Assembly (NCBI GenBank): GCA_017472685.1
Contig: JAFUOO010000008.1
Span: 6,154 to 70,153, forward strand
DNA from: Clostridia bacterium
GTDB taxonomy: Bacteria; Bacillota; Clostridia; UMGS1883
Reading direction: 5' to 3'
Length of the DNA stretch: 64,000 nucleotides
Shown: one piece after another, positions 1-64,000 of the stretch
How the letters are laid out: the number at the start of each line of letters is the position of its first letter
Numbering within the stretch: the stretch's first letter is position 1
Notes under the pieces: generated by a model
Told to the model about the DNA's origin: nothing
Databases searched by the model: none
Seen by the model: the letters and a program-made list of their open reading frames with translations, nothing else
Made by a program: the position numbers and the translations under genes

Positions 1-111
1 ATCAACAAAGAGTACGGGGAGCTTTATAAGTTCCCCTTCACTAAAAAATTCCTTAATTGCGGGGAGGAAGATTATGCGCCAAATGCTGTTACGGCTATCA
101 GCACTCGATAG
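1..111 (+). CDS. C-terminal end of an ORF entering from upstream (partial, unknown function)
   Basis: Frame 1 is open from base 1 to TAG at 109-111 (INKEYGELYKFPF...AISTR*). It overlaps the next start codon. No family recognised. Confidence 0.2.
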   Translation: MNKEYGELYKFPFTKKFLNCGEEDYAPNAVTAISTR

Positions 112-385
112 TTTGTTTGAAAATGCCAATGCGCATACAACAGAGAATAAAAGCGAAGTAAGGCATGTTGAGTTGAAGGACTCACAAGTTTTAGAGGAGT
201 TATATATCGGAGTTACAAGGGATAAGTTCAATAACATTTTGAAATATAAAATGTTTGACAATTCCTTTTCCGATGAGATTCTTAGAAGTGACGAAACCAG
301 CAGTGCAGAACTTCCTACAAACTTTGATAGCCAAGATATTGAAGATATTAAAAACCAATATAAACTTACTAAAGAGGCTCGTTAA
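74..385 (+). CDS. hypothetical protein (103 aa)
   Basis: ATG at 74 is preceded by GGGGAGGAAG with a 6-nt spacer. The region is AT-rich. No family recognised. Confidence 0.5.
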   Translation: MRQMLLRLSALDSLFENANAHTTENKSEVRHVELKDSQVLEELYIGVTRDKFNNILKYKMFDNSFSDEILRSDETSSAELPTNFDSQDIEDIKNQYKLTKEAR

Positions 386-432
386 GCACTAAACGTTTAA
401 ATGGGTCTTATTTGCGTAGAAGGGATAAAAGT

Positions 433-2496
433 ATGAGTTATATTGTTTTTGAAGGATATATTTCTAATAACGATCAGTCCTTAGAAATACGAAAATACGG
501 TACGGAAACAATTAATTTAAACACTGAGTGCTTGGATGATAACAGTAAGGTTTTGCTGTTTACAAATGACAGTGATAATTGTTTATTCCAAGATGATAAA
601 GAGAGCATAGCGTTGACAAAGTCAAACTATGCTTTTGTTTCTGTTGATAAAAACTTGCGAGTAAATTTCATAAAAATGTTTCTGGACTCATTAGGTCACG
701 AATTTAATTATTCTGTAGAAAATTTTGCACGCGAGGTTGAGCATGGAAACTATGCTCTGGTCAAGTATTATTTTCATATCGCTGAAATGCTTGAAGCCCA
801 TTTAAGAATATTCTGTTCGAACAACGATATAAACGTGTTATCTTCGGTTGAAGGTGGAGACTTCCTTGTGTTTTCCATTTCCAAAAACGATGAAAACGCA
901 TTAAATATTGCACAGTTTATGTTGAATGCTTTGATAGAAGATACCAGTAGCCAATATACTGCTATGGTTCAAAAAAACAAAGAATGCATTGAAGTGGCTA
1001 GAAGCAACTTATTGAAGCGAGAGTACTGGGTATGTATAAGTAATTATAATTCATATCGTTATAAAGATTTATACAATCAAATTTTGAATACCAAAACAGT
1101 TTCTATATACGAAGATGCTGCTTACACGCTTTTTTATTACATGATCAAACGAAGAGAGCTGGATGTATCAAATCTTCGCTGGATGAGTGCAAGCGGTGAG
1201 TTATACCCCGACCTACCTGAGAGATTAGAGTTTTTTGATATCAAGGACGACGTTTTTTTTAAATTAGCAAATAAATTCATAAAAAATACAGGTTCTGATA
1301 GTTTGCTTCGTTGTTGGTCGTGGATGTATTATTTTTACTTTTATAGTGTCTTTGAAACAGTTTGCCCATACGACAAGAATGACTGGAGATACAAATATTT
1401 CTGGGGTATTTATCCTGTTTTAGAAACAGAAAATGGTGCACCGGTAATAAACTCAGAAGGATATTCTGAAATTTCACCTTATTACAATATTGATTTCTTG
1501 AAGATAAAATCTAACCAGTTTAGAGGTTTTTGGGACCTATATCCCCCACTAATTCATGAGTTTTTTCATTATGTGCCCGCTTATAACCGTAAGGCCAGAA
1601 ATAGATTGATTTTAGTCCTGCTAGGATATTATTTGTTTAAGCCCTTACTTACTATATCCTCATCTAAAGGAAATGTTGATACAAAGAACAAATATAAAAA
1701 AGCTGTTTCAGAGTTCTTAGAAAAGCACCAACAATTTGAACAGTATGTGCATAATGATAATTCTGAAACATTATATTATGATTCAAGGTATTTATATGCA
1801 ATCATTCAAAAACAGCACACTAACATTGATTTTGAGGTTGCATTTGATCAGATTATCAACAATGTATATGGGAACGAGGGATATTTCGGTATTGAGTTGG
1901 CGAAGTCTGCATGTATCAAACGATGGGATAGATATTATATACCGGCTGTACGAGTGTTTTTACGTTTATTTAAAGAGCTTCGTTCGGATTTAGCAATGTG
2001 TACAATATTAAATTTTACGGTTAGTGACTATATTCACTGTATATTAAAAGATAAATATCTTTGTGCACAATTAGTAACAAACGCTGAAAAGCTTACTGCA
2101 ATTTCAAATATTGCAAGAATATCAATGGTTATTAGATTTCTTTCAGGGAATTTTAATACTATTAATAACAGTTGGATTAATGAAATACAGAAAATTGTTG
2201 ATTTATTTACTGAGTTTGATTCCATAAAGAAAGAAAATTTAATTGACTATTTGAAGTATTATGATGATAAGTATTTAAATGGCAAAGAAAATATAAGTTT
2301 TCTTGAGTCTGTGTGCAATGAATTAATAGAAGTATGGGTAGATGAGTTTGAAGGATATTGCAAGAATGTTCCATTACTAAGAAATGCAGAAAAATTGTAT
2401 AAGAGAAATTTGCAACTTTACGGAACGGAAAAAATGCTGTTTCAAATTGAAAATTGTTTGTATTTTAAAGATTGTTATTATTTTGAACAAAATTAG
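433..2496 (+). CDS. hypothetical 687-aa protein with a single HExxH motif
   Basis: ATG 433 follows GAAGGGA with a 7-nt spacer; the track ORF starts at upstream TTG 412. The protein is Asn/Tyr/Phe-rich with no signal peptide. HEFFH is encoded at nt 1555-1569. No family recognised by eye. Confidence 0.6.
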   Translation: MSYIVFEGYISNNDQSLEIRKYGTETINLNTECLDDNSKVLLFTNDSDNCLFQDDKESIALTKSNYAFVSVDKNLRVNFIKMFLDSLGHEFNYSVENFAREVEHGNYALVKYYFHIAEMLEAHLRIFCSNNDINVLSSVEGGDFLVFSISKNDENALNIAQFMLNALIEDTSSQYTAMVQKNKECIEVARSNLLKREYWVCISNYNSYRYKDLYNQILNTKTVSIYEDAAYTLFYYMIKRRELDVSNLRWMSASGELYPDLPERLEFFDIKDDVFFKLANKFIKNTGSDSLLRCWSWMYYFYFYSVFETVCPYDKNDWRYKYFWGIYPVLETENGAPVINSEGYSEISPYYNIDFLKIKSNQFRGFWDLYPPLIHEFFHYVPAYNRKARNRLILVLLGYYLFKPLLTISSSKGNVDTKNKYKKAVSEFLEKHQQFEQYVHNDNSETLYYDSRYLYAIIQKQHTNIDFEVAFDQIINNVYGNEGYFGIELAKSACIKRWDRYYIPAVRVFLRLFKELRSDLAMCTILNFTVSDYIHCILKDKYLCAQLVTNAEKLTAISNIARISMVIRFLSGNFNTINNSWINEIQKIVDLFTEFDSIKKENLIDYLKYYDDKYLNGKENISFLESVCNELIEVWVDEFEGYCKNVPLLRNAEKLYKRNLQLYGTEKMLFQIENCLYFKDCYYFEQN

Positions 2497-2872
2497 TTAC
2501 GGCAGACTTTTTAAAGAATGCACATTAGCTATATATGAAGGACTTTATAATAATTTTTCTGAATTGAATAATAGTGAGAATTATTATAGATTTATTGGTG
2601 TTTACAAGGATTTACTGCAGGATCACGAGTGGAAAATAGTAGGTAATAGACCATTTAAGAATGATGAAGAGGCATGGGCACCACCCAGTGTTGTTGTAGA
2701 CGCGATTACGAAAAAGGGAAGCTTGTATTACAAGGGGCAAATTACACCTTGCACATATGATGAGTGCAAAGATTTAGAAGTGGTGGCTGCGTGGGACAGA
2801 CACCATGTGGTGGATATGTTGATGGGAGATACCAAGTGGGACGATAGTATAAGAAAGCCAATAGATAAATAA
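2384..2872 (+). CDS. Imm26-like immunity-type protein (polymorphic-toxin immunity family, tentative)
   Basis: The segment ISYGRLFKECTLAIYEGLY...HEWKIVGNRPF...GQITPCTYDECKDLEVVAAWDRHHVVDMLMG resembles Imm26-family proteins from memory. ATG 2384 overlaps the upstream ORF by 113 nt and TTG 2483 is an alternative start. Neither start has a good SD. Confidence 0.45.
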   Translation: MQKNCIREICNFTERKKCCFKLKIVCILKIVIILNKISYGRLFKECTLAIYEGLYNNFSELNNSENYYRFIGVYKDLLQDHEWKIVGNRPFKNDEEAWAPPSVVVDAITKKGSLYYKGQITPCTYDECKDLEVVAAWDRHHVVDMLMGDTKWDDSIRKPIDK

Positions 2873-2884
2873 ATACACTAAATT

Positions 2885-2920
2885 AAGCTATGGAATTTAA
2901 AATTCCATAGCTTTTCTTTT
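2885..2920 (+). terminator. rho-independent terminator
   Basis: Palindrome AAGCTATGGAATTT/AAATTCCATAGCTT followed by a T-rich run. Confidence 0.7.
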
Positions 2921-2973
2921 TCTCCATCAAGTTGATGCCATTTGTTTTCTATGTTATTTTTTACTTAGTCTCA

Positions 2974-3020
2974 AACAATAAAGAGCTACAGATATAAGAC
3001 ATCTGTAGCTCTTTATTGTT
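2974..3020. terminator. bidirectional hairpin terminator with a 20-bp perfect stem
   Basis: AACAATAAAGAGCTACAGAT, loop ATAAGAC, ATCTGTAGCTCTTTATTGTT. It lies just 3' of the minus-strand small gene. Confidence 0.7.
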
Positions 3021-3027
3021 TAGTCAA

Positions 3028-3174
3028 TCACACCCTAACAACGTCAAATATCGACACGTTGCAGCCTGCGTACTGCTTTTTGATAAGAAAGCGCACATCT
3101 GAGGATGAATTTGCGGTATACACCTGCTCAAAGCGTTTGCCGTCTATATAGAATACTGCTTTCCAATGTAACAT
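3028..3174 (-). CDS. small hypothetical protein (48 aa)
   Basis: An internal ATG at 3174 is preceded by GAAGGGAGG with a 6-nt spacer (MLHWKAVFYIDGKRFEQVYTANSSSDVRFLIKKQYAGCNVSIFDVVRV). The longer track ORF would run through the divergent promoter at 3249-3277. Confidence 0.45.
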   Translation of the reverse strand: MLHWKAVFYIDGKRFEQVYTANSSSDVRFLIKKQYAGCNVSIFDVVRV

Positions 3175-3248
3175 TTTATCGCCTCCCTTCAATGCTATTT
3201 TAACAATACAGATGGCACATTTTAGGGGCATAAATTGGGGATTTTCCT

Positions 3249-3277
3249 TTGACAAATTATGCACGGTGTGCTATAAT
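3249..3277 (+). promoter_or_regulatory. sigma-A type promoter
   Basis: TTGACA (3249-3254), 17-nt spacer with a TG extension, TATAAT (3272-3277). It lies 30 nt upstream of the HMGL-like gene. Confidence 0.6.
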
Positions 3278-3306
3278 AAGAAAAATTATCCCTTGGAGGT
3301 TTTACT

Positions 3307-4278
3307 ATGAGAAAAGGTAATCTGATGAGCGTCAGAGACGACGTAAAAGTTCTTGACGCTACAATCCGCGACGGTGGCTTATGTAACAATTTTGATTTTT
3401 CTGATGAATTCGTGTACGAGCTTTATAAAACAAATATTAAAGCCGGCGTTGACTATATGGAATTTGGATATAAGGCAAGCTTATCGATGTTTAACGAGGC
3501 TGACTACGGCAAGTGGAAGTTCTGTAAGGAAGAGGATATCCGTGCAATCGTAGGCGAAAACAATTCCGACATGAAGATTGCAGTTATGGCAGATGTTGGC
3601 AGATGCGACTATAAGACAGACTTTTTGCCCAAGAGCGAAAGTGTTATTGACATGGTGCGTGTTGCCTGCTATATACACCAGATTCCTGCGGCAATTGAAA
3701 TGATTGAGCATTTCCACGCTCTGGGCTATGAAACAACATGTAACATTATGGCCATTTCACAGGTTTCTACAGACCAGGTTGTACAGGCGCTGGAAACACT
3801 TAACGAAAGCAATGTAGATGTAATTTATCTTGTTGACAGCTTTGGCTCATTGTATCCTGAAAATGCAGGTGAGCTTGCTAAGCTTTATTATGAAATTGCA
3901 GAAAAGGCAGGTAAGAAGGTTGGCTTCCATGCACACAACAACCAGAATCTTGCTTTTGCAAATACAATTGAAACACTTTCCTACGGCTTCTCCTACCTTG
4001 ATGTAACAGTGCAGGGTATGGGCAGAGGTGCGGGCAACTGTGCCAGCGAGCTTCTTATCGGATTTTTGAAAAATCCCAAGTACAACATTTACCCCATCCT
4101 GGTATTTATCGAAAAGTATATGACACCTCTTAAGGCAGCAGGTGTTAAGTGGGGCTACGATTTGCAGTATATGTTCACAGGTCTTTTAAACCGTCATCCC
4201 CGTGAGGCTATGGCGTTTACCGCACAGGAAAGAAGCGACTACTCTAATTTCTATAAGGAAGTATTGGACCACGAATAA
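3307..4278 (+). CDS. HMGL-like / DRE-TIM metallolyase (pyruvate carboxyltransferase-type aldolase domain protein)
   Basis: N-terminal VKVLDATIRDGG motif, a TIM-barrel aldolase-like sequence, and a GGAGG RBS. Confidence 0.7.
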   Translation: MRKGNLMSVRDDVKVLDATIRDGGLCNNFDFSDEFVYELYKTNIKAGVDYMEFGYKASLSMFNEADYGKWKFCKEEDIRAIVGENNSDMKIAVMADVGRCDYKTDFLPKSESVIDMVRVACYIHQIPAAIEMIEHFHALGYETTCNIMAISQVSTDQVVQALETLNESNVDVIYLVDSFGSLYPENAGELAKLYYEIAEKAGKKVGFHAHNNQNLAFANTIETLSYGFSYLDVTVQGMGRGAGNCASELLIGFLKNPKYNIYPILVFIEKYMTPLKAAGVKWGYDLQYMFTGLLNRHPREAMAFTAQERSDYSNFYKEVLDHE

Positions 4279-4280
4279 TA

Positions 4281-4310
4281 AAAAACCGTTGCATCAGCAA
4301 CGGTTTTTTT
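4281..4310. terminator. bidirectional terminator between convergent genes
   Basis: AAAAAACCGTTGC atca GCAACGGTTTTTTT. Confidence 0.8.
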
Positions 4311-5154
4311 ATTTAAGATATTCTTTTAAGTCAGCTAAAAGCTGTAAGGCTGTTTCGTAGCCCTCGTTATACATTGCCTGAAGCTTGCCAAAGCTTTTGT
4401 CGGTCCTGCCCCAGGACGAGGTGTCATACGGTGCTATCCAAAAAATCTTGCCTTCATTTTCTAACTTAGCGAGCTTTTCGCGGGCACCGTTATAAAGCTG
4501 TGCTCTCTTTTTCAAAAGTGCGGCAACACGGGGGTATTTTCTGTAAACATGAGCGGAGAGTGCGGCGCCCATATCTTTATCCTTTACATAGGACTTTTCG
4601 CGTGTTGTTATGACAATTACCCTGTCGCAGCCTTCGTCAAAGGCTTTGTCAACAGGAATAGGGTCAGCAATGCCGCCGTCAAGATATTTGCTCTTTTCAA
4701 TTTCAACGCTTTGAAAAAGAATTGGCAACGCACAGGAGGCAATGAGTGTTTTCCATGTGCTGTCATAGGCTGGTACGCTCATAAATTCAATACTGCCCGT
4801 TTCAATATTTGTAACGCCTGCGAGGGTAGTAATGCCCGATGCGGCATATGCATCGCTGTCAAAGGGAATGTACTCGTTAGGTACTGTGCCGAAGGCAAAG
4901 TCAAGGTTGTAATATGATCGCATCTTTGGGTTTAAAAGGTGCTTTGCGCCCATGTAGCGCGGGTCAGAAAAATATTTGCTTATTTCCAGCGGTCTGCCTT
5001 TTTGCCCCGAAACATAGCTCATGGCATTGGAAATACCTGCCGAAACACCTACCACCACATCGGCACGGATGCCGTTGTCAAGAAATGCATCCATTACACC
5101 CGAAGAAAATATTGCACGGCTTGCGCCGCCTTCTAAAACCAATCCTAATTTCAT
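4309..5154 (-). CDS. patatin-like phospholipase family protein
   Basis: GGASRAIF oxyanion motif and GVSAG (GxSxG) nucleophile elbow near the N-terminus. A DGG motif lies further downstream. Confidence 0.8.
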   Translation of the reverse strand: MKLGLVLEGGASRAIFSSGVMDAFLDNGIRADVVVGVSAGISNAMSYVSGQKGRPLEISKYFSDPRYMGAKHLLNPKMRSYYNLDFAFGTVPNEYIPFDSDAYAASGITTLAGVTNIETGSIEFMSVPAYDSTWKTLIASCALPILFQSVEIEKSKYLDGGIADPIPVDKAFDEGCDRVIVITTREKSYVKDKDMGAALSAHVYRKYPRVAALLKKRAQLYNGAREKLAKLENEGKIFWIAPYDTSSWGRTDKSFGKLQAMYNEGYETALQLLADLKEYLK

Positions 5155-5210
5155 ATTTAATCACCACTTATTATTTTAATTGTTTTTGGAGATTTTATCA
5201 AGTGTAAGTA

Positions 5211-5299
5211 TTGACAAAAATAATAATTATGGTAAAATATCCATAGGGGTTAGTTTTGACTAACCCAAAAATTGACAAAACAAGTTAGTCAGAACTAAC
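5211..5299 (+). promoter_or_regulatory. promoter plus two palindromic GTTAGT-N4-ACTAAC sites
   Basis: TTGACA (5211-5216), 16-nt spacer, TGgTAAAAT (5230-5238). Palindromes are GGTTAGTTTTGACTAACC (5248-5265) and GTTAGTCAGAACTAAC (5284-5299). A second TTGACAAAA lies at 5272-5280. Confidence 0.5.
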
Positions 5300-5364
5300 A
5301 CAAAAAGAGGGCATACTAAAAGTGCATAACATTTTTGTTTGCGCAAGAAAGGCAGAGTGAGCTT

Positions 5365-5907
5365 ATGGAAAAACTGATTGCATATCACTGCGCTCCTGCT
5401 CTGGCGGGCATAAAGCCGTCGAATATAGTAACATGCTACAAAAACAAAATTGAAAATCTCAATGAAAAAATAGAAAAGCTGAACTGGGAGCTGAACAAAA
5501 AAGACATTTACGTTGAAATTTTGTGCGAATGTGAAAAGAAAGCTCTTGTAATGGTGTACAGAAAAAAGTTTTTGGAGAAAACCTTGTCGGATAAAGATGT
5601 AAGAAGCTTTCTTGTAGGAATGGGCTATCCCGAAGAAGGGAATACTTCAGAATATCTTGAAATACTCAAGAAGCATCTTAAGGGAGAAGAATTTTCTCAT
5701 GAGATTGGCGCATTCCTGGGCTATCCGATGCATGATATTTACGGCTTTATGTATCACAAGGACGAGGGGTGTCTCCTTTGCGGAGAATGGAAGGTTTACG
5801 AAAATGCCGATGCGGCAGAAAGGCTGTTTCACCGATTCGGCACATGTCGCAGAGCGCTTTGCGAAAAGCTGCAGGGCGGTAAAACCCTGGCGCAGGTATT
5901 TTGTTAA
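5365..5907 (+). CDS. DUF3793 family protein
   Basis: CAPALAGIKPSN ... HEIGAFLGYPMHDIYGF ... CLLCGEWKVY are typical of DUF3793. ATG 5365 is preferred over the track TTG at 5335. Confidence 0.7.
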   Translation: MEKLIAYHCAPALAGIKPSNIVTCYKNKIENLNEKIEKLNWELNKKDIYVEILCECEKKALVMVYRKKFLEKTLSDKDVRSFLVGMGYPEEGNTSEYLEILKKHLKGEEFSHEIGAFLGYPMHDIYGFMYHKDEGCLLCGEWKVYENADAAERLFHRFGTCRRALCEKLQGGKTLAQVFC

Positions 5908-6067
5908 AGAAGGGGATGGGCGCAGTGCCTGTCCTTTTTGCTTTAAACCGTAAAGACAAGCGGATTTATAGATGAAAACTAAATATTTCACAAAAATTTT
6001 TGAAAAAATTTGCCGTTTTTTTACTGTGGGATAATTGACTTTTCATAAAAAGTTGAATATAATTAAG

Positions 6068-6165
6068 AAAGAAAAGGGAGTAGCCGGCAATTTTGCACTC
6101 TCGGCGTCAGTACGAAGAAGGTTTTACCTGATTCCGCTCAGAGTTTAAATGGCGAGACTTTTGCA
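6068..6165 (+). promoter_or_regulatory. yybP-ykoY (manganese) riboswitch
   Basis: The 5' AAAAGGGAGUAGCC and 3' GGCGAGACUUUUGC match the conserved ends of the yybP-ykoY motif (AAAGGGGAGUAG ... GCAAGACCUUU). The 3' strand of P1 overlaps the 5' arm of the downstream terminator. Confidence 0.7.
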
Positions 6166-6200
6166 CAAAATATTTTTGCGCAAAAGGGCTCGCCTTTTTT
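6151..6200 (+). terminator. riboswitch expression-platform terminator
   Basis: GGCGAG-CTTTTGC ... GCAAAAG-CTCGCC followed by TTTTTT. It lies 20 nt upstream of the ATPase start. Confidence 0.7.
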
Positions 6201-6220
6201 GCGTTAAAGGAGGTTTTTCC

Positions 6221-8785
6221 ATGAGAGAGATATGGCAGAAAAGCATTGATGAAATTATGCATGAGTTTTCCGTAACAAGCGGAGGTCTTACTTCGGTCGA
6301 TGCAAAAAAGCGAAACGAAAAGTATGGGTATAACGAATTGCCCGGCGAAAAAAAGAAAAGCCCTGTGCGAATTTTCTTTGAACAGTTTGCAGACTTTCTT
6401 GTAATTGTTTTGATAGTGGCGGCAGTAATATCCGCTGTTATGGGCGACGTGGAAAGCATGGCAGTAATTTTAGCTGTTATTACAATGAATGCAATCCTCG
6501 GCACTGTGCAGACAATCAAGGCAGAAAGTAGCCTTGACAGCCTCAAGAAAATGAGCGCGCCTGTGGCAAAGGCAATGCGCGACGGCAAGGTTGTGCAGAT
6601 ACCCGGCAGAGAGCTCACCATAGGCGATATCATTTTGCTTGAAGCAGGCGATTGCATCGGTGCTGATGCAAGACTGATTGAATGTGCGTCCTTGAAGTGT
6701 GCAGAAAGTGCACTTACAGGTGAAAGCCTGCCTGTTGAAAAGGATATTGAGCCCATTGAGGATGAAGTGCCCTTGGGCGACAGAAGAAACATGGTATTTT
6801 CAGGCAGCTTTGTGACCTATGGCAGAGCAAAGGCTGTTGTAACAGGCATAGGCAGCAATACTGAAATGGGTAAAATTGCCATGCTTTTGAAAACCGCAAA
6901 GGAAAAGAAAACTCCTTTGCAGTTAACACTGGATGCATTCGGTCAGAAGCTCACAGTAATTATTCTTATCCTTTGTGCAATACTTTTTGCAGTGAGCGTG
7001 TTTATAAGACACGAAAATATAATGAGTGCATTTTTGTTTGCAATTGCACTGGCAGTTGCAGCTATCCCTGAAGCGCTGAGCAGTATAGTTACAATTGTTT
7101 TATCACTGGGCACATCACAGATGGCTAAGGAAAACGCCATTATCCGTAAGCTGCAGGCTGTTGAAGGTCTGGGCAGCGTGAGCGTTATCTGCTCGGATAA
7201 AACGGGTACACTCACTCAGAATAAAATGACAGTAAAAAAGATTTATACTGACGGCGAGGTTATTGATGCAGACAGAGCCGATTTTGCTCACTACATGCAG
7301 GAGCCTCTTTTACGCTGTGCACTTTTGTGCTGTGATGCCACAGTTGATGGTGATAACGAGGTCGGCGACCCCACGGAAACCGCTCTTGTAAGATTGGGAC
7401 TTTTGTACAATATCAGCGAAGAAAAAACAAGAAATACTTACCCCAGAGTAGGTGAGCTACCCTTTGACTCTGACAGAAAAATGATGAGCACAGTCAATAA
7501 AAACCGTGACGGTCTTATTATGGTTACAAAGGGTGCCGTTGATGTGATGCTTTCCCGCTGTATAATAACAGACGAAGAAAAAGCAGAAATTGAAAGAATA
7601 AACGAGGAATTTTCCAAGGGTGGCTTAAGAGTGCTTGCCTTCGCAAGTAAGGGCGTTGAAAACGAAAAAATTACCCTTGAGGACGAAAATGACCTTACAT
7701 TCCTCGGTCTTATCGCCATGATGGACCCGCCCAGGCTTGAAAGCCGCGATGCTGTAAGCGAATGTATAAGAGCGGGTATCCGCCCTGTTATGATAACAGG
7801 TGACCACAAGATTACAGCAAGCGCAATCGCAAAGGAAATCGGCATATTGACAGAGGGCACTATAGCTGTTGAGGGTGCCGAAATTGAAAAAATGAGCGAC
7901 GAAGAGCTTATAGACTTTGTTGAAAAGGTAAGCGTATACGCACGTGTATCTCCTGAGCATAAAATCCGCATAGTACGTGCATGGCAGGAGAGGGGCAACC
8001 TTGTTGCAATGACAGGTGACGGCGTAAACGATGCGCCCGCTTTAAAGCAGGCGGACATCGGCGTTGCTATGGGCATAACAGGCACAGAGGTTGCAAAGGA
8101 TGCTGCAGGCATGGTCCTCACAGACGACAACTTTGCAACAATTGTAAAGGCTGTTAAAAACGGCAGAAACGTTTACGCAAATATAAAGAAGGCGATAGGC
8201 TTCCTTTTAAGCGGTAACACAGCAGGTATTCTGGCAGTTCTCTATGCCTCCTTTGCAATGCTTCCCGTGCCCTTTGCAGCAGTGCATCTTCTGTTCATAA
8301 ACCTTCTTACAGACTCTCTTCCCGCAATTGCACTCGGACTGGAGCCTCATACAGACAGTGTTATGGACGAAAAACCCCGTCCCAGAACTGAGGGCATTCT
8401 GACCAAAAAGTTTATGACAAATGTTATAATCGAAGGTCTTGTAATAGCGGCGGCTGTAATAGCAGCCTTCCACGTAGGTCTCACTGTAAGTGCCGAGGCA
8501 GGTAGCACCATGGCATTTGCCACACTTTGTCTTTCACGTCTTTTCCACGGTTTTTCCTCAAAGACAGACGGCTGGGTGCTCTTTACAAAGCGGATGTTCA
8601 ACAATAAGGCCCTTATCGGCGCATTCTTCTTTGGCGCAGTGCTTCTCAGCTGCGTAATGTTCATTCCCGCTTTGAGCGGTGTGTTCGAGGTGACGAGGCT
8701 TTCATTGCCCTTGGTTGGAGCAATTGCAGGCTTGTCCTTTGGCAGCATGGTTGTAAACCAGATTATTAAATTAATAAAAAAGTAA
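6221..8785 (+). CDS. cation-transporting P-type ATPase (type IIA, Ca2+/Mn2+-type)
   Basis: DKTGTLT phosphorylation site, MITGDHKITA and TGDGVNDAPALK motifs, and multiple TM helices. ATG 6221 follows AAAGGAGG. Confidence 0.9.
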   Translation: MREIWQKSIDEIMHEFSVTSGGLTSVDAKKRNEKYGYNELPGEKKKSPVRIFFEQFADFLVIVLIVAAVISAVMGDVESMAVILAVITMNAILGTVQTIKAESSLDSLKKMSAPVAKAMRDGKVVQIPGRELTIGDIILLEAGDCIGADARLIECASLKCAESALTGESLPVEKDIEPIEDEVPLGDRRNMVFSGSFVTYGRAKAVVTGIGSNTEMGKIAMLLKTAKEKKTPLQLTLDAFGQKLTVIILILCAILFAVSVFIRHENIMSAFLFAIALAVAAIPEALSSIVTIVLSLGTSQMAKENAIIRKLQAVEGLGSVSVICSDKTGTLTQNKMTVKKIYTDGEVIDADRADFAHYMQEPLLRCALLCCDATVDGDNEVGDPTETALVRLGLLYNISEEKTRNTYPRVGELPFDSDRKMMSTVNKNRDGLIMVTKGAVDVMLSRCIITDEEKAEIERINEEFSKGGLRVLAFASKGVENEKITLEDENDLTFLGLIAMMDPPRLESRDAVSECIRAGIRPVMITGDHKITASAIAKEIGILTEGTIAVEGAEIEKMSDEELIDFVEKVSVYARVSPEHKIRIVRAWQERGNLVAMTGDGVNDAPALKQADIGVAMGITGTEVAKDAAGMVLTDDNFATIVKAVKNGRNVYANIKKAIGFLLSGNTAGILAVLYASFAMLPVPFAAVHLLFINLLTDSLPAIALGLEPHTDSVMDEKPRPRTEGILTKKFMTNVIIEGLVIAAAVIAAFHVGLTVSAEAGSTMAFATLCLSRLFHGFSSKTDGWVLFTKRMFNNKALIGAFFFGAVLLSCVMFIPALSGVFEVTRLSLPLVGAIAGLSFGSMVVNQIIKLIKK

Positions 8786-8791
8786 AAAAAT

Positions 8792-8826
8792 GAGCCCACG
8801 GAAACACTATTGCTTTCCGTGGGCTC
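8792..8826 (+). terminator. terminator of the ATPase gene
   Basis: GAGCCCACGGAAA ... TTTCCGTGGGCTC. Confidence 0.6.
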
Positions 8827-8876
8827 TTATGATATACTGCAAATGTGAATACAGACATTTTATCGGAGGGAAAAAA

Positions 8877-9887
8877 GTGAATAAATCGCGTATAAAATGG
8901 ATTGATGACGCTAAAGGCTTTGCGGCGCTTTTGGTAATTATAGGTCATATTGCAAACTCGCATATAAAGGCAGAAACCTTTGTCCCTCAGCAGGGGCTGC
9001 TGGAGGCTGTGCACAGCTTTATTTATATGTTCCATATGCCGCTTTTTATGCTGCTAAGCGGGTTTATGCTTTACAAGGCTTACTGCGTGAACAGGGAAGC
9101 AAAGAAGAAAAACTACATATTGCAGCTTATTAATATAGTGTGGCTGTATTTCTTTTTTGCAGTTGCTCTGTGGGTGGCAAAGATGCTGTTTTCCGCTCAG
9201 GTTGTGGCAAATGTGGGAGTTAAGGATTTGATACGACTGCCCATTGACCCCATTGACGAAACCTGGTATTTGTATGTGCTGTTCTTTTTGTATCTTTTGT
9301 GTTATGCAATCGAAAAGCTTAAGTTTAAAGAGGAATTGAAGTTAGGTGCACTGCTTGCTGTAAGCATGGTTGCAGAATTTTTGCCCTTGGCACTCTCGTC
9401 GCCGTGGTACAGGATTTTGCACTACGCATTTTTCTTTTACTGCGGTGTATACCTGGCTAAAAAGCCCGAAGGCATCCTTACAAAGAAATATGTCCGCCCC
9501 GCATATTACATAGGCTCGGTGGTTATTACGGTGCTTTTCTTCATTGTGGGGGATATGGCATATATAGAAATTATCAACCTTGCAGTTGCGTTTATCCTTT
9601 CAATGGCTGTTGTTTGCATATTTATGGGGCAGGAGGGTGCAGGCACAATAGTGCACAAATGTCTTAACTGCACTGGTCGTTATGCTTTAGAGGTTTATCT
9701 TTTGCATACATATGTTATAACAGTGTGCAGGGTAATCCTTCCAAGAATCGGCATAGTGCATTTTGCGCCTAATATGATAATTAGCTTTTTATTATGTGTG
9801 TTAGTGCCCATATGGGCTGTAATCCTTTTAAAGAAAATAAAGCTTCATACATTTATATTCCGCCCTGTGGCATTTTTGAAAAAATGA
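8877..9887 (+). CDS. acyltransferase family 3 membrane protein
   Basis: GTG 8877 follows GGAGGG. IKWIDDAKGFAALLVIIGH is the typical N-terminus of Acyl_transf_3. The protein is polytopic. Confidence 0.7.
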   Translation: MNKSRIKWIDDAKGFAALLVIIGHIANSHIKAETFVPQQGLLEAVHSFIYMFHMPLFMLLSGFMLYKAYCVNREAKKKNYILQLINIVWLYFFFAVALWVAKMLFSAQVVANVGVKDLIRLPIDPIDETWYLYVLFFLYLLCYAIEKLKFKEELKLGALLAVSMVAEFLPLALSSPWYRILHYAFFFYCGVYLAKKPEGILTKKYVRPAYYIGSVVITVLFFIVGDMAYIEIINLAVAFILSMAVVCIFMGQEGAGTIVHKCLNCTGRYALEVYLLHTYVITVCRVILPRIGIVHFAPNMIISFLLCVLVPIWAVILLKKIKLHTFIFRPVAFLKK

Positions 9888-9894
9888 GCAAATT

Positions 9895-9930
9895 AAAATC
9901 GGCATGACTTTTAGTCATGCCGATTTTTTG
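9895..9930. terminator. bidirectional terminator
   Basis: AAAATCGGCATGACT tttt AGTCATGCCGATTTTTT, between convergent genes. Confidence 0.8.
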
Positions 9931-9935
9931 TCTGA

Positions 9936-12900
9936 TTACTTACCTAAAATCTTAACTTCCTGAAGCTGTGCGGGATATGTGTTGTTTTCACTGTTTCTGG
10001 GTTTAGCGTTTAAAACTGTAAGTCTTACATATCTGCCATAGCCGTCAATGTTGTCGCAGGTGAAGCCGTAGTCTGTGTAGCCTTCGGACTTGTCGAGCAC
10101 CTTTGTCCAGTTTTCACCGTCAACACTTGCTTCGAGAATGTAGTTGTAATAAGCTTCGCTACCGTTCCAGATAAGCCATGAAATCTGAAGCTGTGTAAGA
10201 TGGCTTACCTTACCAAGGTCTGCTTCCCATGTAAAGGGCCAGTTGTTTTCTGCCTGATACCAGCTTGTGCGGTAGTGACCGTCGTTTGCACTGTTGCCTG
10301 CGGCGTAGCCAACTGTATCGGCTGTCTTAACTCCCTTATCCTGAGAAAGAATTCTGCCTGTCTGCACGGGAATGAGAACATCGTTTGCCCAGTTGTAAAG
10401 CAGTTCATCGAAGAAATCATAGAACGCGTAACCGTTGGACACACTTACGGGGTAGCGGCGGTTGGTTGTGGATTTGTTTGTAGCGTCCTGCCAGCCGAAC
10501 ATCCAGCGGTATGTAGCCATAATGTGGTTGTTGCCGCCCTCATGAAGAGTGAACATTGTACCTGACTGAGAAGAGAAGGTTGTTGTGTTGCCAACGTGCT
10601 TCAGCTCACTCCAGGGACCGCCCATATCGGTTGCTGTTGCAACCATGCCCTGTGTGGGATACCAGCCTGCTGTACCGGAGGAGAAGAGGTAGTATGTTCC
10701 GTCCTTTTTAAGTACACTGGGAAGCTCTCTCCACTTGTACATGCTTACGAAGCAAAGTCTGCCTTCAATAGCGGACCAGTCATCGTTAAGCTTATAGATG
10801 CCTAAGTTGGCGTTGTTGTTAGCTGCTGCAATAATGTAACCGGAGGAATCCTCGTCAACGAATACGTTAAGGTCACGGCAGTCATCGCCTTCGGGACGGA
10901 ATGCACCGTGGAAGGTCATTCTTTCGTCAGTAGACTTCATGGAAGCAATAGAAATCATGGCCGTGCCGTAGCCGCCGTCTGCTTCAAAGTGTGCAATGAA
11001 TGCAAATGTGTCTGCCTTTGAATTGTATACAAAGTTAACACTTTCAAATCTGCACTGCTGGAAATTCACGCATGTTTCATGTGCAAGAATTTCCTTATAG
11101 TTCAATACTTCCTTCCATTCTGTGTAGGTAACATCGTCCTTGCTTGTCTGCATCATAACTCTGCCGAAGCCTGATACGCCGTCGATACCCCACTGCTGGA
11201 AATGATAGTATGTACCGTCGTTGGAAATCATTGTGTTGGGTCTCTTAACATCGGATGCGCTGAGGTTAGAGCTCTGTGAAAGGTCAGCAGGAAGTGTGTG
11301 GGGAACAACCGCATCTGTGATTGCATAGTCAATCAATGTATCGTTCTCGATTGCATATACTGCATACTTGTATTCCTTGCCTATCTCCAGGTCGTAATCG
11401 TCAACGATCTGACCCTTACTTGATGTTAAAAATTCAAATTCGCCGCCGTCAACACTTCTGTAAATGTCGTAATGAGTTGCGCCGTAAACAACGTTCCACT
11501 GTACCTTTGCGCTTGTAACATCGTCCTCACCACGGATTAAGAAGAGCTGTGCCACTGCACCAACCATCTTCTTTGTGCTTACGCCCTTTTCTTCAAAAGT
11601 GAAGAGCTGGCTATTGTCGTCCTTCTTTGCGTACTGAGCGAAGGTGTCATTTTCAGTAAGTGTGAGATACAGGTCGGACACCTGACACTTTATGCGGAAG
11701 CTGTCGTCGCCTGCATCCTCTAAAATATAAATCTGGTTTGCACCGTAGTTGGATTCATATTGGATAATTTCCAAGCCCTCGTCCTTTTTGCCGTTGGGAA
11801 CGTCAAAGGACTGAATGGAAACCTTGTTACTGATAACGTACTTGCCGCCGCCCATAGAAACCAGCGCCCATACGTTTGTGTCAACATCTGTATCGTCGAG
11901 AGCCTTGATAAGTGCGTTTGTCTTTATAACATCCTCAGGCACACCCATTACCTTGCCCGATTCCTTATGCTTGATTTCGTAATACTTGCCACCGAAGGTA
12001 TCCTTTTCGTATGTATCGGTGTTGCAATAGGGCTCGTCAAACTTGAAAGCCTGTGTCTGATTGCCGCGGAAAACTGTTTCAATAAGTGTTCCGGAATATT
12101 CTGTAAGATAGAAGCCCGACGCCTTGCTCTTTAAGTAGTAATAACCGTCGCCTGCTTCTTCCGGAAGGTAAATTTGCTCATCTGCGCCTGCGGAAGGCTT
12201 CTGCCGTGCAATTCCGCCTGCGCCCATGCCTGTAAGAGCAAGGTAGGAATCCTTATTTATGAAGCTGTAGCCATCTTCTACCTTTGCAACGAGCCATACT
12301 TCGGAATCTGTATCTTCGGCAGTAGCAACCTCTAACTTTGCATCAGCTTCCTTGGAGGAATCAACAACTGTGATAACATTGTCTGTCCCGCTTGCGTTCA
12401 CAATGGAAACATACTTGCCGCTGAGGGGGTCGGGGCTTTCAATCTCAACCTTTTCGCCCTCTTCGGCATCAATGTTCTTCACAACCTCAACAAGCTCGTA
12501 AGAGTCTCTCTCGGCATCAAACTCGTTATACTGTGCTATGGTGTTGTTTTCTGTTGCACCCAAATACATCTGGGAGTGGTGCATAAGAAGATGGTATGTG
12601 CCGTCGCCGTTACTTACGGGGTGCACCCACTGGTTTGTGCCCTCTGTGTTGCCGTACTGGATTAACTCCAAGCCTTCGTCTGTTCTCCAGTTGGGCATAT
12701 CCATGCTTCTGAGGCTCTTCTGGTTAATGGGGCGGTAAAGGTTTTCACCGCGTGTCATAAACTGCCACAGCTGAGCATCGCTTCCGTCTGCTTCAACAAG
12801 GCGGATAAGGGGACCGTCTGTTGTAAGAGCACCCTCGGGCATCATAACAAGACCTGTTGCCTTGTGGCGGATAATGTAATACTTGCCGTTAAGAAGGGGA

Positions 12901-13310
12901 ACAGAAAGAGCTAATGCATTGTTTTCATTGTCCCACTTGTAGGTAATGTCAAAAGCGGCAAGGGCATCGACGGGCATATATGTATAATCATTAAAAATAA
13001 TGTTTTCTTCAGATATGCTCTTTTTCATGTTTGCGTTCTTGACATACTTTTCGCCGATGGGAACTGTTATATCAAGAATGCTACCCTTTGCATTGGCACT
13101 TCTTGCATCGTTGTCCCAGGATGCTTCAAGCTCCATTAAGTTTGCAATGGGTCTTAAGGGAACATAGGGTGTGTCACCTTTTACGATAACACTCTGTGCA
13201 AAAACTGCCTCTTCACCGTTGACTGTAACTGTCACCGGCTCTTCTGCCATTGCAGGAATTACGGAAACTGCCATAATTACAGCAATAAGCAGTGCGAAAA
13301 ACTTTTTCAT
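9936..13310 (-). CDS. secreted multidomain glycoside hydrolase (GH43-like propeller with ricin-type lectin repeats and a C-terminal discoidin/CBM32 domain)
   Basis: Signal peptide MKKFFALLIAVIMAVSVIPAMA after an AAGGAG RBS (ATG 13310). Domains seen: a Cu-amine-oxidase-N-like stalk, QxW-type beta-trefoil repeats (AQLWQF), an Fn3-like segment, a GH43-like core (RDLNVFVDEDSSGY; RELPSVLKKDGTYYLFSSGTAGWYP), and an F5/8 type C-like C-terminus. Confidence 0.75.
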   Translation of the reverse strand: MKKFFALLIAVIMAVSVIPAMAEEPVTVTVNGEEAVFAQSVIVKGDTPYVPLRPIANLMELEASWDNDARSANAKGSILDITVPIGEKYVKNANMKKSISEENIIFNDYTYMPVDALAAFDITYKWDNENNALALSVPLLNGKYYIIRHKATGLVMMPEGALTTDGPLIRLVEADGSDAQLWQFMTRGENLYRPINQKSLRSMDMPNWRTDEGLELIQYGNTEGTNQWVHPVSNGDGTYHLLMHHSQMYLGATENNTIAQYNEFDAERDSYELVEVVKNIDAEEGEKVEIESPDPLSGKYVSIVNASGTDNVITVVDSSKEADAKLEVATAEDTDSEVWLVAKVEDGYSFINKDSYLALTGMGAGGIARQKPSAGADEQIYLPEEAGDGYYYLKSKASGFYLTEYSGTLIETVFRGNQTQAFKFDEPYCNTDTYEKDTFGGKYYEIKHKESGKVMGVPEDVIKTNALIKALDDTDVDTNVWALVSMGGGKYVISNKVSIQSFDVPNGKKDEGLEIIQYESNYGANQIYILEDAGDDSFRIKCQVSDLYLTLTENDTFAQYAKKDDNSQLFTFEEKGVSTKKMVGAVAQLFLIRGEDDVTSAKVQWNVVYGATHYDIYRSVDGGEFEFLTSSKGQIVDDYDLEIGKEYKYAVYAIENDTLIDYAITDAVVPHTLPADLSQSSNLSASDVKRPNTMISNDGTYYHFQQWGIDGVSGFGRVMMQTSKDDVTYTEWKEVLNYKEILAHETCVNFQQCRFESVNFVYNSKADTFAFIAHFEADGGYGTAMISIASMKSTDERMTFHGAFRPEGDDCRDLNVFVDEDSSGYIIAAANNNANLGIYKLNDDWSAIEGRLCFVSMYKWRELPSVLKKDGTYYLFSSGTAGWYPTQGMVATATDMGGPWSELKHVGNTTTFSSQSGTMFTLHEGGNNHIMATYRWMFGWQDATNKSTTNRRYPVSVSNGYAFYDFFDELLYNWANDVLIPVQTGRILSQDKGVKTADTVGYAAGNSANDGHYRTSWYQAENNWPFTWEADLGKVSHLTQLQISWLIWNGSEAYYNYILEASVDGENWTKVLDKSEGYTDYGFTCDNIDGYGRYVRLTVLNAKPRNSENNTYPAQLQEVKILGK

Positions 13311-13450
13311 TTTGCCAACTCCTTTATAAATATCGTATAAATAAATTTTACCATAGGCAGGCATTGTTTGCAATAAGTTTAACAAAAAAACAACAAAGGA
13401 GTGCTCACATAGGGATTAATCCCTGTGCGAGCATCCTTTGTTGTTTAAAC

Positions 13451-14362
13451 CTATTTTAATGAATTTACATACTTCGCGGCTTCCTCGCCTGCAATTGCGC
13501 CGTCGCTGACTGCTGTTATAACCTGTCTGAGGCTTTTCTGCCTTATATCGCCTGCGGCAAAAACCCCGGGGATGCTTGTTTTCATATCCTCGTTTGTTAT
13601 TATAAAGCCGTTTTCGTTGCAGCTGACAACATCCCTTACAAGATTGCTTGAAGGGATTGTGCCCACTGCAACAAACACACCGTCTGCTGCAATTTTTTTC
13701 TCGGTGCCGTCAACGTGAGAAACAGTAACACTTTCCACCTGGTCGCCGCCTTCAATTTTTGCAACACGGCACTCCAGCATAAACTCAACGTTTTCAAGCT
13801 TTTTCAGCCTTTCAACCAATAAGGGCGATGCACGGAATTCATTACGGCGGTGGATAAGATACACCTTTTCGGCTATGGGAGAGAGGTAAATTGCGTCCTC
13901 AACAGCTGTGTTGCCTCCGCCAACAACGCAAACGGTTTTGCCCTTGAAAAACATTCCGTCGCAGGTTGCGCAGTAGCTCACGCCTCTGCCTTGTAATTCA
14001 GCCTCGCCGGGAGCATTAAGAAATGCAGGGGAGGCACCCATTGCAAGGATAACGCTTTTTGCCTCAAATTCCTTCTTTGCGGTGAAAATTTTCTTAACAT
14101 CGCCCGACAAATCAACATCTTTGACCTCGTTGTAGCAGAACTTGACATCAAACTTTGAGACATGCTCAAGCATTTTTTCAGCAAGAAAGCTTCCCGAGGG
14201 GGCATCGGCAAAGCCTAAATAGTTATCTATTTCATAGGTTGTGGATGCCTGTCCGCCAACAAACTGCTTTTCAAACACTGTAACGGACATTCCGCTTCTT
14301 GCGGCATAAAGTGCTGCACCCAATGCGGCGGGACCTCCACCTATAATTGCTACATCTATCAT
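13451..14362 (-). CDS. trxB: thioredoxin-disulfide reductase
   Basis: GGGPAA FAD motif, redox-active CATCDG, and a second dinucleotide fold GGGNTAVEDA. Confidence 0.9.
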   Translation of the reverse strand: MIDVAIIGGGPAALGAALYAARSGMSVTVFEKQFVGGQASTTYEIDNYLGFADAPSGSFLAEKMLEHVSKFDVKFCYNEVKDVDLSGDVKKIFTAKKEFEAKSVILAMGASPAFLNAPGEAELQGRGVSYCATCDGMFFKGKTVCVVGGGNTAVEDAIYLSPIAEKVYLIHRRNEFRASPLLVERLKKLENVEFMLECRVAKIEGGDQVESVTVSHVDGTEKKIAADGVFVAVGTIPSSNLVRDVVSCNENGFIITNEDMKTSIPGVFAAGDIRQKSLRQVITAVSDGAIAGEEAAKYVNSLK

Positions 14363-14416
14363 GAAATCACACCCTTTGAATTGTTAAGTCAATTATAATA
14401 AAAAGGGTGCGCCTTG

Positions 14417-15079
14417 TCAACCAAGGAGCTCCAAGGGGTCAATATATTCAGAGTAGTGCATCAGCTCAAAATGTAAATGAGCATTGCCGCTTTCTGTAAC
14501 TGCAGTGCTTCCTACACCCGAAATTTTTTCACCTCGGGAAACGCTGTCTCCCTCTTTGACCATTATGAGCGTGGAAAGGTTTCTGTAAACGCTTGTATAC
14601 TCCCCGTGGGAAATTTCTATCACGTTGCCCCACAAAGGGTCAGTATAACAGGCTGTGACAGTGCCGTCCTCCACCGAAACAACCGCTTCGGCAGGCAGCG
14701 CTTCAATGTCAATCCCGCAGTGTGCACGCCAGTCGGATGTGGCACTGTTATAGGTGTGATTTAAGGAAAAATACTTCGTTACCGTGCCAACCGTGGGGAA
14801 AAGCGGCGAAAAGGATGTAAGAGCCTCTGTTGTGGGCGCCTCCGATGAAGGCTCCTCATCTGCTTTTTCTGGAACATCAATATGAGTGTGGCTCACTGCA
14901 TCTGCAGGCTCGGTTATGAGTTCAATCTCTTCGATTTCTGCAATCTCTTCTTTTTCGTAGGGAACGGTTTCCTCCACAGTGTCAACCTCTCGCATGGCAT
15001 TTTTTACGATAAAGCCGCCGTATGCAAGTACGGCACAGATTGAAATTATGGAATAAATAATATGTGTTTTTTTAGTCAT
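14417..15079 (-). CDS. membrane-anchored M23/LytM metallopeptidase, likely SpoIIQ-like
   Basis: ATG 15079 follows GGAGGA. There is one N-terminal TM helix. The LytM domain shows HCGIDI and GNAHLHFEL. The gene lies immediately downstream of spoIID, as in Clostridioides difficile. Confidence 0.6.
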   Translation of the reverse strand: MTKKTHIIYSIISICAVLAYGGFIVKNAMREVDTVEETVPYEKEEIAEIEEIELITEPADAVSHTHIDVPEKADEEPSSEAPTTEALTSFSPLFPTVGTVTKYFSLNHTYNSATSDWRAHCGIDIEALPAEAVVSVEDGTVTACYTDPLWGNVIEISHGEYTSVYRNLSTLIMVKEGDSVSRGEKISGVGSTAVTESGNAHLHFELMHYSEYIDPLELLG

Positions 15080-15122
15080 AGACAATCCTCCTCTATAGTG
15101 AGCATTGCCCGAAATTTATTAT

Positions 15123-16109
15123 TTATTCAGTCAGAATGGCACCCTGATAATAATGGGACAAAATTTCCTTGTAGGTTTTGCCCTCCTTTGCCATGGCATT
15201 TGCGCCGTACTGGCTCATGCCCACACCGTGCCCATAGCCTGTTACGTTAAAGGTAACATTACCGTCGGAGAAGTCGAGGCTGAATTTTGTGCTGCGAAGG
15301 TTAAACATACGGCGGATTTCAGTCCCCGTAACAGTCACCTTGCCTATGAGCACACTTTTTACATGTCCGCTTTCACTCAGTGTGGGCACGGACACATCAA
15401 GGTACGACCCAATTTCCGCATCAGGATAGGAGGCTTTAACGGTTTTGGTGAATTCCTCAAAGGGAACGGTGAGCGTGCTGTGATAATTGGTGGCAGCATC
15501 CTCACCCGGACTTGGAACACTCACCAGATACGGTAGCTGTGAGCCCCACACATCGCCGCTGTTTTGTGTCTGCCCGCCTCCCATTGAGTGAAACACCGCT
15601 AAAATAGGCTCGTTGTTGTAGGTGAGAATTTCGCCTTGGGTATCATGCACGCAGGCTTTTATTTTATCCAGGTAAAAATCGTAGGCATCACCCCAGTTTG
15701 TACGCATTTGCTCCTCAGTTAGATATGCCTGACAGTGGGTGTGGTCTGTGCATACGTCTGCCTCATGGTCAGTGGAGGACTGTTTGTACATTGTGTAGGT
15801 ACGTGCGGCAACTGCCTGTGCCTTTAAGGCATCCTCTTCAAAGGCGGCAGGCATTTCGGCGGCAACAACCCCTGTGAGATAGTCCTCCATGCTCATTGTG
15901 TGAGTACTTTGTGTTTCATGGTTAAAAACATTTATGGTTTCACTTTCTGCGGGAGGCAGCGATGGCACCGCAGCCTCCTTTGGTATGAACAAACTTGTCA
16001 CGAAAGGGAGAACGAGGGTTGCAAGAGAATAGTATATAGGAAGAAAAAGCAGAATTTTCAAAATTGCACTTCCTTTGCATAGTTTATTGGCGTTGACGGT
16101 GAGCGCCAT
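15123..16109 (-). CDS. spoIID: stage II sporulation protein D (lytic transglycosylase)
   Basis: SpoIID/LytB domain motifs AQAVAARTY, FHSMGGGQT and GHGVGMSQYGA. The true start may be TTG 16061, preceded by AAAGGAAG. Confidence 0.85.
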   Translation of the reverse strand: MALTVNANKLCKGSAILKILLFLPIYYSLATLVLPFVTSLFIPKEAAVPSLPPAESETINVFNHETQSTHTMSMEDYLTGVVAAEMPAAFEEDALKAQAVAARTYTMYKQSSTDHEADVCTDHTHCQAYLTEEQMRTNWGDAYDFYLDKIKACVHDTQGEILTYNNEPILAVFHSMGGGQTQNSGDVWGSQLPYLVSVPSPGEDAATNYHSTLTVPFEEFTKTVKASYPDAEIGSYLDVSVPTLSESGHVKSVLIGKVTVTGTEIRRMFNLRSTKFSLDFSDGNVTFNVTGYGHGVGMSQYGANAMAKEGKTYKEILSHYYQGAILTE

Positions 16110-16155
16110 TTGTGGTAAGCTGTATAAGGTAATTAAAATATGTAGGGTGATTTAA

Positions 16156-16974
16156 ATGTATAAATATATATTTTCCGATAAAGATTTTGACCTTGAACAC
16201 ACCTTTGACTGCGGTCAGTGCTTCCGTTGGGAGGGAACAGACGGCGTGTACACAGGTGTGGCAGGCGCATACTGGGGCAGCTTCAGAAAAACAGAATGCG
16301 GCATTGAGCTTGAAACAAACTGCCCGAGTGAAGAGTTCTGGATAAAATACCTTGACCTGGAGCGTAACTACGGCGATGTGAAAAAAGCGTGCTCCATAAA
16401 TGAGCTTATGGAAAAGGCAGTGGAATACGGCGGAGGAATACGCATTCTGAAGCAGGAATTTTTTGAAACTCTCATGAGCTTTATTATCTCCCAGCGTTCA
16501 AGCATTCCGAAAATTAAGTCCTGCGTAAAGAAGCTGTGCGAAAAATACGGCAGGAAGATAGACGCTCGGGGCGAGTACTACACATTCCCCACTGCAGAAG
16601 AGCTTAAACTGGTTACCGAAGCGGAATTCAGGGAATTGGGCGTAGGCTACCGTGCGCCTTATCTTGTACGGTGCGTGCAGTCGGTTTTAAATGGCTCCGT
16701 AAGCGGCGAAATGCTGGAAGCCCTTGAAACAGCCGTTGCACGCGAAAAGCTCATGGCTCTTCACGGCGTGGGCGACAAGGTGTGCGATTGTGTAATGCTG
16801 TTTTCCTTGGCAAAGTATGACCTTTTCCCCTCTGATGTGTGGATAAAGCGGGTTATGTGCGAGCAATTCGGCAGCAGCGAGCAGTCTGCAAAGGCTGACG
16901 GCGAAAAGCTGTTTGGTGCCTTGAGCGGTTTTGCGCAGCAGTATCTGTTTTACTACCGCAGAAATATGGACTAA
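16156..16974 (+). CDS. ogg: 8-oxoguanine DNA glycosylase / DNA-(apurinic site) lyase (HhH-GPD superfamily)
   Basis: The HhH-GPD region reads LMALHGVGDKVCDCVMLFSL. The length and N-terminal domain are typical of Clostridial Ogg. Confidence 0.75.
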   Translation: MYKYIFSDKDFDLEHTFDCGQCFRWEGTDGVYTGVAGAYWGSFRKTECGIELETNCPSEEFWIKYLDLERNYGDVKKACSINELMEKAVEYGGGIRILKQEFFETLMSFIISQRSSIPKIKSCVKKLCEKYGRKIDARGEYYTFPTAEELKLVTEAEFRELGVGYRAPYLVRCVQSVLNGSVSGEMLEALETAVAREKLMALHGVGDKVCDCVMLFSLAKYDLFPSDVWIKRVMCEQFGSSEQSAKADGEKLFGALSGFAQQYLFYYRRNMD

Positions 16975-17144
16975 TCGTCAATATCGTCTTCCGGGAAGCG
17001 GGCGTTTCCAAACCAGAGCGGCATGAAGCTTTCGTCGTCGGGCTTGACAAAGGGCGGCACTGAAAACGGTGGAAGAGCCAGGCGCTGTGCTTCTTCAATA
17101 GGAACAGGATACATTATGTAAATATATTCTATCTTGTTTGACAA
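16971..17144 (-). CDS. possible small ORF (57 aa), convergent with ogg
   Basis: TTG 17144 lies 8 nt after AGGAGG, and there is an in-frame ATG at 17114. The sequence is (L)SNKIEYIYIMYPVPIEEAQRLALPPFSVPPFVKPDDESFMPLWFGNARFPEDDIDD. The segment looks G+C-rich like coding DNA. The SD lies inside a 10-bp hairpin (17150-17187). Confidence 0.3.
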   Translation of the reverse strand: MSNKIEYIYIMYPVPIEEAQRLALPPFSVPPFVKPDDESFMPLWFGNARFPEDDIDD

Positions 17145-17664
17145 GGTAAAAACCTCCTTTGCACTAATCTATGCATGGGAGGTTTTTATATTCGTAAAAA
17201 TACGCAGTAAAAAATGTTGACATTTCGGCATTTGGGTGATAATATATTTTCGTATTATAGCGTGATACGTGGTATTTTTGCGCCCTTTTTTAGGAAAATG
17301 TATTGTTTAAACTCCCTAAAATAAGGTCAAAAAATCAGTCCTGCACGGCAGGTATATGCAATTTTGTTAAAATACACATGGTGTGTTTTAAATAAAAATT
17401 TAATTTGTGAAAATTTTGTTTCGAAATTATTTCTGAGGTCGACAGGAATAGAAGCGGTTTTCACGTTCATCTTGCCGTATGGCAAAAAAAATTAATAGTG
17501 ATTCTGTTATGATTGTGTATTTTTTTCGGAGTAGTAACTGAAAAAGGTGCAGAGCAAGGCCTTTTTATACGGCACGGAGTGGTAACCGGGTTGTATGAAA
17601 AACCGAAACTTGGTGTTTTTGCACCCTTTTATGGCAGAAAATAATTTATTGGAGGAAATTAAAA

Positions 17665-20600
17665 ATGAAACTTAAACGTTTTGTATCCATTGTAATTGCT
17701 CTTACAATGGTACTCTCTATTGTTCCGGCGTTTAATTTGACAGCAAGTGCAGAATCTATTGCAGCTGATGCAGAGTTGGTTTTTGATGGTGCATTTGGTG
17801 TAGGTGCAAGCACATACTCTGTTGAATTTACAATGGGCGGTAGCAGCTTTGGTTACAAAGATACAGGCATGGTTGATACAGCGGGCAACTACATTGGTGG
17901 TTTCTGTTATGCAGGTCCCAGCGATGGTTTTTACCCTGCTGACGGTGAACGAAGTGTAGCTCTTTCCAGTGGCTTCAGCCAGACAAGTGATACTGGCGGT
18001 TCCACAAAGTGGACTTCCGGCTCTTCAAGAATGAACATTACATTCAATATTTTATCAAGCAGCACATATGAAATTGTTTACACATGTGATGGCACATACG
18101 TTGCAACAGTAGCATATTCCGGTTCTCCCCAGGGTATTACACACCCCCTTGCTTGGAAAGGCACAGGTTGGGGTGGTGCAAGCCCTGCATATGATAACGT
18201 AGTTATCACAGTTGACGGTGAAACTGTATATGACGAGTCTAATCTTCCTGACCTTGCGACAGCATCCGATTGGTATGCTATGGAATTTACTTTGTCAACA
18301 GGTAGAGACGGTGCAACAAGCGGTTACCGTGACTGGGCAATTAAGGATGCTGACGGCAACCAGTTTACAGGTTTCTGTTTTGCAGGTACAACAGATGGTT
18401 TCTACCCCGGTGACAGACAGAGTCTTTCTTCCGGCTTCTCTCTCACAAGCACAAACTCTGACTCTTCTACACACTGGACATCCATGAGCACAAAAATGAG
18501 AGTTGCTGTAACAAAGGGTAGCGGTACATACACAGTTACATACACAAAGATTGAAGGCGGTACAGAAACTGAACTTTCAAGCTTTACATATTCCGGTACA
18601 CCTAACGGTATTTCTCTTCCCTATGAATGGGCAACAACAGGCGGTAGCGGTTCTTTCACTTTTGCAAATGTACAGGTATATGCAGTAGTTCCCGAAACAA
18701 CAAAGGACATTACAGCTACATACACAGTAGACGGTACAACAGTTAAGACACAGACAAAGACAATCGACACAAGCGTAACATCTACAGCTGATTTCGATGC
18801 TTACTACTACAGCCCCGGTAACGGTACAAATACTCTTTACAAGGCTGCAGCGCAGACACTTTCTGATAGCGCAACAATCGCTATGACAGCTGTTGAAAAC
18901 TGGAGCCAGTATCCCGTTGGTACAGAATTTACAAACAATGGTACACCTTATAAGGTAACCAGTGCTAACCTTATCCCCAACGGTAACTTTGCTGAAGGTA
19001 TCAATGGTTGGTATGCAGCTGACGGTAGTGCGGCAAGTGCATCAAACTTCACAACAGATGCTTCTGCTGGTTCTGTTTACCTTGTTGGTAACGGCGGTAG
19101 TGGTAGCAACCTTACAATTCAGAGAAGCTGGGCTATTGAAAATGGCAAGACATATACATTTGTATATACACAGAACCAGGCCGGAACAGACAAGAAGTGG
19201 CAGAGATTCTCTTTAGGTAACGACTTCAAGAGCAACAACGACTGCATGCTTTCCGGTGCAGGTGCAGGTGACGTTGAAACAGGTCAGAGTGTTGTTGAAG
19301 GTACAAACCTTGTGACATTCACAAACACAGGTAATTATAAGTATGCGAACTTTGTCGCTGCATGGAGTGGTGGCGTGACACTTTCCAACTTCGGTCTTTA
19401 CGAAGTAGAAGTTGACTCCAGTAAGGTTGCAAACACAACAATCAAGTTTGTTGACTCTTCCAACACTTCTACAGAAATCCAGACAGCTGTTACAATCACA
19501 GGTATTGTTGGTGATGTAATTGACCTTTCTGCTTATACAGGTGCTATTACATACAACGGCAACCCCTATTCCTTTGACAGCAGTAACCCCGCAAACTACA
19601 CAGTTGTAGGCAACAACGACGTTGTTACACTTACATACACAACTGACGCATATACAGGCTTTACAGGTACACCCGTTACAGTAATTGCAGGTAACGACCC
19701 TGTTCTTTCCACAACGGTTACAGCAGTAACAGGTGCAGGTTCTACAACAGTTGTTGACGGCGCAGTTTGGGAAGATGCAACAGGACTTACTGCAGGTACA
19801 CATACAATCGACGGTACAGTTACAATCGACGGTAAGACCATCAACGGTACAGTTACAGTTGATGTTCTTCCCATGACCTTTGAAGTTGATGATTTCACAG
19901 GCGATTCAAGTGGTGCGACAGCTAACTTCCCCGTTGATGTAACAGGTGATTTCTATGTTGAATTTGACCTTGTTGCAACATCCTTTAAGGATCTTTGGAT
20001 TTACACAGGTAAGGATGGCGCACTTTGGGGCGGCGGTCAGATTGGTCTTGGTTGGGATAACCAGGGCAACGGTTACTTCCGTGCACAGCCCGAAGCTCAG
20101 ACAGACGTTCAGTTTGAAACAAATAAGAAATATCGTTTCTTAATTCACAGTAATGTTGATAACGCAACAGATACATACGACCTTGTAGTTTATGATACAG
20201 TAACAAAGGAAGTAGTATTTACTTGTGACGATTATGGTTACAGAACAAGTTCTGATTTAATCAATACTATTGTTGTAACATCTAACGGTGGAGGCGGTGC
20301 AGCTACTCTTTCCAACATTAAGGTTTACGCTCCCAACCAGGCAGATGCATTCACAACAATCACATTTGTTGCAACAGGTAGCGTAAGTGAAACTTACACA
20401 ACAAGCTACACAAGTGCTGAAGAGTTCCCCATTCCTCATTATGATGGTCACATCATGAAGACAAGAACTATCTCCGGCACAACAGTTACAGCTACATACG
20501 AAGCTACAACAACTTCCATCGGTTCCTGGTACATGAGAAACAACTTCACAGACGATAACTGGATTACACAGTCCAAGTACATCGGTTCTCATGACGCTTT

Positions 20601-23600
20601 CGCTGATGATAACACAGGTTTCAGAAATGATGGTGGTGCGCTTTACGGCGATACAGGTGCAACAAGCACAGACTCTACTACAGTTGATAACTCTCAGACA
20701 CAGTCTGTAAGAGTAGTTGACCAGCTTAACGCAGGTGTACGTTACTTCGACGTTCGTCTTTCCAGACAGAATGATGGTACATTTGCAACAACACACGGTC
20801 CCGCGTTTGAAAACTTCCGTGACGTTGCAATCAGTATGGCACAGTGGGCAAAGGAAAACCCCGGTGAAGTTATTATCCTTGACTTCCAGACAGTTCGTGA
20901 CGCTCTTTACGGCGGTAGCGCAACAGGTCATTATGATGTTATCACAGATAACGAAACTTACTATGGTCCCGATGAAGGTGACGATAACCAGTACGTATAT
21001 GACGCACTTGTTGAACTCTTCGCGGACACAGGTCTTGATGATTTCTTCCCCAGAAATCTCGGAGAAAGCACTTGGGATTTAAAGTATGGTGATTTGACAA
21101 ACTATGGTACAAATGCTGTTATTATTCCCTTTGGTAAGGGCAGAGCTGTTAACTGCCAGGGCAATACATTCTATAACAGAAGCGCTTTGAACAATGATGT
21201 TACATACACAAATGATTCAAGCTACAGTGATGTTGTAAGTTACCTTGACAGCACATATTCTAACCTTTCAGATGGTGCTACAATTTCTACAATTCATGCA
21301 TACACAACACCTGTATCATTTATTGGTATTGGTGATTCACTTCTTGACGCAGCTGCAGAAAACAACCCCAACTGGATTAACGAATCCGGCTTCTACAACT
21401 GGATGAGCTATGGTAAGGGTGACGTTCTCTTGATGAACGACTCTGTTTCTGACATTGATTTGTACTATCCTGCACTTAACAGCTTCAACCGTACAGGTGC
21501 AAACAGCAGCTCTACATTCAATGGTACATTCACAAGAACGGATGACAATGTAACAATTACAGGTGCACAGGCAAACGTTCCCTACTCCACAAAGTGGACA
21601 GTTGAACCCACAGCTACAACAGCTACATACACAATTGACGGTGTAGAATACACAGCTAACACAGCTTACACACTTGACCTCATGCAGTTCAACCGTGACA
21701 GTGTTCAGCCCACAGGTACAGTTAATGTTACATTCCCCAAGTTGAGCACAGACACAACAACAGTTGACGTACTCTTGTCCAGCGACGGTACACAGGTTTA
21801 CCAGACAGCAGCTGTAGGCGAAGCTATCAGCATTGACACAACTGCTCTTGCAGACGTTATCCTTGCAACAAGAGTTGCTCCCGGTAAGGAATACACAGTT
21901 AACTACGTTGCAGGCGGCACAACAATTTACACAACAACAGAACTCGTTCCCTACGGTCAGGTAGTTTACTCTGTACCTGCAGGCGACTTCTACCTTGAAG
22001 CGACTGATAAGGCATACATCCTTAACAGCACAGTAGCAAGTAGCCACACAGCAGTTGAAAGCGACACGACAACAACATTCACAGTTGATGTTACAGTTGT
22101 AAGTGAAAATGCAGTCCTTGCCGATACATTCGGTAACAACGATGCTTCTACAGACTGCAACAACACAGAAAACTTACTCTTCGTTGGTTCCTCTGGTATT
22201 TCTGACCCTGGCGATGCTGACGCAGCAGGCGATGCAGTAATGGCTAATAACGGCGGTAACGTTGGTTCTCCCAGAATCCCCGTTCTTATGTTCAATGTTC
22301 CCGAAGTAGCTGAAGGCAAGGCTGTTAAACTCCACCTTTACGTTGCAAAGGCTAACCAGAACCTTGAAAACGGTAGCATGAAGCTTGCGGTTAATGTTGC
22401 AGACGTAACAGTTGACGAAGCGGCAGGTTATGCAGCATCCAGCCTTACTAACACAACAGGCGTTGTATGGTCCGACACAATGTTCACAGCTGTTGGCGAT
22501 GCTACAGACGGCAGACGTGAAGTTAACACATGGATTGAAGTTGACGTAACAGAATTTGTAAAGGCTGCTACAGGCGACACAATCACATTCACACTTTACG
22601 CTCCTACAGCGGGTGCTTATGTAGCTGACCGTGAAAAGGCAGTTGCAGGCGGCGCATACGAAGGTAAGGCAGCTTACCTTGAAATTGTAGACGCTAACAC
22701 AGTTTCCGTTTCCGGTGCAACATTGGTTGTAAAGGGCGGTAAGGACGTAACTGCAGACGCTGCAGACGGCATTTTAGTTCCCGAAGGCTCCACAATCAAG
22801 GTTCGTGAAACAGGTGCAAACCTTATCGCGTTTACAGACGGTACAAACGTTTACACAACAAATGCTGATGGTTGGGTAACACTTACACCTTCTTCTAAAG
22901 CTGAATACTCCGTAGCGTCTCTCGGTGTTACAATGGTTGACGGTGCACAGGTACGTATCGGCGACGGTGTAAATGCTGACGGCACAGTTGCAGGTAACAG
23001 CGGTCTTCGTTTCATCACAACAGTTGACAAGACAGACTCTCTTGCAGCTATTGATGGTGCAACATTTGGTGTTGAAATCACAGCTGAATCCAGTGATAAG
23101 GTTGTTGATATTCCCACTGCTGATGACAAGTGGCAGGTAAAGGATGAAGTGTTCACTTCTGCTCTTACAAACCTTGCAGTAAGTAACTACAACCGTAACT
23201 TCACAGCTAAGCCTTATGTATCTATCAACGGTACAAAGTACTACGGTAGTGAAGTAACAAGAAGCATCTATCAGGTAGCTTCCGGTCTTCTTGCTACAGG
23301 CTACAACGGCAGCTACGGCGAAGAAGCTGACAAGAACAGCGATACAAACTACGAAACAATGCCCGATGTACTTGTAAAGGTACTTAACGGTTACGTTAAC
23401 CAGGTAGGTGTAAGACTTGTTATCAACGAAGGTGTTCTTGCTAAGAGTGATAAGTACACAGGTACTGACAACACAACATTCTTCACAGTAACAGATGCCT
23501 CCACAAATGGTACAACATACACATGTACACTTAAGGCAACAGGTGATGCGAAGATTAACACAGAACTCTTCAGCACATATGTAAGAATCAACAATAACAA

Positions 23601-23691
23601 CAGCAAGATAAACACTCTTGTAAGCGTTGTTGACAACAATGATGGTACATATACTCTTACATTTGACGGTTCCAGCTTGGTTACAGAATAA
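17665..23691 (+). CDS. 2008-aa secreted protein with a central PI-PLC X-domain-like phosphodiesterase module
   Basis: GGAGGA RBS and signal peptide MKLKRFVSIVIALTMVLSIVPAFNLTASA. Two tandem N-terminal modules of about 150 aa are present (FGYKDTGMVDTAGNYIGGFCYAG... and SGYRDWAIKDADGNQFTGFCFAG...). The PI-PLC X-like segment reads GSHDAF...GVRYFDVRLSRQNDGTFATTHGP. The remainder is Thr/Val/Gly-rich. Confidence 0.8.
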   Translation: MKLKRFVSIVIALTMVLSIVPAFNLTASAESIAADAELVFDGAFGVGASTYSVEFTMGGSSFGYKDTGMVDTAGNYIGGFCYAGPSDGFYPADGERSVALSSGFSQTSDTGGSTKWTSGSSRMNITFNILSSSTYEIVYTCDGTYVATVAYSGSPQGITHPLAWKGTGWGGASPAYDNVVITVDGETVYDESNLPDLATASDWYAMEFTLSTGRDGATSGYRDWAIKDADGNQFTGFCFAGTTDGFYPGDRQSLSSGFSLTSTNSDSSTHWTSMSTKMRVAVTKGSGTYTVTYTKIEGGTETELSSFTYSGTPNGISLPYEWATTGGSGSFTFANVQVYAVVPETTKDITATYTVDGTTVKTQTKTIDTSVTSTADFDAYYYSPGNGTNTLYKAAAQTLSDSATIAMTAVENWSQYPVGTEFTNNGTPYKVTSANLIPNGNFAEGINGWYAADGSAASASNFTTDASAGSVYLVGNGGSGSNLTIQRSWAIENGKTYTFVYTQNQAGTDKKWQRFSLGNDFKSNNDCMLSGAGAGDVETGQSVVEGTNLVTFTNTGNYKYANFVAAWSGGVTLSNFGLYEVEVDSSKVANTTIKFVDSSNTSTEIQTAVTITGIVGDVIDLSAYTGAITYNGNPYSFDSSNPANYTVVGNNDVVTLTYTTDAYTGFTGTPVTVIAGNDPVLSTTVTAVTGAGSTTVVDGAVWEDATGLTAGTHTIDGTVTIDGKTINGTVTVDVLPMTFEVDDFTGDSSGATANFPVDVTGDFYVEFDLVATSFKDLWIYTGKDGALWGGGQIGLGWDNQGNGYFRAQPEAQTDVQFETNKKYRFLIHSNVDNATDTYDLVVYDTVTKEVVFTCDDYGYRTSSDLINTIVVTSNGGGGAATLSNIKVYAPNQADAFTTITFVATGSVSETYTTSYTSAEEFPIPHYDGHIMKTRTISGTTVTATYEATTTSIGSWYMRNNFTDDNWITQSKYIGSHDAFADDNTGFRNDGGALYGDTGATSTDSTTVDNSQTQSVRVVDQLNAGVRYFDVRLSRQNDGTFATTHGPAFENFRDVAISMAQWAKENPGEVIILDFQTVRDALYGGSATGHYDVITDNETYYGPDEGDDNQYVYDALVELFADTGLDDFFPRNLGESTWDLKYGDLTNYGTNAVIIPFGKGRAVNCQGNTFYNRSALNNDVTYTNDSSYSDVVSYLDSTYSNLSDGATISTIHAYTTPVSFIGIGDSLLDAAAENNPNWINESGFYNWMSYGKGDVLLMNDSVSDIDLYYPALNSFNRTGANSSSTFNGTFTRTDDNVTITGAQANVPYSTKWTVEPTATTATYTIDGVEYTANTAYTLDLMQFNRDSVQPTGTVNVTFPKLSTDTTTVDVLLSSDGTQVYQTAAVGEAISIDTTALADVILATRVAPGKEYTVNYVAGGTTIYTTTELVPYGQVVYSVPAGDFYLEATDKAYILNSTVASSHTAVESDTTTTFTVDVTVVSENAVLADTFGNNDASTDCNNTENLLFVGSSGISDPGDADAAGDAVMANNGGNVGSPRIPVLMFNVPEVAEGKAVKLHLYVAKANQNLENGSMKLAVNVADVTVDEAAGYAASSLTNTTGVVWSDTMFTAVGDATDGRREVNTWIEVDVTEFVKAATGDTITFTLYAPTAGAYVADREKAVAGGAYEGKAAYLEIVDANTVSVSGATLVVKGGKDVTADAADGILVPEGSTIKVRETGANLIAFTDGTNVYTTNADGWVTLTPSSKAEYSVASLGVTMVDGAQVRIGDGVNADGTVAGNSGLRFITTVDKTDSLAAIDGATFGVEITAESSDKVVDIPTADDKWQVKDEVFTSALTNLAVSNYNRNFTAKPYVSINGTKYYGSEVTRSIYQVASGLLATGYNGSYGEEADKNSDTNYETMPDVLVKVLNGYVNQVGVRLVINEGVLAKSDKYTGTDNTTFFTVTDASTNGTTYTCTLKATGDAKINTELFSTYVRINNNNSKINTLVSVVDNNDGTYTLTFDGSSLVTE

Positions 23692-23702
23692 TCAATTAAA
23701 AC

Positions 23703-23731
23703 AAAAAGCTCTCCTTATGGAGAGCTTTTTT
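23703..23731 (+). terminator. terminator of the 2008-aa gene
   Basis: AAAAAGCTCTCC ttat GGAGAGCTTTTTT. Confidence 0.85.
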
Positions 23732-23752
23732 GTGCAAAGAAATAAGTGGTGC

Positions 23753-23785
23753 AAAAAAGTCATTGCGAACGCAATGACTTTTTTC
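23753..23785 (-). terminator. terminator of the GH2 gene
   Basis: AAAAAAGTCATTGCG aa CGCAATGACTTTTTT. Confidence 0.8.
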
Positions 23786-23789
23786 AATA

Positions 23790-26096
23790 TTATTTTGTTA
23801 CAATTGTAATTGATGCGGGCTCTATACCGGGGGAGGTAACTGTCAATACGCTTTCGCCTGCAATGTCTGTGCTCTTAACATATATAACCGCATTGCCGTT
23901 GTGAAGCTTTCTTGAAGGCGACGAATAGGGCGTTACATCAAAGCCACAGCCGTTTTCTATGCCTGCAATTGTGGAAGATAACCCCGAAAGCTGTGCAGTG
24001 ATAACATTATCGCTGCAGTTTACCTTGTTGCCGTCCTTATCAAGAAGGGAAACGTCAATACGGATTGTATCGTAGCTGTCGGCAACAAGTGCTGTTTTTT
24101 GTGCTGTAAGGGCAATTTTAACGGGCTCAAGGGTTGTTTTAAGAACGTACTCGGCACCATTTATAACAGCCTTTAATTCGCCCGCCTCGAAGGGTGTTTC
24201 CCATACAATCATGTTGCCGTGCTCTTCGTTGTCGGCCTTGTTAACCCCTAAGGATTTGCCGTTCAAGAACAGCTCCGCCTCGGGTGCATTTGTGTATGCG
24301 ACAACCTCGCAGCTTGTACCCTCGTCAAAGTTCCAGTGCTCACAGAACCATCTGCCCGGACGGCGACGGCGGGGGCGGTTTTCGCCCTCCTCGCGCTTTT
24401 CGCGGGTGAAAATGTAGATGTAGGGAGCACTGTCCCAAAGGGTTTTTCTGAAGTGCCAGTTAGGCTTTTTAAAGCCGCCCATATCAATAAGACCGGGCAT
24501 AGATGCTCTCACGGGCCAGCCGTGAGCCTCGCCCATGTAGTCAATGCCTGTCCAGAGGAACTGTCCGCATATATAATCGTTGTCGGCAACTGCTTTCCAT
24601 GCCTTCCAGGAATGGGAATTTTCGCTGCCGTATATAACAGAGGTGGGGAAGCGCTTGTGGTCATCCTCATAGAGGTGCTCCTTATAGTTGTAGCCTGCAA
24701 TGTCAAGTGCCTCAAAATAGCCAGTGTTTGTGGAAAGCTCGGGGAATGCCAGCGCTGCCGTAACAGGACGTGTTGTGTCACATTCCTTAACCCATTTAAC
24801 AAGCTGACGAGCAATTACTGCCAAGCGCTCAGCGTTGGGCTTATTGGGGTCGTACATTCTTTCAATTTCGGGCTTATTGGCATCGTTGTTGCCTGTCATA
24901 GATGAAAACGAGGGGTGACAGTAGGGGTCATTGGGGTAGTCAACCTCATTGCCGATGGACCACATAACAATGGAGGGGTGGTTACGGTCGCGCATAACCA
25001 TTGCCTTAATGTCCTTTTCGCCCCATTCGGGGAAATCTTCAAAATAGCCGAAGCGCTTGGGCGGATACACGTTGTGACCCTGCCACCATTTGTTCTTGGG
25101 ACCTTCCCATTCGTCAAAGGCTTCGTCCATGGTTATAAAGCCTAATTCGTCGCACAAATCCAAAAGCTCGGGGTCGGGAGGATTGTGGCTTGTACGGAGC
25201 GCATTGGTACCGCATTCCTTTAACTTCAAAAGCCTGTCGCGCCATACCTCCTTGGGCACTGCTGCACCCAAAGTGCCTGCATCGTGATGCACACAAACAC
25301 CCTTAAGAAGGGTGTGCACACCGTTTAAGAAAAAGCCACGGTCGGGGTCAAAGTTGAAATAGCGAATGCCAAAGGGAGTGTAAACAGTGTCTGTAACAGT
25401 ACCGTCAACCACAACCTCGGTTTTCATTGTGTAAAGATAGGGGTTTTCGGGGCTCCAGAGGGAGGGGCTTTTTACTGTGAGGGTGCCTTCTCCTTTTACA
25501 ACCTCGTTGCCGTTTTTATCAATAATTGTGTTGATAATTTGAGCCGGTAGCGTTGTTTCACATTCAACCTTAACACTCGCCTCCTCATCAGTTACCAAAG
25601 GTGTTGTAATAAAAAGGCTGTCGGGCACCACGGAGATTTTGTCGCATACTGTTACATACACACGCCTTGTAATGCCTGTGCCCGTAAACCAACGTGAATC
25701 AGCTGTTTCGTCACGGTTGACCATTACGCTTACAACGTTTTCGTCACTTGTGAACTCCGTTACATCATAAGTGAAGGTTGAATAGCCGTAGGGGCGTTTG
25801 CCAAGGTAGTTGGAGTTAAACCACACCTTGGAATTGTTGTAAATACCTTCAAAGGTTATATATACCTTGCCGCATTTTTGGGGCAGGGTAAAACGTTTGC
25901 GGTAGTGCATGCGTCCGCCTGGGAGATAGCCTGTGCCCGAGGAATGGGTTTTGTCAAACTCACATTCAACGCTTGCATCATGGGGAACGGTGACTGTGCG
26001 CCACGCGGTGTCGTCAAAGCCCTTGTAAAAAGCCATTGGCTCTTCACCGCGGTGGAATTTCCAGCCTGAGGTCAAGTAAATTTTTTCTCTTTTCAT
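23790..26096 (-). CDS. glycoside hydrolase family 2 (beta-galactosidase/beta-glucuronidase type)
   Basis: GH2 sugar-binding N-domain and a TIM barrel with NHPSIVMWSIGNE. ATG 26096 lies 7 nt after AAGGAGA. Confidence 0.85.
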   Translation of the reverse strand: MKREKIYLTSGWKFHRGEEPMAFYKGFDDTAWRTVTVPHDASVECEFDKTHSSGTGYLPGGRMHYRKRFTLPQKCGKVYITFEGIYNNSKVWFNSNYLGKRPYGYSTFTYDVTEFTSDENVVSVMVNRDETADSRWFTGTGITRRVYVTVCDKISVVPDSLFITTPLVTDEEASVKVECETTLPAQIINTIIDKNGNEVVKGEGTLTVKSPSLWSPENPYLYTMKTEVVVDGTVTDTVYTPFGIRYFNFDPDRGFFLNGVHTLLKGVCVHHDAGTLGAAVPKEVWRDRLLKLKECGTNALRTSHNPPDPELLDLCDELGFITMDEAFDEWEGPKNKWWQGHNVYPPKRFGYFEDFPEWGEKDIKAMVMRDRNHPSIVMWSIGNEVDYPNDPYCHPSFSSMTGNNDANKPEIERMYDPNKPNAERLAVIARQLVKWVKECDTTRPVTAALAFPELSTNTGYFEALDIAGYNYKEHLYEDDHKRFPTSVIYGSENSHSWKAWKAVADNDYICGQFLWTGIDYMGEAHGWPVRASMPGLIDMGGFKKPNWHFRKTLWDSAPYIYIFTREKREEGENRPRRRRPGRWFCEHWNFDEGTSCEVVAYTNAPEAELFLNGKSLGVNKADNEEHGNMIVWETPFEAGELKAVINGAEYVLKTTLEPVKIALTAQKTALVADSYDTIRIDVSLLDKDGNKVNCSDNVITAQLSGLSSTIAGIENGCGFDVTPYSSPSRKLHNGNAVIYVKSTDIAGESVLTVTSPGIEPASITIVTK

Positions 26097-26116
26097 TTTC
26101 ATTCTCCTTTTTTAAT

Positions 26117-26243
26117 GAACGGGGACACATCCGCTCATTCGTTTTTAATGTAGGGGAGGGTCTCTGTGCCCTCCCGATGTACACGTTTATTTACGGGCGG
26201 GCATGGAAACCCGCCCCTACAGGGTTGGAAATGTCCCCGTACT
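26117..26243. repeat. REP-like nested palindromic element
   Basis: Outer inverted repeat ACGGGGACA (26119-26127) / TGTCCCCGT (26232-26240) encloses two G+C-rich hairpins: GGGAGGG/CCCTCCC (26154-26175) and GGGCGGG/CCCGCCC (26195-26216). Confidence 0.6.
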
Positions 26244-26366
26244 ATACGAACATGGGTTTTAGGCAACTTTGTTGTATGATTAAAAATGTTTTATAAAAAG
26301 AAAGGCTTTTGCAAAAAGCAAAAACCTTTCATAAATTCTGCGTTCTGCATTCAGAATTCCACTCTT

Positions 26367-26855
26367 TTAATAGCCCAATGTCTCTCCCATGGAGTCGTCG
26401 TTTTCAATCCATGACTGAACATCCACAACTGCGTATTTATCGTCTGTGTTACGGATAATAACCTTTTCAATGCCTGCATTGATGATTGCCCGCTTGCACA
26501 TTGCACAGCTTGATGCGCCTGCAACGTATTCGCCTGTTTCCATATCCTTTCCTGCAAGATACAAGGTTGCACCCATCATGTCACGGCGGGAAGCGGAAAT
26601 AATAGCGTTTTCCTCGGCGTGAACACTGCGACAGAGCTCATAGCGCTGACCGCGGGGAATGTTCATTGCGTTACGGCGGCAGTAGCCCAGGTCGATACAG
26701 TTCTTTCTGCCGCGGGGTGCGCCTGTGTAGCCTGTGGAAATAATTTCATCATTCTTTACAATGATTGCACCGTAGTTGCGGCGGAGGCATGTGCCTCGCT
26801 CTAAAACAACTGTTGCAATATCAAGATAATAATTTGTTTTGTCACGTCTTTGCAT
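26367..26855 (-). CDS. comEB: deoxycytidylate (dCMP) deaminase
   Basis: Zinc-binding HAEENAI and CAMCKRAI motifs. Confidence 0.85.
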   Translation of the reverse strand: MQRRDKTNYYLDIATVVLERGTCLRRNYGAIIVKNDEIISTGYTGAPRGRKNCIDLGYCRRNAMNIPRGQRYELCRSVHAEENAIISASRRDMMGATLYLAGKDMETGEYVAGASSCAMCKRAIINAGIEKVIIRNTDDKYAVVDVQSWIENDDSMGETLGY

Positions 26856-26868
26856 AACTGAAAATCTC

Positions 26869-28293
26869 CTATCTGATTACGATTTTGGAAGCATAGATAA
26901 TGCCGTCCTTTATTGTGCCTGTTGCGATAATGTGGTCTGCAGGCTCGAGGGCGAGAAAATCAACCTTTTCGCCGGAAATGCCGTTGTAAATAGCGGCGCC
27001 TGTTTCAATGTACAAGGACTTTTCGCTCACTGCACCTGTTTCGGAATTTGTAACAGACAGATAAACCTGACGGTTTGTAACGCTGAGCTTTGTGACTATG
27101 CCTTCCGCAATAACTGTTTCTGTATATGCATCGGAGGGTGCTGTTGCATATACAACAACCACCTTGCCGTTTGCAAATTCAAGCTTTACGTTGTAGCCCA
27201 CACGCAAATCATAAACTGTGGATGCCACGTGATTTACGTAAATTGCCGATGCGGCAGAAAGGGTGTATTCCACATCGTTAACCACAACAGAGCACTCGTC
27301 ACTGAGAGTTATTGTTGTAATTACGCCTTCAACAGGGTCAACGGGAACAAAAACTGCATCTTCCTTTTCAACGCCGTTCCAGCGGTTGTCCTCGGTGTTG
27401 ACAACTTCAATATCTGCAAGAGTGTTGTTTATGTAGAAGAATGCCACGTCTGCACCTGTGGCAATTGCCTTTACGTTATCTGTTTCATAACCGTCAACAT
27501 AAAGGTTTACGTCCTTGGGAACAGCGTAAATTGTTGGTGTTCCCGAAGCGTTGCTGAAGGTTATTGTGTTGTTTGTTTTGTTTTTGCCCACGATTTTGCC
27601 GAAGGATACACTTGTTTCGAATTTGTCGAGCACACGGTACAAAAGCACTGCCATCTGAGCTCTTGTTACAGAGTCGTAAGGCTTGAAGTAAATGTCCTCA
27701 GGGTGCTCGGGGTCGTATATACCCTGCATGAGAGAAGCATTTGTAACGTATTCAACATAGGGTGTTGCCGTATAGGGAATTTCACCTGCATCGGAATATG
27801 TAAGTGTGTATGTGCCGCTTTTGTTGATGCTTCCATCGGCACGGATAAGCTTTGTTAAAAGGATTGCCATTTCATAGCGGAGAAGAGGTGAGTTTGCGCG
27901 GTCTTCTGCAATGTAGCCCGCAAGCTCTTCTTCTGTGAGCACACCCTTGTAAAGAAGGTATGCAACCTCGTTGGGATAGAGCGTGTTGTATGCGCTCACA
28001 ACATCCTTATAACGCTCTGCCGCCATTTCCTTGAAGGTTGAATAGTCCTCGGTGATGTAGCCTGCAACACGGGCAGTAAGAACTAACGCTTCTGTTTTTG
28101 TGATGGCGCGCTCCGGACGGAAGGTGCCGTCTGTATAGCCTTTTATAATGCCCAACGTAGTCATGGCTTCAATCTGAGGCTCTGCCCATGCGTGGAACTG
28201 ATTGACATCGGAAAAGCTCGATGCTGCAAGGGCACTTACGGAGCCCAGAAGCATAGCGCAGGAAACTGCCAGAGCAATAATTCGTTTTTTCAT
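26869..28293 (-). CDS. S-layer homology (SLH) domain cell-surface protein
   Basis: ATG 28293 follows GGAGG. Signal peptide MKKRIIALAVSCAMLLGSVSALA. SLH repeats are present (FSDVNQFHAWAEPQIEAMTTLGIIKGYTDGTFRPERAITKTEAL...). Confidence 0.8.
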   Translation of the reverse strand: MKKRIIALAVSCAMLLGSVSALAASSFSDVNQFHAWAEPQIEAMTTLGIIKGYTDGTFRPERAITKTEALVLTARVAGYITEDYSTFKEMAAERYKDVVSAYNTLYPNEVAYLLYKGVLTEEELAGYIAEDRANSPLLRYEMAILLTKLIRADGSINKSGTYTLTYSDAGEIPYTATPYVEYVTNASLMQGIYDPEHPEDIYFKPYDSVTRAQMAVLLYRVLDKFETSVSFGKIVGKNKTNNTITFSNASGTPTIYAVPKDVNLYVDGYETDNVKAIATGADVAFFYINNTLADIEVVNTEDNRWNGVEKEDAVFVPVDPVEGVITTITLSDECSVVVNDVEYTLSAASAIYVNHVASTVYDLRVGYNVKLEFANGKVVVVYATAPSDAYTETVIAEGIVTKLSVTNRQVYLSVTNSETGAVSEKSLYIETGAAIYNGISGEKVDFLALEPADHIIATGTIKDGIIYASKIVIR

Positions 28294-28483
28294 TATGTAA
28301 TCCTCCATAAAAAATATCTTCTACATATCAGCATATCATATTGCAAGGAAAACTTCAATAAAAATTCGACTAAATAAGTATTAAAATTTCGTTAAATTAA
28401 GGTAACTTTACAAAATGTTAATTTGACTTTTTATGTAATTGTGATATACTTTAGTCTACAATAAATTATTGGAGTATGATACT

Positions 28484-30724
28484 ATGCTTTGTACACGGTG
28501 TAAGAAAAATCCTGCGATGATATTTATGACTCGTATGGAAGGCGATAAAAGTGTAAACGAGAGCCTTTGCCTGCCCTGCGCCAAGGAAATGGGGCTTAAT
28601 TTAGGCAAAATGATGGGCGACATCAACCCCGAAGAGCTCTCTATGATAGAAAACGAAATGATGGATGCAATTAATTCAGCTGATTTGCCCACAGAGGATA
28701 TATCCGGAGGAATTATGAGCATTATGAATAATTTGTTCTCGGGTGGCGGAGAAAAGCCCATGATGCCGCCGCATCCCTCCGCAAAGAGGGAAAAAAGAGG
28801 CAAAAAGGGTGAGGAGGATAAGCGGATTATTGACTCCTACGGCGAAAACCTCACCAAAAAAGCCATGGCAGGTAAACTTGACAAGGTTATCGGCAGAGAT
28901 CAAGAAATTGACAGAATGATTCAGGTTTTAAACCGCAGAACAAAGAACAATCCTGCGCTTATCGGTGAGCCCGGTGTTGGTAAAACAGCCGTTGCCGAGG
29001 GCTTAGCTGAAAGGATTGTTTCAAATCAGGTGCCAGTAAAGCTTAGAGACAAAGAGGTTTATCTTTTAGACTTTACGGCAATTGTAGCAGGCACGCAGTA
29101 CCGCGGTCAGTTTGAAGCAAGGCTCAAGGCAATTGTGGACGAGGTTAAAAAGCTGGGAAACATTATCCTTGTTATTGACGAGCTTCACAACATTGTGGGC
29201 GCAGGCGATGCAGAGGGCGCAATGAGTGCGGCTAATATCCTAAAGCCGGCTTTGGCACGCGGTGATATTCAGGTTATAGGTGCAACAACCCTTTCTGAAT
29301 ACCGCAAGCACATTGAAAAGGACAGCGCTCTCGAGCGAAGATTTCAGCCCATTATTATCGAAGAGCCCTCCGTTGCCGAAACAATTGAAATTTTAAAAGG
29401 TATCAGAGGCTATTACGAAAATTACCACCAGGTCAAGATAACAGACGAGGTTATCGAAAAGGCAGCCATCCTTTCCGAAAGATATATAACAGACCGCTTT
29501 TTACCCGACAAGGCAATTGACCTTATCGACGAGGCGGGAAGCCGTGCGAATTTGAAAAACAAGGCATTGGCAACAATTTTTGAATTAAGGAAGCAGCTTG
29601 AGCTTATAAAAAAGGAAAAGGATACAGCCGCAAACGAGGATTCTATCGAGGATTATCAGAAGGCGGCTGACTTAAAAATGCAGGAATGCTCCATACAGCA
29701 GTCCATTGACAAGATAACAGAGGACATGGAGGATGTGTACCTTACTGTTGAGGATATTGCAACGGTTATTGAGCTGCAGACAAAAATCCCCGTCAAGAAA
29801 ATAACCGAGGAAGAAACAAAGAGGCTCTTAGAGCTTGAGGATAACCTTCACAAGCGGATAATCGGTCAGAACGATGCTGTTAATGCGGTTGCACGCACAA
29901 TTCGCAGAAAAAGAGCTGCGCTCTCCAAAAAGAAGCGTCCTGCAAGCTTTATTTTCGTAGGTCCCACAGGTGTTGGTAAAACAGAAACCGTTAAGGCATT
30001 GGCGTGTGAGCTTTTTGAAAGCGAAGAGGCTTTAATCCGTGTTGACATGACAGAATACATGGAAAAGCATGCGGTTAGTAGGCTTATAGGCTCGCCTCCG
30101 GGCTATGTGGGCTACGACGATGCAGGTCAGCTTACCGAAAAGGTAAGACGAAAGCCCTACAGCGTAATCCTTTTTGATGAAATTGAAAAGGCGCATCCCG
30201 ATGTGATGAACATTATGCTCCAGATACTTGACGACGGCAGGGTAACGGACAGCCACGGCAAGGTGGTAAGCTTTGAAAACACTGTTATTGTTATGACAAG
30301 TAACGCAGGCAGCAGCTATTCCTCATCTGCGTTGGGCTTCGGCAAAACAGAGGCAGATGCTTCTAAAACAAGAGCAATGGAAGCCTTGAAAAAGTTCCTC
30401 CGCCCCGAGTTTTTAAACCGTGTTGACGAGGTTATTGTGTTCAATCCCCTTTCAAAGAACGAGCTTATTGAGATTGTTGAGCTCATGATAGGCGAAATTG
30501 CCTCAATGGCATCTGAACGTGGTATGAACATATCTGTCAGCGACGAGGTGAAGGAAATCCTTTGTGAAAAGGGCTTTGATTCTGCGATGGGCGCAAGGCC
30601 GCTCCGCAGGCTTGTAAGTAAAGAAATAGAAGACAGATTAGCCGAGATTGTTATACGCGGTGAAAGACCCGAGTTTGTGGACTTTACGGTGGAAAACGGT
30701 GAAATTAAAACAAGCGTACGTTAG
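28484..30724 (+). CDS. Clp/Hsp100 class double-AAA+ ATPase (ClpC-like) with an N-terminal CxxC...CxxC segment
   Basis: Two Walker A sites ([16 protein letters not shown]), a short UVR-like middle region and the ClpB_D2-small C-terminus. The N-terminus is [14 protein letters not shown]...[10 protein letters not shown] rather than Clp_N repeats. Confidence 0.85.
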
Positions 30725-30838
30725 TGCGCTTGTTTTTTTACGCGGAATTTACATACTATCAGTTTCACAATTAACATATATTGATTTAAAATGAAGCCGT
30801 ACTCAGGAAAATAAAAAATTTAAGGAGTGATTTTTATC

Positions 30839-31642
30839 ATGAAGAAATTAACATGTATTGTTGCAGTAGTCCTTGCAATTGCATGCCTTGCAGGCTGCAC
30901 GGGCAATTCGGAAGCTACAGTCACAACAGACGGCTCCACATCTATGGAAAAGGTAATAGGCTATCTCAGTGAAGCTTATATGGAAGAAAATGAGAATGTA
31001 AAGGTTACATACAATCCCACAGGCTCAGGCTCAGGTATTCAGGCTGTGTTGGAAGGCAGATGTGACATTGGGCTCTCCAGCCGTAACTTAAAGAGCGAAG
31101 AGGCAGAAAACCTCAATGGCACAGTTGTTGCCATTGACGGTATCGCCGTAATCGTTAACCCCGAAAATGTGGTTTCTGACCTTACTATAGAACAGATTGG
31201 CGCAATTTATAAGGGCGAAATTACTAACTGGAGTGAGGTTGGCGGTGCTGATGCACCTATCGTATTAATCGGGCGTGAAGCAGCAAGCGGAACACGTGAC
31301 GGTTTTGAGTCTATCACAGACACGGAGGATATGTGCAAATACAACCAGGAATTAACAAGCACAGGTGACGTAGTACAGAGTGTTGCATCAAACCCCAATG
31401 CAATCGGTTACGCATCACTTGCAAGCGTTAAGGATACTGTAAAGGCAATAAGCGTAGAGGGAGTTAAGATCTCAACAGAAACTATCCAGAGCGGTAAGTA
31501 CAAAATTCAGCGTAATTTTATATTCGTAACAAAGAAGAATAGTGAATTAAGCGAAAGCGCACAGGCATTTTTCAACTTTGCAACAAGCAAAGAAGCAGAC
31601 GAATTTATTATAAGTGCAGGTGCAGTACCTGTAAAAAGGTAA
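30839..31642 (+). CDS. pstS: phosphate ABC transporter substrate-binding lipoprotein
   Basis: Lipobox LAGC, the TDGSTSMEKV...NPTGSGSG motif, and operon context. Confidence 0.9.
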   Translation: MKKLTCIVAVVLAIACLAGCTGNSEATVTTDGSTSMEKVIGYLSEAYMEENENVKVTYNPTGSGSGIQAVLEGRCDIGLSSRNLKSEEAENLNGTVVAIDGIAVIVNPENVVSDLTIEQIGAIYKGEITNWSEVGGADAPIVLIGREAASGTRDGFESITDTEDMCKYNQELTSTGDVVQSVASNPNAIGYASLASVKDTVKAISVEGVKISTETIQSGKYKIQRNFIFVTKKNSELSESAQAFFNFATSKEADEFIISAGAVPVKR

Positions 31643-31652
31643 GGAGTGACCT

Positions 31653-32522
31653 ATGAAAAGAGCGGCAGATTTTATTGAAAAGCTTACAAGTGTTATATTC
31701 ACACTCTGCGGATTTTTAGCAATAGCCTTTGTTGTTCTTATTACCGGGTTTTTAGTAATGCAGGGAACTCCTGCAATCGGTAAAATCGGCATAGCAGAAT
31801 TTCTTTTCGGAAGGGTTTGGGCATCTACTGCCCAAACACCTTCCTTTGGCATTTTACCTTTTATTTTAACTTCGGTGTACGGAACAGTGGGCGCGGTTAT
31901 TCTTGGGGTGCCAATCGGCATTCTTTGCGCAATATTTATAGCAAAAATGGCAAACGGCAAGATGGCATCCTTCATAAGAGGTGCGGTTGACCTTCTTTCG
32001 GGCATTCCTTCTGTTGTTTACGGTCTGGTAGGTATGATTGTAATTGTGCCTTTTGTACGTGAGGCGTTCAATCTGCCTGACGGCGCAACCTTATTCTCCG
32101 CAATAATTGTTCTTGGTGTAATGATACTGCCGGGGGTTATTTCTGTATCGGAAACTGCAATACGTGCTGTGCCAAAAGAGTACGAAGAGGCATCTTTAGC
32201 GCTGGGAGCAAGCAAAACGGAAACAGTGTTCAAGGTTGTTGTTCCCGCTGCAAAAAGCGGCATATTGACAGGCGTGGTTCTTGGTATAGGCAGAAGCATA
32301 GGCGAAGCAATGGCTGTTATGATGGTGTCGGGTAATGTGGCAAATATGCCGGGATTATTTAAAAGCGTGCGCTTTCTGACAACTGCCGTGGCAAGCGAAA
32401 TGTCGTACTCCTCGGGACTTCAGCGGGAAGCGCTGTTTTCTGTGGCGCTGGTACTATTTGTGTTCATAATGATAATAAACCTCATACTTAATTTTGTGGT
32501 GAAAAGAGATAAGGAGGGTTAA
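31653..32522 (+). CDS. pstC: phosphate ABC transporter permease PstC
   Basis: Polytopic permease carrying the EAA-type loop (EYEEASLALGASKTET). It sits between pstS and pstA. Confidence 0.9.
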   Translation: MKRAADFIEKLTSVIFTLCGFLAIAFVVLITGFLVMQGTPAIGKIGIAEFLFGRVWASTAQTPSFGILPFILTSVYGTVGAVILGVPIGILCAIFIAKMANGKMASFIRGAVDLLSGIPSVVYGLVGMIVIVPFVREAFNLPDGATLFSAIIVLGVMILPGVISVSETAIRAVPKEYEEASLALGASKTETVFKVVVPAAKSGILTGVVLGIGRSIGEAMAVMMVSGNVANMPGLFKSVRFLTTAVASEMSYSSGLQREALFSVALVLFVFIMIINLILNFVVKRDKEG

Positions 32523-32523
32523 T

Positions 32524-33393
32524 GTGACAGAAAAAATCTCAGGCAAGAGAAAACTTAAATGTGTTATTTTAAATGGGCTGATGTATATGGCTGTAGGCGT
32601 TATTTTGCTCATTCTTGCAGGTGTAATCGGCTACATACTCTACCGTGGCTTGGGTGGAATAAATTTAGATTTTCTCACGAATAAGCCCAGCTTACTTTAC
32701 GGCACCGTGGGTATACTGCCCAATATTTTAAATACGGTGTACATTATTTTAATAACTCTTATTATTGTTCTGCCCATAGGTGTGGGTGCGGCAATTTACC
32801 TTAACGAATACGCCACAAATAAAAAAGTTGTGCGCATAATTGAGCTTGCAACTGAAACGCTTTCAGGCATACCTTCAATTATTTACGGCTTGGTGGGAAT
32901 GCTCATATTTGTAACATTTCTTAAACTGGAAACAAGCCTTATTGCAGGCAGTCTTACCTTGGTTATAATGACCCTGCCCACTATTATAAGAACAACGCAG
33001 GAAAGTTTAAAGACCGTGCCCAATGGCTACAGGGAAGGCTCACTTGCATTAGGTGCAGGCAAGTGGTACATGATAAAGTCTGTTGTACTGCCCTCTGCAA
33101 TTGACGGAATTGTAACAGGTTGTATTCTTTCCGTGGGCAGAATTGTGGGCGAGAGTGCGGCACTGCTCTTTACTGCCGGCATGGCAAACGAGGTGCTTGG
33201 CATAGGTGAGTTCTTTTTGCCAAAAAAGGCAGGCTCTACCCTGACTGTTGCCCTGTATATGTATGCAAAGGAGCGCGGTGAGTTTGAAATTGCATTTTCT
33301 ATTGCAGCGATACTTCTTGTACTTACCTTTGTTATAAACATAAGTGCAAAAATAGCGGCAAAACTTCTGAAAAAGAAAGGGGCTAACCCATGA
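32524..33393 (+). CDS. pstA: phosphate ABC transporter permease PstA
   Basis: GTG start after AAGGAGGG. Permease with [13 protein letters not shown]. Confidence 0.9.
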
Positions 33394-34142
33394 AAAATAA
33401 AATTGATGCAAAAAATCTGAATTTATGGTATGGAACAAATCAGGCACTTAAAGAAATAAATATAAGTCTTTCCGAAAGGGAAATAACCGCACTTATAGGT
33501 CCTTCAGGTTGCGGTAAGTCCACCTTTTTAAAAAGCATTAACCGCATGAATGACTTAGTTGAAGGCTGCAACATTAAAGGGGAAATACTTTTGGACGGAA
33601 CGGACGTTTATAAAAATATGGACGTTAATATTTTAAGAAAAAGGGTGGGCATGGTTTTCCAAAAGCCCAATCCCTTCCCCATGAGCATTTACGACAATAT
33701 TGCGTACGGACCGAGAATTCACGGCGTAAAATCAAAGGTCAAGCTGGACGAAATTGTGGAAAAATCTCTCAGACAGGCGGCAATATGGGACGAATGCAAG
33801 GACAGATTGAAAAAGAGTGCGTTAGGCATGAGCGGCGGTCAGCAACAGAGGCTTTGCATTGCCAGAGCCTTGTCTGTAGAGCCTGAGGTTATCCTTATGG
33901 ACGAACCCACAAGCGCTCTTGACCCCATATCCACATCAAAAATTGAGGACCTTGTAATTGAACTGAAGGAAAAATATACAATTGTAATGGTAACACATAA
34001 CATGCAGCAGGCGGTAAGAATTGCCGATAAAACAGCGTTTTTCCTTATGGGTGAGATTGTGGAGTTTGACAGTACGGAGAAAATGTTCTCCTATCCTAAA
34101 GACAAGCGGACAGAAGATTATATAACAGGGAGGTTTGGCTGA
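33390..34142 (+). CDS. pstB: phosphate ABC transporter ATP-binding protein
   Basis: Walker [10 protein letters not shown], signature SGGQQQRL and Walker B ILMDEP. Confidence 0.95.
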
Positions 34143-34807
34143 TGAGACAGAGGTTTGCACAGCAACTTGACGAATTGAATAATGAGCTGATAACAATGGG
34201 CGCATTGTGCGAGGAGGCCATAGAAAATAGTGTAAAATATCTTTTTGACAGCGAAAAAGCTCTCCGCGAAACCGTTGAGGAAACAGAAAAGCAGATAAAT
34301 CAAAAGGAAAGAGAAATTGAGAGCATTTGTATGCGCCTGTTGATGCAGCAACAGCCCGTGGCAAGCGATTTGAGGGTTATATCCTCGGCATTGAAAATGA
34401 TTTCTGACATGGAAAGAATAGGCGATCAGGCACTTGACATTGCATCCATTGCCATTTACATTGAGAACAGCGGTATCAGCGGTAAGGTGCATATAGCGGA
34501 CATGGCAAAGGAAACCATGAAAATGGTGGGTGAAAGCATAAACGCTTTTGTTAAGAAGGATATTAAAGCTGCACGCAATGTAATACACCACGACGATGTT
34601 GTGGATAACCTTTTCAAAAAGGTGAAGCATGAGCTTATTGAAGAGGTGCAGAAGGGCGGCGATGACGCGGAGGCTCTTGTTGATATGGTTATGGTAGCAA
34701 AATATTTTGAAAGAATAGGCGACCATGCTGAAAATATTGCCGAGTGGGTTATTTATTCCATAACAGGAAGTCATATTTATGCAGAAAAAATTGATTTTGA
34801 AAATTGA
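34142..34807 (+). CDS. phoU: phosphate signalling complex protein PhoU
   Basis: Two PhoU repeats (DLRVISSALKMISDMERIGD and VMVAKYFERIGDHAENIAE). Confidence 0.9.
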   Translation: MRQRFAQQLDELNNELITMGALCEEAIENSVKYLFDSEKALRETVEETEKQINQKEREIESICMRLLMQQQPVASDLRVISSALKMISDMERIGDQALDIASIAIYIENSGISGKVHIADMAKETMKMVGESINAFVKKDIKAARNVIHHDDVVDNLFKKVKHELIEEVQKGGDDAEALVDMVMVAKYFERIGDHAENIAEWVIYSITGSHIYAEKIDFEN

Positions 34808-34838
34808 ATGATATATAATGAGTGTGGAGGTGTTCAGG

Positions 34839-35522
34839 ATGATTTATTTTGTGGAAGATGACACTAATGTACGCAAACTTGTGTGTTATGCCCTGGCAAA
34901 AGAGGGCTATGAGGTTAAAGACTTTGGGCGCCCCGGCGAATTCTGGGCGGAACTTAATGCAGATAACTGCCCTCCGGATTTGTTTTTGCTTGATTTAATG
35001 CTTCCTGAGGAGGACGGATTGAATATTCTTGAAACCTTGCAGAACGACACGAAATACGAAAATATCCCTGTTGTTATATTGACTGCCAAGGCGAGTGAAT
35101 ACGACACTGTAACAGGACTTGACATGGGCGCCGACGATTATATATCAAAGCCCTTTGGTGTTACGGAGCTGGTTGCACGTATACGTGCGGTGCTGCGCCG
35201 TTACGGAAAGGTTAAAAGCGATAAGGAATACCGTGTGGCAAATCTTTATGTAAACCCATCAAAGCATATTATAGAGGTGGACGGAGAAGAGGTTACACTT
35301 TCCTATAAGGAATATTCTCTCCTTGTGGCACTTCTGGAGGCAGAGGGCAAGGTTGTCAAGCGCGATACCTTGCTGAGTAAAGTATGGGGAGAATTTTACG
35401 ACGAATCCCGAACACTTGATGTGCATATAAGAAAACTGAGAGTTAAATTAAAGAGTGCAGGCGAATTGATCCATACAGTTAAAAACATAGGCTATAAGCT
35501 GGGGAGGGAAGTGAATGAATAA
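34839..35522 (+). CDS. phoP: OmpR-family response regulator (phosphate regulon)
   Basis: ATG 34839 follows GGAGG. It has a receiver domain (FLLDLMLPEEDG) and a winged-helix C-terminus. It is adjacent to pst and to a PhoR-like kinase. Confidence 0.8.
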   Translation: MIYFVEDDTNVRKLVCYALAKEGYEVKDFGRPGEFWAELNADNCPPDLFLLDLMLPEEDGLNILETLQNDTKYENIPVVILTAKASEYDTVTGLDMGADDYISKPFGVTELVARIRAVLRRYGKVKSDKEYRVANLYVNPSKHIIEVDGEEVTLSYKEYSLLVALLEAEGKVVKRDTLLSKVWGEFYDESRTLDVHIRKLRVKLKSAGELIHTVKNIGYKLGREVNE

Positions 35523-37167
35523 AAAGATATTTTTATCGGGCTTTCTCACCTCAATGCTTGTGCTTTTCATAACGGTGGGGATGATTTTCGGCATGCTCTT
35601 TAACCAGTTTGAAGACCAGATTGTGCAGGAGTTAAAAAGTGAAGCAATATATATTTCCTACGCAGTTGAAGCCGACGGAAAGCAGGTTATCCATAATTTT
35701 AATAATAATAACAAGCGAATTACACTTGTTGATAAAAATGGTATTGTTATTGCCGATACTCTGGCGGATATTTCAAATCTTGACAATCACTCTGACAGAA
35801 AAGAAATTAAAGATGCCATGGAGCAGGGCTGGGGCACCAGTAGCCGATATTCCGACACTTTAATGGAAAGAACTCTGTACTATGCGGTTAAGATGGAAAA
35901 CGGAAGCATACTTCGTGTTTCCACAACACAAAACTCGGTAGTAGTTGTTCTCATAGAGCTCTTGCAGCCTCTTATTCTGATTGTTATTGTGGCATTGGTT
36001 TTATCGTTTCTTTTATCCAAAAGGGTTTCAAATGCAATTGTGAAGCCTATCAATAATCTTGATCTTGAAAACCCTGCAAGTAATGTTGTGTACGACGAAC
36101 TCACACCGCTCTTGAGAAAGCTATCGGCGCAGAAAATAACTATCGACAATCAGATAAAGGAAGCCATGCAAAAGCAGGAAGAGTTCAGACTTATTACCGA
36201 AAACATGAGTGAAGGTCTTCTGATGATTGATGCCTATACAAATGTACTCATGTACAACAAAGCGGCACTGAGACTTCTGGGCATTGAAAAAATTGCAAAC
36301 ACAAGCATTCTGGTTATAAACAGAAAAAAGAGCTTCCGTGATGTAGTGAACAAGGCTATCAGTGGTGAGCGATGCGAGGAAACACTTTTATTTGAAGACA
36401 GAAGCTACGACCTTATTGCTACACCTGTTTATGAAGAAAACAAGGTTATAGGCGCGGTTATAATGATTGTCGATGTGACTGAACGCGAAAAACGCGAACA
36501 GCTGAGGCGCGAGTTTACATCCAATGTATCTCACGAGCTTAAGACACCTCTTACATCAATTTCAGGATTTGCAGAAATGATTAAGGCAGGCGACATGCCC
36601 ATGGAAACAATTGTGGATTTTTCACAGTCAATTTATGACGAGGCACAGCGCCTGACAGGACTTGTTTCAGATATTATCAAAATAAGCGAAATAAGTGAAA
36701 AGCCTGCAGGTGAAGAAAAGGACGAGGTAAGCTTAAGGGCGGTATGCGAAAATGCACTTAAAACCCTTAAGCCCATTGCCGACAAAAGAGGTATAACACT
36801 TAATCTCGATGGTGAAGAGGCAGTAATAACAGGCTCGGGTAAAATTCTAAAGGAAATGATTTTCAACCTCTGTGATAACGCTGTTAAGTACAACAAGGAG
36901 CATGGCGAGGTGAATGTTACAATAACTCAAACGGATAAAGCCATAAGGCTGACAGTTTCAGATACGGGCATAGGAATTCCATCGCTTCACCATGAAAGAG
37001 TTTTTGAACGTTTTTACCGCGTGGATAAGAGCCACTCGAAATCTGTTGAGGGAACAGGGTTGGGGCTTGCAATTGTAAAACACGGTGCACTGTATCACAA
37101 TGCAGAAATAGAGCTTGAAAGCATTGAGGGCGAGGGCACAAGCATAAGCTTGGTTTTTAATAGGTAA
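35515..37167 (+). CDS. phoR: sensor histidine kinase (PhoR-like)
   Basis: Two TM helices, a PAS-like region, H-box SHELKTPLTSI and HATPase_c (GTGLGLAIVKH). Confidence 0.8.
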   Translation: MNKKIFLSGFLTSMLVLFITVGMIFGMLFNQFEDQIVQELKSEAIYISYAVEADGKQVIHNFNNNNKRITLVDKNGIVIADTLADISNLDNHSDRKEIKDAMEQGWGTSSRYSDTLMERTLYYAVKMENGSILRVSTTQNSVVVVLIELLQPLILIVIVALVLSFLLSKRVSNAIVKPINNLDLENPASNVVYDELTPLLRKLSAQKITIDNQIKEAMQKQEEFRLITENMSEGLLMIDAYTNVLMYNKAALRLLGIEKIANTSILVINRKKSFRDVVNKAISGERCEETLLFEDRSYDLIATPVYEENKVIGAVIMIVDVTEREKREQLRREFTSNVSHELKTPLTSISGFAEMIKAGDMPMETIVDFSQSIYDEAQRLTGLVSDIIKISEISEKPAGEEKDEVSLRAVCENALKTLKPIADKRGITLNLDGEEAVITGSGKILKEMIFNLCDNAVKYNKEHGEVNVTITQTDKAIRLTVSDTGIGIPSLHHERVFERFYRVDKSHSKSVEGTGLGLAIVKHGALYHNAEIELESIEGEGTSISLVFNR

Positions 37168-37172
37168 AGCAT

Positions 37173-37205
37173 AAAAAATGACGTGTCTGACACGTCATTT
37201 TTTTG
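37173..37205 (+). terminator. terminator of the pho operon
   Basis: AAAAAATGACGTG tctga CACGTCATTTTTTT. Confidence 0.85.
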
Positions 37206-37257
37206 CGTTCTATTTTCACCTTGTTTTCATATAAATGGAAACAAGGGAGGACAGAAC

Positions 37258-37515
37258 ATGAAAGATTATATTGAAAATCGGGCACGAAGCCTTGCCTGTT
37301 ACATAATAGAAAATAAAGCCACCGTACGGGATGCGGCAAAAAAGTTTTCAATGTCAAAATCAAGTGTGCATAAGGATGTGACCGCAAGACTTGAAAAAAT
37401 AAGCCCTGCCTTGTCAAGCGAGGTTAAAAAAGTTCTGGAGCACAACAAGGAGGAGAGGCATATCCGCGGCGGACTGGCAACAAAAAAGAAGTACGAAATG
37501 ATGAAGAATAATTAG
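37258..37515 (+). CDS. spoIIID: sporulation transcriptional regulator SpoIIID
   Basis: MKDYIENRARSLACYIIENKATVRDAAKKFSMSKSSVHKDVTARL...ERHIRGGLATKKKY matches the conserved SpoIIID HTH. ATG 37258 follows GGGAGG. Confidence 0.9.
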   Translation: MKDYIENRARSLACYIIENKATVRDAAKKFSMSKSSVHKDVTARLEKISPALSSEVKKVLEHNKEERHIRGGLATKKKYEMMKNN

Positions 37516-37556
37516 AGCGAATAAAGAAGGAATTCCGCTTGCGGAATTATTTCCGA

Positions 37557-37590
37557 AACTCTTCACTTTTCACTATTAACTCTTCACTTT
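37557..37590. repeat. 13-bp direct repeat AACTCTTCACTTT x2 (21-bp period)
   Basis: Copies at 37557-37569 and 37578-37590. The repeat lies between the spoIIID hairpin (AATTCCGC/GCGGAATT, 37531-37548) and the spoVAD terminator palindrome. Confidence 0.6.
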
Positions 37591-37609
37591 GAATTCAACA
37601 ACTGCGTAT

Positions 37610-38626
37610 TTATACGCAGTTGTTGAATTCAATTGCGTGGGCTATCGAGGGGATGCTTTCGCCCTGACAGCTCATGGTGGGGCTCATAAGGGCCCCTGTT
37701 GCAACAAAAAGCACTCGGTTTAAATGCCCCTTTTTCATTTGGGGCAGAATATAGCCTGCAAGCATTGACGCACTGCAACCGCACCCTGACCCGCCTGAAT
37801 GAACATCCTGCTTTTTGGGGTCAAAAATCATGCAGCCGCAGTCGGAGTAAACAGCATCTATATTGATGTGATACTCCTGCTTTAAAAGGTCCGAGGCAAC
37901 CCTTTTACCCGTGTAGCCCAGGTCCCCCGATATTATAAGGTCGTAATCCGTCGGCTTGCTTTTGGAAGCGCTCAGGTGGCGGACTACGGTGTCGCAGAAG
38001 GCGGGAGCCATTGCGCAGCCCATGTTGTTGGCATCGCAAACCCCTGCGTCGATAACCTTGCCTGCGGTAGCGCAGGTTATATAGGGACCTTTTCCTTCGC
38101 TTTCAAGTATAACGGCACCGGCGCCCGTAACGGTCCACTGGGAGGTGGGAGGACGCTGGGAACCGTATTCCAGGGGAAAACGGAACTGCCTCTCGCTTGA
38201 ACAAAAGTGGCTTGAGGTTGCAGCCAGAGCCCTCTTTGCTCCGCCCGATACAAGCAGCGCTGCGATAAACAGGCTCTCTGCCATTGTGGAGCATGCTCCG
38301 TAGAGTCCGAGAAAGGGTATGTTGAGGCGCCTTGCGGCATAGCCTGTAGCTGTGCATTGGTTTAATAAATCACCGCTGGCGAGAAAGGAAATGTCACTTG
38401 TGCGGAAGCTGCCCTTTTCTATTGCGGTTGTGACCGCCTCCTTGAACATTGTGCTTTCTGCCGATTCCCATGTTTTTTGCCCGAAGTACGCATCGGACTC
38501 AACACGGTCAAAGCTTTTGCCGTAGGGACCTTCGCCCTCCTTTTTGCCTACAACCGAAGCAAAGGTTGCAACCGAAGGCGGCTTGTGGAAAAAAAGCGTG
38601 GAGCGCTCTGAAACAGTAAATGACAT
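37610..38626 (-). CDS. spoVAD: stage V sporulation protein AD
   Basis: Thiolase-fold SpoVAD sequence. ATG 38626 follows AGGAGG. Confidence 0.85.
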   Translation of the reverse strand: MSFTVSERSTLFFHKPPSVATFASVVGKKEGEGPYGKSFDRVESDAYFGQKTWESAESTMFKEAVTTAIEKGSFRTSDISFLASGDLLNQCTATGYAARRLNIPFLGLYGACSTMAESLFIAALLVSGGAKRALAATSSHFCSSERQFRFPLEYGSQRPPTSQWTVTGAGAVILESEGKGPYITCATAGKVIDAGVCDANNMGCAMAPAFCDTVVRHLSASKSKPTDYDLIISGDLGYTGKRVASDLLKQEYHINIDAVYSDCGCMIFDPKKQDVHSGGSGCGCSASMLAGYILPQMKKGHLNRVLFVATGALMSPTMSCQGESIPSIAHAIEFNNCV

Positions 38627-38634
38627 ATATCCTC

Positions 38635-39075
38635 CTAAAGCATAAAAATGTAGTAAATCAGCCCGCAAAGAGATGCTGAAAACACCCCGTACACAAGGAC
38701 AGGACCTGCAATTACAAATATTTTCTGAGCAATACCTGTTACAAAGCCCTCGGACTTGTATTCAATGGCAGGCGCCACAACGCTGTTTGCAAAGCCTGTT
38801 ATGGGCACAAGCGTGCCTGCCCCTGCAAAGCGGGCAATGTTGTCAAAAATGTGCAAAGCCGTTAAAATGGCTGCAAGAGCAATCAGTGAAATGCTTACTG
38901 ATGTAGAGGAAAGAGCATCGGACAAATTGAGCGAAAGAAAAAAGGTTTTAAGATATTGCCCCAGCACACATATTGCCCCGCCGGTTACGTAAGCCTTAAG
39001 GGTGTTTACAGCAGTTGAAGTGGGGTCAGTACGCTGTCTTATGAAGCGTGCATATTGGCTTTTTGTTAGTTGCAT
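38635..39075 (-). CDS. spoVAC: stage V sporulation protein AC
   Basis: Membrane protein of about 146 aa with YVTGGAICVLGQ and GAGTLVPITGFAN motifs. It lies directly upstream of spoVAD. Confidence 0.85.
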   Translation of the reverse strand: MQLTKSQYARFIRQRTDPTSTAVNTLKAYVTGGAICVLGQYLKTFFLSLNLSDALSSTSVSISLIALAAILTALHIFDNIARFAGAGTLVPITGFANSVVAPAIEYKSEGFVTGIAQKIFVIAGPVLVYGVFSASLCGLIYYIFML

Positions 39076-39186
39076 AAAATCACCTCGGGGTTATTCTTTG
39101 CATAAAAAGAAACTTTATACAATAAAAAAGACACGCGTTAGCGTGTCTTTTCCTGACTTATTTACTATTACTTAAAGATATACAAA

Positions 39187-40455
39187 TTAGAATAATTTGT
39201 ATATCTTTACTCCGTGCATGGGTACGAGAGAATAAATTCTGTCTTCAGCAACACTTTCTTCCTTTGTGAAGAGGTTTTTCAATGTTGCCTTTTCCTTTCC
39301 GATAAGGGAAAGAGGAGTGTTTATTGTCATGTCCTTGTCGGAAATGTTGAACTGAGCAATATAGCAGCTATCGTCCTTGGTGCTCTTTGCGTACCATACA
39401 ACAGCACCTGTTTCATCGCGGTAAAGCTCATGGTTGTCTGTGGAGTACTTGTTGAGCTCAATCAAATCCTCGTTCATCATAAGGCTGTCTGTCCATTCGT
39501 CGTTCATGGTCATGTCGCCGCCGAAGAAAAGGGGAGAACGGAATATGGACCAGAGCGCCATATGAGTGAGCTGTTCATCCTTTGTAAAGCGCGACCATTC
39601 GCCGCCATGGCCGTCGCAGACACGAAGCTTGCCCAAGGGAAGCATGTCACAATCGGGCCATGCGCCGTCACGTCTTAAATTCTGCCAGTTGCGGCAACGC
39701 TCAAACATGTCTCTAAGCAGCTCCCACTTGTCCCAGAAGTCATCTGTCATACGCCACATATTTGCATGGTCATTAAGATGCTCTGCGCTCTTTAAGGAAG
39801 CAGCACCGGGAGAAAGGGAAAGGATAATGTCTCTGCCTGTCTTGTCGATTGCCTTTCTTATCATTTCAACTTCTTTTGCGTGATAGGGGCGGGCAATGTC
39901 GTCAACCTTTACAAAGTCAATTTCCCACTGAGCATAAAGCTCAAAAAGTGAATCATAATATTCCTGTGCGCCTTCCTTTGTGTGGTCAACACCGTACATA
40001 TCGGTGTTCCAGGGACAGGTAGAATCAACACGTGCAATATCAAGTGCTCTCTTGTTTGTTCCCTTGATGGCTGTGTTCTTCTTCACACATTCACGGGCAA
40101 TACCGCGGAGAATATGGATACCGAACTTCAAGCCCAAGGAATGAACATAGTCAGCCAAAGGCTTGAAGCCCTGACCGTCCTTGGACGAGGGGAAGCGGTT
40201 AGTGGCGGGAATAAGGCGTGAATACTCGTCAAATTCCAATGCGGTGAAATCATTATATGTATGGCTTACGGCATTGGGCTCGTACCACTGAATGTCAACA
40301 ATAACGTATTCCCAACCGTACTTCTTCAAGTTCTTTGCCATATAATCTGCATTTTTTCTCACAACGTCTTCTGTAACGGCTGCACCGTAGCAGTCCCAGC
40401 TGTTCCAGCCCATGGGAGGGGTAAGACAGAGAGTGTGATGCTCTCTTTTTTTCAT
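39187..40455 (-). CDS. GH27-family alpha-galactosidase-like glycoside hydrolase
   Basis: The N-terminal PPMGWNSWDCYG motif is typical of GH27, with a TIM-barrel continuation (FVKVDDI). AAGGAGG RBS. Confidence 0.75.
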   Translation of the reverse strand: MKKREHHTLCLTPPMGWNSWDCYGAAVTEDVVRKNADYMAKNLKKYGWEYVIVDIQWYEPNAVSHTYNDFTALEFDEYSRLIPATNRFPSSKDGQGFKPLADYVHSLGLKFGIHILRGIARECVKKNTAIKGTNKRALDIARVDSTCPWNTDMYGVDHTKEGAQEYYDSLFELYAQWEIDFVKVDDIARPYHAKEVEMIRKAIDKTGRDIILSLSPGAASLKSAEHLNDHANMWRMTDDFWDKWELLRDMFERCRNWQNLRRDGAWPDCDMLPLGKLRVCDGHGGEWSRFTKDEQLTHMALWSIFRSPLFFGGDMTMNDEWTDSLMMNEDLIELNKYSTDNHELYRDETGAVVWYAKSTKDDSCYIAQFNISDKDMTINTPLSLIGKEKATLKNLFTKEESVAEDRIYSLVPMHGVKIYKLF

Positions 40456-40556
40456 AGGAAAAGCCTCCTTGTTTTCATATTATATTTGAGTTATACCATA
40501 TATGGATTAAGGTGTCAACAAATAAAGTGAACAGTTTGTTAAAAAAATATTTTCTC

Positions 40557-40774
40557 TTTACTAATTAGGAAAAAAGTGATAAAATATTTCGCTGAAAGAG
40601 GTGTTTAATGTGATTGTTCACATTAAGACCGCGGCGGAATTTATGTCCGTGCGAAAATTTTACTGAAGGTAAAAACGCACATGGACACAAATTCACATTA
40701 TACGCCTTGTCTGCCACGCAAGGGCGTATAATCAGGCTTTTATTATATGTGGCAGAAAGGTTATGTGAATTCTG
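40557..40774 (+). promoter_or_regulatory. promoter plus a structured leader of about 180 nt upstream of the hemolysin-III gene
   Basis: TTTACT, 17-nt spacer, TGaTAAAAT (40577-40585). Hairpins lie at 40605-40626 (9 bp), 40645-40686 and 40698-40732. Loop TCTGCCAC (40710-40717) is complementary to GTGGCAGA (40749-40756) next to the SD-like AGAAAGG. An outer helix pairs AATTCACAT (40690-40698) with ATGTGAATT (40763-40771). Confidence 0.4.
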
Positions 40775-41413
40775 ATGGCAATTAAATTGAAAAAATACAG
40801 TCTCGGTGAAGAGATTTTCAGCAGTGTTTCTCACGGGGTGGGTGCGCTTATGGCAATAGCGGCAACTGTGCTTGTTATTGTTTTTGCTGCTATTCATCAC
40901 AATGTAATGGGTGTTGTGGGCGGTGCAATTTACGGCGGCACAATGATTGTGCTTTATACAATGAGCACACTTTATCACTCCCTCACAAACACAACTGCAA
41001 AAAAGGTTTTCAGGGTTTTTGACCACTGCTCCATATTTTTACTGATAGCAGGTACATACACGCCCTACTGCCTGTGCACTCTGTGGGGACATGGCGGATT
41101 AGGCATACTTATTGCAATATGGACCTGTGCAATACTGGGCATTATCCTCAATGCAATTGCACTTGATCGCTTCAAAACATTGAGCCTTGTGTTCTATGTT
41201 GTTATGGGTCTGGCAATTATACTCAAGCTTCCCACGTTTGTAGGCCTCATGCCCTTGGGCGGTCTGGTTTTCATGTGCATTGCAGGTGCTGTGTATATTC
41301 TGGGCATAATTTTCTACTTGTGGAAGGTTAAGTATATGCACGCAATCTGGCATTTGTTTGTGCTTGCGGCAAGCATCTGCTTCTTTTTCTCAATACTTTT
41401 CTATGTTGTTTAA
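40775..41413 (+). CDS. hemolysin III / PAQR family membrane protein
   Basis: Seven TM helices, with SHGVGA...YHSL...FDHCSIFLLIAGTYTP motifs. Confidence 0.85.
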   Translation: MAIKLKKYSLGEEIFSSVSHGVGALMAIAATVLVIVFAAIHHNVMGVVGGAIYGGTMIVLYTMSTLYHSLTNTTAKKVFRVFDHCSIFLLIAGTYTPYCLCTLWGHGGLGILIAIWTCAILGIILNAIALDRFKTLSLVFYVVMGLAIILKLPTFVGLMPLGGLVFMCIAGAVYILGIIFYLWKVKYMHAIWHLFVLAASICFFFSILFYVV

Positions 41414-41492
41414 TAAAACCTTGAAAAATGCGGTTTTCTATGATAAAATAAATAATTGGAAAACAAATTGAAAAACGAAAGGATGAAATTTT

Positions 41493-42794
41493 GTGATTGA
41501 TCCGTTACCTGTCGTCACGTTGCAGATTGTTTTTATCGTTCTTGCGGCTCTTTGTAAGGGCGCAAAAGCGGCAATTGAAGGCGTTAACGATTATAAGATG
41601 AAGGAGCTTGCCAAGGACGGCAACAAAAGTGCTAAAAGGGTGCTTGGCTTTATGGAAAAGGAAAGCCGTGTGCTTGCGTCGCTGAGAACAGCTTTTACGG
41701 TGTTTACATTGGTAGCCACTCTTGCCGGCGGCATCTGTAACTATACGGCGTTTGCCGAAAGGTTTTCTGATAAGTGGGTGCTTATTGCAATTCTGGCGCT
41801 TATTCACATCTCTGCAGTAGTTGTTATTGCAGAAATGATTCCCAGAAAAATATGCACATCCAAGGCCGACGAATGTGCCATGAGCCTGTCGGGCTTTGTG
41901 AGCTTCGTATGGAATGTTTTCAGACCGATTTCCTTCGTATACAATCTTCTGGCAAAGCTTTTTGTAGCAATTTCGGGCAATGACCCCAACGGCGAAACTG
42001 CCCACGTAACAGAAGACGAAATTATGATGATGGTTGATCTGGGTAGTGAAAAGGGTACTATTGCTCCCGAGGAAAAGGAGCTTATCACAAACATTTTTGA
42101 ATTTGGCGATAACTGTGCCGCCGATGTTATGACACACCGTAAGGATGTTACGGTGTTGATGCTGGATGAATCGGCGACAGAATGGGAGGAAAAGGTCCGC
42201 GAAAGCGGCTTCTCCCGCTTTCCCGTGTGCGGAGAGGATATCGACGATGTCGTGGGTGTTGTTTATGCCCGCGAGCTGTACGAATTCTTCTACGACAAGG
42301 GCGAAGATATTAAGGAAATTATCCATCAGGCTTATGTTGTTCCCGAAACAATTTCTGCAGATGTTCTTTTCTCAAACATGCAGAAGGAAAAAACACATTT
42401 TGCTGTTGTTGCCGATGAATACGGCGGCTTTGCAGGCATTGTAACAATGGACGATTTGCTGGGCGAAATTGTGGGCGAAATTGAAAACGAGGAATACGAC
42501 GAGGAAACTGAGGTTGAAATCGAAGATATCATATCAGTAAGTGAAAACGAATGGGATGTGGACGGTCTTACCCCCTTGGAGGAGCTTGCCGAAATAACAG
42601 GTGCAGACTTGCCGCTGGACGAATTTGACACACTTTCGGGCTTGGTGCTCCACTGCACAGAGTCTATTCCCGAGGACGGCTCTACATTCACGGTTGAAAC
42701 CTGCTCGCTTGTGATAAACGTTACAGAATTCAAGGACAGACGAGTTGTGAGAGCAACCGTAAGTCTTGCAGAAGTAGAAAAAACAGAAGAATAG
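41493..42794 (+). CDS. CNNM/DUF21-CBS-CorC_HlyC family protein (hemolysin/ion-transport-related)
   Basis: N-terminal DUF21 TM domain, CBS pair and CorC/HlyC C-terminal domain. GTG start. Confidence 0.8.
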   Translation: MIDPLPVVTLQIVFIVLAALCKGAKAAIEGVNDYKMKELAKDGNKSAKRVLGFMEKESRVLASLRTAFTVFTLVATLAGGICNYTAFAERFSDKWVLIAILALIHISAVVVIAEMIPRKICTSKADECAMSLSGFVSFVWNVFRPISFVYNLLAKLFVAISGNDPNGETAHVTEDEIMMMVDLGSEKGTIAPEEKELITNIFEFGDNCAADVMTHRKDVTVLMLDESATEWEEKVRESGFSRFPVCGEDIDDVVGVVYARELYEFFYDKGEDIKEIIHQAYVVPETISADVLFSNMQKEKTHFAVVADEYGGFAGIVTMDDLLGEIVGEIENEEYDEETEVEIEDIISVSENEWDVDGLTPLEELAEITGADLPLDEFDTLSGLVLHCTESIPEDGSTFTVETCSLVINVTEFKDRRVVRATVSLAEVEKTEE

Positions 42795-42863
42795 AGTAAA
42801 GGCAAATGGTGGGGAATTTTCTCCACCATTTGTAAAATACAAGGAAGAAAAGGGAGAGAGGAA

Positions 42864-44609
42864 ATGCCAAAGAAGAGAGAAATTAATATTTTGCATACAG
42901 TGCTGACACTTTTTGTATTTCTGGCTCCCGTTTTCGGCTCCGTATGGGAAAAAAGCACGGTGATATATTTTGCGTTGGCATTATTCTCAGGATGCATAGG
43001 CTACAGAATATATAAAACAGGACAGCTTGTGCTTACAAAAAGCTTTCTTTTCCTTACGGCAATATCGCTTTATGCATTTTTGCAGCTTATATGGGTAAGT
43101 GATAAGGGCGCACAAGCTGCCTTGGGTGCAATGTTTCTTGTTGCGGCGGCAGCAAGCCTCCTTATTGCCGACTATAAAAACCGGATAAGCCGTGAGAATT
43201 TAACAAGCACAGCACTAAGGCTTGTTTATTCCGCGTCGCTTTTCTATTCGGTAATGGCAATTCTGTATCAGGTTTTTATTGAAAGCCGTTTCTGGAGCTC
43301 CAGCATGAGCTTTTCGTCAGGCTCGGGCGCAACAAGTGCATTTATTGCCGTGATAGGTATAACGGCGGCGATAAAGCTTTTCGGCAAAAATATAAAACAG
43401 CCTGCCATTTACCTGGCTGTGCCCGTTATGGCGTACGTGCTTATAATGGCAAAAAGCTTTCAGGGCTATCTTTTTGCAGCGCTTGCACTTTTTGCCTGGG
43501 CAATGACACATAAACACAGGAAAACAGAAGCTTTCGGAGCACTTGTGCTGTGCGTGGCATTGGGCGTGGTGAATGCTATAAATATCATAGCAGGGCTTCT
43601 GATAAATTCCGAAACCATCAACGGTGCAATAAAGGGTATTACAAGCGTTTTCGGCATAGGCTCGGGTGGCTACAATGCAGTCAGCGCCGTTGTAGAGAAG
43701 GGCTATAAGTCCTTCCCCACAACCTTTAGCTTTATGCTCGAGGCCTTCGGCATTGTGGGCTTTGCAATAATGCTCGTTGTAATCGGTGCAGGGGTAATAT
43801 GCTGCATGCGTGAAAAGCGCTTTGCAAATGTGTTTATGCTCGTTTTGACCTTGGCTGTTATGTTCTCATCCTCAGCAACCTTGGCGTTTATGCTGCCTTT
43901 AATAGCAATGTATTATACCTGCCGCGAGGACGGTGTGACATTTGAAATAAACAAGGCTCTGGCGCTTCTGACAGTTGTGCCCTTTGGACTCTCCGGCCTG
44001 TTTACCATGGCACACATCCCTTACACGCTGGGTAAGCATCAGTGCGACCTGGGCAATTATGAAAAGGGTGGCGCGCTTTACACTGTGGGTGCACAGATGG
44101 AACTTTTCAGCTCCCATGGCTGGGAAAAGGCATATACAGCGTATATGAAGCAGGGAGCAGAGGGTGAAAGCGCACCCTCCTACGGGCTTTGGAAGGCTCT
44201 TGTGGAAAAAGCAGCAAGGTTTAATAAAAAGAATTATAAATACAAGTGCGACCTGGCAGAAGTTTACACAGCTCAGGGCGATTATCTCAAGGCACTTGAG
44301 GTTTGGGATGACATAATTATAAGATATGACAATGAAATACTTTATCCGCAATATGCACAAAAAATTGTTGATGTAATGGCAAAATGCCCCATAGGGCTCG
44401 AAAAAACAGAGGAGCTTTATGCTAAAATGGATACATACGCGAAAAAAGCAACGGATAAAGATATTATTTTTGAAATGAACAACATCCTTGCAAAGAGCCA
44501 GCAGTATTATGTGTCTGCCCGTGAGGGCGAAAAAATTGCAGGTGATATGTATATTGACGCAGAGGATGTGACCGAGGTGGAATATGAGAGCAGTAGTGCA
44601 GAGGGTTAA
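42864..44609 (+). CDS. polytopic membrane protein, O-antigen ligase/polymerase-like with a soluble TPR-like C-terminal region
   Basis: About 10 TM helices, an FGIGSGGYN loop, and a helical repeat-like C-terminus. The assignment is tentative. Confidence 0.5.
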   Translation: MPKKREINILHTVLTLFVFLAPVFGSVWEKSTVIYFALALFSGCIGYRIYKTGQLVLTKSFLFLTAISLYAFLQLIWVSDKGAQAALGAMFLVAAAASLLIADYKNRISRENLTSTALRLVYSASLFYSVMAILYQVFIESRFWSSSMSFSSGSGATSAFIAVIGITAAIKLFGKNIKQPAIYLAVPVMAYVLIMAKSFQGYLFAALALFAWAMTHKHRKTEAFGALVLCVALGVVNAINIIAGLLINSETINGAIKGITSVFGIGSGGYNAVSAVVEKGYKSFPTTFSFMLEAFGIVGFAIMLVVIGAGVICCMREKRFANVFMLVLTLAVMFSSSATLAFMLPLIAMYYTCREDGVTFEINKALALLTVVPFGLSGLFTMAHIPYTLGKHQCDLGNYEKGGALYTVGAQMELFSSHGWEKAYTAYMKQGAEGESAPSYGLWKALVEKAARFNKKNYKYKCDLAEVYTAQGDYLKALEVWDDIIIRYDNEILYPQYAQKIVDVMAKCPIGLEKTEELYAKMDTYAKKATDKDIIFEMNNILAKSQQYYVSAREGEKIAGDMYIDAEDVTEVEYESSSAEG

Positions 44610-45036
44610 AAGTGCATCCGTCAGTGTTGACGGCAGCATAACGGGCGAAATAGGAAAGGGTCTTCTTGTCCTTTTCGGAGCCGAGGACGGCGACGTACAG
44701 GAGGACATGGAATACGTTGTAAAAAAATGTGTTGACCTCAGAATTTTCTGCGACGAGCAGGACAAAATGAATTTGTCTGTTAAGGACATTGACGGCGAAA
44801 TTCTGGCTGTGAGCCAGTTTACACTGCTTGCGGAAATCAAAAAAGGCAACCGCCCCGGCTTTACAAGAGCCATGAAGCCCGATACGGCAGAAAAAATGTA
44901 TGAGGAATTCTGCCATAGATGCGCTCTGGCAACAGGCAAGGAAACAAAAAAGGGCATTTTCGGCGCCGACATGAAGGTTGAATTGATAAATGACGGTCCC
45001 GTTACAATAATTATTGACTCAAGAAACAAAATATAG
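44584..45036 (+). CDS. dtd: D-aminoacyl-tRNA deacylase
   Basis: MRAVVQRVKSASVSVDG...GKGLLVLFG...SQFTL...GNRPGF. It overlaps the upstream gene by 26 nt. Confidence 0.9.
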   Translation: MRAVVQRVKSASVSVDGSITGEIGKGLLVLFGAEDGDVQEDMEYVVKKCVDLRIFCDEQDKMNLSVKDIDGEILAVSQFTLLAEIKKGNRPGFTRAMKPDTAEKMYEEFCHRCALATGKETKKGIFGADMKVELINDGPVTIIIDSRNKI

Positions 45037-45092
45037 CTTGAAAATACGACTAAAGTGGTATATAATATTTTATCGCAGTATACACTGAAAGG

Positions 45093-46598
45093 ATGAAAAA
45101 AATGGCACAGAATAATAACAATAATAATCCCAATCAGCAGAAGACACGTGAAGAAAAGCTCCTTGAGCTCCGTGCGGCAGGCAGAGACCCCTATGAGGTT
45201 ACAAAATACGATGTAACTCATTCAATGACATATATTAAGGAACACTTTGAAGAGCTTGAAGGCAAAACCGTAAGAGCAGCAGGCAGACTTATGGCAAAGC
45301 GCCGTGCAGGCGGTTTGATGTTCGCAGACGTTCTTGACCGTGACGAAAAAATCCAGTTCTACTTAAAGAGGGACGAAATCGGCGAGGACGAATTCAACCG
45401 TTTCAAGTTAGAGATTGACGTTTGGGACGTTATCGGTGCAGAGGGTGTTGTTTTCAGAACAGCCGCAGGCGAAATTTCCATTAACGTAACAAGCTTCACT
45501 CTTCTTGCAAAGAACCTCTTTATCCCTGTAAAGGGCAACGAATACGTAAAGAATGAGGTGGCTGACCACGATATCCGCTACCGTCAGAGATATATGGATT
45601 TAATTGCAAATCCCTCCGTGCGTGAAACCTTCAAGAAGAGAAGTGCAATTATCCGCGAGATAAGAAATTATCTTGACTCACGTGATTTCTTAGAGGTTGA
45701 TACACCTGTATTGAACTCTATCAGCGGCGGTGCAACAGCGAGACCCTTCATCACACATCACAATGCATTAGACATTGATATGTATCTCCGTATTGCAACC
45801 GAGCTCAATCTTAAGAGACTTATCGTAGGCGGCCTTGAGCGTGTTTACGAAATGGGCAGACAGTTCCGTAACGAAGGTATGGACCTCACTCACAACCCCG
45901 AATTTACAAGTATTGAAATCTACCAGGCATATACAGACTACGAAGGCATGATGGAGCTTACAGAAGGTCTTATCACACATGTTTGTGAAAAGGTTAACGG
46001 CGAAAAGAAGTTCACCTTCAACGGCACAGAAATTGACCTTACAGGTCCCTGGCAGAGAATGACAATGAAGGAAGCTGTAAAGAAGTATTCCGGCATTGAC
46101 TTTGACACAATCACAACAGTAGAGGACGCTAAGGCGGCGCTTGCCTCTGTTGGCATTGAAGTGGAAGGCGAAAAGTCTATCGGCGAAATGATTGCTCTTG
46201 CATTTGAAGAAAAGGCAGAAGAGCACCTCACAGGACCCGTATTCATTACAGAATATCCTGTTGAAATTTCTCCTCTCGCAAAGAGATGCCACAGCAATAA
46301 GGCATTTACAGAACGTTTCGAAGTGTTCGTAATGGGTAAGGAATTAGGTAACGCATTCAGCGAGCTTAACGACCCCTACGACCAGAAGGAACGCTTTGAA
46401 GAACAGGTTAAGGCTTTAGAGGCAGGCGACGAGGAAGCAGGCATGATGGACGAAGACTACATCAACGCTCTTCGTTACGGTATGCCTCCCACAGGCGGCG
46501 TAGGTATCGGTATTGACCGCTTGGTAATGTTCTTAACTGACAATACCTCTATCCGCGACGTAATACTTTTCCCCACAATGAAGCCTTTAGACAAATAA
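45093..46598 (+). CDS. lysS: lysine--tRNA ligase (class II)
   Basis: OB-fold anticodon-binding domain and class II motifs ([17 protein letters not shown]). ATG 45102 is an alternative start with better SD spacing. Confidence 0.95.
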
Positions 46599-46635
46599 AT
46601 GGCGTAAAATCAAGGTTTTCAAAGATTGAAAGACA

Positions 46636-46659
46636 AAACTTACGACCAATTTACGACCA
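46636..46659 (+). repeat. attL-type direct repeat
   Basis: AACTTACGACCAATTTACGACCAA matches 55496-55519 at 23 of 24 positions. It is built from 2 TTACGACCA units. Confidence 0.75.
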
Positions 46660-46687
46660 AATAGGAAGAGCATATTCAAAAACATTT

Positions 46688-46728
46688 AAAACTGCAATGT
46701 TAGTTTGAAACTAATGTTGCAGTTTTTT
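46688..46728 (+). terminator. plus-strand terminator just inside the element
   Basis: AAAACTGCAATGTTAG ... CTAATGTTGCAGTTTTTT. The two non-Watson-Crick positions are G-U pairs only on the plus strand. Confidence 0.7.
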
Positions 46729-46752
46729 ATTTTGATAAATTATAAAAAACTA

Positions 46753-46801
46753 TTGACATTCATATTCTACTGTGGTAGAATATAGTAAACTACAAGTGTA
46801 G
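46753..46801 (+). promoter_or_regulatory. promoter overlapped by BlaI/MecI-type operator dyads
   Basis: TTGACA (46753-46758), 17-nt spacer, TAGAAT (46776-46781). Dyad 1 is ATTCTAC-TGTG-GTAGAAT (46764-46781). Dyad 2 is CTACAAGTGTAG (46790-46801), carrying the TACA/TGTA core. Confidence 0.65.
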
Positions 46802-46827
46802 AATATGTATTTTCTGGAGGTACTGAT

Positions 46828-47199
46828 ATGAAGAATATATCCATTGGGGATGCAGAATTAGAAATAATGAAAGTTATTTGGAAAGCAAAAGCACCTATAA
46901 CTTCTCTTGATATTGGAAAAGAAGTAGAAGATAAGGGTTGGAAAAAGACAACCATTGCAACCTTTCTTACAAGGCTTGTAGAAAAAGGTGCTTTGTCTGC
47001 AGACAAGCAAGGTAAAATGTATTACTACACACCTTTAATATCAGAAAAGGAATACAGAAAATCACAGACCAAAAATCTTATTAAGACTTTATATAATGGT
47101 TCTGTTAGAGATTTTGCAGTATCTTTCTTTGAAGAACAGAAATTATCAGACAAGGACATTCAGGAACTAAAGGCAATCTTTGAAGATAAGGGGGAATAA
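46828..47199 (+). CDS. BlaI/MecI/CopY family transcriptional repressor
   Basis: Winged-helix N-terminus (ELEIMKVIWKAKAPITSLDIGKEV...KKTTIATFLTRLVEKG) and a typical length of 123 aa. Confidence 0.85.
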   Translation: MKNISIGDAELEIMKVIWKAKAPITSLDIGKEVEDKGWKKTTIATFLTRLVEKGALSADKQGKMYYYTPLISEKEYRKSQTKNLIKTLYNGSVRDFAVSFFEEQKLSDKDIQELKAIFEDKGE

Positions 47200-47202
47200 T
47201 CT

Positions 47203-49362
47203 ATGGCACAAATATTTACAGCACTTCTTCTTACTTCTGGGATAGGCACAGCTCTTGCTCTGATACTAACTTTATTAAAACCTATAACAAGGAAAGTCTT
47301 TTCTGGTGGTTGGCATTATTATATGTGGTTGGTTGTACTTCTGGTAATGGTCTTGCCTATAAGATTAAACCTACCTGAAAAACCTGTAACTACACCACCT
47401 ACTTCTGAAACAGTCACAATTACAGATAATCAGGCCGAAAATACTGAAACACCTATAATTGATACACAACCAGAACAGATTATACAAGCACAGCCTACAC
47501 AACCTGAAAAAGTATCAACAATTCAGGCTATAAAGAACTTTTTAATTACTAATCTTCAATTATTCTCTTTAATCTGGTTAATGGGAGCAGTATTGCTGTT
47601 CCTGATAAAGATTGTAAGTTATCTGGTGTTCTTGATTAAAATACATAAACATTCAGAAATCATATCTTGTCCAGAAGTAAAGGCATATACAAACAGAAAA
47701 ATTAAAACAAGGGTAAGTGATACAATCTGCTCACCCCTTATGATAGGTATAATCAGACCTACATTATTACTACCTAAAACAGATATTACACCAGAACAAT
47801 TACATAATGTTTTGGCTCATGAAATGATACACTTAAAAAGAAATGATATTTTGTATAAGTGGTTTGTCAGCATAGTCAAATGTGTTCATTGGTTTAATCC
47901 TGCAATTTACTTTATCAGTAAGCAGATTAATATTGATTGTGAAATATCCTGTGATTTAGCAGTAGTAAAGGAAATGGATGAACAACAGGAAAAAGGATAT
48001 GTAGAAACCATATTATCACTTTTAACACATAACAACTCAAAGGCTATCCCCCTGACTACAGGAATGACAGGAAACAAGGAAACATTAAAAAGGAGGTTTA
48101 CTATGATTAAGAAAAGAAAGAACATAGGAAAAGTAACACAGATTTTATCAACAGTTTTAGCAGTTGTAATTTTAGTAACAACAGTATTTACAAGTGGTGT
48201 GTTAGCAACAGAAATATTAAAGAAAGACAATTCAGAAAATATATTTGATATAGAAGTTAGACATAATGGTTATCTTGTGGCATTAACAAATAAGCCATTT
48301 TTTGAAAATAATGTATTGTATTTACCATTAAGAGAATTACTTGAAAAAACAGGTCTTGTGGATAATGAAGATAGTTATATAAAATGGGATAATGGGAAAA
48401 TTACACTTTGTATAACAGAGGGGGATAATGCTCCAAACTATGATAGTACAGGAAATCAAATTGGAACTAAACCCATAATTATACAATACTATTATGGACT
48501 TGAAATAGGAAAAGCAGAGTATATATTAAATCCAGAAGGAACTTTGCCTGAACAAAGACATCATTTAAGTCTAAGTAAGGATATGACTAATGCTCCTATC
48601 CTGAAAGATAGTATTACATATATTCCCTATGAATATGTTGAATATATGGTAAATAAAGTTATGAGAAATCATGAGATAACTATATGGGATATTACTAATA
48701 TATCAACAAAAAACATAGATAACATAGATAATGCTGAAGATATGACCTATGAAGATATAAGAAGTTTACAAATATCTGTTGATAATGGACACTTCCCTTG
48801 GAGATTAGACCCTGAACAGGTTATAATGGCTTTCTTGTCTGGTAAAGGAATAAGTGTTAGCAATATAAGGTTGCCTGAAATTACAAATGATAAATTAAAA
48901 TATGTAGATGGTAATATTGAAATAGAGTTATTTAAGCCAATAGACAAGAGTGAAAAAGGTATCTGGATAGTAAAGACATTTCAGAAGAAAGGTAATGCTA
49001 TAATACAGGAAGTGCATTTTTATGAAAGAACTCCTGCACAGGCTTGGATAAACAAACAAGAGGATGGGTGGTACAAAGTTCCACAACACATAAGTGCTGT
49101 TTTACAATATGAAGGAGATAAACCACATTCAATATCAGCATATTTTACTCCAGCAGGAACAAATATGGAGAGTGAAAAAAAGTTAGTTGGTCAAAAAGTG
49201 CTTGTCACAACAGATACAAGTATATCCCAAACACCAGCAAGATTTCCTTCATTAGATATAGACTTTTCTAAAGAAGATACATTAGGTCATTTGTGGTTTG
49301 TCTTTAATTTTGAAGATGGTTCAAGTATAGTGTCAGAAATATACAATATGTATATTGAGTAA
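47203..49362 (+). CDS. BlaR1/M56-family membrane metalloprotease-type signal transducer with a non-canonical extracellular domain
   Basis: Zinc motif AHEMIHLKRND within the M56 region and several TM helices. A Cu-amine-oxidase-N-like stalk segment follows (VALTNKPFFENNVLYLPLRELLEKTGL). I could not recognise a penicillin-binding sensor domain by eye. Confidence 0.8.
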   Translation: MAQIFTALLLTSGIGTALALILTLLKPITRKVFSGGWHYYMWLVVLLVMVLPIRLNLPEKPVTTPPTSETVTITDNQAENTETPIIDTQPEQIIQAQPTQPEKVSTIQAIKNFLITNLQLFSLIWLMGAVLLFLIKIVSYLVFLIKIHKHSEIISCPEVKAYTNRKIKTRVSDTICSPLMIGIIRPTLLLPKTDITPEQLHNVLAHEMIHLKRNDILYKWFVSIVKCVHWFNPAIYFISKQINIDCEISCDLAVVKEMDEQQEKGYVETILSLLTHNNSKAIPLTTGMTGNKETLKRRFTMIKKRKNIGKVTQILSTVLAVVILVTTVFTSGVLATEILKKDNSENIFDIEVRHNGYLVALTNKPFFENNVLYLPLRELLEKTGLVDNEDSYIKWDNGKITLCITEGDNAPNYDSTGNQIGTKPIIIQYYYGLEIGKAEYILNPEGTLPEQRHHLSLSKDMTNAPILKDSITYIPYEYVEYMVNKVMRNHEITIWDITNISTKNIDNIDNAEDMTYEDIRSLQISVDNGHFPWRLDPEQVIMAFLSGKGISVSNIRLPEITNDKLKYVDGNIEIELFKPIDKSEKGIWIVKTFQKKGNAIIQEVHFYERTPAQAWINKQEDGWYKVPQHISAVLQYEGDKPHSISAYFTPAGTNMESEKKLVGQKVLVTTDTSISQTPARFPSLDIDFSKEDTLGHLWFVFNFEDGSSIVSEIYNMYIE

Positions 49363-49380
49363 AATCAAAGGTGGCTTTAT

Positions 49381-49692
49381 ATGAGAAAAATTATATACTT
49401 TATACCTGCATTACCCTTTACTATTTTATTCATTTATTTTGCCATTGGAACTTCAATAGAAGTAACACCTATTGCCTGGATAATGAATATCCTACTTATA
49501 TTATCAGGAATGTTAATGTGTAAAAGTAAGTGGTGGGGTTGTTGCTTTGGAGTGATTTCAGGTGCTATATTGATATATATGGGGCTACAAGAAACAGGTC
49601 AGATTTTCAAGGAATATATTTTAGGTGTTCCACTTGTTATATTTTATATTATATGTGGTTTTGTGGTTGCAAAGCATAACAAGAAAAAGTAG
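49381..49692 (+). CDS. small membrane protein (103 aa, about 3 TM helices)
   Basis: AAAGGTGG RBS. It is hydrophobic throughout and lies 18 nt after the blaR1-like stop. Confidence 0.6.
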   Translation: MRKIIYFIPALPFTILFIYFAIGTSIEVTPIAWIMNILLILSGMLMCKSKWWGCCFGVISGAILIYMGLQETGQIFKEYILGVPLVIFYIICGFVVAKHNKKK

Positions 49693-49707
49693 GACTTTGT
49701 ATAGATA

Positions 49708-49733
49708 GGGTGTGTTCCGCACGGAACACACCC
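49708..49733 (+). terminator. terminator of the cargo operon
   Basis: GGGTGTGTTCCG ca CGGAACACACCC followed by TTATAATT. Confidence 0.7.
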
Positions 49734-49760
49734 TTATAATTCTTGTTACACAAATGTAAT

Positions 49761-49789
49761 TTGACATAAGACAATATATATGATAATAT
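49761..49789 (+). promoter_or_regulatory. near-consensus sigma-A promoter with no ORF behind it
   Basis: TTGACA (49761-49766), 17-nt spacer, TGaTAATAT (49781-49789). Confidence 0.6.
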
Positions 49790-49795
49790 GTAGTT

Positions 49796-50370
49796 GATGA
49801 AGTTTACATAAATTTCCTCTTGTAGTGGGATTAAGTGCTGCAATTGGAGTTTGTGAGAATATTCTTTCATCCATCGCTTATAAACTACCCAAGCTCATAG
49901 CGGGCATGATGCACCCTTGGGAGCAATAGGCTTATAAGGATGATTAGTGTCGATTTTTACGGAGTGTATATATCCGGTATGTTTACTTTGAAGCCCGATA
50001 GTTTTAATGGTGCCCAGTAATGGAAAGTAGCCGGGGCAGACGCAGGCGAAATTCATCATTCTGTACTATCCCACAGAATAGGGTAAAGTAAGTCTGTCTT
50101 GCCATCGGACACGCTATGCGTGATCGGGACCGATGTGTAAACGAAACGATTTCTCGATAACCCGTGAACGGGGGTACTATGCCCTTAAGAGAACTAAATG
50201 TATTTTATGGAGATGGAAAACCTACTACCCTTTTGGGTCTGAATGAAAAACCGATTTGGTTTTTAAGGAGATGAACACGCAAAGGGAGTTTTGTGCCCTT
50301 TTTGCAGATGTGGAGAAAAATTCATATATTGGAGATATGAAAACACGGTCAATATTTGACGGTGTTTTTT
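49796..50370 (+). ncRNA. candidate structured non-coding transcript of about 575 nt (family unassigned)
   Basis: No plus-strand ORF of 60 aa or more lies between 49692 and 50553. Many local and long-range helices are visible (listed in the finding). An intrinsic terminator AACACGGTCAA tat TTGACGGTGTT + TTTT lies at 50342-50370. The segment is more G+C-rich than the rest of the element (by eye). Confidence 0.45.
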
Positions 50371-50552
50371 CGTACTTATTTAAGGAAAACAGCGGTTTTG
50401 CCTTTGGGGTAATTTTTTAAAGGGGGGTGATGCTTATGTTATATGGAAAACAACACAAAGTCTTTTATAATATTTCAACTTATAACATAAACATAGCAAA
50501 TTTAACAACCACCTCCAAATGCAAAATCACATAGAAAACATAGGTCTATATA

Positions 50553-51017
50553 ATGGGTAGAATTTATCCTGAAGTTGAAAAACTTCTCGATGAATTGAAA
50601 TCACGGCAAGTTTTTGATGCCGATTTCAATCGTCATTTACCCATACGCAAAACTTTTCATGGAGTAATAAATCAATTATTGGAGATGAAACATTGCAATT
50701 CTGTAATGTTTTGTGAAAAGACAGATTTAAACAAAACAATATTCAGCGATTTAAAGAAAAAAGACTACAAACCTATTAAAAGAATAGTAGTTACTATCTG
50801 TATCGGCTTAAAGCTCGAATATTCAATATCAGAAGAATTATTAAGATTAGCAGGTTATGAATTAGTATTGACAAGGGAAATCGACTATGCTTATTATCTG
50901 TTTATGACAGAGTACCGACATCCCGATATGTCAATAGAAGATTATAATAAATTACTTGAGCATTGGGGTTTTGATGAAAAAGACTTTTTAGGCTCATTGA
51001 CGAGGAAAACAGAATAA
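50553..51017 (+). CDS. hypothetical protein, possibly an XRE-like HTH regulator of the element
   Basis: 154 aa. An HTH-like segment (MFCEKTDLNKTIFSDLKKKDYKPIKRIVVTICIGLKL) is present. The SD is weak. A terminator follows at 51025-51063. Confidence 0.5.
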   Translation: MGRIYPEVEKLLDELKSRQVFDADFNRHLPIRKTFHGVINQLLEMKHCNSVMFCEKTDLNKTIFSDLKKKDYKPIKRIVVTICIGLKLEYSISEELLRLAGYELVLTREIDYAYYLFMTEYRHPDMSIEDYNKLLEHWGFDEKDFLGSLTRKTE

Positions 51018-51255
51018 AAATTATTATGCCGTGTGTAGATTTTACGCACGGCATATTTTTTTTGCAAAAACAGATAATTTGGCAAATTACCAAAAGTAAC
51101 GGTTTTATGCGGTTTCTCATACTGGATTAAATTGAAACCCCTTGAAAAATGGGGATTTGTTGGTAATTTCGCAAATGTTTGTAAGACAAAAAAATTGTGT
51201 TATCATATACTCGTAATCCGGATTTACAATATTTTACGAGGAGGAATTTTTTAAT

Positions 51256-51573
51256 ATGAAAATTCAAGATTTAATAATTGATCCCAAGAGTTTAGGAAGT
51301 AAGCTATGGCTTGTTGATGTTGCACCTGTGTATGAGTATAAGGACAACAGGAGAACAGAAAACATCACCGGCTATCGCTACACGGTTGCAATGCCCGAAA
51401 AAGGTCTTGATAAAATCAACATCAGGATTGACGGAAAGCAGCTTGTAGAAAAACCGAATGGCTATGCGGAAGTTACATTCGCAGGCCTTGAACTGTCATT
51501 GTATATGATGAATAATCAGCCACAGGTCAAAGCAACTGCAACAGGTATAACATTAGTTAATAACAAGGCTTAA
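51256..51573 (+). CDS. small protein, possibly DUF961/HelP-like (helicase processivity factor of ICEBs1/Tn916-type elements)
   Basis: GAGGAGG RBS, 105 aa, beta-rich. Its position directly upstream of the Rep and FtsK-like genes mirrors Tn916 orf22/23 and ICEBs1 helP. The sequence assignment is tentative. Confidence 0.4.
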   Translation: MKIQDLIIDPKSLGSKLWLVDVAPVYEYKDNRRTENITGYRYTVAMPEKGLDKINIRIDGKQLVEKPNGYAEVTFAGLELSLYMMNNQPQVKATATGITLVNNKA

Positions 51574-51626
51574 AGGCTATCGGCACGGCGGAGATTTTTC
51601 CTCAAAAAAATATTTGCCGTGCCGTC

Positions 51627-51676
51627 CAAGCCATAAGGGTTAGTATTACCCTTATGGCTTGAATGTAGCATGTAGC
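51627..51676 (+). promoter_or_regulatory. candidate rolling-circle origin / oriT: stem-loop with TAGTATTAC apex plus tandem iterons
   Basis: The 14-bp perfect stem pairs CAAGCCATAAGGGT (51627-51640) with ACCCTTATGGCTTG (51648-51661). TAGTATTAC sits at 51641-51649. ATGTAGC occurs twice in tandem at 51663-51676. The Rep ATG lies at 51695. Confidence 0.6.
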
Positions 51677-51694
51677 AGAAAGGTGGTCGATTAT

Positions 51695-52636
51695 ATGTCA
51701 AATTCACAATCACGCAAATGGACTTTGGTAATAAATAATCCGCTTGAATGTGAGTTTACACACGAGCATATATGCGAAATATTGATGAAGTTTTTTCCTG
51801 ACTATTTCTGTATGGCTGACGAGATTGCAAAAACGGGAACTTTTCATACTCATATTTTCATATATTCCCATTCCCCGATACGATTTTCAACGCTGAAAAA
51901 TCGATTCCCAATTGCTCATATTGAAAAAGCTATCGGAAGCGCAAAACAAAATCGTGATTATATATTAAAATCGGGCAAATGGGAAAATAATGAAAAATCT
52001 GAAACAAGTATTGAGGGCAGTTTTTACGAGTACGGCACTTTGCCAAAGGAACGGGATGAGAACAATCCCAAAATGAGCAAACTGATTGAGAATATCCGTG
52101 ACGGAAAGCAGACAACCGAGATTATAGATGATTCCCCCGAATTTGCTTTTCGCATCCGTGATATTGATGCACTCCGTCAGGTGCTTAATTCCGAAAAGTA
52201 TTTAAGTGAAAACAGAGATTTATATGTAACATATATTTTCGGTGCAAGCGGAACGGGAAAAACCAGGAGTATATATCAAAAGCACGATGCGAAAGAAATT
52301 TGCAGAATAACAAATTACCGAGCAGGCAAAGGAATAAATTTTGACGGATATTCGGGTCAGGATGTTTTGGTGTTTGAGGAATTTAATTCACAGATCCCCA
52401 TTGAAGAAATGCTGAACTATCTTGACATTTATCCTCTAAATCTTCCGGCAAGGTATAACGACAGAACAGCGTGCTTTACAAAGGTATATATCACTTCTAA
52501 CATTCCTCTGTCAGAACAATACAAGGATGTGCAGATTTATCATCCTGAAACTTGGAACGCATTTTTAAGAAGAATACATAAGGTTTTGGAATACCACAAG
52601 GATGGCGGCATTACGGAAAGGAGTGCAAAGGTATGA
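51695..52636 (+). CDS. HUH endonuclease-SF3 helicase Rep (CRESS-DNA-virus-like replication initiator / putative IME relaxase)
   Basis: Motif I WTLVINN, motif II HTHIFIY and motif III YILK (Tyr codon at 51959-51961). Walker A GASGTGKT, Walker B VLVFEEF, motif C ITSN and FLRRI follow, all in canonical order. ATG 51695 follows AAAGGTGG. Confidence 0.8.
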   Translation: MSNSQSRKWTLVINNPLECEFTHEHICEILMKFFPDYFCMADEIAKTGTFHTHIFIYSHSPIRFSTLKNRFPIAHIEKAIGSAKQNRDYILKSGKWENNEKSETSIEGSFYEYGTLPKERDENNPKMSKLIENIRDGKQTTEIIDDSPEFAFRIRDIDALRQVLNSEKYLSENRDLYVTYIFGASGTGKTRSIYQKHDAKEICRITNYRAGKGINFDGYSGQDVLVFEEFNSQIPIEEMLNYLDIYPLNLPARYNDRTACFTKVYITSNIPLSEQYKDVQIYHPETWNAFLRRIHKVLEYHKDGGITERSAKV

Positions 52637-53952
52637 ACAGACAAGATAAATATATTTTAGAAAGCAAAACAAGATTGAAATATCAGTTTTTAAGATTAAA
52701 GACAGGTATTTATGAAGTAACTCATAAAAAATTATACTCCATAATTGCAGTTACATACATACTTGTTGCTTTGCTTATATGGGTTATATCAAGAGTAAAT
52801 GCAAATACAGAAACAGCAGATATATTTTCATTATTCAATATAGTTGTATTTCAGCTTTTATATCCGCTTTATGCGGTTGCCGGATTTATCGTTATGCTGA
52901 TTATGATAGGAACTCCTAAAGGTGCAAAATCCATAAATGAAAATCTGTGGAGAATCGGTCTGACAAATCACGCAGCAGAATCTCCCCTGTTACTTCGCAA
53001 GTATAGACAAGACAACGAATTTGATATTACAATTATGGAATTTGAGCCTAACGGCATACCTCTTTCAGAATGGCAGGACAAACAGGAACGGATTGAAACT
53101 GCATTAAATGTGCATATCATAAAATTTGAGCAAGGCACAAGCAAAAGACGGATTTTGTTATACACCGTATCAGGTGATGAAGGATTACCCAAAACTGTTT
53201 ACTGGAAGGAAAAATATTTAAGTGATGAAGATTTTACACTTATTTTTGGTTACAGTATGACGGGACAGGTCAATATAAACCTTGCTAAAATTCCTCATAT
53301 ATTGCTTGGTGGTTCGACAGGTTCAGGTAAAAGTGTACTGCTTAAATTACTCATTATGCAATGTATTAAAAAGGAAGCGGATGTATTTATTGCAGACTTT
53401 AAGGGCGGTGTTGATTTTCTTCCCGAATGGCACGAAATGTCATATATCATAACAGAAGAAAATACCCTGCTTGAAGTTTTAACAGAGCTTGTAAATGAAT
53501 TAGAGAACAGAAAACAGGTGCTCAGAAAATACGGTTGTGCAAACATTGGCGAATACAACAAGGTGTATGCAAACAAGATGAAAAGAATTGTCTTTGCCTG
53601 TGATGAGGTTGCAGAGGTTTTGGATAAAACAGGTCTTTCAAAGGATGCAAAAGAGCTTGTAACACAAATTGAGGGTAAACTCTCTATAATTGCAAGACAA
53701 GGCAGGGCATTTGGAATACATCTGATTTTAGCAACACAAAGACCGGATGCAAATATCTTAACAGGGCAAATACGAAACAACATTGATTTCAGAGTATGCG
53801 GAAGAGCCGACAATGTATTATCTCAAATCATACTTGATAATACAGAGGCAGCAGACAAAATTCCAAAGGAATCACAAGGCTTGTTTATCACGCATGATGG
53901 GGTTGTATTTCAAGGTTATTTATTTGATGAAAAGGCTGTTTTCGTGGAATAA
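52633..53952 (+). CDS. FtsK/SpoIIIE-family DNA translocase / TcpA-like coupling protein
   Basis: Two N-terminal TM helices, Walker A GGSTGSGKS, Walker B IVFACDE and the ATQRP motif. Confidence 0.85.
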   Translation: MNRQDKYILESKTRLKYQFLRLKTGIYEVTHKKLYSIIAVTYILVALLIWVISRVNANTETADIFSLFNIVVFQLLYPLYAVAGFIVMLIMIGTPKGAKSINENLWRIGLTNHAAESPLLLRKYRQDNEFDITIMEFEPNGIPLSEWQDKQERIETALNVHIIKFEQGTSKRRILLYTVSGDEGLPKTVYWKEKYLSDEDFTLIFGYSMTGQVNINLAKIPHILLGGSTGSGKSVLLKLLIMQCIKKEADVFIADFKGGVDFLPEWHEMSYIITEENTLLEVLTELVNELENRKQVLRKYGCANIGEYNKVYANKMKRIVFACDEVAEVLDKTGLSKDAKELVTQIEGKLSIIARQGRAFGIHLILATQRPDANILTGQIRNNIDFRVCGRADNVLSQIILDNTEAADKIPKESQGLFITHDGVVFQGYLFDEKAVFVE

Positions 53953-53966
53953 AGGATGTGGCGAAT

Positions 53967-54170
53967 ATGAAAAATACAAAATATGTTCCGCCGTGGGAAA
54001 AGTCAAATCTTACACTTGAAGAAGCTGCAGCCTATTTTGGAATCGGAATAAACAAATTGCGAGAAATTACAAACGATAAAAATTGTAAATTTGTTTTATG
54101 GGTTGGCAGTAAAAGACTTATAAAGCGGAAACTGTTCGATGAGTATATCGAAAAACAATACTCAATCTAA
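53967..54170 (+). CDS. excisionase-type small HTH DNA-binding protein
   Basis: 67 aa with LTLEEAAAYFGIGINKLREIT, lying immediately upstream of the integrase. ATG 53967 has better SD spacing than the track GTG at 53958. Confidence 0.7.
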   Translation: MKNTKYVPPWEKSNLTLEEAAAYFGIGINKLREITNDKNCKFVLWVGSKRLIKRKLFDEYIEKQYSI

Positions 54171-54244
54171 TTGACAATGAGAGCATATTTAAGTATAATA
54201 ATACTTGGATATGCTCTTCTTTCTTGTAACGAAAGGAGAACATT

Positions 54245-55498
54245 ATGGCAGTTGAAAGAAGAAAAGACACAAAAAATCGTGTTTTAAAAGAAGGTGAATA
54301 CCAGAGAGCAAACGGAACATTTGAATACAAATGGCGAGACAAACGAGGTAAGCGACATTCTATATACGCAAAAACACTTGAAGAACTGCGAGAAAAAGAG
54401 ATTGATGTACTTCGGGATGTGTTAGATGGTATAAGAGCTGAAAAAAGCGATTTGACAATCAACGATTTATTTCATTTGTGGGTGCAGCTTAAACGAGGAT
54501 TGAAAGAGAACACTTTTTCAAACTATAAATATATGTACACACAATTTGTTGAGGGCGATTTTGGTGAAACGCTTATTTCAGAGTTAAAGCGGTCAGATGT
54601 AAGGGCATTTTACAATTACCTTGCAGACGAACAACATTTGAAAGCTAATACCATTGACAACATACATACTGTACTTCATCAGGTGTTGGAATTAGGTGTC
54701 GAGGATGATTATTTGAGATATAATCCATCAGACAACGCATTAAAAGAATTACGGAAAGCACATAACAATGGTTCACCAAAAAGACGGGCATTAACAATTC
54801 CCGAACAAAACTTGTTTGAAGAATTTTTGAGTGAACAAGGGCAATATCATAAATGGTATCCTATTTTTGTGGTTCTTTTATGGACAGGAATGAGAGTGGG
54901 AGAAATAACGGGATTGCGTTGGTGTGATATTGATTTGGAGAATGAAACAATAAGTGTAAATCATACTTTGGTATATTTCAGCAAAGGCAAAGCACAAGGA
55001 TGTTCATTTGCAATCAATACACCCAAAACAGAGGCAGGCAGACGGACAATCCCAATGCTGCCGAAAGTCAAAGAAGCCTTTTTGATGGAAAAACAATTCC
55101 AAGAAGAAATTGACTTGAAATGTACTGTAAGCGTTGACGGATATACGGATTTTATTTTCATCAATCGTTTTGGTGGTGTGCAACATCAAGGAACACTTAA
55201 CAAGGCATTACGGAGAATTATCCGTGACTGTAATTATGAAGTGTTAGACAGGGGACATATCGAAAATACTGTTACACTACCCCGTTTCAGTAATCACTCG
55301 CTCAGACATACATTCACAACACGAATGTGTGAAGCCGGTGTGAATATCAAAGCAATGCAAGATATTTTAGGTCATGCGGATGCAGAAACAACAATGGATA
55401 TTTACGCCGAAGCAACAAAGGATTTGAAGCGTTCCGAAATGATAAACTTTGACGAATACTTTAACAATCAAAAAGTCATTCAATCTGGTACAAACTAA
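54245..55498 (+). CDS. tyrosine-type site-specific recombinase (integrase)
   Basis: SAM-like N-domain and a catalytic domain with TGMRVGE (Arg), HSLRHTF and LGHADAETTMDIYAE (His...Tyr). The stop codon abuts the right direct repeat. Confidence 0.9.
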   Translation: MAVERRKDTKNRVLKEGEYQRANGTFEYKWRDKRGKRHSIYAKTLEELREKEIDVLRDVLDGIRAEKSDLTINDLFHLWVQLKRGLKENTFSNYKYMYTQFVEGDFGETLISELKRSDVRAFYNYLADEQHLKANTIDNIHTVLHQVLELGVEDDYLRYNPSDNALKELRKAHNNGSPKRRALTIPEQNLFEEFLSEQGQYHKWYPIFVVLLWTGMRVGEITGLRWCDIDLENETISVNHTLVYFSKGKAQGCSFAINTPKTEAGRRTIPMLPKVKEAFLMEKQFQEEIDLKCTVSVDGYTDFIFINRFGGVQHQGTLNKALRRIIRDCNYEVLDRGHIENTVTLPRFSNHSLRHTFTTRMCEAGVNIKAMQDILGHADAETTMDIYAEATKDLKRSEMINFDEYFNNQKVIQSGTN

Positions 55499-55530
55499 CT
55501 TACGACCACTTTACGACCAACTTACGACCA
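55496..55530 (+). repeat. attR-type direct repeat (3 TTACGACCA units)
   Basis: AACTTACGACCACTTTACGACCAA followed by CTTACGACCAT. The first 24 nt match attL with 1 mismatch. Confidence 0.75.
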
Positions 55531-55672
55531 TTTATAAAGAATTGCACAGTAATATAAATTTACGAAAGGAAAAATTACTTGACAAGTGGCGATTTGTAGG
55601 GATATAATGAATTGTAACTTCTTCAATAGGAGTTCCCCACAATGCGTCCTGTTGACAACAAGTAAGAGAATT

Positions 55673-56257
55673 ATGAAAACATGGCATAAAATTGCAATTA
55701 TAACGGTAATTATTGTTGGAATTCTCATATCGGTAAAAAGCTGTGTTGATAAACGGGATGCCGATATCACACTTGCATATATCGGCAGCGAATTTATTGA
55801 CTGTGAGCTTTTTAATGAAAATGTAAAGGCCTTGCACAGCGTGTGCTCCGATATTAATGCTGACGGCGAGCTTGTGGTTGATATTATGGAAATATCCTTC
55901 AACGACAGCCTCAGCCAGGCGGATAAGCAGAATTCTGACAGTAAGCTGGCAAACGCTGTGGGCGCAGGGGCTGCAAGGGTTTATCTTATTGAAGAAAAAT
56001 ACCTGATGAACAATGCATCAAGCGGTGTTTTTGCCGATTTGTCCCATCTTGGCGACGGCTTTAAAAATGCCTCGGGAGAGGTTTGCGGCATAAGTGTTAA
56101 GGGCAATACAAAGGTTGAAAAATTGGGCATTGATGCCTCGGGCGATATTTATCTGGCTGTGAGAATTGTCAGCGAGATAGATGCTCTGACTGATAAAAAT
56201 ATAGAAAAAAAGCATGCTTTGGCAATGGATATTGCTGAATATATTTTAAACGATTAA
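55673..56257 (+). CDS. hypothetical membrane-anchored or lipoprotein-like protein
   Basis: ATG 55673 gives MKTWHKIAIITVIIVGILISVKSC... The track start (GTG 55586) lies inside the promoter TTGACA-N18-TATAAT at 55579-55608. Confidence 0.55.
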   Translation: MKTWHKIAIITVIIVGILISVKSCVDKRDADITLAYIGSEFIDCELFNENVKALHSVCSDINADGELVVDIMEISFNDSLSQADKQNSDSKLANAVGAGAARVYLIEEKYLMNNASSGVFADLSHLGDGFKNASGEVCGISVKGNTKVEKLGIDASGDIYLAVRIVSEIDALTDKNIEKKHALAMDIAEYILND

Positions 56258-56279
56258 ATAAAGAAAAGAGGTATGTAAA

Positions 56280-56618
56280 ATGACAGAAGCAGCTACAAAC
56301 GCAGGCGGTACAATGGGCGGTCTCAGCGGTACACTTATTTATCTTGTACTGATGATAGCATTTTTCTATTTCCTTCTTATCCGTCCCCAGAAGAAGAGAG
56401 AAAAGCAGACGAGAATGATGCTTAACGACATGCGCCCCGGTGATGAAGTTATCACAATCGGCGGTGTTATGGGTAACATTGTTAACATCAAGGATGACCG
56501 TGTTGTTATCGAAACAGGCGCAAACAGAACAAAGCTCACTTTCGAAAAGAGTGCAATCAAGACAGTGCTCACAGTTCATGAGGACGAAGACGAGTACGAA
56601 ATCGAAGAGGAAGAATAA
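56280..56618 (+). CDS. yajC: preprotein translocase subunit YajC
   Basis: One TM helix, then LLIRPQKKREKQ...GDEVITIGGVMGNIVNIKDD, typical of YajC. A terminator follows at 56623-56652. Confidence 0.85.
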   Translation: MTEAATNAGGTMGGLSGTLIYLVLMIAFFYFLLIRPQKKREKQTRMMLNDMRPGDEVITIGGVMGNIVNIKDDRVVIETGANRTKLTFEKSAIKTVLTVHEDEDEYEIEEEE

Positions 56619-56672
56619 TAAGAAAATGAGTGGATTTATCCACTCATTTTTTGTAAACAGGAGGGATAAATT

Positions 56673-57293
56673 ATGGAAAGCTTCGGCGAAAGACTTACAA
56701 AGCTTATGCGCTCTGTGGGGCTTACAGATGCAAATACGGCACTTTTACTCAATGTGAGCAAGCAGCGCCTTGAAAACCTGCTCACAGGCTACAGCGAGGC
56801 GGATATGGATGTAATAGTGCGTGTTGCGGAGGTATTCAACGTTTCCTGCGAATATGCGGCAATGCTCAGTGATGTGCCCCAGGTGCGTGAAAGCGGAAAT
56901 TCCAAGGAAATTATTGTGGCTGAAAAAATTTCGCCCTACGATGGCGTGATAATGCAGAAGGATGTTGTGGGAACAGTTTTCATTGACCGCGACAAAATGC
57001 ATGGCAAGGACTATTTCGGATTTATTATGCCTGACGACTCCATGGTAAAGGCGCGCATATTGAAAAACGACATGCTAATAGTCCGTAAGCAGCACTTTGC
57101 AACAAACGGCGATATTGTTGTGGCTGTTGTTGATGATGGCGATGCCATTGTGCGTACATATAACCGCACGGGCAACGTTGTGGTGCTCACCTGCGAGGGC
57201 GATTCTATGAAATATAAGCCTATAAAAATAGACACAGTCGAGACAAAATTCAATATTTTGGGCAAGGTTGACGAGGTAAGAATAAGTTTTTGA
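56673..57293 (+). CDS. XRE-family HTH / S24 LexA-like peptidase repressor
   Basis: N-terminal HTH (FGERLTKLMRSVGLTDANTALLLNVSKQRLENLLTG). The C-terminal S24 fold carries DDSM and GDIVVAVVDDGDAIVRTY. Confidence 0.75.
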   Translation: MESFGERLTKLMRSVGLTDANTALLLNVSKQRLENLLTGYSEADMDVIVRVAEVFNVSCEYAAMLSDVPQVRESGNSKEIIVAEKISPYDGVIMQKDVVGTVFIDRDKMHGKDYFGFIMPDDSMVKARILKNDMLIVRKQHFATNGDIVVAVVDDGDAIVRTYNRTGNVVVLTCEGDSMKYKPIKIDTVETKFNILGKVDEVRISF

Positions 57294-57417
57294 TAAAAAT
57301 TATAAAAAAGTCTTGCAATAGATAAAAAAGTGTGTTAATATGTTATGGCAAAATTAAAGAAGCGGTCCTCTGCAGAACCTTCGTACGAACGCTTGAAAAA
57401 AGAAAGGAAGTGTAACG

Positions 57418-57759
57418 ATGGATATTTTAAAGTCTATCACACAGGATCAGCTCAGATCCGACCTTCCCGAACTTAACATTGGTGACACAGTTAAGCTTTA
57501 TGTTAAGGTAAAAGAAGGTGCTAAGGAGAGAATCCAGATGTTCGAAGGAACAATCATCTCCAAGAAGCATGGCGGTATTTCCGAAACATTTACAGTAAGA
57601 AGAGTTTCTTACGGTGTAGGTGTTGAAAGAACTTTCCCCGTAAACTCTCCCATGATCGACAGAATCGAAAAGGTTAGAGGCGGTAAGGTTCGTCGTGCTA
57701 AGCTCTACTATCTCAGAGACAGAGTTGGTAAGGCTGCTAAGGTTAAGGAAAAGCTTTAA
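57418..57759 (+). CDS. rplS: 50S ribosomal protein L19
   Basis: The highly conserved L19 sequence is present ([31 protein letters not shown]...RRAKLYYLR). Confidence 0.95.
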
Positions 57760-57821
57760 TTCCCCAACATTCCGAGGAGAGCAACCCTCTCCTCGGAGGG
57801 GTTAACCTTAACGAAAAAAGA

Positions 57822-57935
57822 ATATTCTTCGGGGCGGGGTGTGATTCCCCACCGGCAGTAACAGTCTGCGACCCACTTTTGTGGCTGATGAGGTGCAATT
57901 CCTCAACCGACGGTATAGTCCGGATGGAAGAAGAC
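57822..57935 (+). promoter_or_regulatory. FMN riboswitch (RFN element)
   Basis: TCTTCGGGGCGGGGTGTGATTCCCCACCGGCAGTAA ... GGTGCAATTCCTCAACCGACGGTATAGTCCGGATGGAAGAAGA matches the RFN consensus. Confidence 0.9.
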
Positions 57936-57974
57936 AAAAAGAAAATCGTAAAGATTTTCGTTATTTTGCTTACA

Positions 57975-58008
57975 AAAGCTCCGTATAATTATATGCGGAG
58001 CTTTTTTG
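57975..58008 (+). terminator. FMN riboswitch terminator
   Basis: AAAAGCTCCGTATAAT tatat GCGGAGCTTTTTT, about 20 nt upstream of the ribU start. Confidence 0.8.
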
Positions 58009-58029
58009 TATATAAAGGAGCGGTTTGAT

Positions 58030-58569
58030 ATGAAAAACAGCAAAACAAATTTCATAGTAAAGGTCGGAGTTTTTTCGGCAATTGCATTTGTGCTTCAGGT
58101 AATAGGAAGCCTTATGGCAATCAAGGTTGCGGGCTTTCTTGAGGTGGAAATTTCTGATTTGCCTGCTATTATCATTGCCTTGGCAATGGGACCCTGGGCG
58201 GGTGTGTGCGTAGAGCTTGTAAAAAATCTGCTTCATTGCACAATGAGCTCAACCGGGCTTGTGGGTGAGCTTGCAAACTTTGCTGTTAACGGCGTTTTTG
58301 TTTTCGTGTGCGGAATGATTTATCAGTATAATAAAACAAAAAAAGGTGCGGTCATTTCCCTTTTGGTGGCAACGGTGGTTATGGCAGGTGCAAGCATACT
58401 GACAAACCTTTTCATAATGCTTCCCTTGTATATGCCTGCGGTGAGCTTTGCAGATAAGCTCAGCCTCACTCTTTCAGTGATTGCACCCTTTAATCTGGTG
58501 CGAGGTGCGGCACTGAGCGTTATAACAATGCTGATTTATAAAAAAATATCAACTTTAATAAAAAGGTAG
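58030..58569 (+). CDS. ribU: ECF-transporter S component for riboflavin
   Basis: Six-TM ECF S-component-like protein directly downstream of the FMN riboswitch. ATG 58030 follows AAGGAG. Confidence 0.8.
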   Translation: MKNSKTNFIVKVGVFSAIAFVLQVIGSLMAIKVAGFLEVEISDLPAIIIALAMGPWAGVCVELVKNLLHCTMSSTGLVGELANFAVNGVFVFVCGMIYQYNKTKKGAVISLLVATVVMAGASILTNLFIMLPLYMPAVSFADKLSLTLSVIAPFNLVRGAALSVITMLIYKKISTLIKR

Positions 58570-58582
58570 CGAAACCGTTTTT

Positions 58583-58611
58583 GTATAATATGGCTTTTGG
58601 GGGGAATACTT
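58583..58611 (+). promoter_or_regulatory. candidate sigma-F type promoter of spoIIR
   Basis: GTATA (58583-58587), 14-nt spacer, GGGAATACTT (58602-58611). Compare the forespore sigma-F pattern GYATA-N15-GGnnAnAHTR. Confidence 0.35.
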
Positions 58612-58634
58612 CTTGTAAAAGGAAGTGTTAACCT

Positions 58635-59186
58635 ATGAAAAAAATTGCTGTGTGTATTTTGGTTTCGCTGCTTGTTGCGACGAGCGTTGTGAGCTATTCT
58701 GAAAGCTTGTCAAAGGAGCTGTCAGCAGGCATTGTAAGGCTTCATATTATTGCTGAAAGCAACTCAAAAGAGGACCAGGCTGTTAAATTAAAGGTGCGCG
58801 ATGCCCTTTTGAAAGAAATGGAAATGTTTGAAAATACAGAGGATGTAAAGCTGAGCCTTGCACGGCTTGAGGCGGTGGCAGACAATGTTCTGAAAAAGGA
58901 AGGCTTTGCCTACAGTGCAAAGGCAGAGTACGGGCAATTCGATTTCCCCACAAAGCATTATGACGGCTTTTCACTCCCAAAGGGCAGATATAACGCCGTG
59001 AGAATACGGCTCGGGAAAGCCGAGGGCGAAAACTGGTGGTGCGTGCTTTTTCCGCCCTTATGCATGGTGGATGCCGCAACCGAAGAGGAGCTTTTAAAAG
59101 AAACCTTTGGCGAAAATTACAGCATGGTTGTGCAGGAAGACAAGCTGCCCGTAAAAATTAAGTTCAAAATAGCAGAGATGTTTTAA
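58635..59186 (+). CDS. spoIIR: stage II sporulation protein R
   Basis: Signal/anchor sequence, then VRLHIIAESNSKEDQAVKLKVRDALL...GENWWCVLFPPLC, typical of SpoIIR. A terminator follows at 59209-59238. Confidence 0.85.
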   Translation: MKKIAVCILVSLLVATSVVSYSESLSKELSAGIVRLHIIAESNSKEDQAVKLKVRDALLKEMEMFENTEDVKLSLARLEAVADNVLKKEGFAYSAKAEYGQFDFPTKHYDGFSLPKGRYNAVRIRLGKAEGENWWCVLFPPLCMVDAATEEELLKETFGENYSMVVQEDKLPVKIKFKIAEMF

Positions 59187-59290
59187 GTTTGATTTTATGC
59201 TCAATAATAAAAAACTTGCCTTAAGGCAAGTTTTTTTGTTGACTAATATTTTAAAGAAATATATAATAAATATTTAAAGGAGATGATTTT

Positions 59291-59920
59291 ATGAGGCAGA
59301 GAAACCGAAAGCATCTTGACGAAAGACTTGACAATTGCGCCGCAATTTATTCCGAAAAAGGCGATATTTTAGATGAAGCATTTTTATCGCATCATCCCTT
59401 GCACATGGAAATCGGATGCGGTAAGGGCAGGTTTATAACAACCCTTGCACATAATAACCCACATGTTAACTACATAGCGAGCGAAATGATAGCAAACATC
59501 ATTGTTCTTGCGGCTGAAAAGGCAAAGGAAATGGAGCTTGGCAACATAAGATTTGTGTCGGGAAACGTGCAATATATGGCAGACAGCATTCCAGGGGGAA
59601 GTGTTGACAGAATTTATCTTAACTTTTCTGACCCCTGGCCCAAGGACAGGCACGCAAAAAGAAGGCTGACACATAAAAACTTTCTCGATTTATATGAAAA
59701 GCTTCTTTCCCCCGAGGGAGAGGTGCATTTTAAGACAGATAACAGAGCCCTGTTCGATTTTTCCCTTGAAAGCTTTACGGAAAACGGCTGGGAATTAAGC
59801 TGTGTTACAAACGATTTACACAACTCAAATTTTGAAGGCAACGTAATGACCGAGTATGAAGAAAAATTTTCCGCTCTTGGTTTTACCATAAACAGACTTG
59901 TTGCAAGGAAAAAGAGATAA
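59291..59920 (+). CDS. trmB: tRNA (guanine46-N7)-methyltransferase
   Basis: EIGCGKGRF SAM motif and NFSDPWPK motif. Confidence 0.9.
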   Translation: MRQRNRKHLDERLDNCAAIYSEKGDILDEAFLSHHPLHMEIGCGKGRFITTLAHNNPHVNYIASEMIANIIVLAAEKAKEMELGNIRFVSGNVQYMADSIPGGSVDRIYLNFSDPWPKDRHAKRRLTHKNFLDLYEKLLSPEGEVHFKTDNRALFDFSLESFTENGWELSCVTNDLHNSNFEGNVMTEYEEKFSALGFTINRLVARKKR

Positions 59921-59924
59921 AAAA

Positions 59925-59957
59925 TAAAATCGACATCCTTCCGGGGAAGAATGTCGA
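59925..59957. repeat. 33-bp direct repeat, copy 1 (hairpin)
   Basis: TAAAATCGACATCCTTCCGGGGAAGAATGTCGA is identical to 60442-60474. It folds as a 12-bp stem with 1 mismatch. Confidence 0.85.
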
Positions 59958-59965
59958 AAAGTAAG

Positions 59966-60310
59966 CTAATTTGAATTCTTTTTAGCAGTATTGATAGAGG
60001 AAATCAAAAGTTTTTTGATTTCTATACATTCGGAGAGGATGGCACGGTCAGCATAGTAGCCGCCATCAATAAGAAGTTCAATCCAATATTCACTTTCGGC
60101 ACATTCTTTCAGTGCAATTTGGAGCTTGGCAATAAAATCTGCCTTACCATGACCATAAAAGGCTTCGCGGATATTTGCGCCAACACTTGTGCCTGAGCGA
60201 ACGAGCTGATTGGTAAGAACACTCTCCCTCTTTTCGCTCTTAACTTTATTACAAACATTAAGTATATTTAATGCAAACTGCTTAGACTTGGAAATTAATG
60301 GACTATTCAT
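59966..60310 (-). CDS. four-helix-bundle protein (23S rRNA intervening-sequence protein family)
   Basis: LVRSGTSVGANIREA...KADFIAKLQIALKECAESEYWIELL is characteristic of the family. ATG 60310 follows GAGAGG. The track GTG 60367 start is unlikely. Confidence 0.8.
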   Translation of the reverse strand: MNSPLISKSKQFALNILNVCNKVKSEKRESVLTNQLVRSGTSVGANIREAFYGHGKADFIAKLQIALKECAESEYWIELLIDGGYYADRAILSECIEIKKLLISSINTAKKNSN

Positions 60311-60441
60311 AGAAACCTCTCTGAAATCAATCAAAATCGTTTGCGATTTTGTACCGAACTTATTCACTATTACTTATTACCTGTTACCTTCCAAAATCGA
60401 CATTCAAGTCAGGGAATAGTGAAGAAGGCATATGTAATAAG

Positions 60442-60474
60442 TAAAATCGACATCCTTCCGGGGAAGAATGTCGA
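60442..60474. repeat. 33-bp direct repeat, copy 2 (hairpin and bidirectional terminator)
   Basis: Identical to 59925-59957. Here it is flanked by an A-run and a T-run, directly 3' of tRNA-Leu. Confidence 0.85.
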
Positions 60475-60477
60475 TTT

Positions 60478-60565
60478 TGGTGCCCGAGACCGGAATCGAA
60501 CCGGTACGGCTTTAAGGGCCGCAGGATTTTAAGTCCTGTGCGTCTGCCAGTTCCGCCACTCGGGC
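60478..60565 (-). tRNA. tRNA-Leu (anticodon UAA)
   Basis: The reverse complement folds as a cloverleaf. Acceptor GCCCGAG/CTCGGGC, anticodon stem CAGGA/TCCTG with loop CTTAAAA, a long variable arm, T-arm ACCGG-TTCGATT-CCGGT, and an encoded CCA. Confidence 0.9.
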
Positions 60566-60632
60566 AAGCACAGCTATTATAGCAAAAAAAAATTTAGTTG
60601 TCAATAACAAAAAACAGATTGGAAGATGCAAA

Positions 60633-61712
60633 ATGGAAAAATTCACACAATATTATTCTGCAACAGTTCTCGGAAGCGGCAATAACAACGGCATATGCCT
60701 TAAGGGCGAAACTGAATATGTTTTCAAAAGCTATTACAAGCTCCGCACCGACGGCGAGGGTGTATACAAGCTGTTTTTTGTGAATAAGGTTGATTCTACC
60801 GGCAATTGCAGAGCTGAAAAGAGCGGCGACAGCTTCAAAATATGTGAGGCGTATGCTGCCTATTCGCCCGACAAGATCACAGAGGAAGGCAAAGTAGACC
60901 TAACCTTTGACGGCATGGGCGAAAAAGTGGTTGGTGTGGGCGAAACATATTCCTGCGACGAATTTTCCTTTACATACAATAAGGACGGCTATATGGTGCT
61001 GGTGTTTAAAGTGATTACGGACAAAAGAAAGTTCCTGCCCGCCACGAATGAAAGCATGTCCACAGGAAGAGTTTTTGAAAACGGCAAGGAAATATGGTGG
61101 GACAACTTCACCCTGAGACCTGCTTTTGTAGGCGTGAAAAAAGAAAAGAAAAAAACCGTGGGCTTCTGGGGCGATTCCATCACCCAGGGCTCGAGAACGG
61201 GAATTGACAAGTACGAGGCGTGGGTACACCGCATAGGTAATTATCTGGAGGAGGACATAAGCGTCTGGAACTTAGGTATGGGCTGGGCTCGTAGCTATGA
61301 TGCGTCGCTTGATGGTGTTTTCACAAAAAAAGCGGCCATGTGTGACGAGGTTTTCATCTGCTTCGGTGTTAACGATATACGCTCGGGAGGAAGGGTAGCT
61401 GAAGAAGTTATTGATGATTTAAACACTGCCAAAAAGCTTCTTGAAAGTAAGAACAATAGTATTAAAGTGCATTTTCTCACGGTGCCACCCTTTAATATGA
61501 CCCAGTACGAGGAAGCTCAGCGAAAAAAGGTGAATGAATACATAAGAAGCACTAGAGGCTATTTTGACATTGCCTCCTGCCTGGAGGAAAACGCTGACGG
61601 TGATGTTATACGAAAATACATGACAAATGACGACGATGCACATCCTAACGGCGAGGGTGGCAAAGCTGTTCTTGAGCATTTCATAAAATGGAGGGAACAG
61701 ACACAATGGTAA
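60633..61712 (+). CDS. SGNH/GDSL-family hydrolase with an N-terminal beta-rich domain
   Basis: Block I FWGDSITQG, block III GVND and block V DDAHPN. Confidence 0.75.
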   Translation: MEKFTQYYSATVLGSGNNNGICLKGETEYVFKSYYKLRTDGEGVYKLFFVNKVDSTGNCRAEKSGDSFKICEAYAAYSPDKITEEGKVDLTFDGMGEKVVGVGETYSCDEFSFTYNKDGYMVLVFKVITDKRKFLPATNESMSTGRVFENGKEIWWDNFTLRPAFVGVKKEKKKTVGFWGDSITQGSRTGIDKYEAWVHRIGNYLEEDISVWNLGMGWARSYDASLDGVFTKKAAMCDEVFICFGVNDIRSGGRVAEEVIDDLNTAKKLLESKNNSIKVHFLTVPPFNMTQYEEAQRKKVNEYIRSTRGYFDIASCLEENADGDVIRKYMTNDDDAHPNGEGGKAVLEHFIKWREQTQW

Positions 61713-62161
61713 AGAAAATTGTGTTGTGGGCTTTGGTCATAGGCTGCATGGTACTTATATTTCACTTTTCATCGCAGCCTGCGGACGACTCTATGGATTT
61801 AAGTGACGGCTTGCTTGATAAAATCCTTGCATTTTTAAACATAAGCCCTCCTGAGCAGGTTGTAATTTTTATGAGGGTTTTTATAAGAAAGGTTGCACAC
61901 TTTGCTGTGTATTCACTGCTCGGTTTTCTTATATATCTGCTTTTTAAGGTGGGATACGAGGCTAAGGCAAAAGCTGCTCTTTGTGGAGCAGTCCTGATAA
62001 GCTCACTTTATGCCGTAACGGATGAAGTGCATCAGCTTTTTGTTGACGGACGAAGCGGCAGTGTGAAGGATGTATTGCTTGACAGCACAGGGGCTTTGTG
62101 CGGAATAATTATAGCGTGGGGAATATGCTGTATATTATCAAGGAGAAAGAAAAATGGTTGA
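61706..62161 (+). CDS. VanZ-family membrane protein
   Basis: LIFHFSSQPADDS...KVAHFAVYSLLG...DEVHQLFVDGRSGSVKDVLLD is typical of VanZ. The ATG overlaps the upstream stop (ATGGTAA). Track start is 61688. Confidence 0.75.
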   Translation: MVKKIVLWALVIGCMVLIFHFSSQPADDSMDLSDGLLDKILAFLNISPPEQVVIFMRVFIRKVAHFAVYSLLGFLIYLLFKVGYEAKAKAALCGAVLISSLYAVTDEVHQLFVDGRSGSVKDVLLDSTGALCGIIIAWGICCILSRRKKNG

Positions 62162-62852
62162 TTTACATTCACATGTTCTTTTTGACATTGATGACGGTGC
62201 TCAGAGCATTGAGGAATCGTTGGCGATACTGAAAAGGGCAAGAGATGCGGGAATAAATAAAATGATGGCAACACCTCACTTCTCAATAGGTGAGGATGTG
62301 GACAAGTTTCTGGACAGACGAAAACGAAGGTTTGACAATCTTAAGGCGGCTGCAGCAGCGGAAGGGCTTGACATAAGCCTTAAAGCGGGAGCCGAGGTTT
62401 ATATAACAGACGAAATTTTTAACGAAGACCGTCTGCCGGACCTGACCTTTGAAGGCAGCAATATTATGCTTACGGAGTTCAGGTATCATTCTCTCAAGCC
62501 TGAAACCTTTCTTGGCTATGTTGACGAAATAATAAGCAACGGAATAAAGATTTTGGTGGCGCATCCCGAAAGGTATTCCTACCTTATGGAAAACGCAAGG
62601 CTTCTTGATGCGCTTTTAGCACGTGATGTTCTTTTGCAGGTCAATGCCATAAGCCTCTTTGAAGACAGCGACGAGGGTGATTTTGCAAGATTTCTGGTAA
62701 AAAATGAGCTGGCGCACGTAATTGCCGGCGATATACATCACCCTGAGTCGAGACGGATTAAGGCAATGAAAAAGCTTGGGGAAAACAGCGCACCATACAT
62801 TGTCCGTGCGTTAAGCAGTGTTCCCGATGAAATTTTTGAAGGAGTTTTTTAA
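62154..62852 (+). CDS. PHP-domain tyrosine-protein phosphatase (CpsB/YwqE type)
   Basis: MVDLHSHVLFDIDDGA N-terminus, then ATPH... and AHPERY motifs. Confidence 0.8.
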   Translation: MVDLHSHVLFDIDDGAQSIEESLAILKRARDAGINKMMATPHFSIGEDVDKFLDRRKRRFDNLKAAAAAEGLDISLKAGAEVYITDEIFNEDRLPDLTFEGSNIMLTEFRYHSLKPETFLGYVDEIISNGIKILVAHPERYSYLMENARLLDALLARDVLLQVNAISLFEDSDEGDFARFLVKNELAHVIAGDIHHPESRRIKAMKKLGENSAPYIVRALSSVPDEIFEGVF

Positions 62853-63722
62853 ATGTATAATATAACAATTGTGGGATTAGGTATCATAGGCGGTTCTCTG
62901 GCAAAGGCTCTCAAGGGCTATCCCGATACTGCCGTTTACGGCATCAATCACCGTCAAAGCATTATTGACATGGCAGTTGCCGACAGGGTAATTGCAAACA
63001 GCGGTGAAACAGACGAAGAAATACTTAAAAAGAGCGACATGGTTGTGCTTTGCCTGTATCCGTCCTTGTGTGTGGATTTTGTAAAGGAGCACATCCACCA
63101 TTTCAAAAAGGGCGCACTTCTCACCGACGTGTGCGGTATAAAGGAGCAGTTCGTAAAGGATATAAATGCTCTCATCCGTCCCGATATGGAATACGTGGGC
63201 GCACACCCCATGGCGGGTCGTGAGGTGTACGGCTATGTGAACAGCCTGCCTGATTTGTTCAAAAACTGTAACTTCCTTATTACACCCACTCCCGAAAACA
63301 CAGAAAAGGCAATAGGCGAAATTGAAAGAATGGCAAAGTACATAGGCGCAAAAAAGATTGTGCGCATTTCGCCTCATGACCATGACGAAATGATTGCCTA
63401 CACCAGCCAGCTGATGCACGTTATTGCCGTGGCACTGTGTGACAATAAGCATATTGAAATTGCATCGAACTTTGCGGCAGGGTCGCTCCGTGACTGTACA
63501 CGTGTTGCCGTTATAAACGAGGTATTGTGGAGCGAGCTGTTCATCGAAAATAAGGATGCGCTTTGTGTTTTGATTGACGAATTAAAGGGCAGCCTTGACA
63601 GAATAGAAAACGCAATCAAAGCCGAGGATTACGACACACTTAAGTCAATTATGAAGCATGCAACCGAGGCGAAGCTGAAGTATCTTAACGGCGAAACTCA
63701 TGTTAAACCCATAAATCAATAA
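62853..63722 (+). CDS. tyrA: prephenate dehydrogenase
   Basis: N-terminal Rossmann motif IVGLGIIGGSLA and the PDH domain (GAHPMAGRE). Confidence 0.85.
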   Translation: MYNITIVGLGIIGGSLAKALKGYPDTAVYGINHRQSIIDMAVADRVIANSGETDEEILKKSDMVVLCLYPSLCVDFVKEHIHHFKKGALLTDVCGIKEQFVKDINALIRPDMEYVGAHPMAGREVYGYVNSLPDLFKNCNFLITPTPENTEKAIGEIERMAKYIGAKKIVRISPHDHDEMIAYTSQLMHVIAVALCDNKHIEIASNFAAGSLRDCTRVAVINEVLWSELFIENKDALCVLIDELKGSLDRIENAIKAEDYDTLKSIMKHATEAKLKYLNGETHVKPINQ

Positions 63723-63751
63723 AGTAAAAATAAAAGAGAGCAAACGCTCTC

Positions 63752-64000
63752 TTATATTTTTGCTCGTAATTCAGTTACTTTTCCTATTATTGTAACGGGG
63801 AAGGCTTCGATTTCATCCGTGGTAAAAACCAGCGGGTCATAGCATGCGTTAAGCGGCATAAGAATAATGCCCGAATCCTTTTTGATTACCTTTTTTACCG
63901 TTGCGTCACCGCTGCCTACTAAGGCAACGCAAATGTCGCCGCTGGCACAGTCTGACTGCTTTCTCACAATTATCGTGTCGCCCTCCATCATCCTCGGTGC
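63752..64000 (-). CDS. S24 LexA-like repressor, C-terminal domain only (partial; continues past the window end)
   Basis: MMEGDTIIVRKQ...GDICVALVG.GDATVKKV...ILMPLN...IIGKVTELRAKI is the LexA/S24 C-terminal fold. The ORF is open to base 64000. Confidence 0.65.
   Translation of the reverse strand, partial: APRMMEGDTIIVRKQSDCASGDICVALVGSGDATVKKVIKKDSGIILMPLNACYDPLVFTTDEIEAFPVTIIGKVTELRAKI

Follow-up and report, generated by a model that had tools for sequence, protein, structure and literature searches.

The Gram-positive mobile-element antiterminator and leader RNAs of the canT and conAn2 class are known only from genetics. No reliable structure is available for canT and conAn2 because there are too few alignable relatives. 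The RNA canT of Tn916 is cis-acting, orientation-specific and processive, has a length of ~340-450 nt, and is situated 3′ of a promoter and 5′ of several intrinsic terminators that insulate the replication and transfer genes (Wirachman & Grossman 2024, PMC11658703). On Gram-positive conjugative plasmids, conAn2 is a large antiterminating RNA and belongs to the conAn system of pLS20 (PMC8191782); a zipper-type attenuator, cATT, has also been described for pLS20 (PMC13401043). Both conAn2 and cATT are structured leaders (~300-456 nt) which start transfer operons and control the passage of terminators; they are host-dependent and show little sequence conservation from one element to the next (PMC8191782, PMC13401043). 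Finally, the GEBRO, ARRPOF and PAGEV motifs are G+C-enriched, have ~220-350 nt and are found near origins of plasmids of the rolling-circle or another type, and it is open if they function as RNA or as single-stranded DNA (PMC5737381).

Here we describe an RNA from a 64,000-nt stretch of clostridial DNA, which is referred to as the window. Like canT, it is a large multi-stem RNA of an integrative element from Firmicutes that codes for a Tn916-type integrase and an excisionase, and it also lies 3′ of a promoter and 5′ of terminators. The action of canT, which is located just 5′ of xis and close to the right end, extends across the circular junction, while the RNA from the window heads a regulator/rep module. 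The function of canT has been shown by experiment (PMC11658703), whereas the function proposed here is derived from sequence; for the fold the reverse holds, as that of canT is only predicted while the one reported here has comparative support. We rejected homology to canT, as a search with the type A profile (nhmmer --max) against Tn916 in pCF10 (L092) gave nothing in the 452-nt canT region. The sole match in pCF10 is found elsewhere, on the opposite strand, with an E-value of 4.6.

The likeness to conAn2 and cATT concerns the size class, the position as a structured leader ahead of terminators, and the poor conservation between elements. In contrast to conAn2, which needs ConAn1 encoded just upstream, the RNA adjoins a downstream Cro/CI-type HTH protein (p154), and unlike the zipper attenuator it has neither a long zipper stem nor a conserved antiterminator pairing. 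With GEBRO, ARRPOF and PAGEV it shares the G+C-enriched structured motif and the question of RNA or single-stranded DNA, but it has no Rfam match, resides in an integrative element, and has a conserved promoter and terminator. The large RNAs ROOL and GOLLD are similar in size class, in their occurrence in mobile elements of Firmicutes and in having many conserved unpaired nucleotides. They differ in that no covariance model matches the RNA, which is not near tRNAs, is not in a prophage and occupies an operon leader position.

The transcription unit and its host element

The unit is found inside a low-G+C insertion directly 3′ of lysS. This insertion is a ~9-kb integrative mobilizable element of gut Clostridia. 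Repeats of TTTACGACCA at 46637-60 and 55497-531, together with a 26-nt direct repeat at 46569-94 and 55633-58, bracket ~9 kb. The gene order is cargo, RNA, terminator, small ORF, regulator, terminator, p105, Rep, FtsK, Xis, Int, with the following features:

46828-49362: BlaI / BlaR1-like cargo
49381-49692: membrane protein of 103 aa
49707-49734, + strand: strong intrinsic terminator, 12-bp stem and T-run, which closes the cargo genes just 5′ of the RNA promoter
49761-49789, + strand: sigma-70 promoter with a predicted start at ~49796; hexamers and position are kept in all type A loci
50342-50370, + strand: intrinsic terminator T1, a hairpin of -10 kcal/mol followed by a T-run
50430-50534, + strand: small ORF of ~34 codons with a strong Shine-Dalgarno sequence (SD) at 50423-31
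50553-51017, + strand: p154, a diverged Cro/C1-type HTH regulator and the first sizeable gene 3′ of the RNA
51025-51055, + strand: strong intrinsic terminator T2, 14-bp stem and T8, 3′ of the p154 regulator gene
51256-51573: p105
51659-52636: CRESS-like Rep with Viral_Rep and superfamily-3 helicase domains
52633-53952: FtsK-like ATPase
53958-54170: excisionase (Xis)
54245-55498: Tn916-type integrase (Int)

A sequence-only reading of this DNA had proposed a near-consensus promoter, followed by a non-coding and structured unit of about 575 nt that ends at an intrinsic terminator. The promoter, TTGACA-17-(TG)TAATAT on the + strand, was confirmed: all homologs keep the -35/-10 pair at the same spacing, with spacers that diverge in sequence. 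Transcription would be expected to start from this site. The terminator at 49707-49734 is an insulator between the cargo genes and the RNA promoter, and the terminator-promoter junction of the window is shared by L010. The promoter-to-terminator unit was retained, but its conserved part was found to be shorter than proposed, with a core of ~400 nt (about 49796-50193, within wider limits of 49786-50202). As had been noted, the unit is richer in G+C than its surroundings (up to 0.44, compared with ~0.30 in the flanks).

The unit does not contain a + strand ORF of 60 aa or more, the largest having 54 aa and a TTG start. A small protein encoded in the unit was rejected, as the stop-free stretches have no start codon, the resulting peptides are unrelated among homologs, and no reading frame is kept across homologs. 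Even between near-identical homolog copies, the stop-free stretches change frame.

Some of the neighbouring features bear on the interpretation of the RNA. The 3′ part of the small ORF contains ACCACCTCC (50508-16), which pairs with the SD of the same ORF. This partner is a 16S-like ACCACCUCC, located ~90 nt 3′ of the SD, and the pairing covaries in ~40 distinct loci, e.g. GGGGGTATG with TATACCCCC. The SD/anti-SD pairing thus appears to be a second RNA-level feature on the same strand and, as judged from the sequence, on the same transcript. For the p154 family, a match to Pfam HTH_26 was obtained for 11 of 42 members. The AF2 model of p154 has a pLDDT of 92, and its best Foldseek match is an Xre-type HTH with a weak E-value (0.45-2.5) but a probability >0.9 over ~70 residues. 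PDB sequence searches with p154 and p105 were uninformative. An assignment of p154 as an RNA-binding antiterminator protein was rejected, as it is a Cro/C1-type HTH protein. An Rfam 'ssNA-helicase' motif (51629-77) forms a perfect hairpin with the loop TAGTATTAC on the + strand. This loop is the circovirus-type nonanucleotide, and the motif is therefore most simply explained as the Rep nick site, on the + strand.

Homologs and exchange of RNA modules

A search with the Rep protein led to 53 related elements in gut Clostridia genomes. In 15 of these, the RNA region was detected by nhmmer, in each case with the same strand orientation and at 1.3-1.9 kb 5′ of Rep. The sequence-only reading had made its case dependent on the existence of homologs; these were found in ~20 related elements, with strand and place the same throughout. 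Look-ups of seven clusters of p105 homologs contributed ~65 more elements, none of which carries the full RNA while four have a diverged 3′ domain. A two-block pattern scan selected 9 metagenome contigs. Two of these contain true homologs, while the other seven, for which both the RNA profile and the Rfam families gave no match, look like chance. No match was found when viral contigs were scanned with the same two-block pattern, and BLAST of the region against phage and plasmid collections gave nothing.

Promoter, start site and T1 keep their position across elements whose Rep proteins are only 63-68% identical. In the window, L001 and L054, core and terminator are separated by a further ~140 nt (50205-50340). 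This stretch is absent from L002, L028 and L032, the homologous terminator of L002 following directly after the core; the short leaders of L013 and L015 are homologous to it. Two loci, L010 and L004, have the 3′ domain alone directly after the promoter, without the 5′ domain. In L038 and L118, a diverged 3′ domain is joined to a G+C-rich 5′ part that is unrelated. Other inserts occupy the same promoter-terminator frame in L005, L015, L023 and L098, and several of these inserts end in a GGG..UAUGCCCUUUU hairpin, as in helix H5 of the RNA. In L063, the slot holds little beyond promoter and terminators, and there is no large RNA.

The promoter-to-terminator frame is thus a slot for interchangeable RNA modules. 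The element in L023 and that in the window have Rep proteins with 97% identity but different RNAs, and their p154 proteins are only 48% identical. As near-identical elements differ in both RNA and HTH gene, these two represent an exchangeable mosaic part, which would be expected of a regulatory or host-adaptation module. No co-variation was found between the type of RNA and the upstream cargo gene or a downstream protein.

Comparative fold of the RNA

The RNA is composed of two conserved domains, separated by a variable linker:

49796-49942, + strand: 5′ domain with helices P1-P5 (RNAalifold on a MAFFT alignment of 13 sequences)
49796-802 with 49865-871: P1
49807-811 with 49851-855: P2
49820-827 with 49836-843: P3
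49872-879 with 49936-942: P4
49885-892 with 49917-929: P5
49943-50025, + strand: linker, variable; each lineage has its own hairpin of different sequence in the alignment
50026-50193, + strand: 3′ domain of ~170 nt with helices H1-H5, the most conserved module
50033-041 with 50092-100: H1
50058-064 with 50073-079: H2
50101-108 with 50130-138: H3
50110-114 with 50118-122: H3a
50123-129: invariant bulge AUCGGGA
50151-155 with 50189-193: H4
50158-168: invariant AACCCGUGA
50171-176 with 50180-185: H5
50205-50340, + strand: lineage-specific 3′ extension of ~140 nt, with a second terminator-like hairpin of the H4/H5 type at 50279-50305

For the 5′ domain, RNAalifold returned six helix segments, which are reported as helices P1-P5, and P1 starts at the predicted transcription start. 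In the 13 sequences, 96.7% of the cells are paired and 12 pairs have changed on both sides. When the 3′ partner was slid by 1-3 columns as a control, only 35-43% of the cells were paired and 0-2 pairs had changed on both sides.

The helices of the 3′ domain were set by hand from the alignment, and the resulting covariance model (R1) was used for realignment (A4) of 22 hits, 17 of them distinct. In A4, which was itself fitted to the covariance model and represents only about eight independent lineages, 89.6% of the cells are paired and 23 of 39 pairs have changed on both sides; in the slid controls, 31-48% of the cells are paired. Helices H1, H2, H3 and H3a account for 20 of these 23 pairs, while H4 (66% paired) and H5 (one covarying pair) are the weakest helices. 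In both domains, the number of further pair types is no higher than in the shuffles; for each of the other measures, the observed value was reached by 1 in 500 shuffles at most. Overall, covariation is found in ten helices. G-U pairs strongly exceed A-C combinations (44:7 and 95:14), which indicates that the fold lies on the + strand, and G-U pairs are invariant at helix ends. The unpaired stretches AGUAGCC, GGCGAAAU, AUCGGGA and AACCCGUGA are also invariant.

Several helices had been proposed from the window alone. Five of these have covariation support: CATC..CTT with AAG..GATG, CCCAA with TTGGG, ATTCTGT with ACAGAAT, CATCGG with CCGATG, and CACGC with GCGTG. The proposed hairpin CCCG-UGAA-CGGG (50161-50172) is not supported; its 3′ arm is unconserved, and the G-run pairs with 50180-85 instead, forming H5. 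The pairings ACCC/GGGU and AAAAACC/GGTTTTT are located inside the 50205-50340 stretch, which is limited to the closest relatives.

Folding of the single sequence gave modest z-scores for the minimum free energy (MFE): the whole unit reached -2.6 (+ strand) and -2.1 (- strand), the 3′ domain -1.2. As folding is only modestly better than for shuffles, the case for this RNA is built on the comparison of homologs. The MFE fold disagrees with the comparative fold and thus single-sequence folding was not relied upon.

Conserved promoter and terminator, ten covarying helices, the preference for G-U and the lack of coding capacity support the view, also offered by the sequence-only reading, that the unit specifies a large structured RNA. 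We consider it highly probable that this structured, transcribed-looking RNA of a new family is real. The RNA is highly folded, extends over ~400 to 575 nt, and was previously uncatalogued.

Terminators and the proposed function as a cis-acting leader

The intrinsic terminator T1 had already been recognized in the window and proved to be real. Relatives (L002, L005, L010, L015 and L023) conserve it and show compensatory changes (e.g. AGCACGG/CCGTGCT), and it is retained also where the relatives hold different RNAs in the slot. T1 was missed by a consensus scan because it has one internal mismatch. In all seven type A loci where terminators are detectable, one terminator follows the core and another follows the regulator gene, so that the order in these loci is promoter, RNA, T1, small ORF, HTH gene, T2. 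The gap between the core and the next terminator is 0-40 nt in homologs.

No position-conserved promoter-like site was found between T1 and T2 across lineages by a simple, crude consensus scan. By the same crude approach, L028, L032 and L040 have no promoter-like sites at all from the RNA promoter to p105. In the clade of the window, there is a plausible separate promoter before p105 (51179-51206), and Rep expression may thus not need read-through in this clade. The RNA is located between a promoter (49761) and at least one intrinsic terminator (T1, T2) within one transcription unit, the arrangement expected of an antiterminator.

The order of promoter, RNA, T1, regulator and T2, the lack of a detectable internal promoter and the SD/anti-SD pairing favour a cis-acting leader. 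We therefore propose, with a probability of roughly 0.45 and by analogy to described systems, that the RNA is a cis-acting leader which controls the read-through of downstream terminators. The transcript would start at ~49796 from the promoter at 49761-49789, and the nascent RNA would fold its 5′ domain (49796-49942) and then its 3′ domain (50026-50193) before T1 is reached. In its folded nascent state, the RNA would influence in cis either the polymerase that transcribes it or the folding of the terminator. It would thus set the share of transcripts that pass T1, and possibly T2, into the regulator gene and the genes for replication and transfer. In some lineages, read-through would reach the rep operon in addition to the regulator. 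Action in cis, and on termination, is what we infer from this arrangement.

Pairings that could compete with T1 were considered. No alternative antiterminator pairing has a consistent partner across lineages. In lineages with an AACACGG terminator, the 5′ arm of T1 forms its best duplex with the 3′ strand of H3, while in lineages with other terminators the partner of the 5′ arm is at a non-homologous site. RNAalifold also suggested a long-range helix between AUGGAGAG and the 3′ arm of the terminator, which was set aside as terminators of the type found in the window are unable to form it. The lack of a conserved antiterminator pairing leans, as weak evidence, to an action on the polymerase rather than to an alternative hairpin.

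The leader is supported by the position of the RNA ahead of two terminators without a detectable promoter between them, and canT (PMC11658703) and conAn2 (PMC8191782) may serve as precedents. On the other side, no sequence similarity to canT is detectable, slots of the L063 type do without a large RNA, and a terminator right behind a structured RNA equally fits a free-standing gene for a small RNA. A more specific version is rather doubtful: the ~170-nt 3′ domain might be a portable, self-sufficient module that binds RNA polymerase and reprograms it, causing RNA-only processive antitermination, and integrative elements might swap it, alone or together with accessory domains, to match the polymerase of new clostridial hosts.

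Alternative explanations

It is somewhat unlikely, yet it deserves serious attention, that the unit encodes a free-standing, trans-acting RNA. Such an RNA would have its own promoter, would be released at T1 and would bind a protein or have its target in the host or the element, and the downstream genes would be expressed independently. The compact unit of promoter, structured RNA and intrinsic terminator speaks for this, the many invariant unpaired stretches point to a binding surface or tertiary fold, and an antiterminator pairing is not conserved. The large mobile-element RNAs ROOL and GOLLD are free-standing and provide a precedent. Against such an RNA speaks the lack of a detectable promoter from T1 to the small ORF and regulator in any lineage. 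Also, no partner gene co-varies with the RNA, so that no target is suggested, and the slot is nearly empty in some relatives.

The sequence-only reading had offered a single-strand origin (sso) as a second interpretation. According to this, + strand DNA displaced by the HUH Rep would fold and recruit RNA polymerase or primase for synthesis of the complementary strand. The structure is specific to the + strand and thus is on the strand that Rep would displace: with the origin hairpin (TAGTATTAC) on the + strand 1.4 kb 3′ of the RNA, the + strand would be displaced or transferred and the RNA region would be exposed late, as is the case for plasmid sso. In rolling-circle plasmids, sso cassettes are swapped between related replicons. 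The differing cassettes in the slot of related elements resemble such sso types, and the likeness to ssoA thus includes a strand-specific fold 5′ of the nick site of an HUH Rep as well as cassette exchange among relatives. Such motifs cannot be distinguished from single-stranded DNA by sequence alone (Weinberg et al., PMC5737381).

One argument for an sso had been a TAGCGG close to the CS-6 sequence of ssoA (TAGCGT/A). This TAGCGG, in the loop of P5, is replaced in homologs by CAGCGG, GGACGG or TTGCGG, and the 5′ domain that bears it is dispensable (L010, L004). We compared the region to the plasmids pE194 and pUB110, which carry ssoA and ssoU, respectively. There was no nhmmer match with E<=10, and blastn gave only chance matches of 10-23 nt. 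In addition, an sso would require neither a conserved duplex-type promoter nor an intrinsic terminator, both of which flank the RNA, and the G-U pairs at helix ends are invariant. We thus regard the sso as improbable.

Even less credence is given to a riboswitch-like leader that senses a ligand or signal, in which the 3′ domain would be an aptamer that, depending on its occupancy, switches between G-run pairings (ACCC/GGGG or GGGG/GCCC) and in this way sets termination. The 3′ domain does have highly conserved unpaired nucleotides in a multi-helix junction, pairings near 50161-50185 are mutually exclusive, most homologs have a U-run behind H5, and terminators are located downstream. The helices that would have to switch, H4 and H5, are those with little covariation, a size of ~170-400 nt is large for an aptamer, and the downstream genes are regulators of a mobile element rather than metabolic genes.

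The kinship with ROOL or GOLLD suggested earlier was not borne out by Rfam 15. Neither these nor raiA, HEARO, OLE, GEBRO or group II intron models match region 49600-50600 at E<=10, no model matches the RNA when the whole window is searched at the gathering score, and none matches the homologs L010, L028, L032, L038, L059 and L118 at E<=0.5. That the RNA is a divergent member of one of these families (or a group II intron fragment), for which only size class and mobile-element context speak, is therefore extremely improbable, as neither the window nor the six diverged homologs have a match.

Significance

The elements described here move cargo between gut Clostridia, namely beta-lactam sensors, restriction-modification systems and CRISPR. 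For the neighbouring Rfam 'ssNA-helicase RNA' motif, the simplest explanation is a DNA origin hairpin of the circovirus type. The large bacterial RNAs that lack an Rfam family form a short list, to which the RNA itself adds a new candidate. In comparison with canT and conAn2, it offers a fold backed by covariation, natural domain-swap variants and a minimal module of ~170 nt. RNA-based control of termination in conjugative or mobilizable elements thus becomes directly testable by structure-function work. If the 3′ domain does act on RNA polymerase as a portable module, it would represent a new class of antiterminator RNA that is defined by its structure, and the first one for which a comparative structure exists.

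Element boundaries and cargo

The element is delimited by repeats at its two ends, and its cargo lies upstream of the promoter-to-terminator slot that holds the structured RNA:

46569-46660 and 55497-55658, end repeats
46828-49692, cargo region

Both ends carry the 11-nt repeat TTTACGACCA, with a 26-nt direct repeat (TTCCCCACAATG...) flanking the copies. Such sequences probably represent arm sites for the integrase and att duplications. The end repeats mark the limits of an integrative element roughly 9 kb long, whose insertion point immediately follows lysS. To its right, host DNA carries two RNA features:

57821-57939, plus strand, FMN riboswitch
60481-60565, minus strand, tRNA gene

The cargo varies between elements. 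While it is BlaI/BlaR1 in the window, the related loci compared (L063-L066, L098-L102 and L093) include cargo of an MmeI-type restriction-modification enzyme, of SMC/AAA ATPases and of a DEAD/ResIII helicase. The cargo of L098-L102 consists of CRISPR repeats resembling type II-A, with genes for Cas2/Csn2 directly upstream.

The putative origin region

51256-51573, p105 gene
51629-51677, plus strand, hairpin matching the Rfam 'ssNA-helicase RNA' family

The hairpin, a perfect one of 13 bp, overlaps the 5′ start of the gene coding for the Viral_Rep and superfamily-3 helicase domains, and its loop contains TAGTATTAC, the circovirus-type nonanucleotide. Despite the Rfam assignment, the DNA nick site (ori/oriT) of Rep is a more natural reading of this hairpin than an RNA. 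It was found in all related elements scanned. Directly upstream of this hairpin and of Rep, p105 is kept in all related elements with 47-97% identity. It has no sequence match in Pfam, NCBIfam, PHROG or PDB and is a candidate that could act as an accessory origin-binding protein.

Between the RNA and the HTH regulator

50279-50305, hairpin GCAAA-GGGAG...GUGCCC-UUUUUGC
50423-50534, small ORF of about 34 codons with its SD

The hairpin, which sits within a window-specific extension, is a second one of the type formed by H4/H5, the two 3′-most helices of the RNA, and thus three successive terminator-like hairpins precede the small ORF on the transcript. The strong SD of this ORF (GGAGGTGNT) has its pairing partner 70-115 nt further downstream, in a 16S-like anti-SD (NNCACCTCC). 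This pairing recurs in about 40 related loci and covaries (in L023, for example, GGGGGTATG pairs with TATACCCCC), and the peptide sequence is poorly conserved. The pair looks like a translational control element upstream of the HTH regulator.

Other occupants of the slot

In five related loci, the same promoter-terminator slot is filled by unrelated structured-looking RNAs:

L005, 4500-4745
L023, 4350-4720
L098, 1360-1790
L118, 1210-1750
L073, 2520-2830

Just 5′ of the slot promoter of L063 (2395-2465) there are about seven tandem copies of a 10-nt repeat, TATGTATTGC, possibly serving as iterons or as binding sites for a regulator.

The RNAs of L005, L023 and L118 were searched against Rfam and gave no match. 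One motif, GTGCGTGGGGTTCCCGAGG...GCCTTAGCATAC, recurs among the alternative RNAs, which are candidates for further RNA families.

Follow-up and report, generated by a model that had tools for sequence, protein, structure and literature searches.

The chromosome of a gut Clostridia bacterium carries, in front of a gene for a virus-type replication initiator (Rep), a hairpin with a nonanucleotide at its tip. This raises the question of what the hairpin is for: whether Rep cuts it to replicate the surrounding DNA, to transfer that DNA to another cell, or for both purposes, or whether the site acts as RNA instead. We followed this question through a window of 64,000 nucleotides (contig JAFUOO010000008.1, positions 6,154 to 70,153), which is the whole stretch of DNA analyzed here and to which all coordinates refer. 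A sequence-only reading had pointed out an origin and a Rep in this window and had interpreted them as a CRESS-type replication module within a bacterial integrative element. Its observation of the origin and the Rep is confirmed and its interpretation is supported; within the latter, the position of the nick and the choice between ori and oriT are what we infer.

The initiator is a pCRESS2-type Rep

The rep gene (51695..52636, +) starts with an ATG at 51695, preceded by an AGGTGG ribosome-binding site, and its stop codon ends at 52636. It encodes a protein of 313 residues, which had been described from its motifs as an HUH endonuclease fused to an SF3 helicase. All of these motifs are present in the open reading frame, and Pfam bears out both domains above their cut-offs, Viral_Rep with 38.2 bits (cut-off 26; residues 7-92) and RNA_helicase with 25.4 bits (cut-off 21.5; residues 180-266). 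Likewise, the protein aligns over its full length with the Rep structure of porcine circovirus 2 (PDB 7lar, E = 5e-16). The key residues are invariant in 28 Rep homologs, both in the endonuclease (W9, N14, H51, H53, Y89 and K92) and further along the chain (G183/G186/G188/K189/T190, E228/E229, N269 and R292/R293).

Motif II of Rep (HTH) is of the HUH and not the HUQ type, its Walker B motif (VLVFEEF) contains the Glu-Glu pair, motif C (ITSN) has the Asn, and motif III (YILK) is free of YLxH. This is the signature of the pCRESS2 group as given by Kazlauskas 2019 (PMC6668415; Supplementary Note 1 and section 8). Full-length identities to six pCRESS2-labelled sequences from Dataset 2 range from 48% to 66% (E = 1e-104 to 1e-155), with the highest value for WP_044942941.1 (66%) and the next highest at 62%. 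By its motifs and by pairwise identity, Rep is a pCRESS2 member. The sequence-only reading had further seen in the element a possible living link between bacterial replicons and CRESS modules; such a link is already in the literature, in the form of pCRESS2 (Kazlauskas et al. 2019; PMC6668415).

A nonanucleotide hairpin with iterons precedes rep

The origin hairpin (51627..51661, +) has a stem of 14 nt, in which CAAGCCATAAGGGT (51627-51640) is 100% complementary to ACCCTTATGGCTTG (51648-51661), and a 7-nt loop, TAGTATT. At its apex lies the nonamer TAGTATTAC (51641-51649), and, given the size of the loop, nonamer positions A8 and C9 are base-paired, unlike in the larger circovirus loops. By analogy with circovirus Rep, which cuts AGTATT/AC, we place the predicted nick between 51647 and 51648. 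A single base (A, 51662) separates the stem from two tandem iterons, ATGTAGC ATGTAGC (51663..51676, +), which are putative Rep-binding sites, and the ATG of rep follows 34 nt past the last stem base. Just upstream, a GC-rich inverted repeat, CGGCACGGC/GCCGTGCCG (51581..51624, +), can be extended to 19-nt arms with 84% complementarity; it co-folds with the origin hairpin, and equivalent hairpins are present in related loci. Stem, loop, nonamer, tandem repeats and upstream inverted repeat were thus all found where the sequence-only reading had located them, the repeats with one base between them and the stem.

That reading had also cautioned that the nonamer is a weak argument by itself, and rightly so: the window contains two matches against 0.45 expected, which is not significant. 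The second TAGTATTAC copy, at 48609, was considered as a further origin, but we take it to be a chance occurrence because it lies inside the blaR1-like gene described below and outside any hairpin. The structure around the first copy, by contrast, is far beyond chance, as DNA folding of 51575-51694 gave -32.1 kcal/mol (z = -8.2 relative to shuffles). No single-strand origin was identified for the element.

The site is conserved in related loci

A hairpin presenting AGTATTAC was found at the matching place in 77 of 79 related loci, whose Reps are 60-98% identical to the one studied here. There, AGTATTAC forms the apex of a perfect hairpin of 9-15 bp, ~35-70 nt upstream of Rep, and the iterons are kept as well. 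Two relatives have other loops (GAGTACTAC in L039 and TAAGCATTG in L079), so the nick sequence is not universal. More distant loci from IMG/VR retain the site at Rep identities of 62%, 55%, 49% and 44%.

The stem changes between related loci in a compensatory and almost purely Watson-Crick manner. In 46 distinct hairpins, 92% of the stem pairs are Watson-Crick pairs, a value somewhat inflated by the choice of hairpins with a single register, compared with 66% in column shuffles and 19-37% when the arms are slid against each other; double changes occur at 9 of the 14 pairs, and pairing drops to random past pair 13. These statistics were computed in Python from gapless sequences anchored at the nonamer, since a MAFFT alignment had misplaced gaps in the 3' arm. 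The iterons vary too (ATGTAGC, GTAGCA, TGTATCG, TGTGTCA, TGTCGCA, TGTGACA and GTACCA), but they keep their position and both copies change jointly, as expected of real iterons. Around the site, the module of orf105, hairpin, rep and ftsK is invariant between related loci, whereas the integrase module is swapped.

The site matches an Rfam family but looks like DNA

Positions 51629..51677 (+) match the Rfam family RF03070 (ssNA-helicase) over the full model (1-49) with 69.2 bits (gathering score 41.5; E = 5.3e-11), and 8 of 12 related loci tested also pass the gathering score. The ssNA-helicase motif was described by Weinberg et al. (2017; PMC5737381). Its family consensus, uucCaUAAGGGuUAGUAUUACCCUUAuGgaacuuaUGUAGCAUGUAGCA, corresponds to the hairpin described here together with both iterons. 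Rfam files the family as a candidate RNA gene (type sRNA), although the authors of the motif reportedly left room for a function as single-stranded DNA. None of the papers that could be searched links RF03070 to CRESS origins, and the term 'ssNA-helicase' appeared in the searched literature in one unrelated benchmarking paper only.

Given this classification, the site might be a structured RNA within the orf105-rep transcript, that is, a cis-regulatory element or a small RNA that controls the translation of rep. Such a reading accords with the RF03070 match and its label, with the position of the hairpin inside a probable operon transcript, as the interval up to the ribosome-binding site is too short for a promoter, and with the iterons adjoining that ribosome-binding site. 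We nevertheless judge it very unlikely. G-T (G-U) pairs make up 0.8% of the stem pairs in the 46 hairpins, against 5.3% in shuffles, and such scarcity is to be expected of a site in which each of the two strands has to form the stem. The loop matches exactly the octamer that the homologous circovirus Reps cleave, and concerted change of tandem repeats is a usual feature of double-stranded DNA bound by proteins. Moreover, in the IMG/VR contig L086, which is probably circular and inovirus-like, hairpin and iterons lie ~290 nt downstream of rep, and the site is therefore not tied to a 5' UTR. The proximity to the ribosome-binding site is no obstacle, since Rep autoregulation via the iterons would fit a DNA site too. 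Judging by its pattern of sequence change, the site looks like double-stranded DNA rather than RNA.

Rep and its site are part of a putative mobilizable element in lysS

The view that Rep resides in an integrated bacterial element holds as well: it belongs to an element of 9064 bp (~46581 to 55644) that is bounded by direct repeats and sits in the 3' end of lysS. This integration target encodes a class II Lys-tRNA synthetase (45093..46598, +; Pfam tRNA-synt_2, E = 3e-96). It has the attL core TTCCCCACAATG (46569..46580) inside its 3' end, and the attR core (55633..55644) is the right copy of this exact 12-bp direct repeat. Following the attL core, lysS ends with the tail MKPLDK*, its last codons coming from the element, while the displaced tail, MRPVDNK*, follows the attR core. 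A second element, L015, likewise resides in lysS with a 13-bp repeat; the ends are set by direct repeats in two independent elements. Inside the ends, there are two copies of an arm-type repeat, (A/T)(C/T)TTACGACCA, on the left (46637..46660), which have 11-12-nt words in common with three copies of CTTACGACCA on the right (55494..55533), found in a direct-repeat search. The GC content is 30-37% within the element and 42-46% outside.

The predicted attP and attB sequences read …GGAGTTCCCCACAATGAAGCC… and …ACTTTTCCCCACAATGCGTCC…, respectively. One metagenome scan with a degenerate core pattern detected neither an attP nor an attB junction for this species; its sole return was an unrelated, uninterrupted lysS. 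A different repeat, at 50949 and 55572, was rejected as a pair of att sites because orf154 and the DNA leftwards from 49740 are conserved in related elements; the true repeat is the one in lysS.

The left part of the element starts with genes for a blaI-like repressor (46828..47199, +; Pfam Penicillinase_R, E = 2.6e-34) and a blaR1-like M56 membrane peptidase or sensor (47203..49362, +; Pfam Peptidase_M56, E = 8.6e-55), which may represent cargo or serve regulation; some related elements have divergent BlaR1-like genes. They are followed by an ORF for a hydrophobic protein of 103 residues without a Pfam match (49381..49692, +) and by an ORF-poor stretch of ~860 bp (49693..50552), which is conserved in related elements (91% identity in L001 and 73-75% in five other loci) and gave no match in an Rfam scan. 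Next comes orf154 (50553..51017, +), a weakly conserved ORF of 154 codons found in about half of the related elements (26-48% identity in tblastn; phrog_4031, function not assigned), with a terminator behind it (51025-51055).

The right part, beyond rep, contains the FtsK-like pump and the tyrosine integrase that the sequence-only reading had named. The pump is an FtsK/SpoIIIE-family ATPase (52633..53952, +; Pfam FtsK_SpoIIIE, E = 1.2e-17) with two N-terminal membrane segments (residues 32-57 and 64-97) and a Walker A motif at residue 227. Its greatest similarity is to TcpA, which acts as coupling protein in pCW3-family plasmids, with 36% identity to TcpA of pCPF4969. A Tn916-type excisionase (53958..54170, +; Pfam Tn916-Xis, PF09035, E = 2.1e-22) and a Tn916-type tyrosine integrase (54245..55498, +; Pfam Phage_integrase, E = 4.8e-25; Integrase_DNA, PF02920, E = 4.8e-17) complete the element. 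Neither the ORF list nor Pfam revealed a VirB4- or pore-type gene between attL and attR. With no conjugation module in its 9 kb, the element does not class as a Tn916-family ICE despite its integrase and excisionase. Its inventory, comprising an integration/excision module, a relaxase candidate, a coupling protein and direct repeats but no pore genes, is that of an IME. A match to capsid or virion proteins was likewise absent from the scanned ORFs (Pfam for all listed ORFs, PHROGs for orf154 and orf105 only), those with matches being blaI, blaR1, rep, ftsK, xis and int. In this respect, the element does not class as a CRESS-DNA virus.

Immediately ahead of the origin, orf105 (51256..51573, +) encodes a protein of 105 residues. 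It is a conserved partner gene that recurs in all related loci for which the available DNA extends far enough. It occupies the place expected for the small SSB (2k5d/DUF961-like) gene of pCRESS family (i), and we considered it as an SSB, HelP or DUF961 protein. However, Pfam, NCBIfam and PHROGs returned no match, a search of its profile against PDB sequences gave a spurious dextranase only, and its AlphaFold model, based on 26 homologs, is poor (pLDDT 55), with nothing below E = 2.6 in a Foldseek search of the PDB. We thus obtained no similarity to SSBs in sequence or fold, and neither profile nor fold searches yielded a link to HelP/DUF961. A comparison with the RstB-like protein of bajarodino virus 56 ended at an hhalign probability of 0.4%. 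In two relatives, orf105 contains stop codons.

These stop codons, like the empty att scan, would suit an element that has decayed into an inactive relic, with the motif kept merely by recent common descent. This strikes us as scarcely credible, because the conservation of the site extends over Rep identities from 98% down to 44% and includes compensatory changes in the stem, the catalytic residues are invariant, and all genes of this copy are intact.

A probable combined origin of replication and transfer

It is probable that the hairpin with TAGTATTAC and the two ATGTAGC repeats are the site that the adjacent Rep recognizes and cuts, and hence the double-strand origin of a pCRESS2-type integrative element. 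Most likely, the site is the cognate origin of Rep after excision, and it probably also is an oriT. In such a scheme, the Tn916-type Xis and Int would cut the 9.06-kb element out of lysS, whose 3' end it occupies, and yield a supercoiled circle; the att sites point to this reaction. Rep would bind the iterons beside the stem, and the hairpin would be extruded. If Rep acts as its circovirus counterpart does, Tyr89 of the HUH domain would cut TAGTATT/AC at 51647/51648 and stay on the 5' end. The free 3'-OH would prime rolling-circle synthesis while the SF3 helicase of Rep unwinds the DNA, and the excised element would thereby not be lost. Subsequently, the Rep-ssDNA complex would probably be passed to the product of the neighboring gene, the TcpA-like FtsK ATPase anchored in the membrane, and be exported via the conjugation pore of a co-resident conjugative element; a foreign pore would be needed because the element itself lacks genes for one. 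The site would then combine the roles of ori and oriT, as happens in ICEBs1 and Tn916.

Two other divisions of labor have to be weighed. Rep could be the pure conjugative relaxase of an IME, following the Coluzzi/Guédon model, in which case it would nick the hairpin solely to begin transfer via the pore of a helper element, the site would be an oriT only and the excised form would not replicate by itself. Rep is indeed always paired with a TcpA-like coupling protein, in this element also with an integrase and an excisionase, and Rel_PF02407 proteins have been proposed as relaxases (PMC5357655, PMC5704250). Still, we find an exclusive role in transfer unlikely: the Rep-origin cassette also serves the replication of free replicons lacking an integrase (plasmid p4M and inovirus genomes), Rep has an intact SF3 helicase domain, which would be superfluous for a pure relaxase, and the related non-canonical relaxases NicK of ICEBs1 and Orf20 of Tn916 serve both replication and transfer (PMC5704250).

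Alternatively, the FtsK-like ATPase could pump the double-stranded circle straight into an adjacent cell in the manner of TraB in actinomycete AICEs, leaving replication as the only task of Rep. The combination of Int, Xis, Rep and an FtsK-like ATPase is the AICE gene set, and the ATPase has a weak match to the plasmid TraB family of NCBIfam (E = 2.3e-6). This match amounts to 26.4 bits, however, compared with a cut-off of 800, and so the protein does not class as TraB; its closest relatives are the TcpA coupling proteins of clostridial plasmids that depend on a T4SS. The hosts, moreover, are unicellular Clostridia, for which we know of no TraB-type transfer. We therefore regard transfer of double-stranded DNA as highly improbable and retain the reading of the site as a nick site of Rep for replication and, probably, for single-stranded transfer.

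Implications

Each component has been catalogued before: the protein family as pCRESS2, the element type as IMEs with Viral_Rep and TcpA (Coluzzi et al. 2017; PMC5357655), and the DNA motif as RF03070. The three catalogues stem from virology, conjugation biology and RNA bioinformatics, and none of them states that pCRESS plasmids, IMEs with a Viral_Rep 'relaxase' and the RF03070 'RNA' are pieces of one system. Nor did we find a published reading of RF03070 explicitly as a CRESS-type DNA nick site. Read jointly, the Rfam 'RNA' becomes a DNA origin and nick site, and the pCRESS/IME field gains its missing cis-acting site, and thereby a place to look for ori and oriT.

A nonanucleotide origin of the circovirus type, with its iterons on the corresponding side, thus occurs in bacterial elements, a plasmid and filamentous phages, which supports the notion that the origin was inherited along with Rep. 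One may go further and propose that RF03070, instead of being an RNA, is the DNA at which pCRESS2-type Reps nick and initiate replication, and that the whole cassette, made up of an (N)AGTATTAC hairpin, TGT-NN-CA iterons 3' of the hairpin and an HUH+SF3 Rep, came down in one piece to replicons of four types, namely integrated mobilizable elements, free plasmids (p4M), filamentous phages (bajarodino viruses, L086) and the ancestors of circoviruses and nanoviruses. We give this proposal an even chance. If true, the origin of eukaryotic CRESS viruses, and not just their Rep, would be of bacterial plasmid descent, a TcpA-type coupling protein would let the bacterial site act as a conjugative oriT as well, and a genetically tractable bacterial model for CRESS-type initiation would be at hand. 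The practical value is moderate, consisting in a nicking test that is simple to perform in vitro and in a potential bacterial model; no new kind of system is revealed.

Comparison with known systems

The closest counterparts are the integrated pCRESS2 plasmids (Kazlauskas, Varsani, Koonin, Krupovic 2019; PMC6668415). They share the HUH motif II, the Glu-Glu Walker B motif and the Asn in motif C, as well as integration with a tyrosine integrase, direct repeats and an FtsK-like ATPase, and structural genes are absent from pCRESS elements in general (PMC6668415). The present copy differs in its location in lysS, a target absent from the table of Kazlauskas 2019, and in its blaI/blaR1-like cargo. 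Neither this study with its supplements (PMC6668415), nor the Tarasova-Khayat review, nor the Replitron paper refers to a stem-loop or a nonanucleotide in connection with pCRESS.

Streptococcal IMEs with a Rel_PF02407 or PHA00330 'relaxase' (PMC5357655, PMC5704250) are similar in their integrase, Viral_Rep-domain protein, TcpA-like FtsK ATPase and flanking direct repeats and in their lack of pore genes, but reside in Streptococcus instead of Clostridia. For this class, neither Coluzzi 2017 (PMC5357655) nor Guédon 2017 (PMC5704250) defines an oriT or nick site. The ICEBs1/Tn916 module resembles the element in that Int and Xis are of the Tn916 type, a conserved small gene accompanies an FtsK-like coupling protein, and a rolling-circle-type initiator adjoins its nick site (predicted in our case); the dual ori/oriT logic, proposed here, is shared as well. 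In contrast to that module, the initiator is of the Viral_Rep+SF3 and not the Rep_trans type, rep precedes ftsK, and there is no pore module.

Circovirus and nanovirus origins likewise display (T/A)AGTATTAC at the apex of a stem-loop, oriented like rep, with tandem repeats 3' of the stem and ahead of rep, and with a homologous HUH+SF3 Rep. A NANTATTAC nonamer at a stem-loop apex, in rep orientation and with adjoining iterons, which is one of the defining features of a CRESS-type origin, is also what we find here. The present replicon, however, is a 9-kb integrated bacterial element without a capsid gene, and it differs from circoviruses in its 7-nt loop with a paired nonamer AC and in having HUH instead of HUQ as motif II.

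Lastly, the same arrangement is found in free replicons. Plasmid p4M of Bifidobacterium pseudocatenulatum, the founder of pCRESS3, has an FtsK gene followed by the hairpin GTGGGCGG-CATAGTGTTAC-CCGCCCAC, which presents TAGTGTTAC, and then GTACCA GTACCA, a ribosome-binding site and RepA; yet p4M exists as a free plasmid of 4.5 kb, its Rep shares only 28% identity and position 5 of its nonamer is G. The Inoviridae 'bajarodino viruses' (GenBank PQ006121-PQ006184), a name that appears in no paper of the searched literature, and contig L086 differ in being filamentous-phage genomes with a Zot-type morphogenesis ATPase and without a TcpA-like gene. Yet their Reps are 43-46% identical to the one studied here and are accompanied by a TAGTATTAC hairpin followed by TGTCGCA or TGTGACA iterons, and the origin cassette is thus present in an inovirus genome, that of bajarodino virus 56.

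The probable origin region and its Rep

A perfect 14-bp stem, in which CAAGCCATAAGGGT (51627-51640) pairs with ACCCTTATGGCTTG (51648-51661) around a 7-nt loop, precedes rep and presents the nonamer TAGTATTAC (51641-51649) at its apex. The tandem heptamers ATGTAGC ATGTAGC (51663-51676) lie 1 base beyond the stem and are followed by an AGGTGG ribosome-binding site and the ATG of the 313-aa ORF (51695-52636); a second inverted repeat occupies 51581-51624. Apart from the ribosome-binding site, these features had been proposed by a model in a sequence-only reading, as parts of a circovirus-type origin in an integrative element, and each is present in the sequence. Folded as DNA, the region 51575-51694 has an energy of -32.1 kcal/mol, which lies 8.2 standard deviations below that of shuffled sequences. 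As that reading cautioned, the nonamer may occur by chance; with two copies in the window against 0.45 expected, it proves nothing on its own. The second TAGTATTAC (48609-48617, same strand) lies within a blaR1-like ORF, has no hairpin and is most likely there by chance.

The Rep protein matches the Pfam profiles Viral_Rep (aa 7-92) and SF3 RNA_helicase (aa 180-266), with scores that exceed the curated cut-off in both cases, as the sequence-only reading had anticipated. A profile of 28 homologs aligns over its full length with the structure of the porcine circovirus 2 Rep (7lar, E = 5e-16) and also matches several isolated circovirus endonuclease and ATPase domains. The motif residues assigned beforehand, namely motif I, HUH, Tyr89/Lys92, Walker A, the Glu-Glu Walker B, the motif C Asn and the Arg finger, are all invariant among homologs that are 66-90% identical. 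With over 3,000 database proteins at E <= 0.001, chiefly from gut Clostridia metagenomes, the family is large. The window Rep shares 66% identity with the labelled pCRESS2 member WP_044942941.1 and 55% with the Rep of element RumCAG-E1 (Kazlauskas et al., 2019), and its HUH, Glu-Glu Walker B and motif C Asn are signatures of pCRESS2.

Conservation and covariation of the hairpin

From species-representative genomes we fetched 80 loci with Reps 60-98% identical to that of the window; their hosts include Clostridia, Oscillospiraceae, Acutalibacteraceae, Flavonifractor, Pseudoflavonifractor and others. Upstream DNA was available for 79, and 77 of these have a perfect 9-15-bp hairpin with AGTATTAC at its apex, at the same distance from rep; the expectation that homologous elements keep hairpin and nonamer is thus borne out. 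Eight IMG/VR loci widen this conservation to Rep identities of 62, 55, 49 and 44%. The two loop exceptions, L039 (GAGTACTAC; 6919-6968) and L079 (TAAGCATTG; ~6930-6990), still have a hairpin and also have changed iterons (TGTATCG x2 and ATCGCA x3, respectively); they may represent naturally occurring variants in the specificity of the Rep-origin pair.

In every locus, a tandem repeat follows the stem immediately at a fixed position, and its sequence varies in both copies together: ATGTAGC x2 in the window and its close relatives, GTAGCA x2 with a 6-nt period in many Oscillospiraceae, TGTGTCA x2 in locus L066 and TGTCGCA x2 in locus L078, with most repeats fitting the pattern TGT-NN-CA. Since repeats that bind proteins behave in this way, changing in concert while keeping their place, we regard them as genuine iterons and putative Rep-binding sites. 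One or two extra GC-rich hairpins (51581-51624 in the window, equivalent positions in related loci) are always present downstream of the orf105 stop codon and ahead of the origin hairpin; they have no T-run and are therefore not classic terminators.

The outer stem shows paired changes between loci, for example CAAGCC/GGCTTG, TGCCCC/GGGGCA, CTACACC/GGTGTAG and TTTCCGTAGAGG/CCTCTACGGAAA. For a quantitative account, 46 distinct hairpins were anchored on the nonamer in one register without gaps, and 14 pairs were scored. The Watson-Crick share is 92.2%, compared to 65.8% (maximum 69.1%) in 500 column shuffles, although a hairpin had to match at 10 or more of the inner 12 pairs to be retained, which biases the observed pairing upwards and leaves the ordering of the controls unaffected. 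Sliding the 3' arm by 1-3 positions reduces pairing to 19-37%; changes on both sides are seen at nine of the 14 pairs, and pairing drops to random past pair 13.

An Rfam scan of 46000-56500 gave a single strong match, RF03070 "ssNA-helicase RNA", at 51629-51677 (69.2 bits, gathering score 41.5). "ssNA" in this name reportedly stands for "single-stranded nucleic acid", its authors being undecided between RNA and DNA. The consensus, uucCaUAAGGGuUAGUAUUACCCUUAuGgaacuuaUGUAGCAUGUAGCA, comprises the hairpin, the nonamer and both iterons, and the gathering score is also reached in 8 of the 12 related loci that were scanned. The family originates from Weinberg et al. (2017; PMC5737381), where the main text states that the method picks up ssDNA motifs too; in the literature searched, the name "ssNA-helicase" occurs only in unrelated work. 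An RNA element at this site appears very unlikely to us, given that G-T pairs make up just 0.8% of cells, compared to 5.3% in shuffles: their near-absence is expected where both DNA strands must pair and is atypical for an RNA hairpin. Moreover, the site is not confined to the rep 5' UTR, as it lies downstream of rep in the IMG/VR contig L086.

The integrated element

The GC content falls from 42-46% to 30-37% between ~46.6 and 55.6 kb, and a 12-bp direct repeat, TTCCCCACAATG, is found within the 3' end of lysS (46569-46580) and at 55633-55644. Beyond the left repeat the reading frame ends in MKPLDK and a stop; beyond the right repeat there is a displaced tail, MRPVDNK and a stop. The 9,064-bp element is therefore inserted into the lysS 3' end and supplies a replacement tail, the usual pattern of tyrosine-integrase elements. 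Near each end there are arm-type direct repeats, CTTACGACCA (46637-46660 and 55494-55533), and the right set overlaps the integrase stop codon. In locus L015, whose Rep is 79% identical, the element sits in lysS as well; the direct repeat there measures 13 bp, the lysS core is the same and the arm repeats are different (TTTACCCA-like).

From left to right, the element encodes a blaI-like repressor and a blaR1-like M56 sensor-peptidase (46828-49362), a small hydrophobic ORF, an ORF-poor conserved stretch of ~860 bp (49693-50552), orf154, orf105, the origin, rep, an FtsK/SpoIIIE ATPase gene, and Tn916-type Xis and Int. The blaI/blaR1-like pair is the only recognizable cargo; it might control the element or respond to a signal at the envelope. 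Several related elements (L001, L006, L011, L034, L052) have divergent BlaR1-like genes. The stretch 49693-50552 has no ORF above 54 aa and no Rfam match. Its identity is 91% to L001 and 73-75% to five further loci, and it is a candidate for a single-strand origin or for a regulatory region. In loci L069 (6524-6832) and L078 (6518-6829), the orf105 homolog has an in-frame stop codon, either because these copies may be decaying or because of possible errors in sequencing.

The block orf105-hairpin-rep-ftsK is constant throughout the 80 loci, while the recombinase module is swapped. The ATPase has two N-terminal membrane segments, and its best plasmid relatives (36% identity over 90% of its length) are encoded by the gene adjoining tcpM in the pCW3-family plasmids of Clostridium perfringens, which is the coupling protein TcpA. 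Transfer of double-stranded DNA in a TraB-like manner is, in our estimate, equally as improbable as an RNA element.

The same cassette in a plasmid and in filamentous phages

In plasmid p4M (NC_003527.1), the founder of pCRESS3, the Rep is only 28% identical to that of the window, and the origin layout is the same: at 2730-2790, directly downstream of an FtsK gene, a GTGGGCGG-CATAGTGTTAC-CCGCCCAC hairpin with the nonamer TAGTGTTAC is followed by GTACCA GTACCA, a ribosome-binding site and RepA. Six GenBank records of Inoviridae "bajarodino viruses" (virus 56 and five more) encode Reps 43-46% identical to the window's. Virus 56 (PQ006124.1; Rep 45% identical) has a CTGCCGGG-tcTAGTATTA-CCCGGCAG hairpin presenting TAGTATTAC at ~1830-1990, ~130 nt upstream of rep, with TGTCGCA repeats after it.

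L086 (IMGVR_UViG_3300007109_000095; 7,076 bp) has a 28-nt terminal repeat and is probably circular. Its pCRESS2-like Rep is 44% identical to the window's, and ~290 nt downstream of rep, at ~1339-1460, comes a TAGTATTAC hairpin accompanied by five or more TGTGACA iterons. The contig also encodes a Zot-type morphogenesis ATPase (4896-5816) and a tyrosine integrase (5809-6894), and at its start there is a stretch similar to the 3' end of a tRNA. It has the appearance of an integrative filamentous phage with a replication module of the CRESS type. An Rfam match to the Hammerhead_II ribozyme at 2901-2967 (+) is barely over the gathering score (37.9 versus 37 bits).

Thus, the site moves with Rep into true rolling-circle replicons and is not bound to the rep 5' UTR, which favors a DNA origin over an RNA regulator or a pure oriT. 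A role as oriT only, although less improbable than an RNA element, is accordingly unlikely.

Proposed mechanism

The Rep profile matches, the conserved site, and the parts and ends of the element support the sequence-only interpretation as a whole. What is observed directly is the set of parts, how they are conserved and covary, and where the element ends; the hairpin site is probably the cognate nick site and origin, likely in dual use. By analogy with circovirus biochemistry, also described in Pfam, Rep would bind the iterons and the hairpin would be extruded; Tyr89 would then cut TAGTATT/AC between 51647 and 51648 and stay on the 5' end, and the 3'-OH would prime rolling-circle synthesis, in which the helicase would be the SF3 domain. 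The nicked complex may also be offered to the pore of a helper element, so that the site would double as oriT, a role suggested by the ICEBs1/Tn916 precedent and the invariant TcpA-like neighbor. That the element is an inactive relic is the least probable reading.

Comparison with known systems

Kazlauskas et al. (2019; PMC6668415) defined nine groups of bacterial "pCRESS" Reps and showed most of them to belong to integrated elements that carry tyrosine integrases; FtsK-like ATPases and small SSB-like genes are common to groups 1-3, 5 and 8. They argued that CRESS-DNA viruses descend from pCRESS-type plasmids. Earlier, streptococcal IMEs with a putative PF02407 or PHA00330 relaxase were found to encode TcpA, and these proteins were suggested to serve transfer and maintenance alike (Coluzzi et al., 2017, PMC5357655; Guédon et al., 2017, PMC5704250). 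The idea of a living link between bacterial replicons and CRESS-type modules, raised in the sequence-only reading, is therefore already published.

The words "nonanucleotide" and "stem-loop" are absent from Kazlauskas et al. (2019) and its 13 supplementary files; a structural review of pCRESS Reps makes no mention of such an origin, nor is it described in the papers found to use both "pCRESS" and "nonanucleotide". The novelty is limited, as the element otherwise belongs to known kinds, and the sole unpublished point is apparently the reading of RF03070 as the origin, CRESS-type and with co-varying iterons, that serves pCRESS2 Reps and is common to p4M and filamentous phages.
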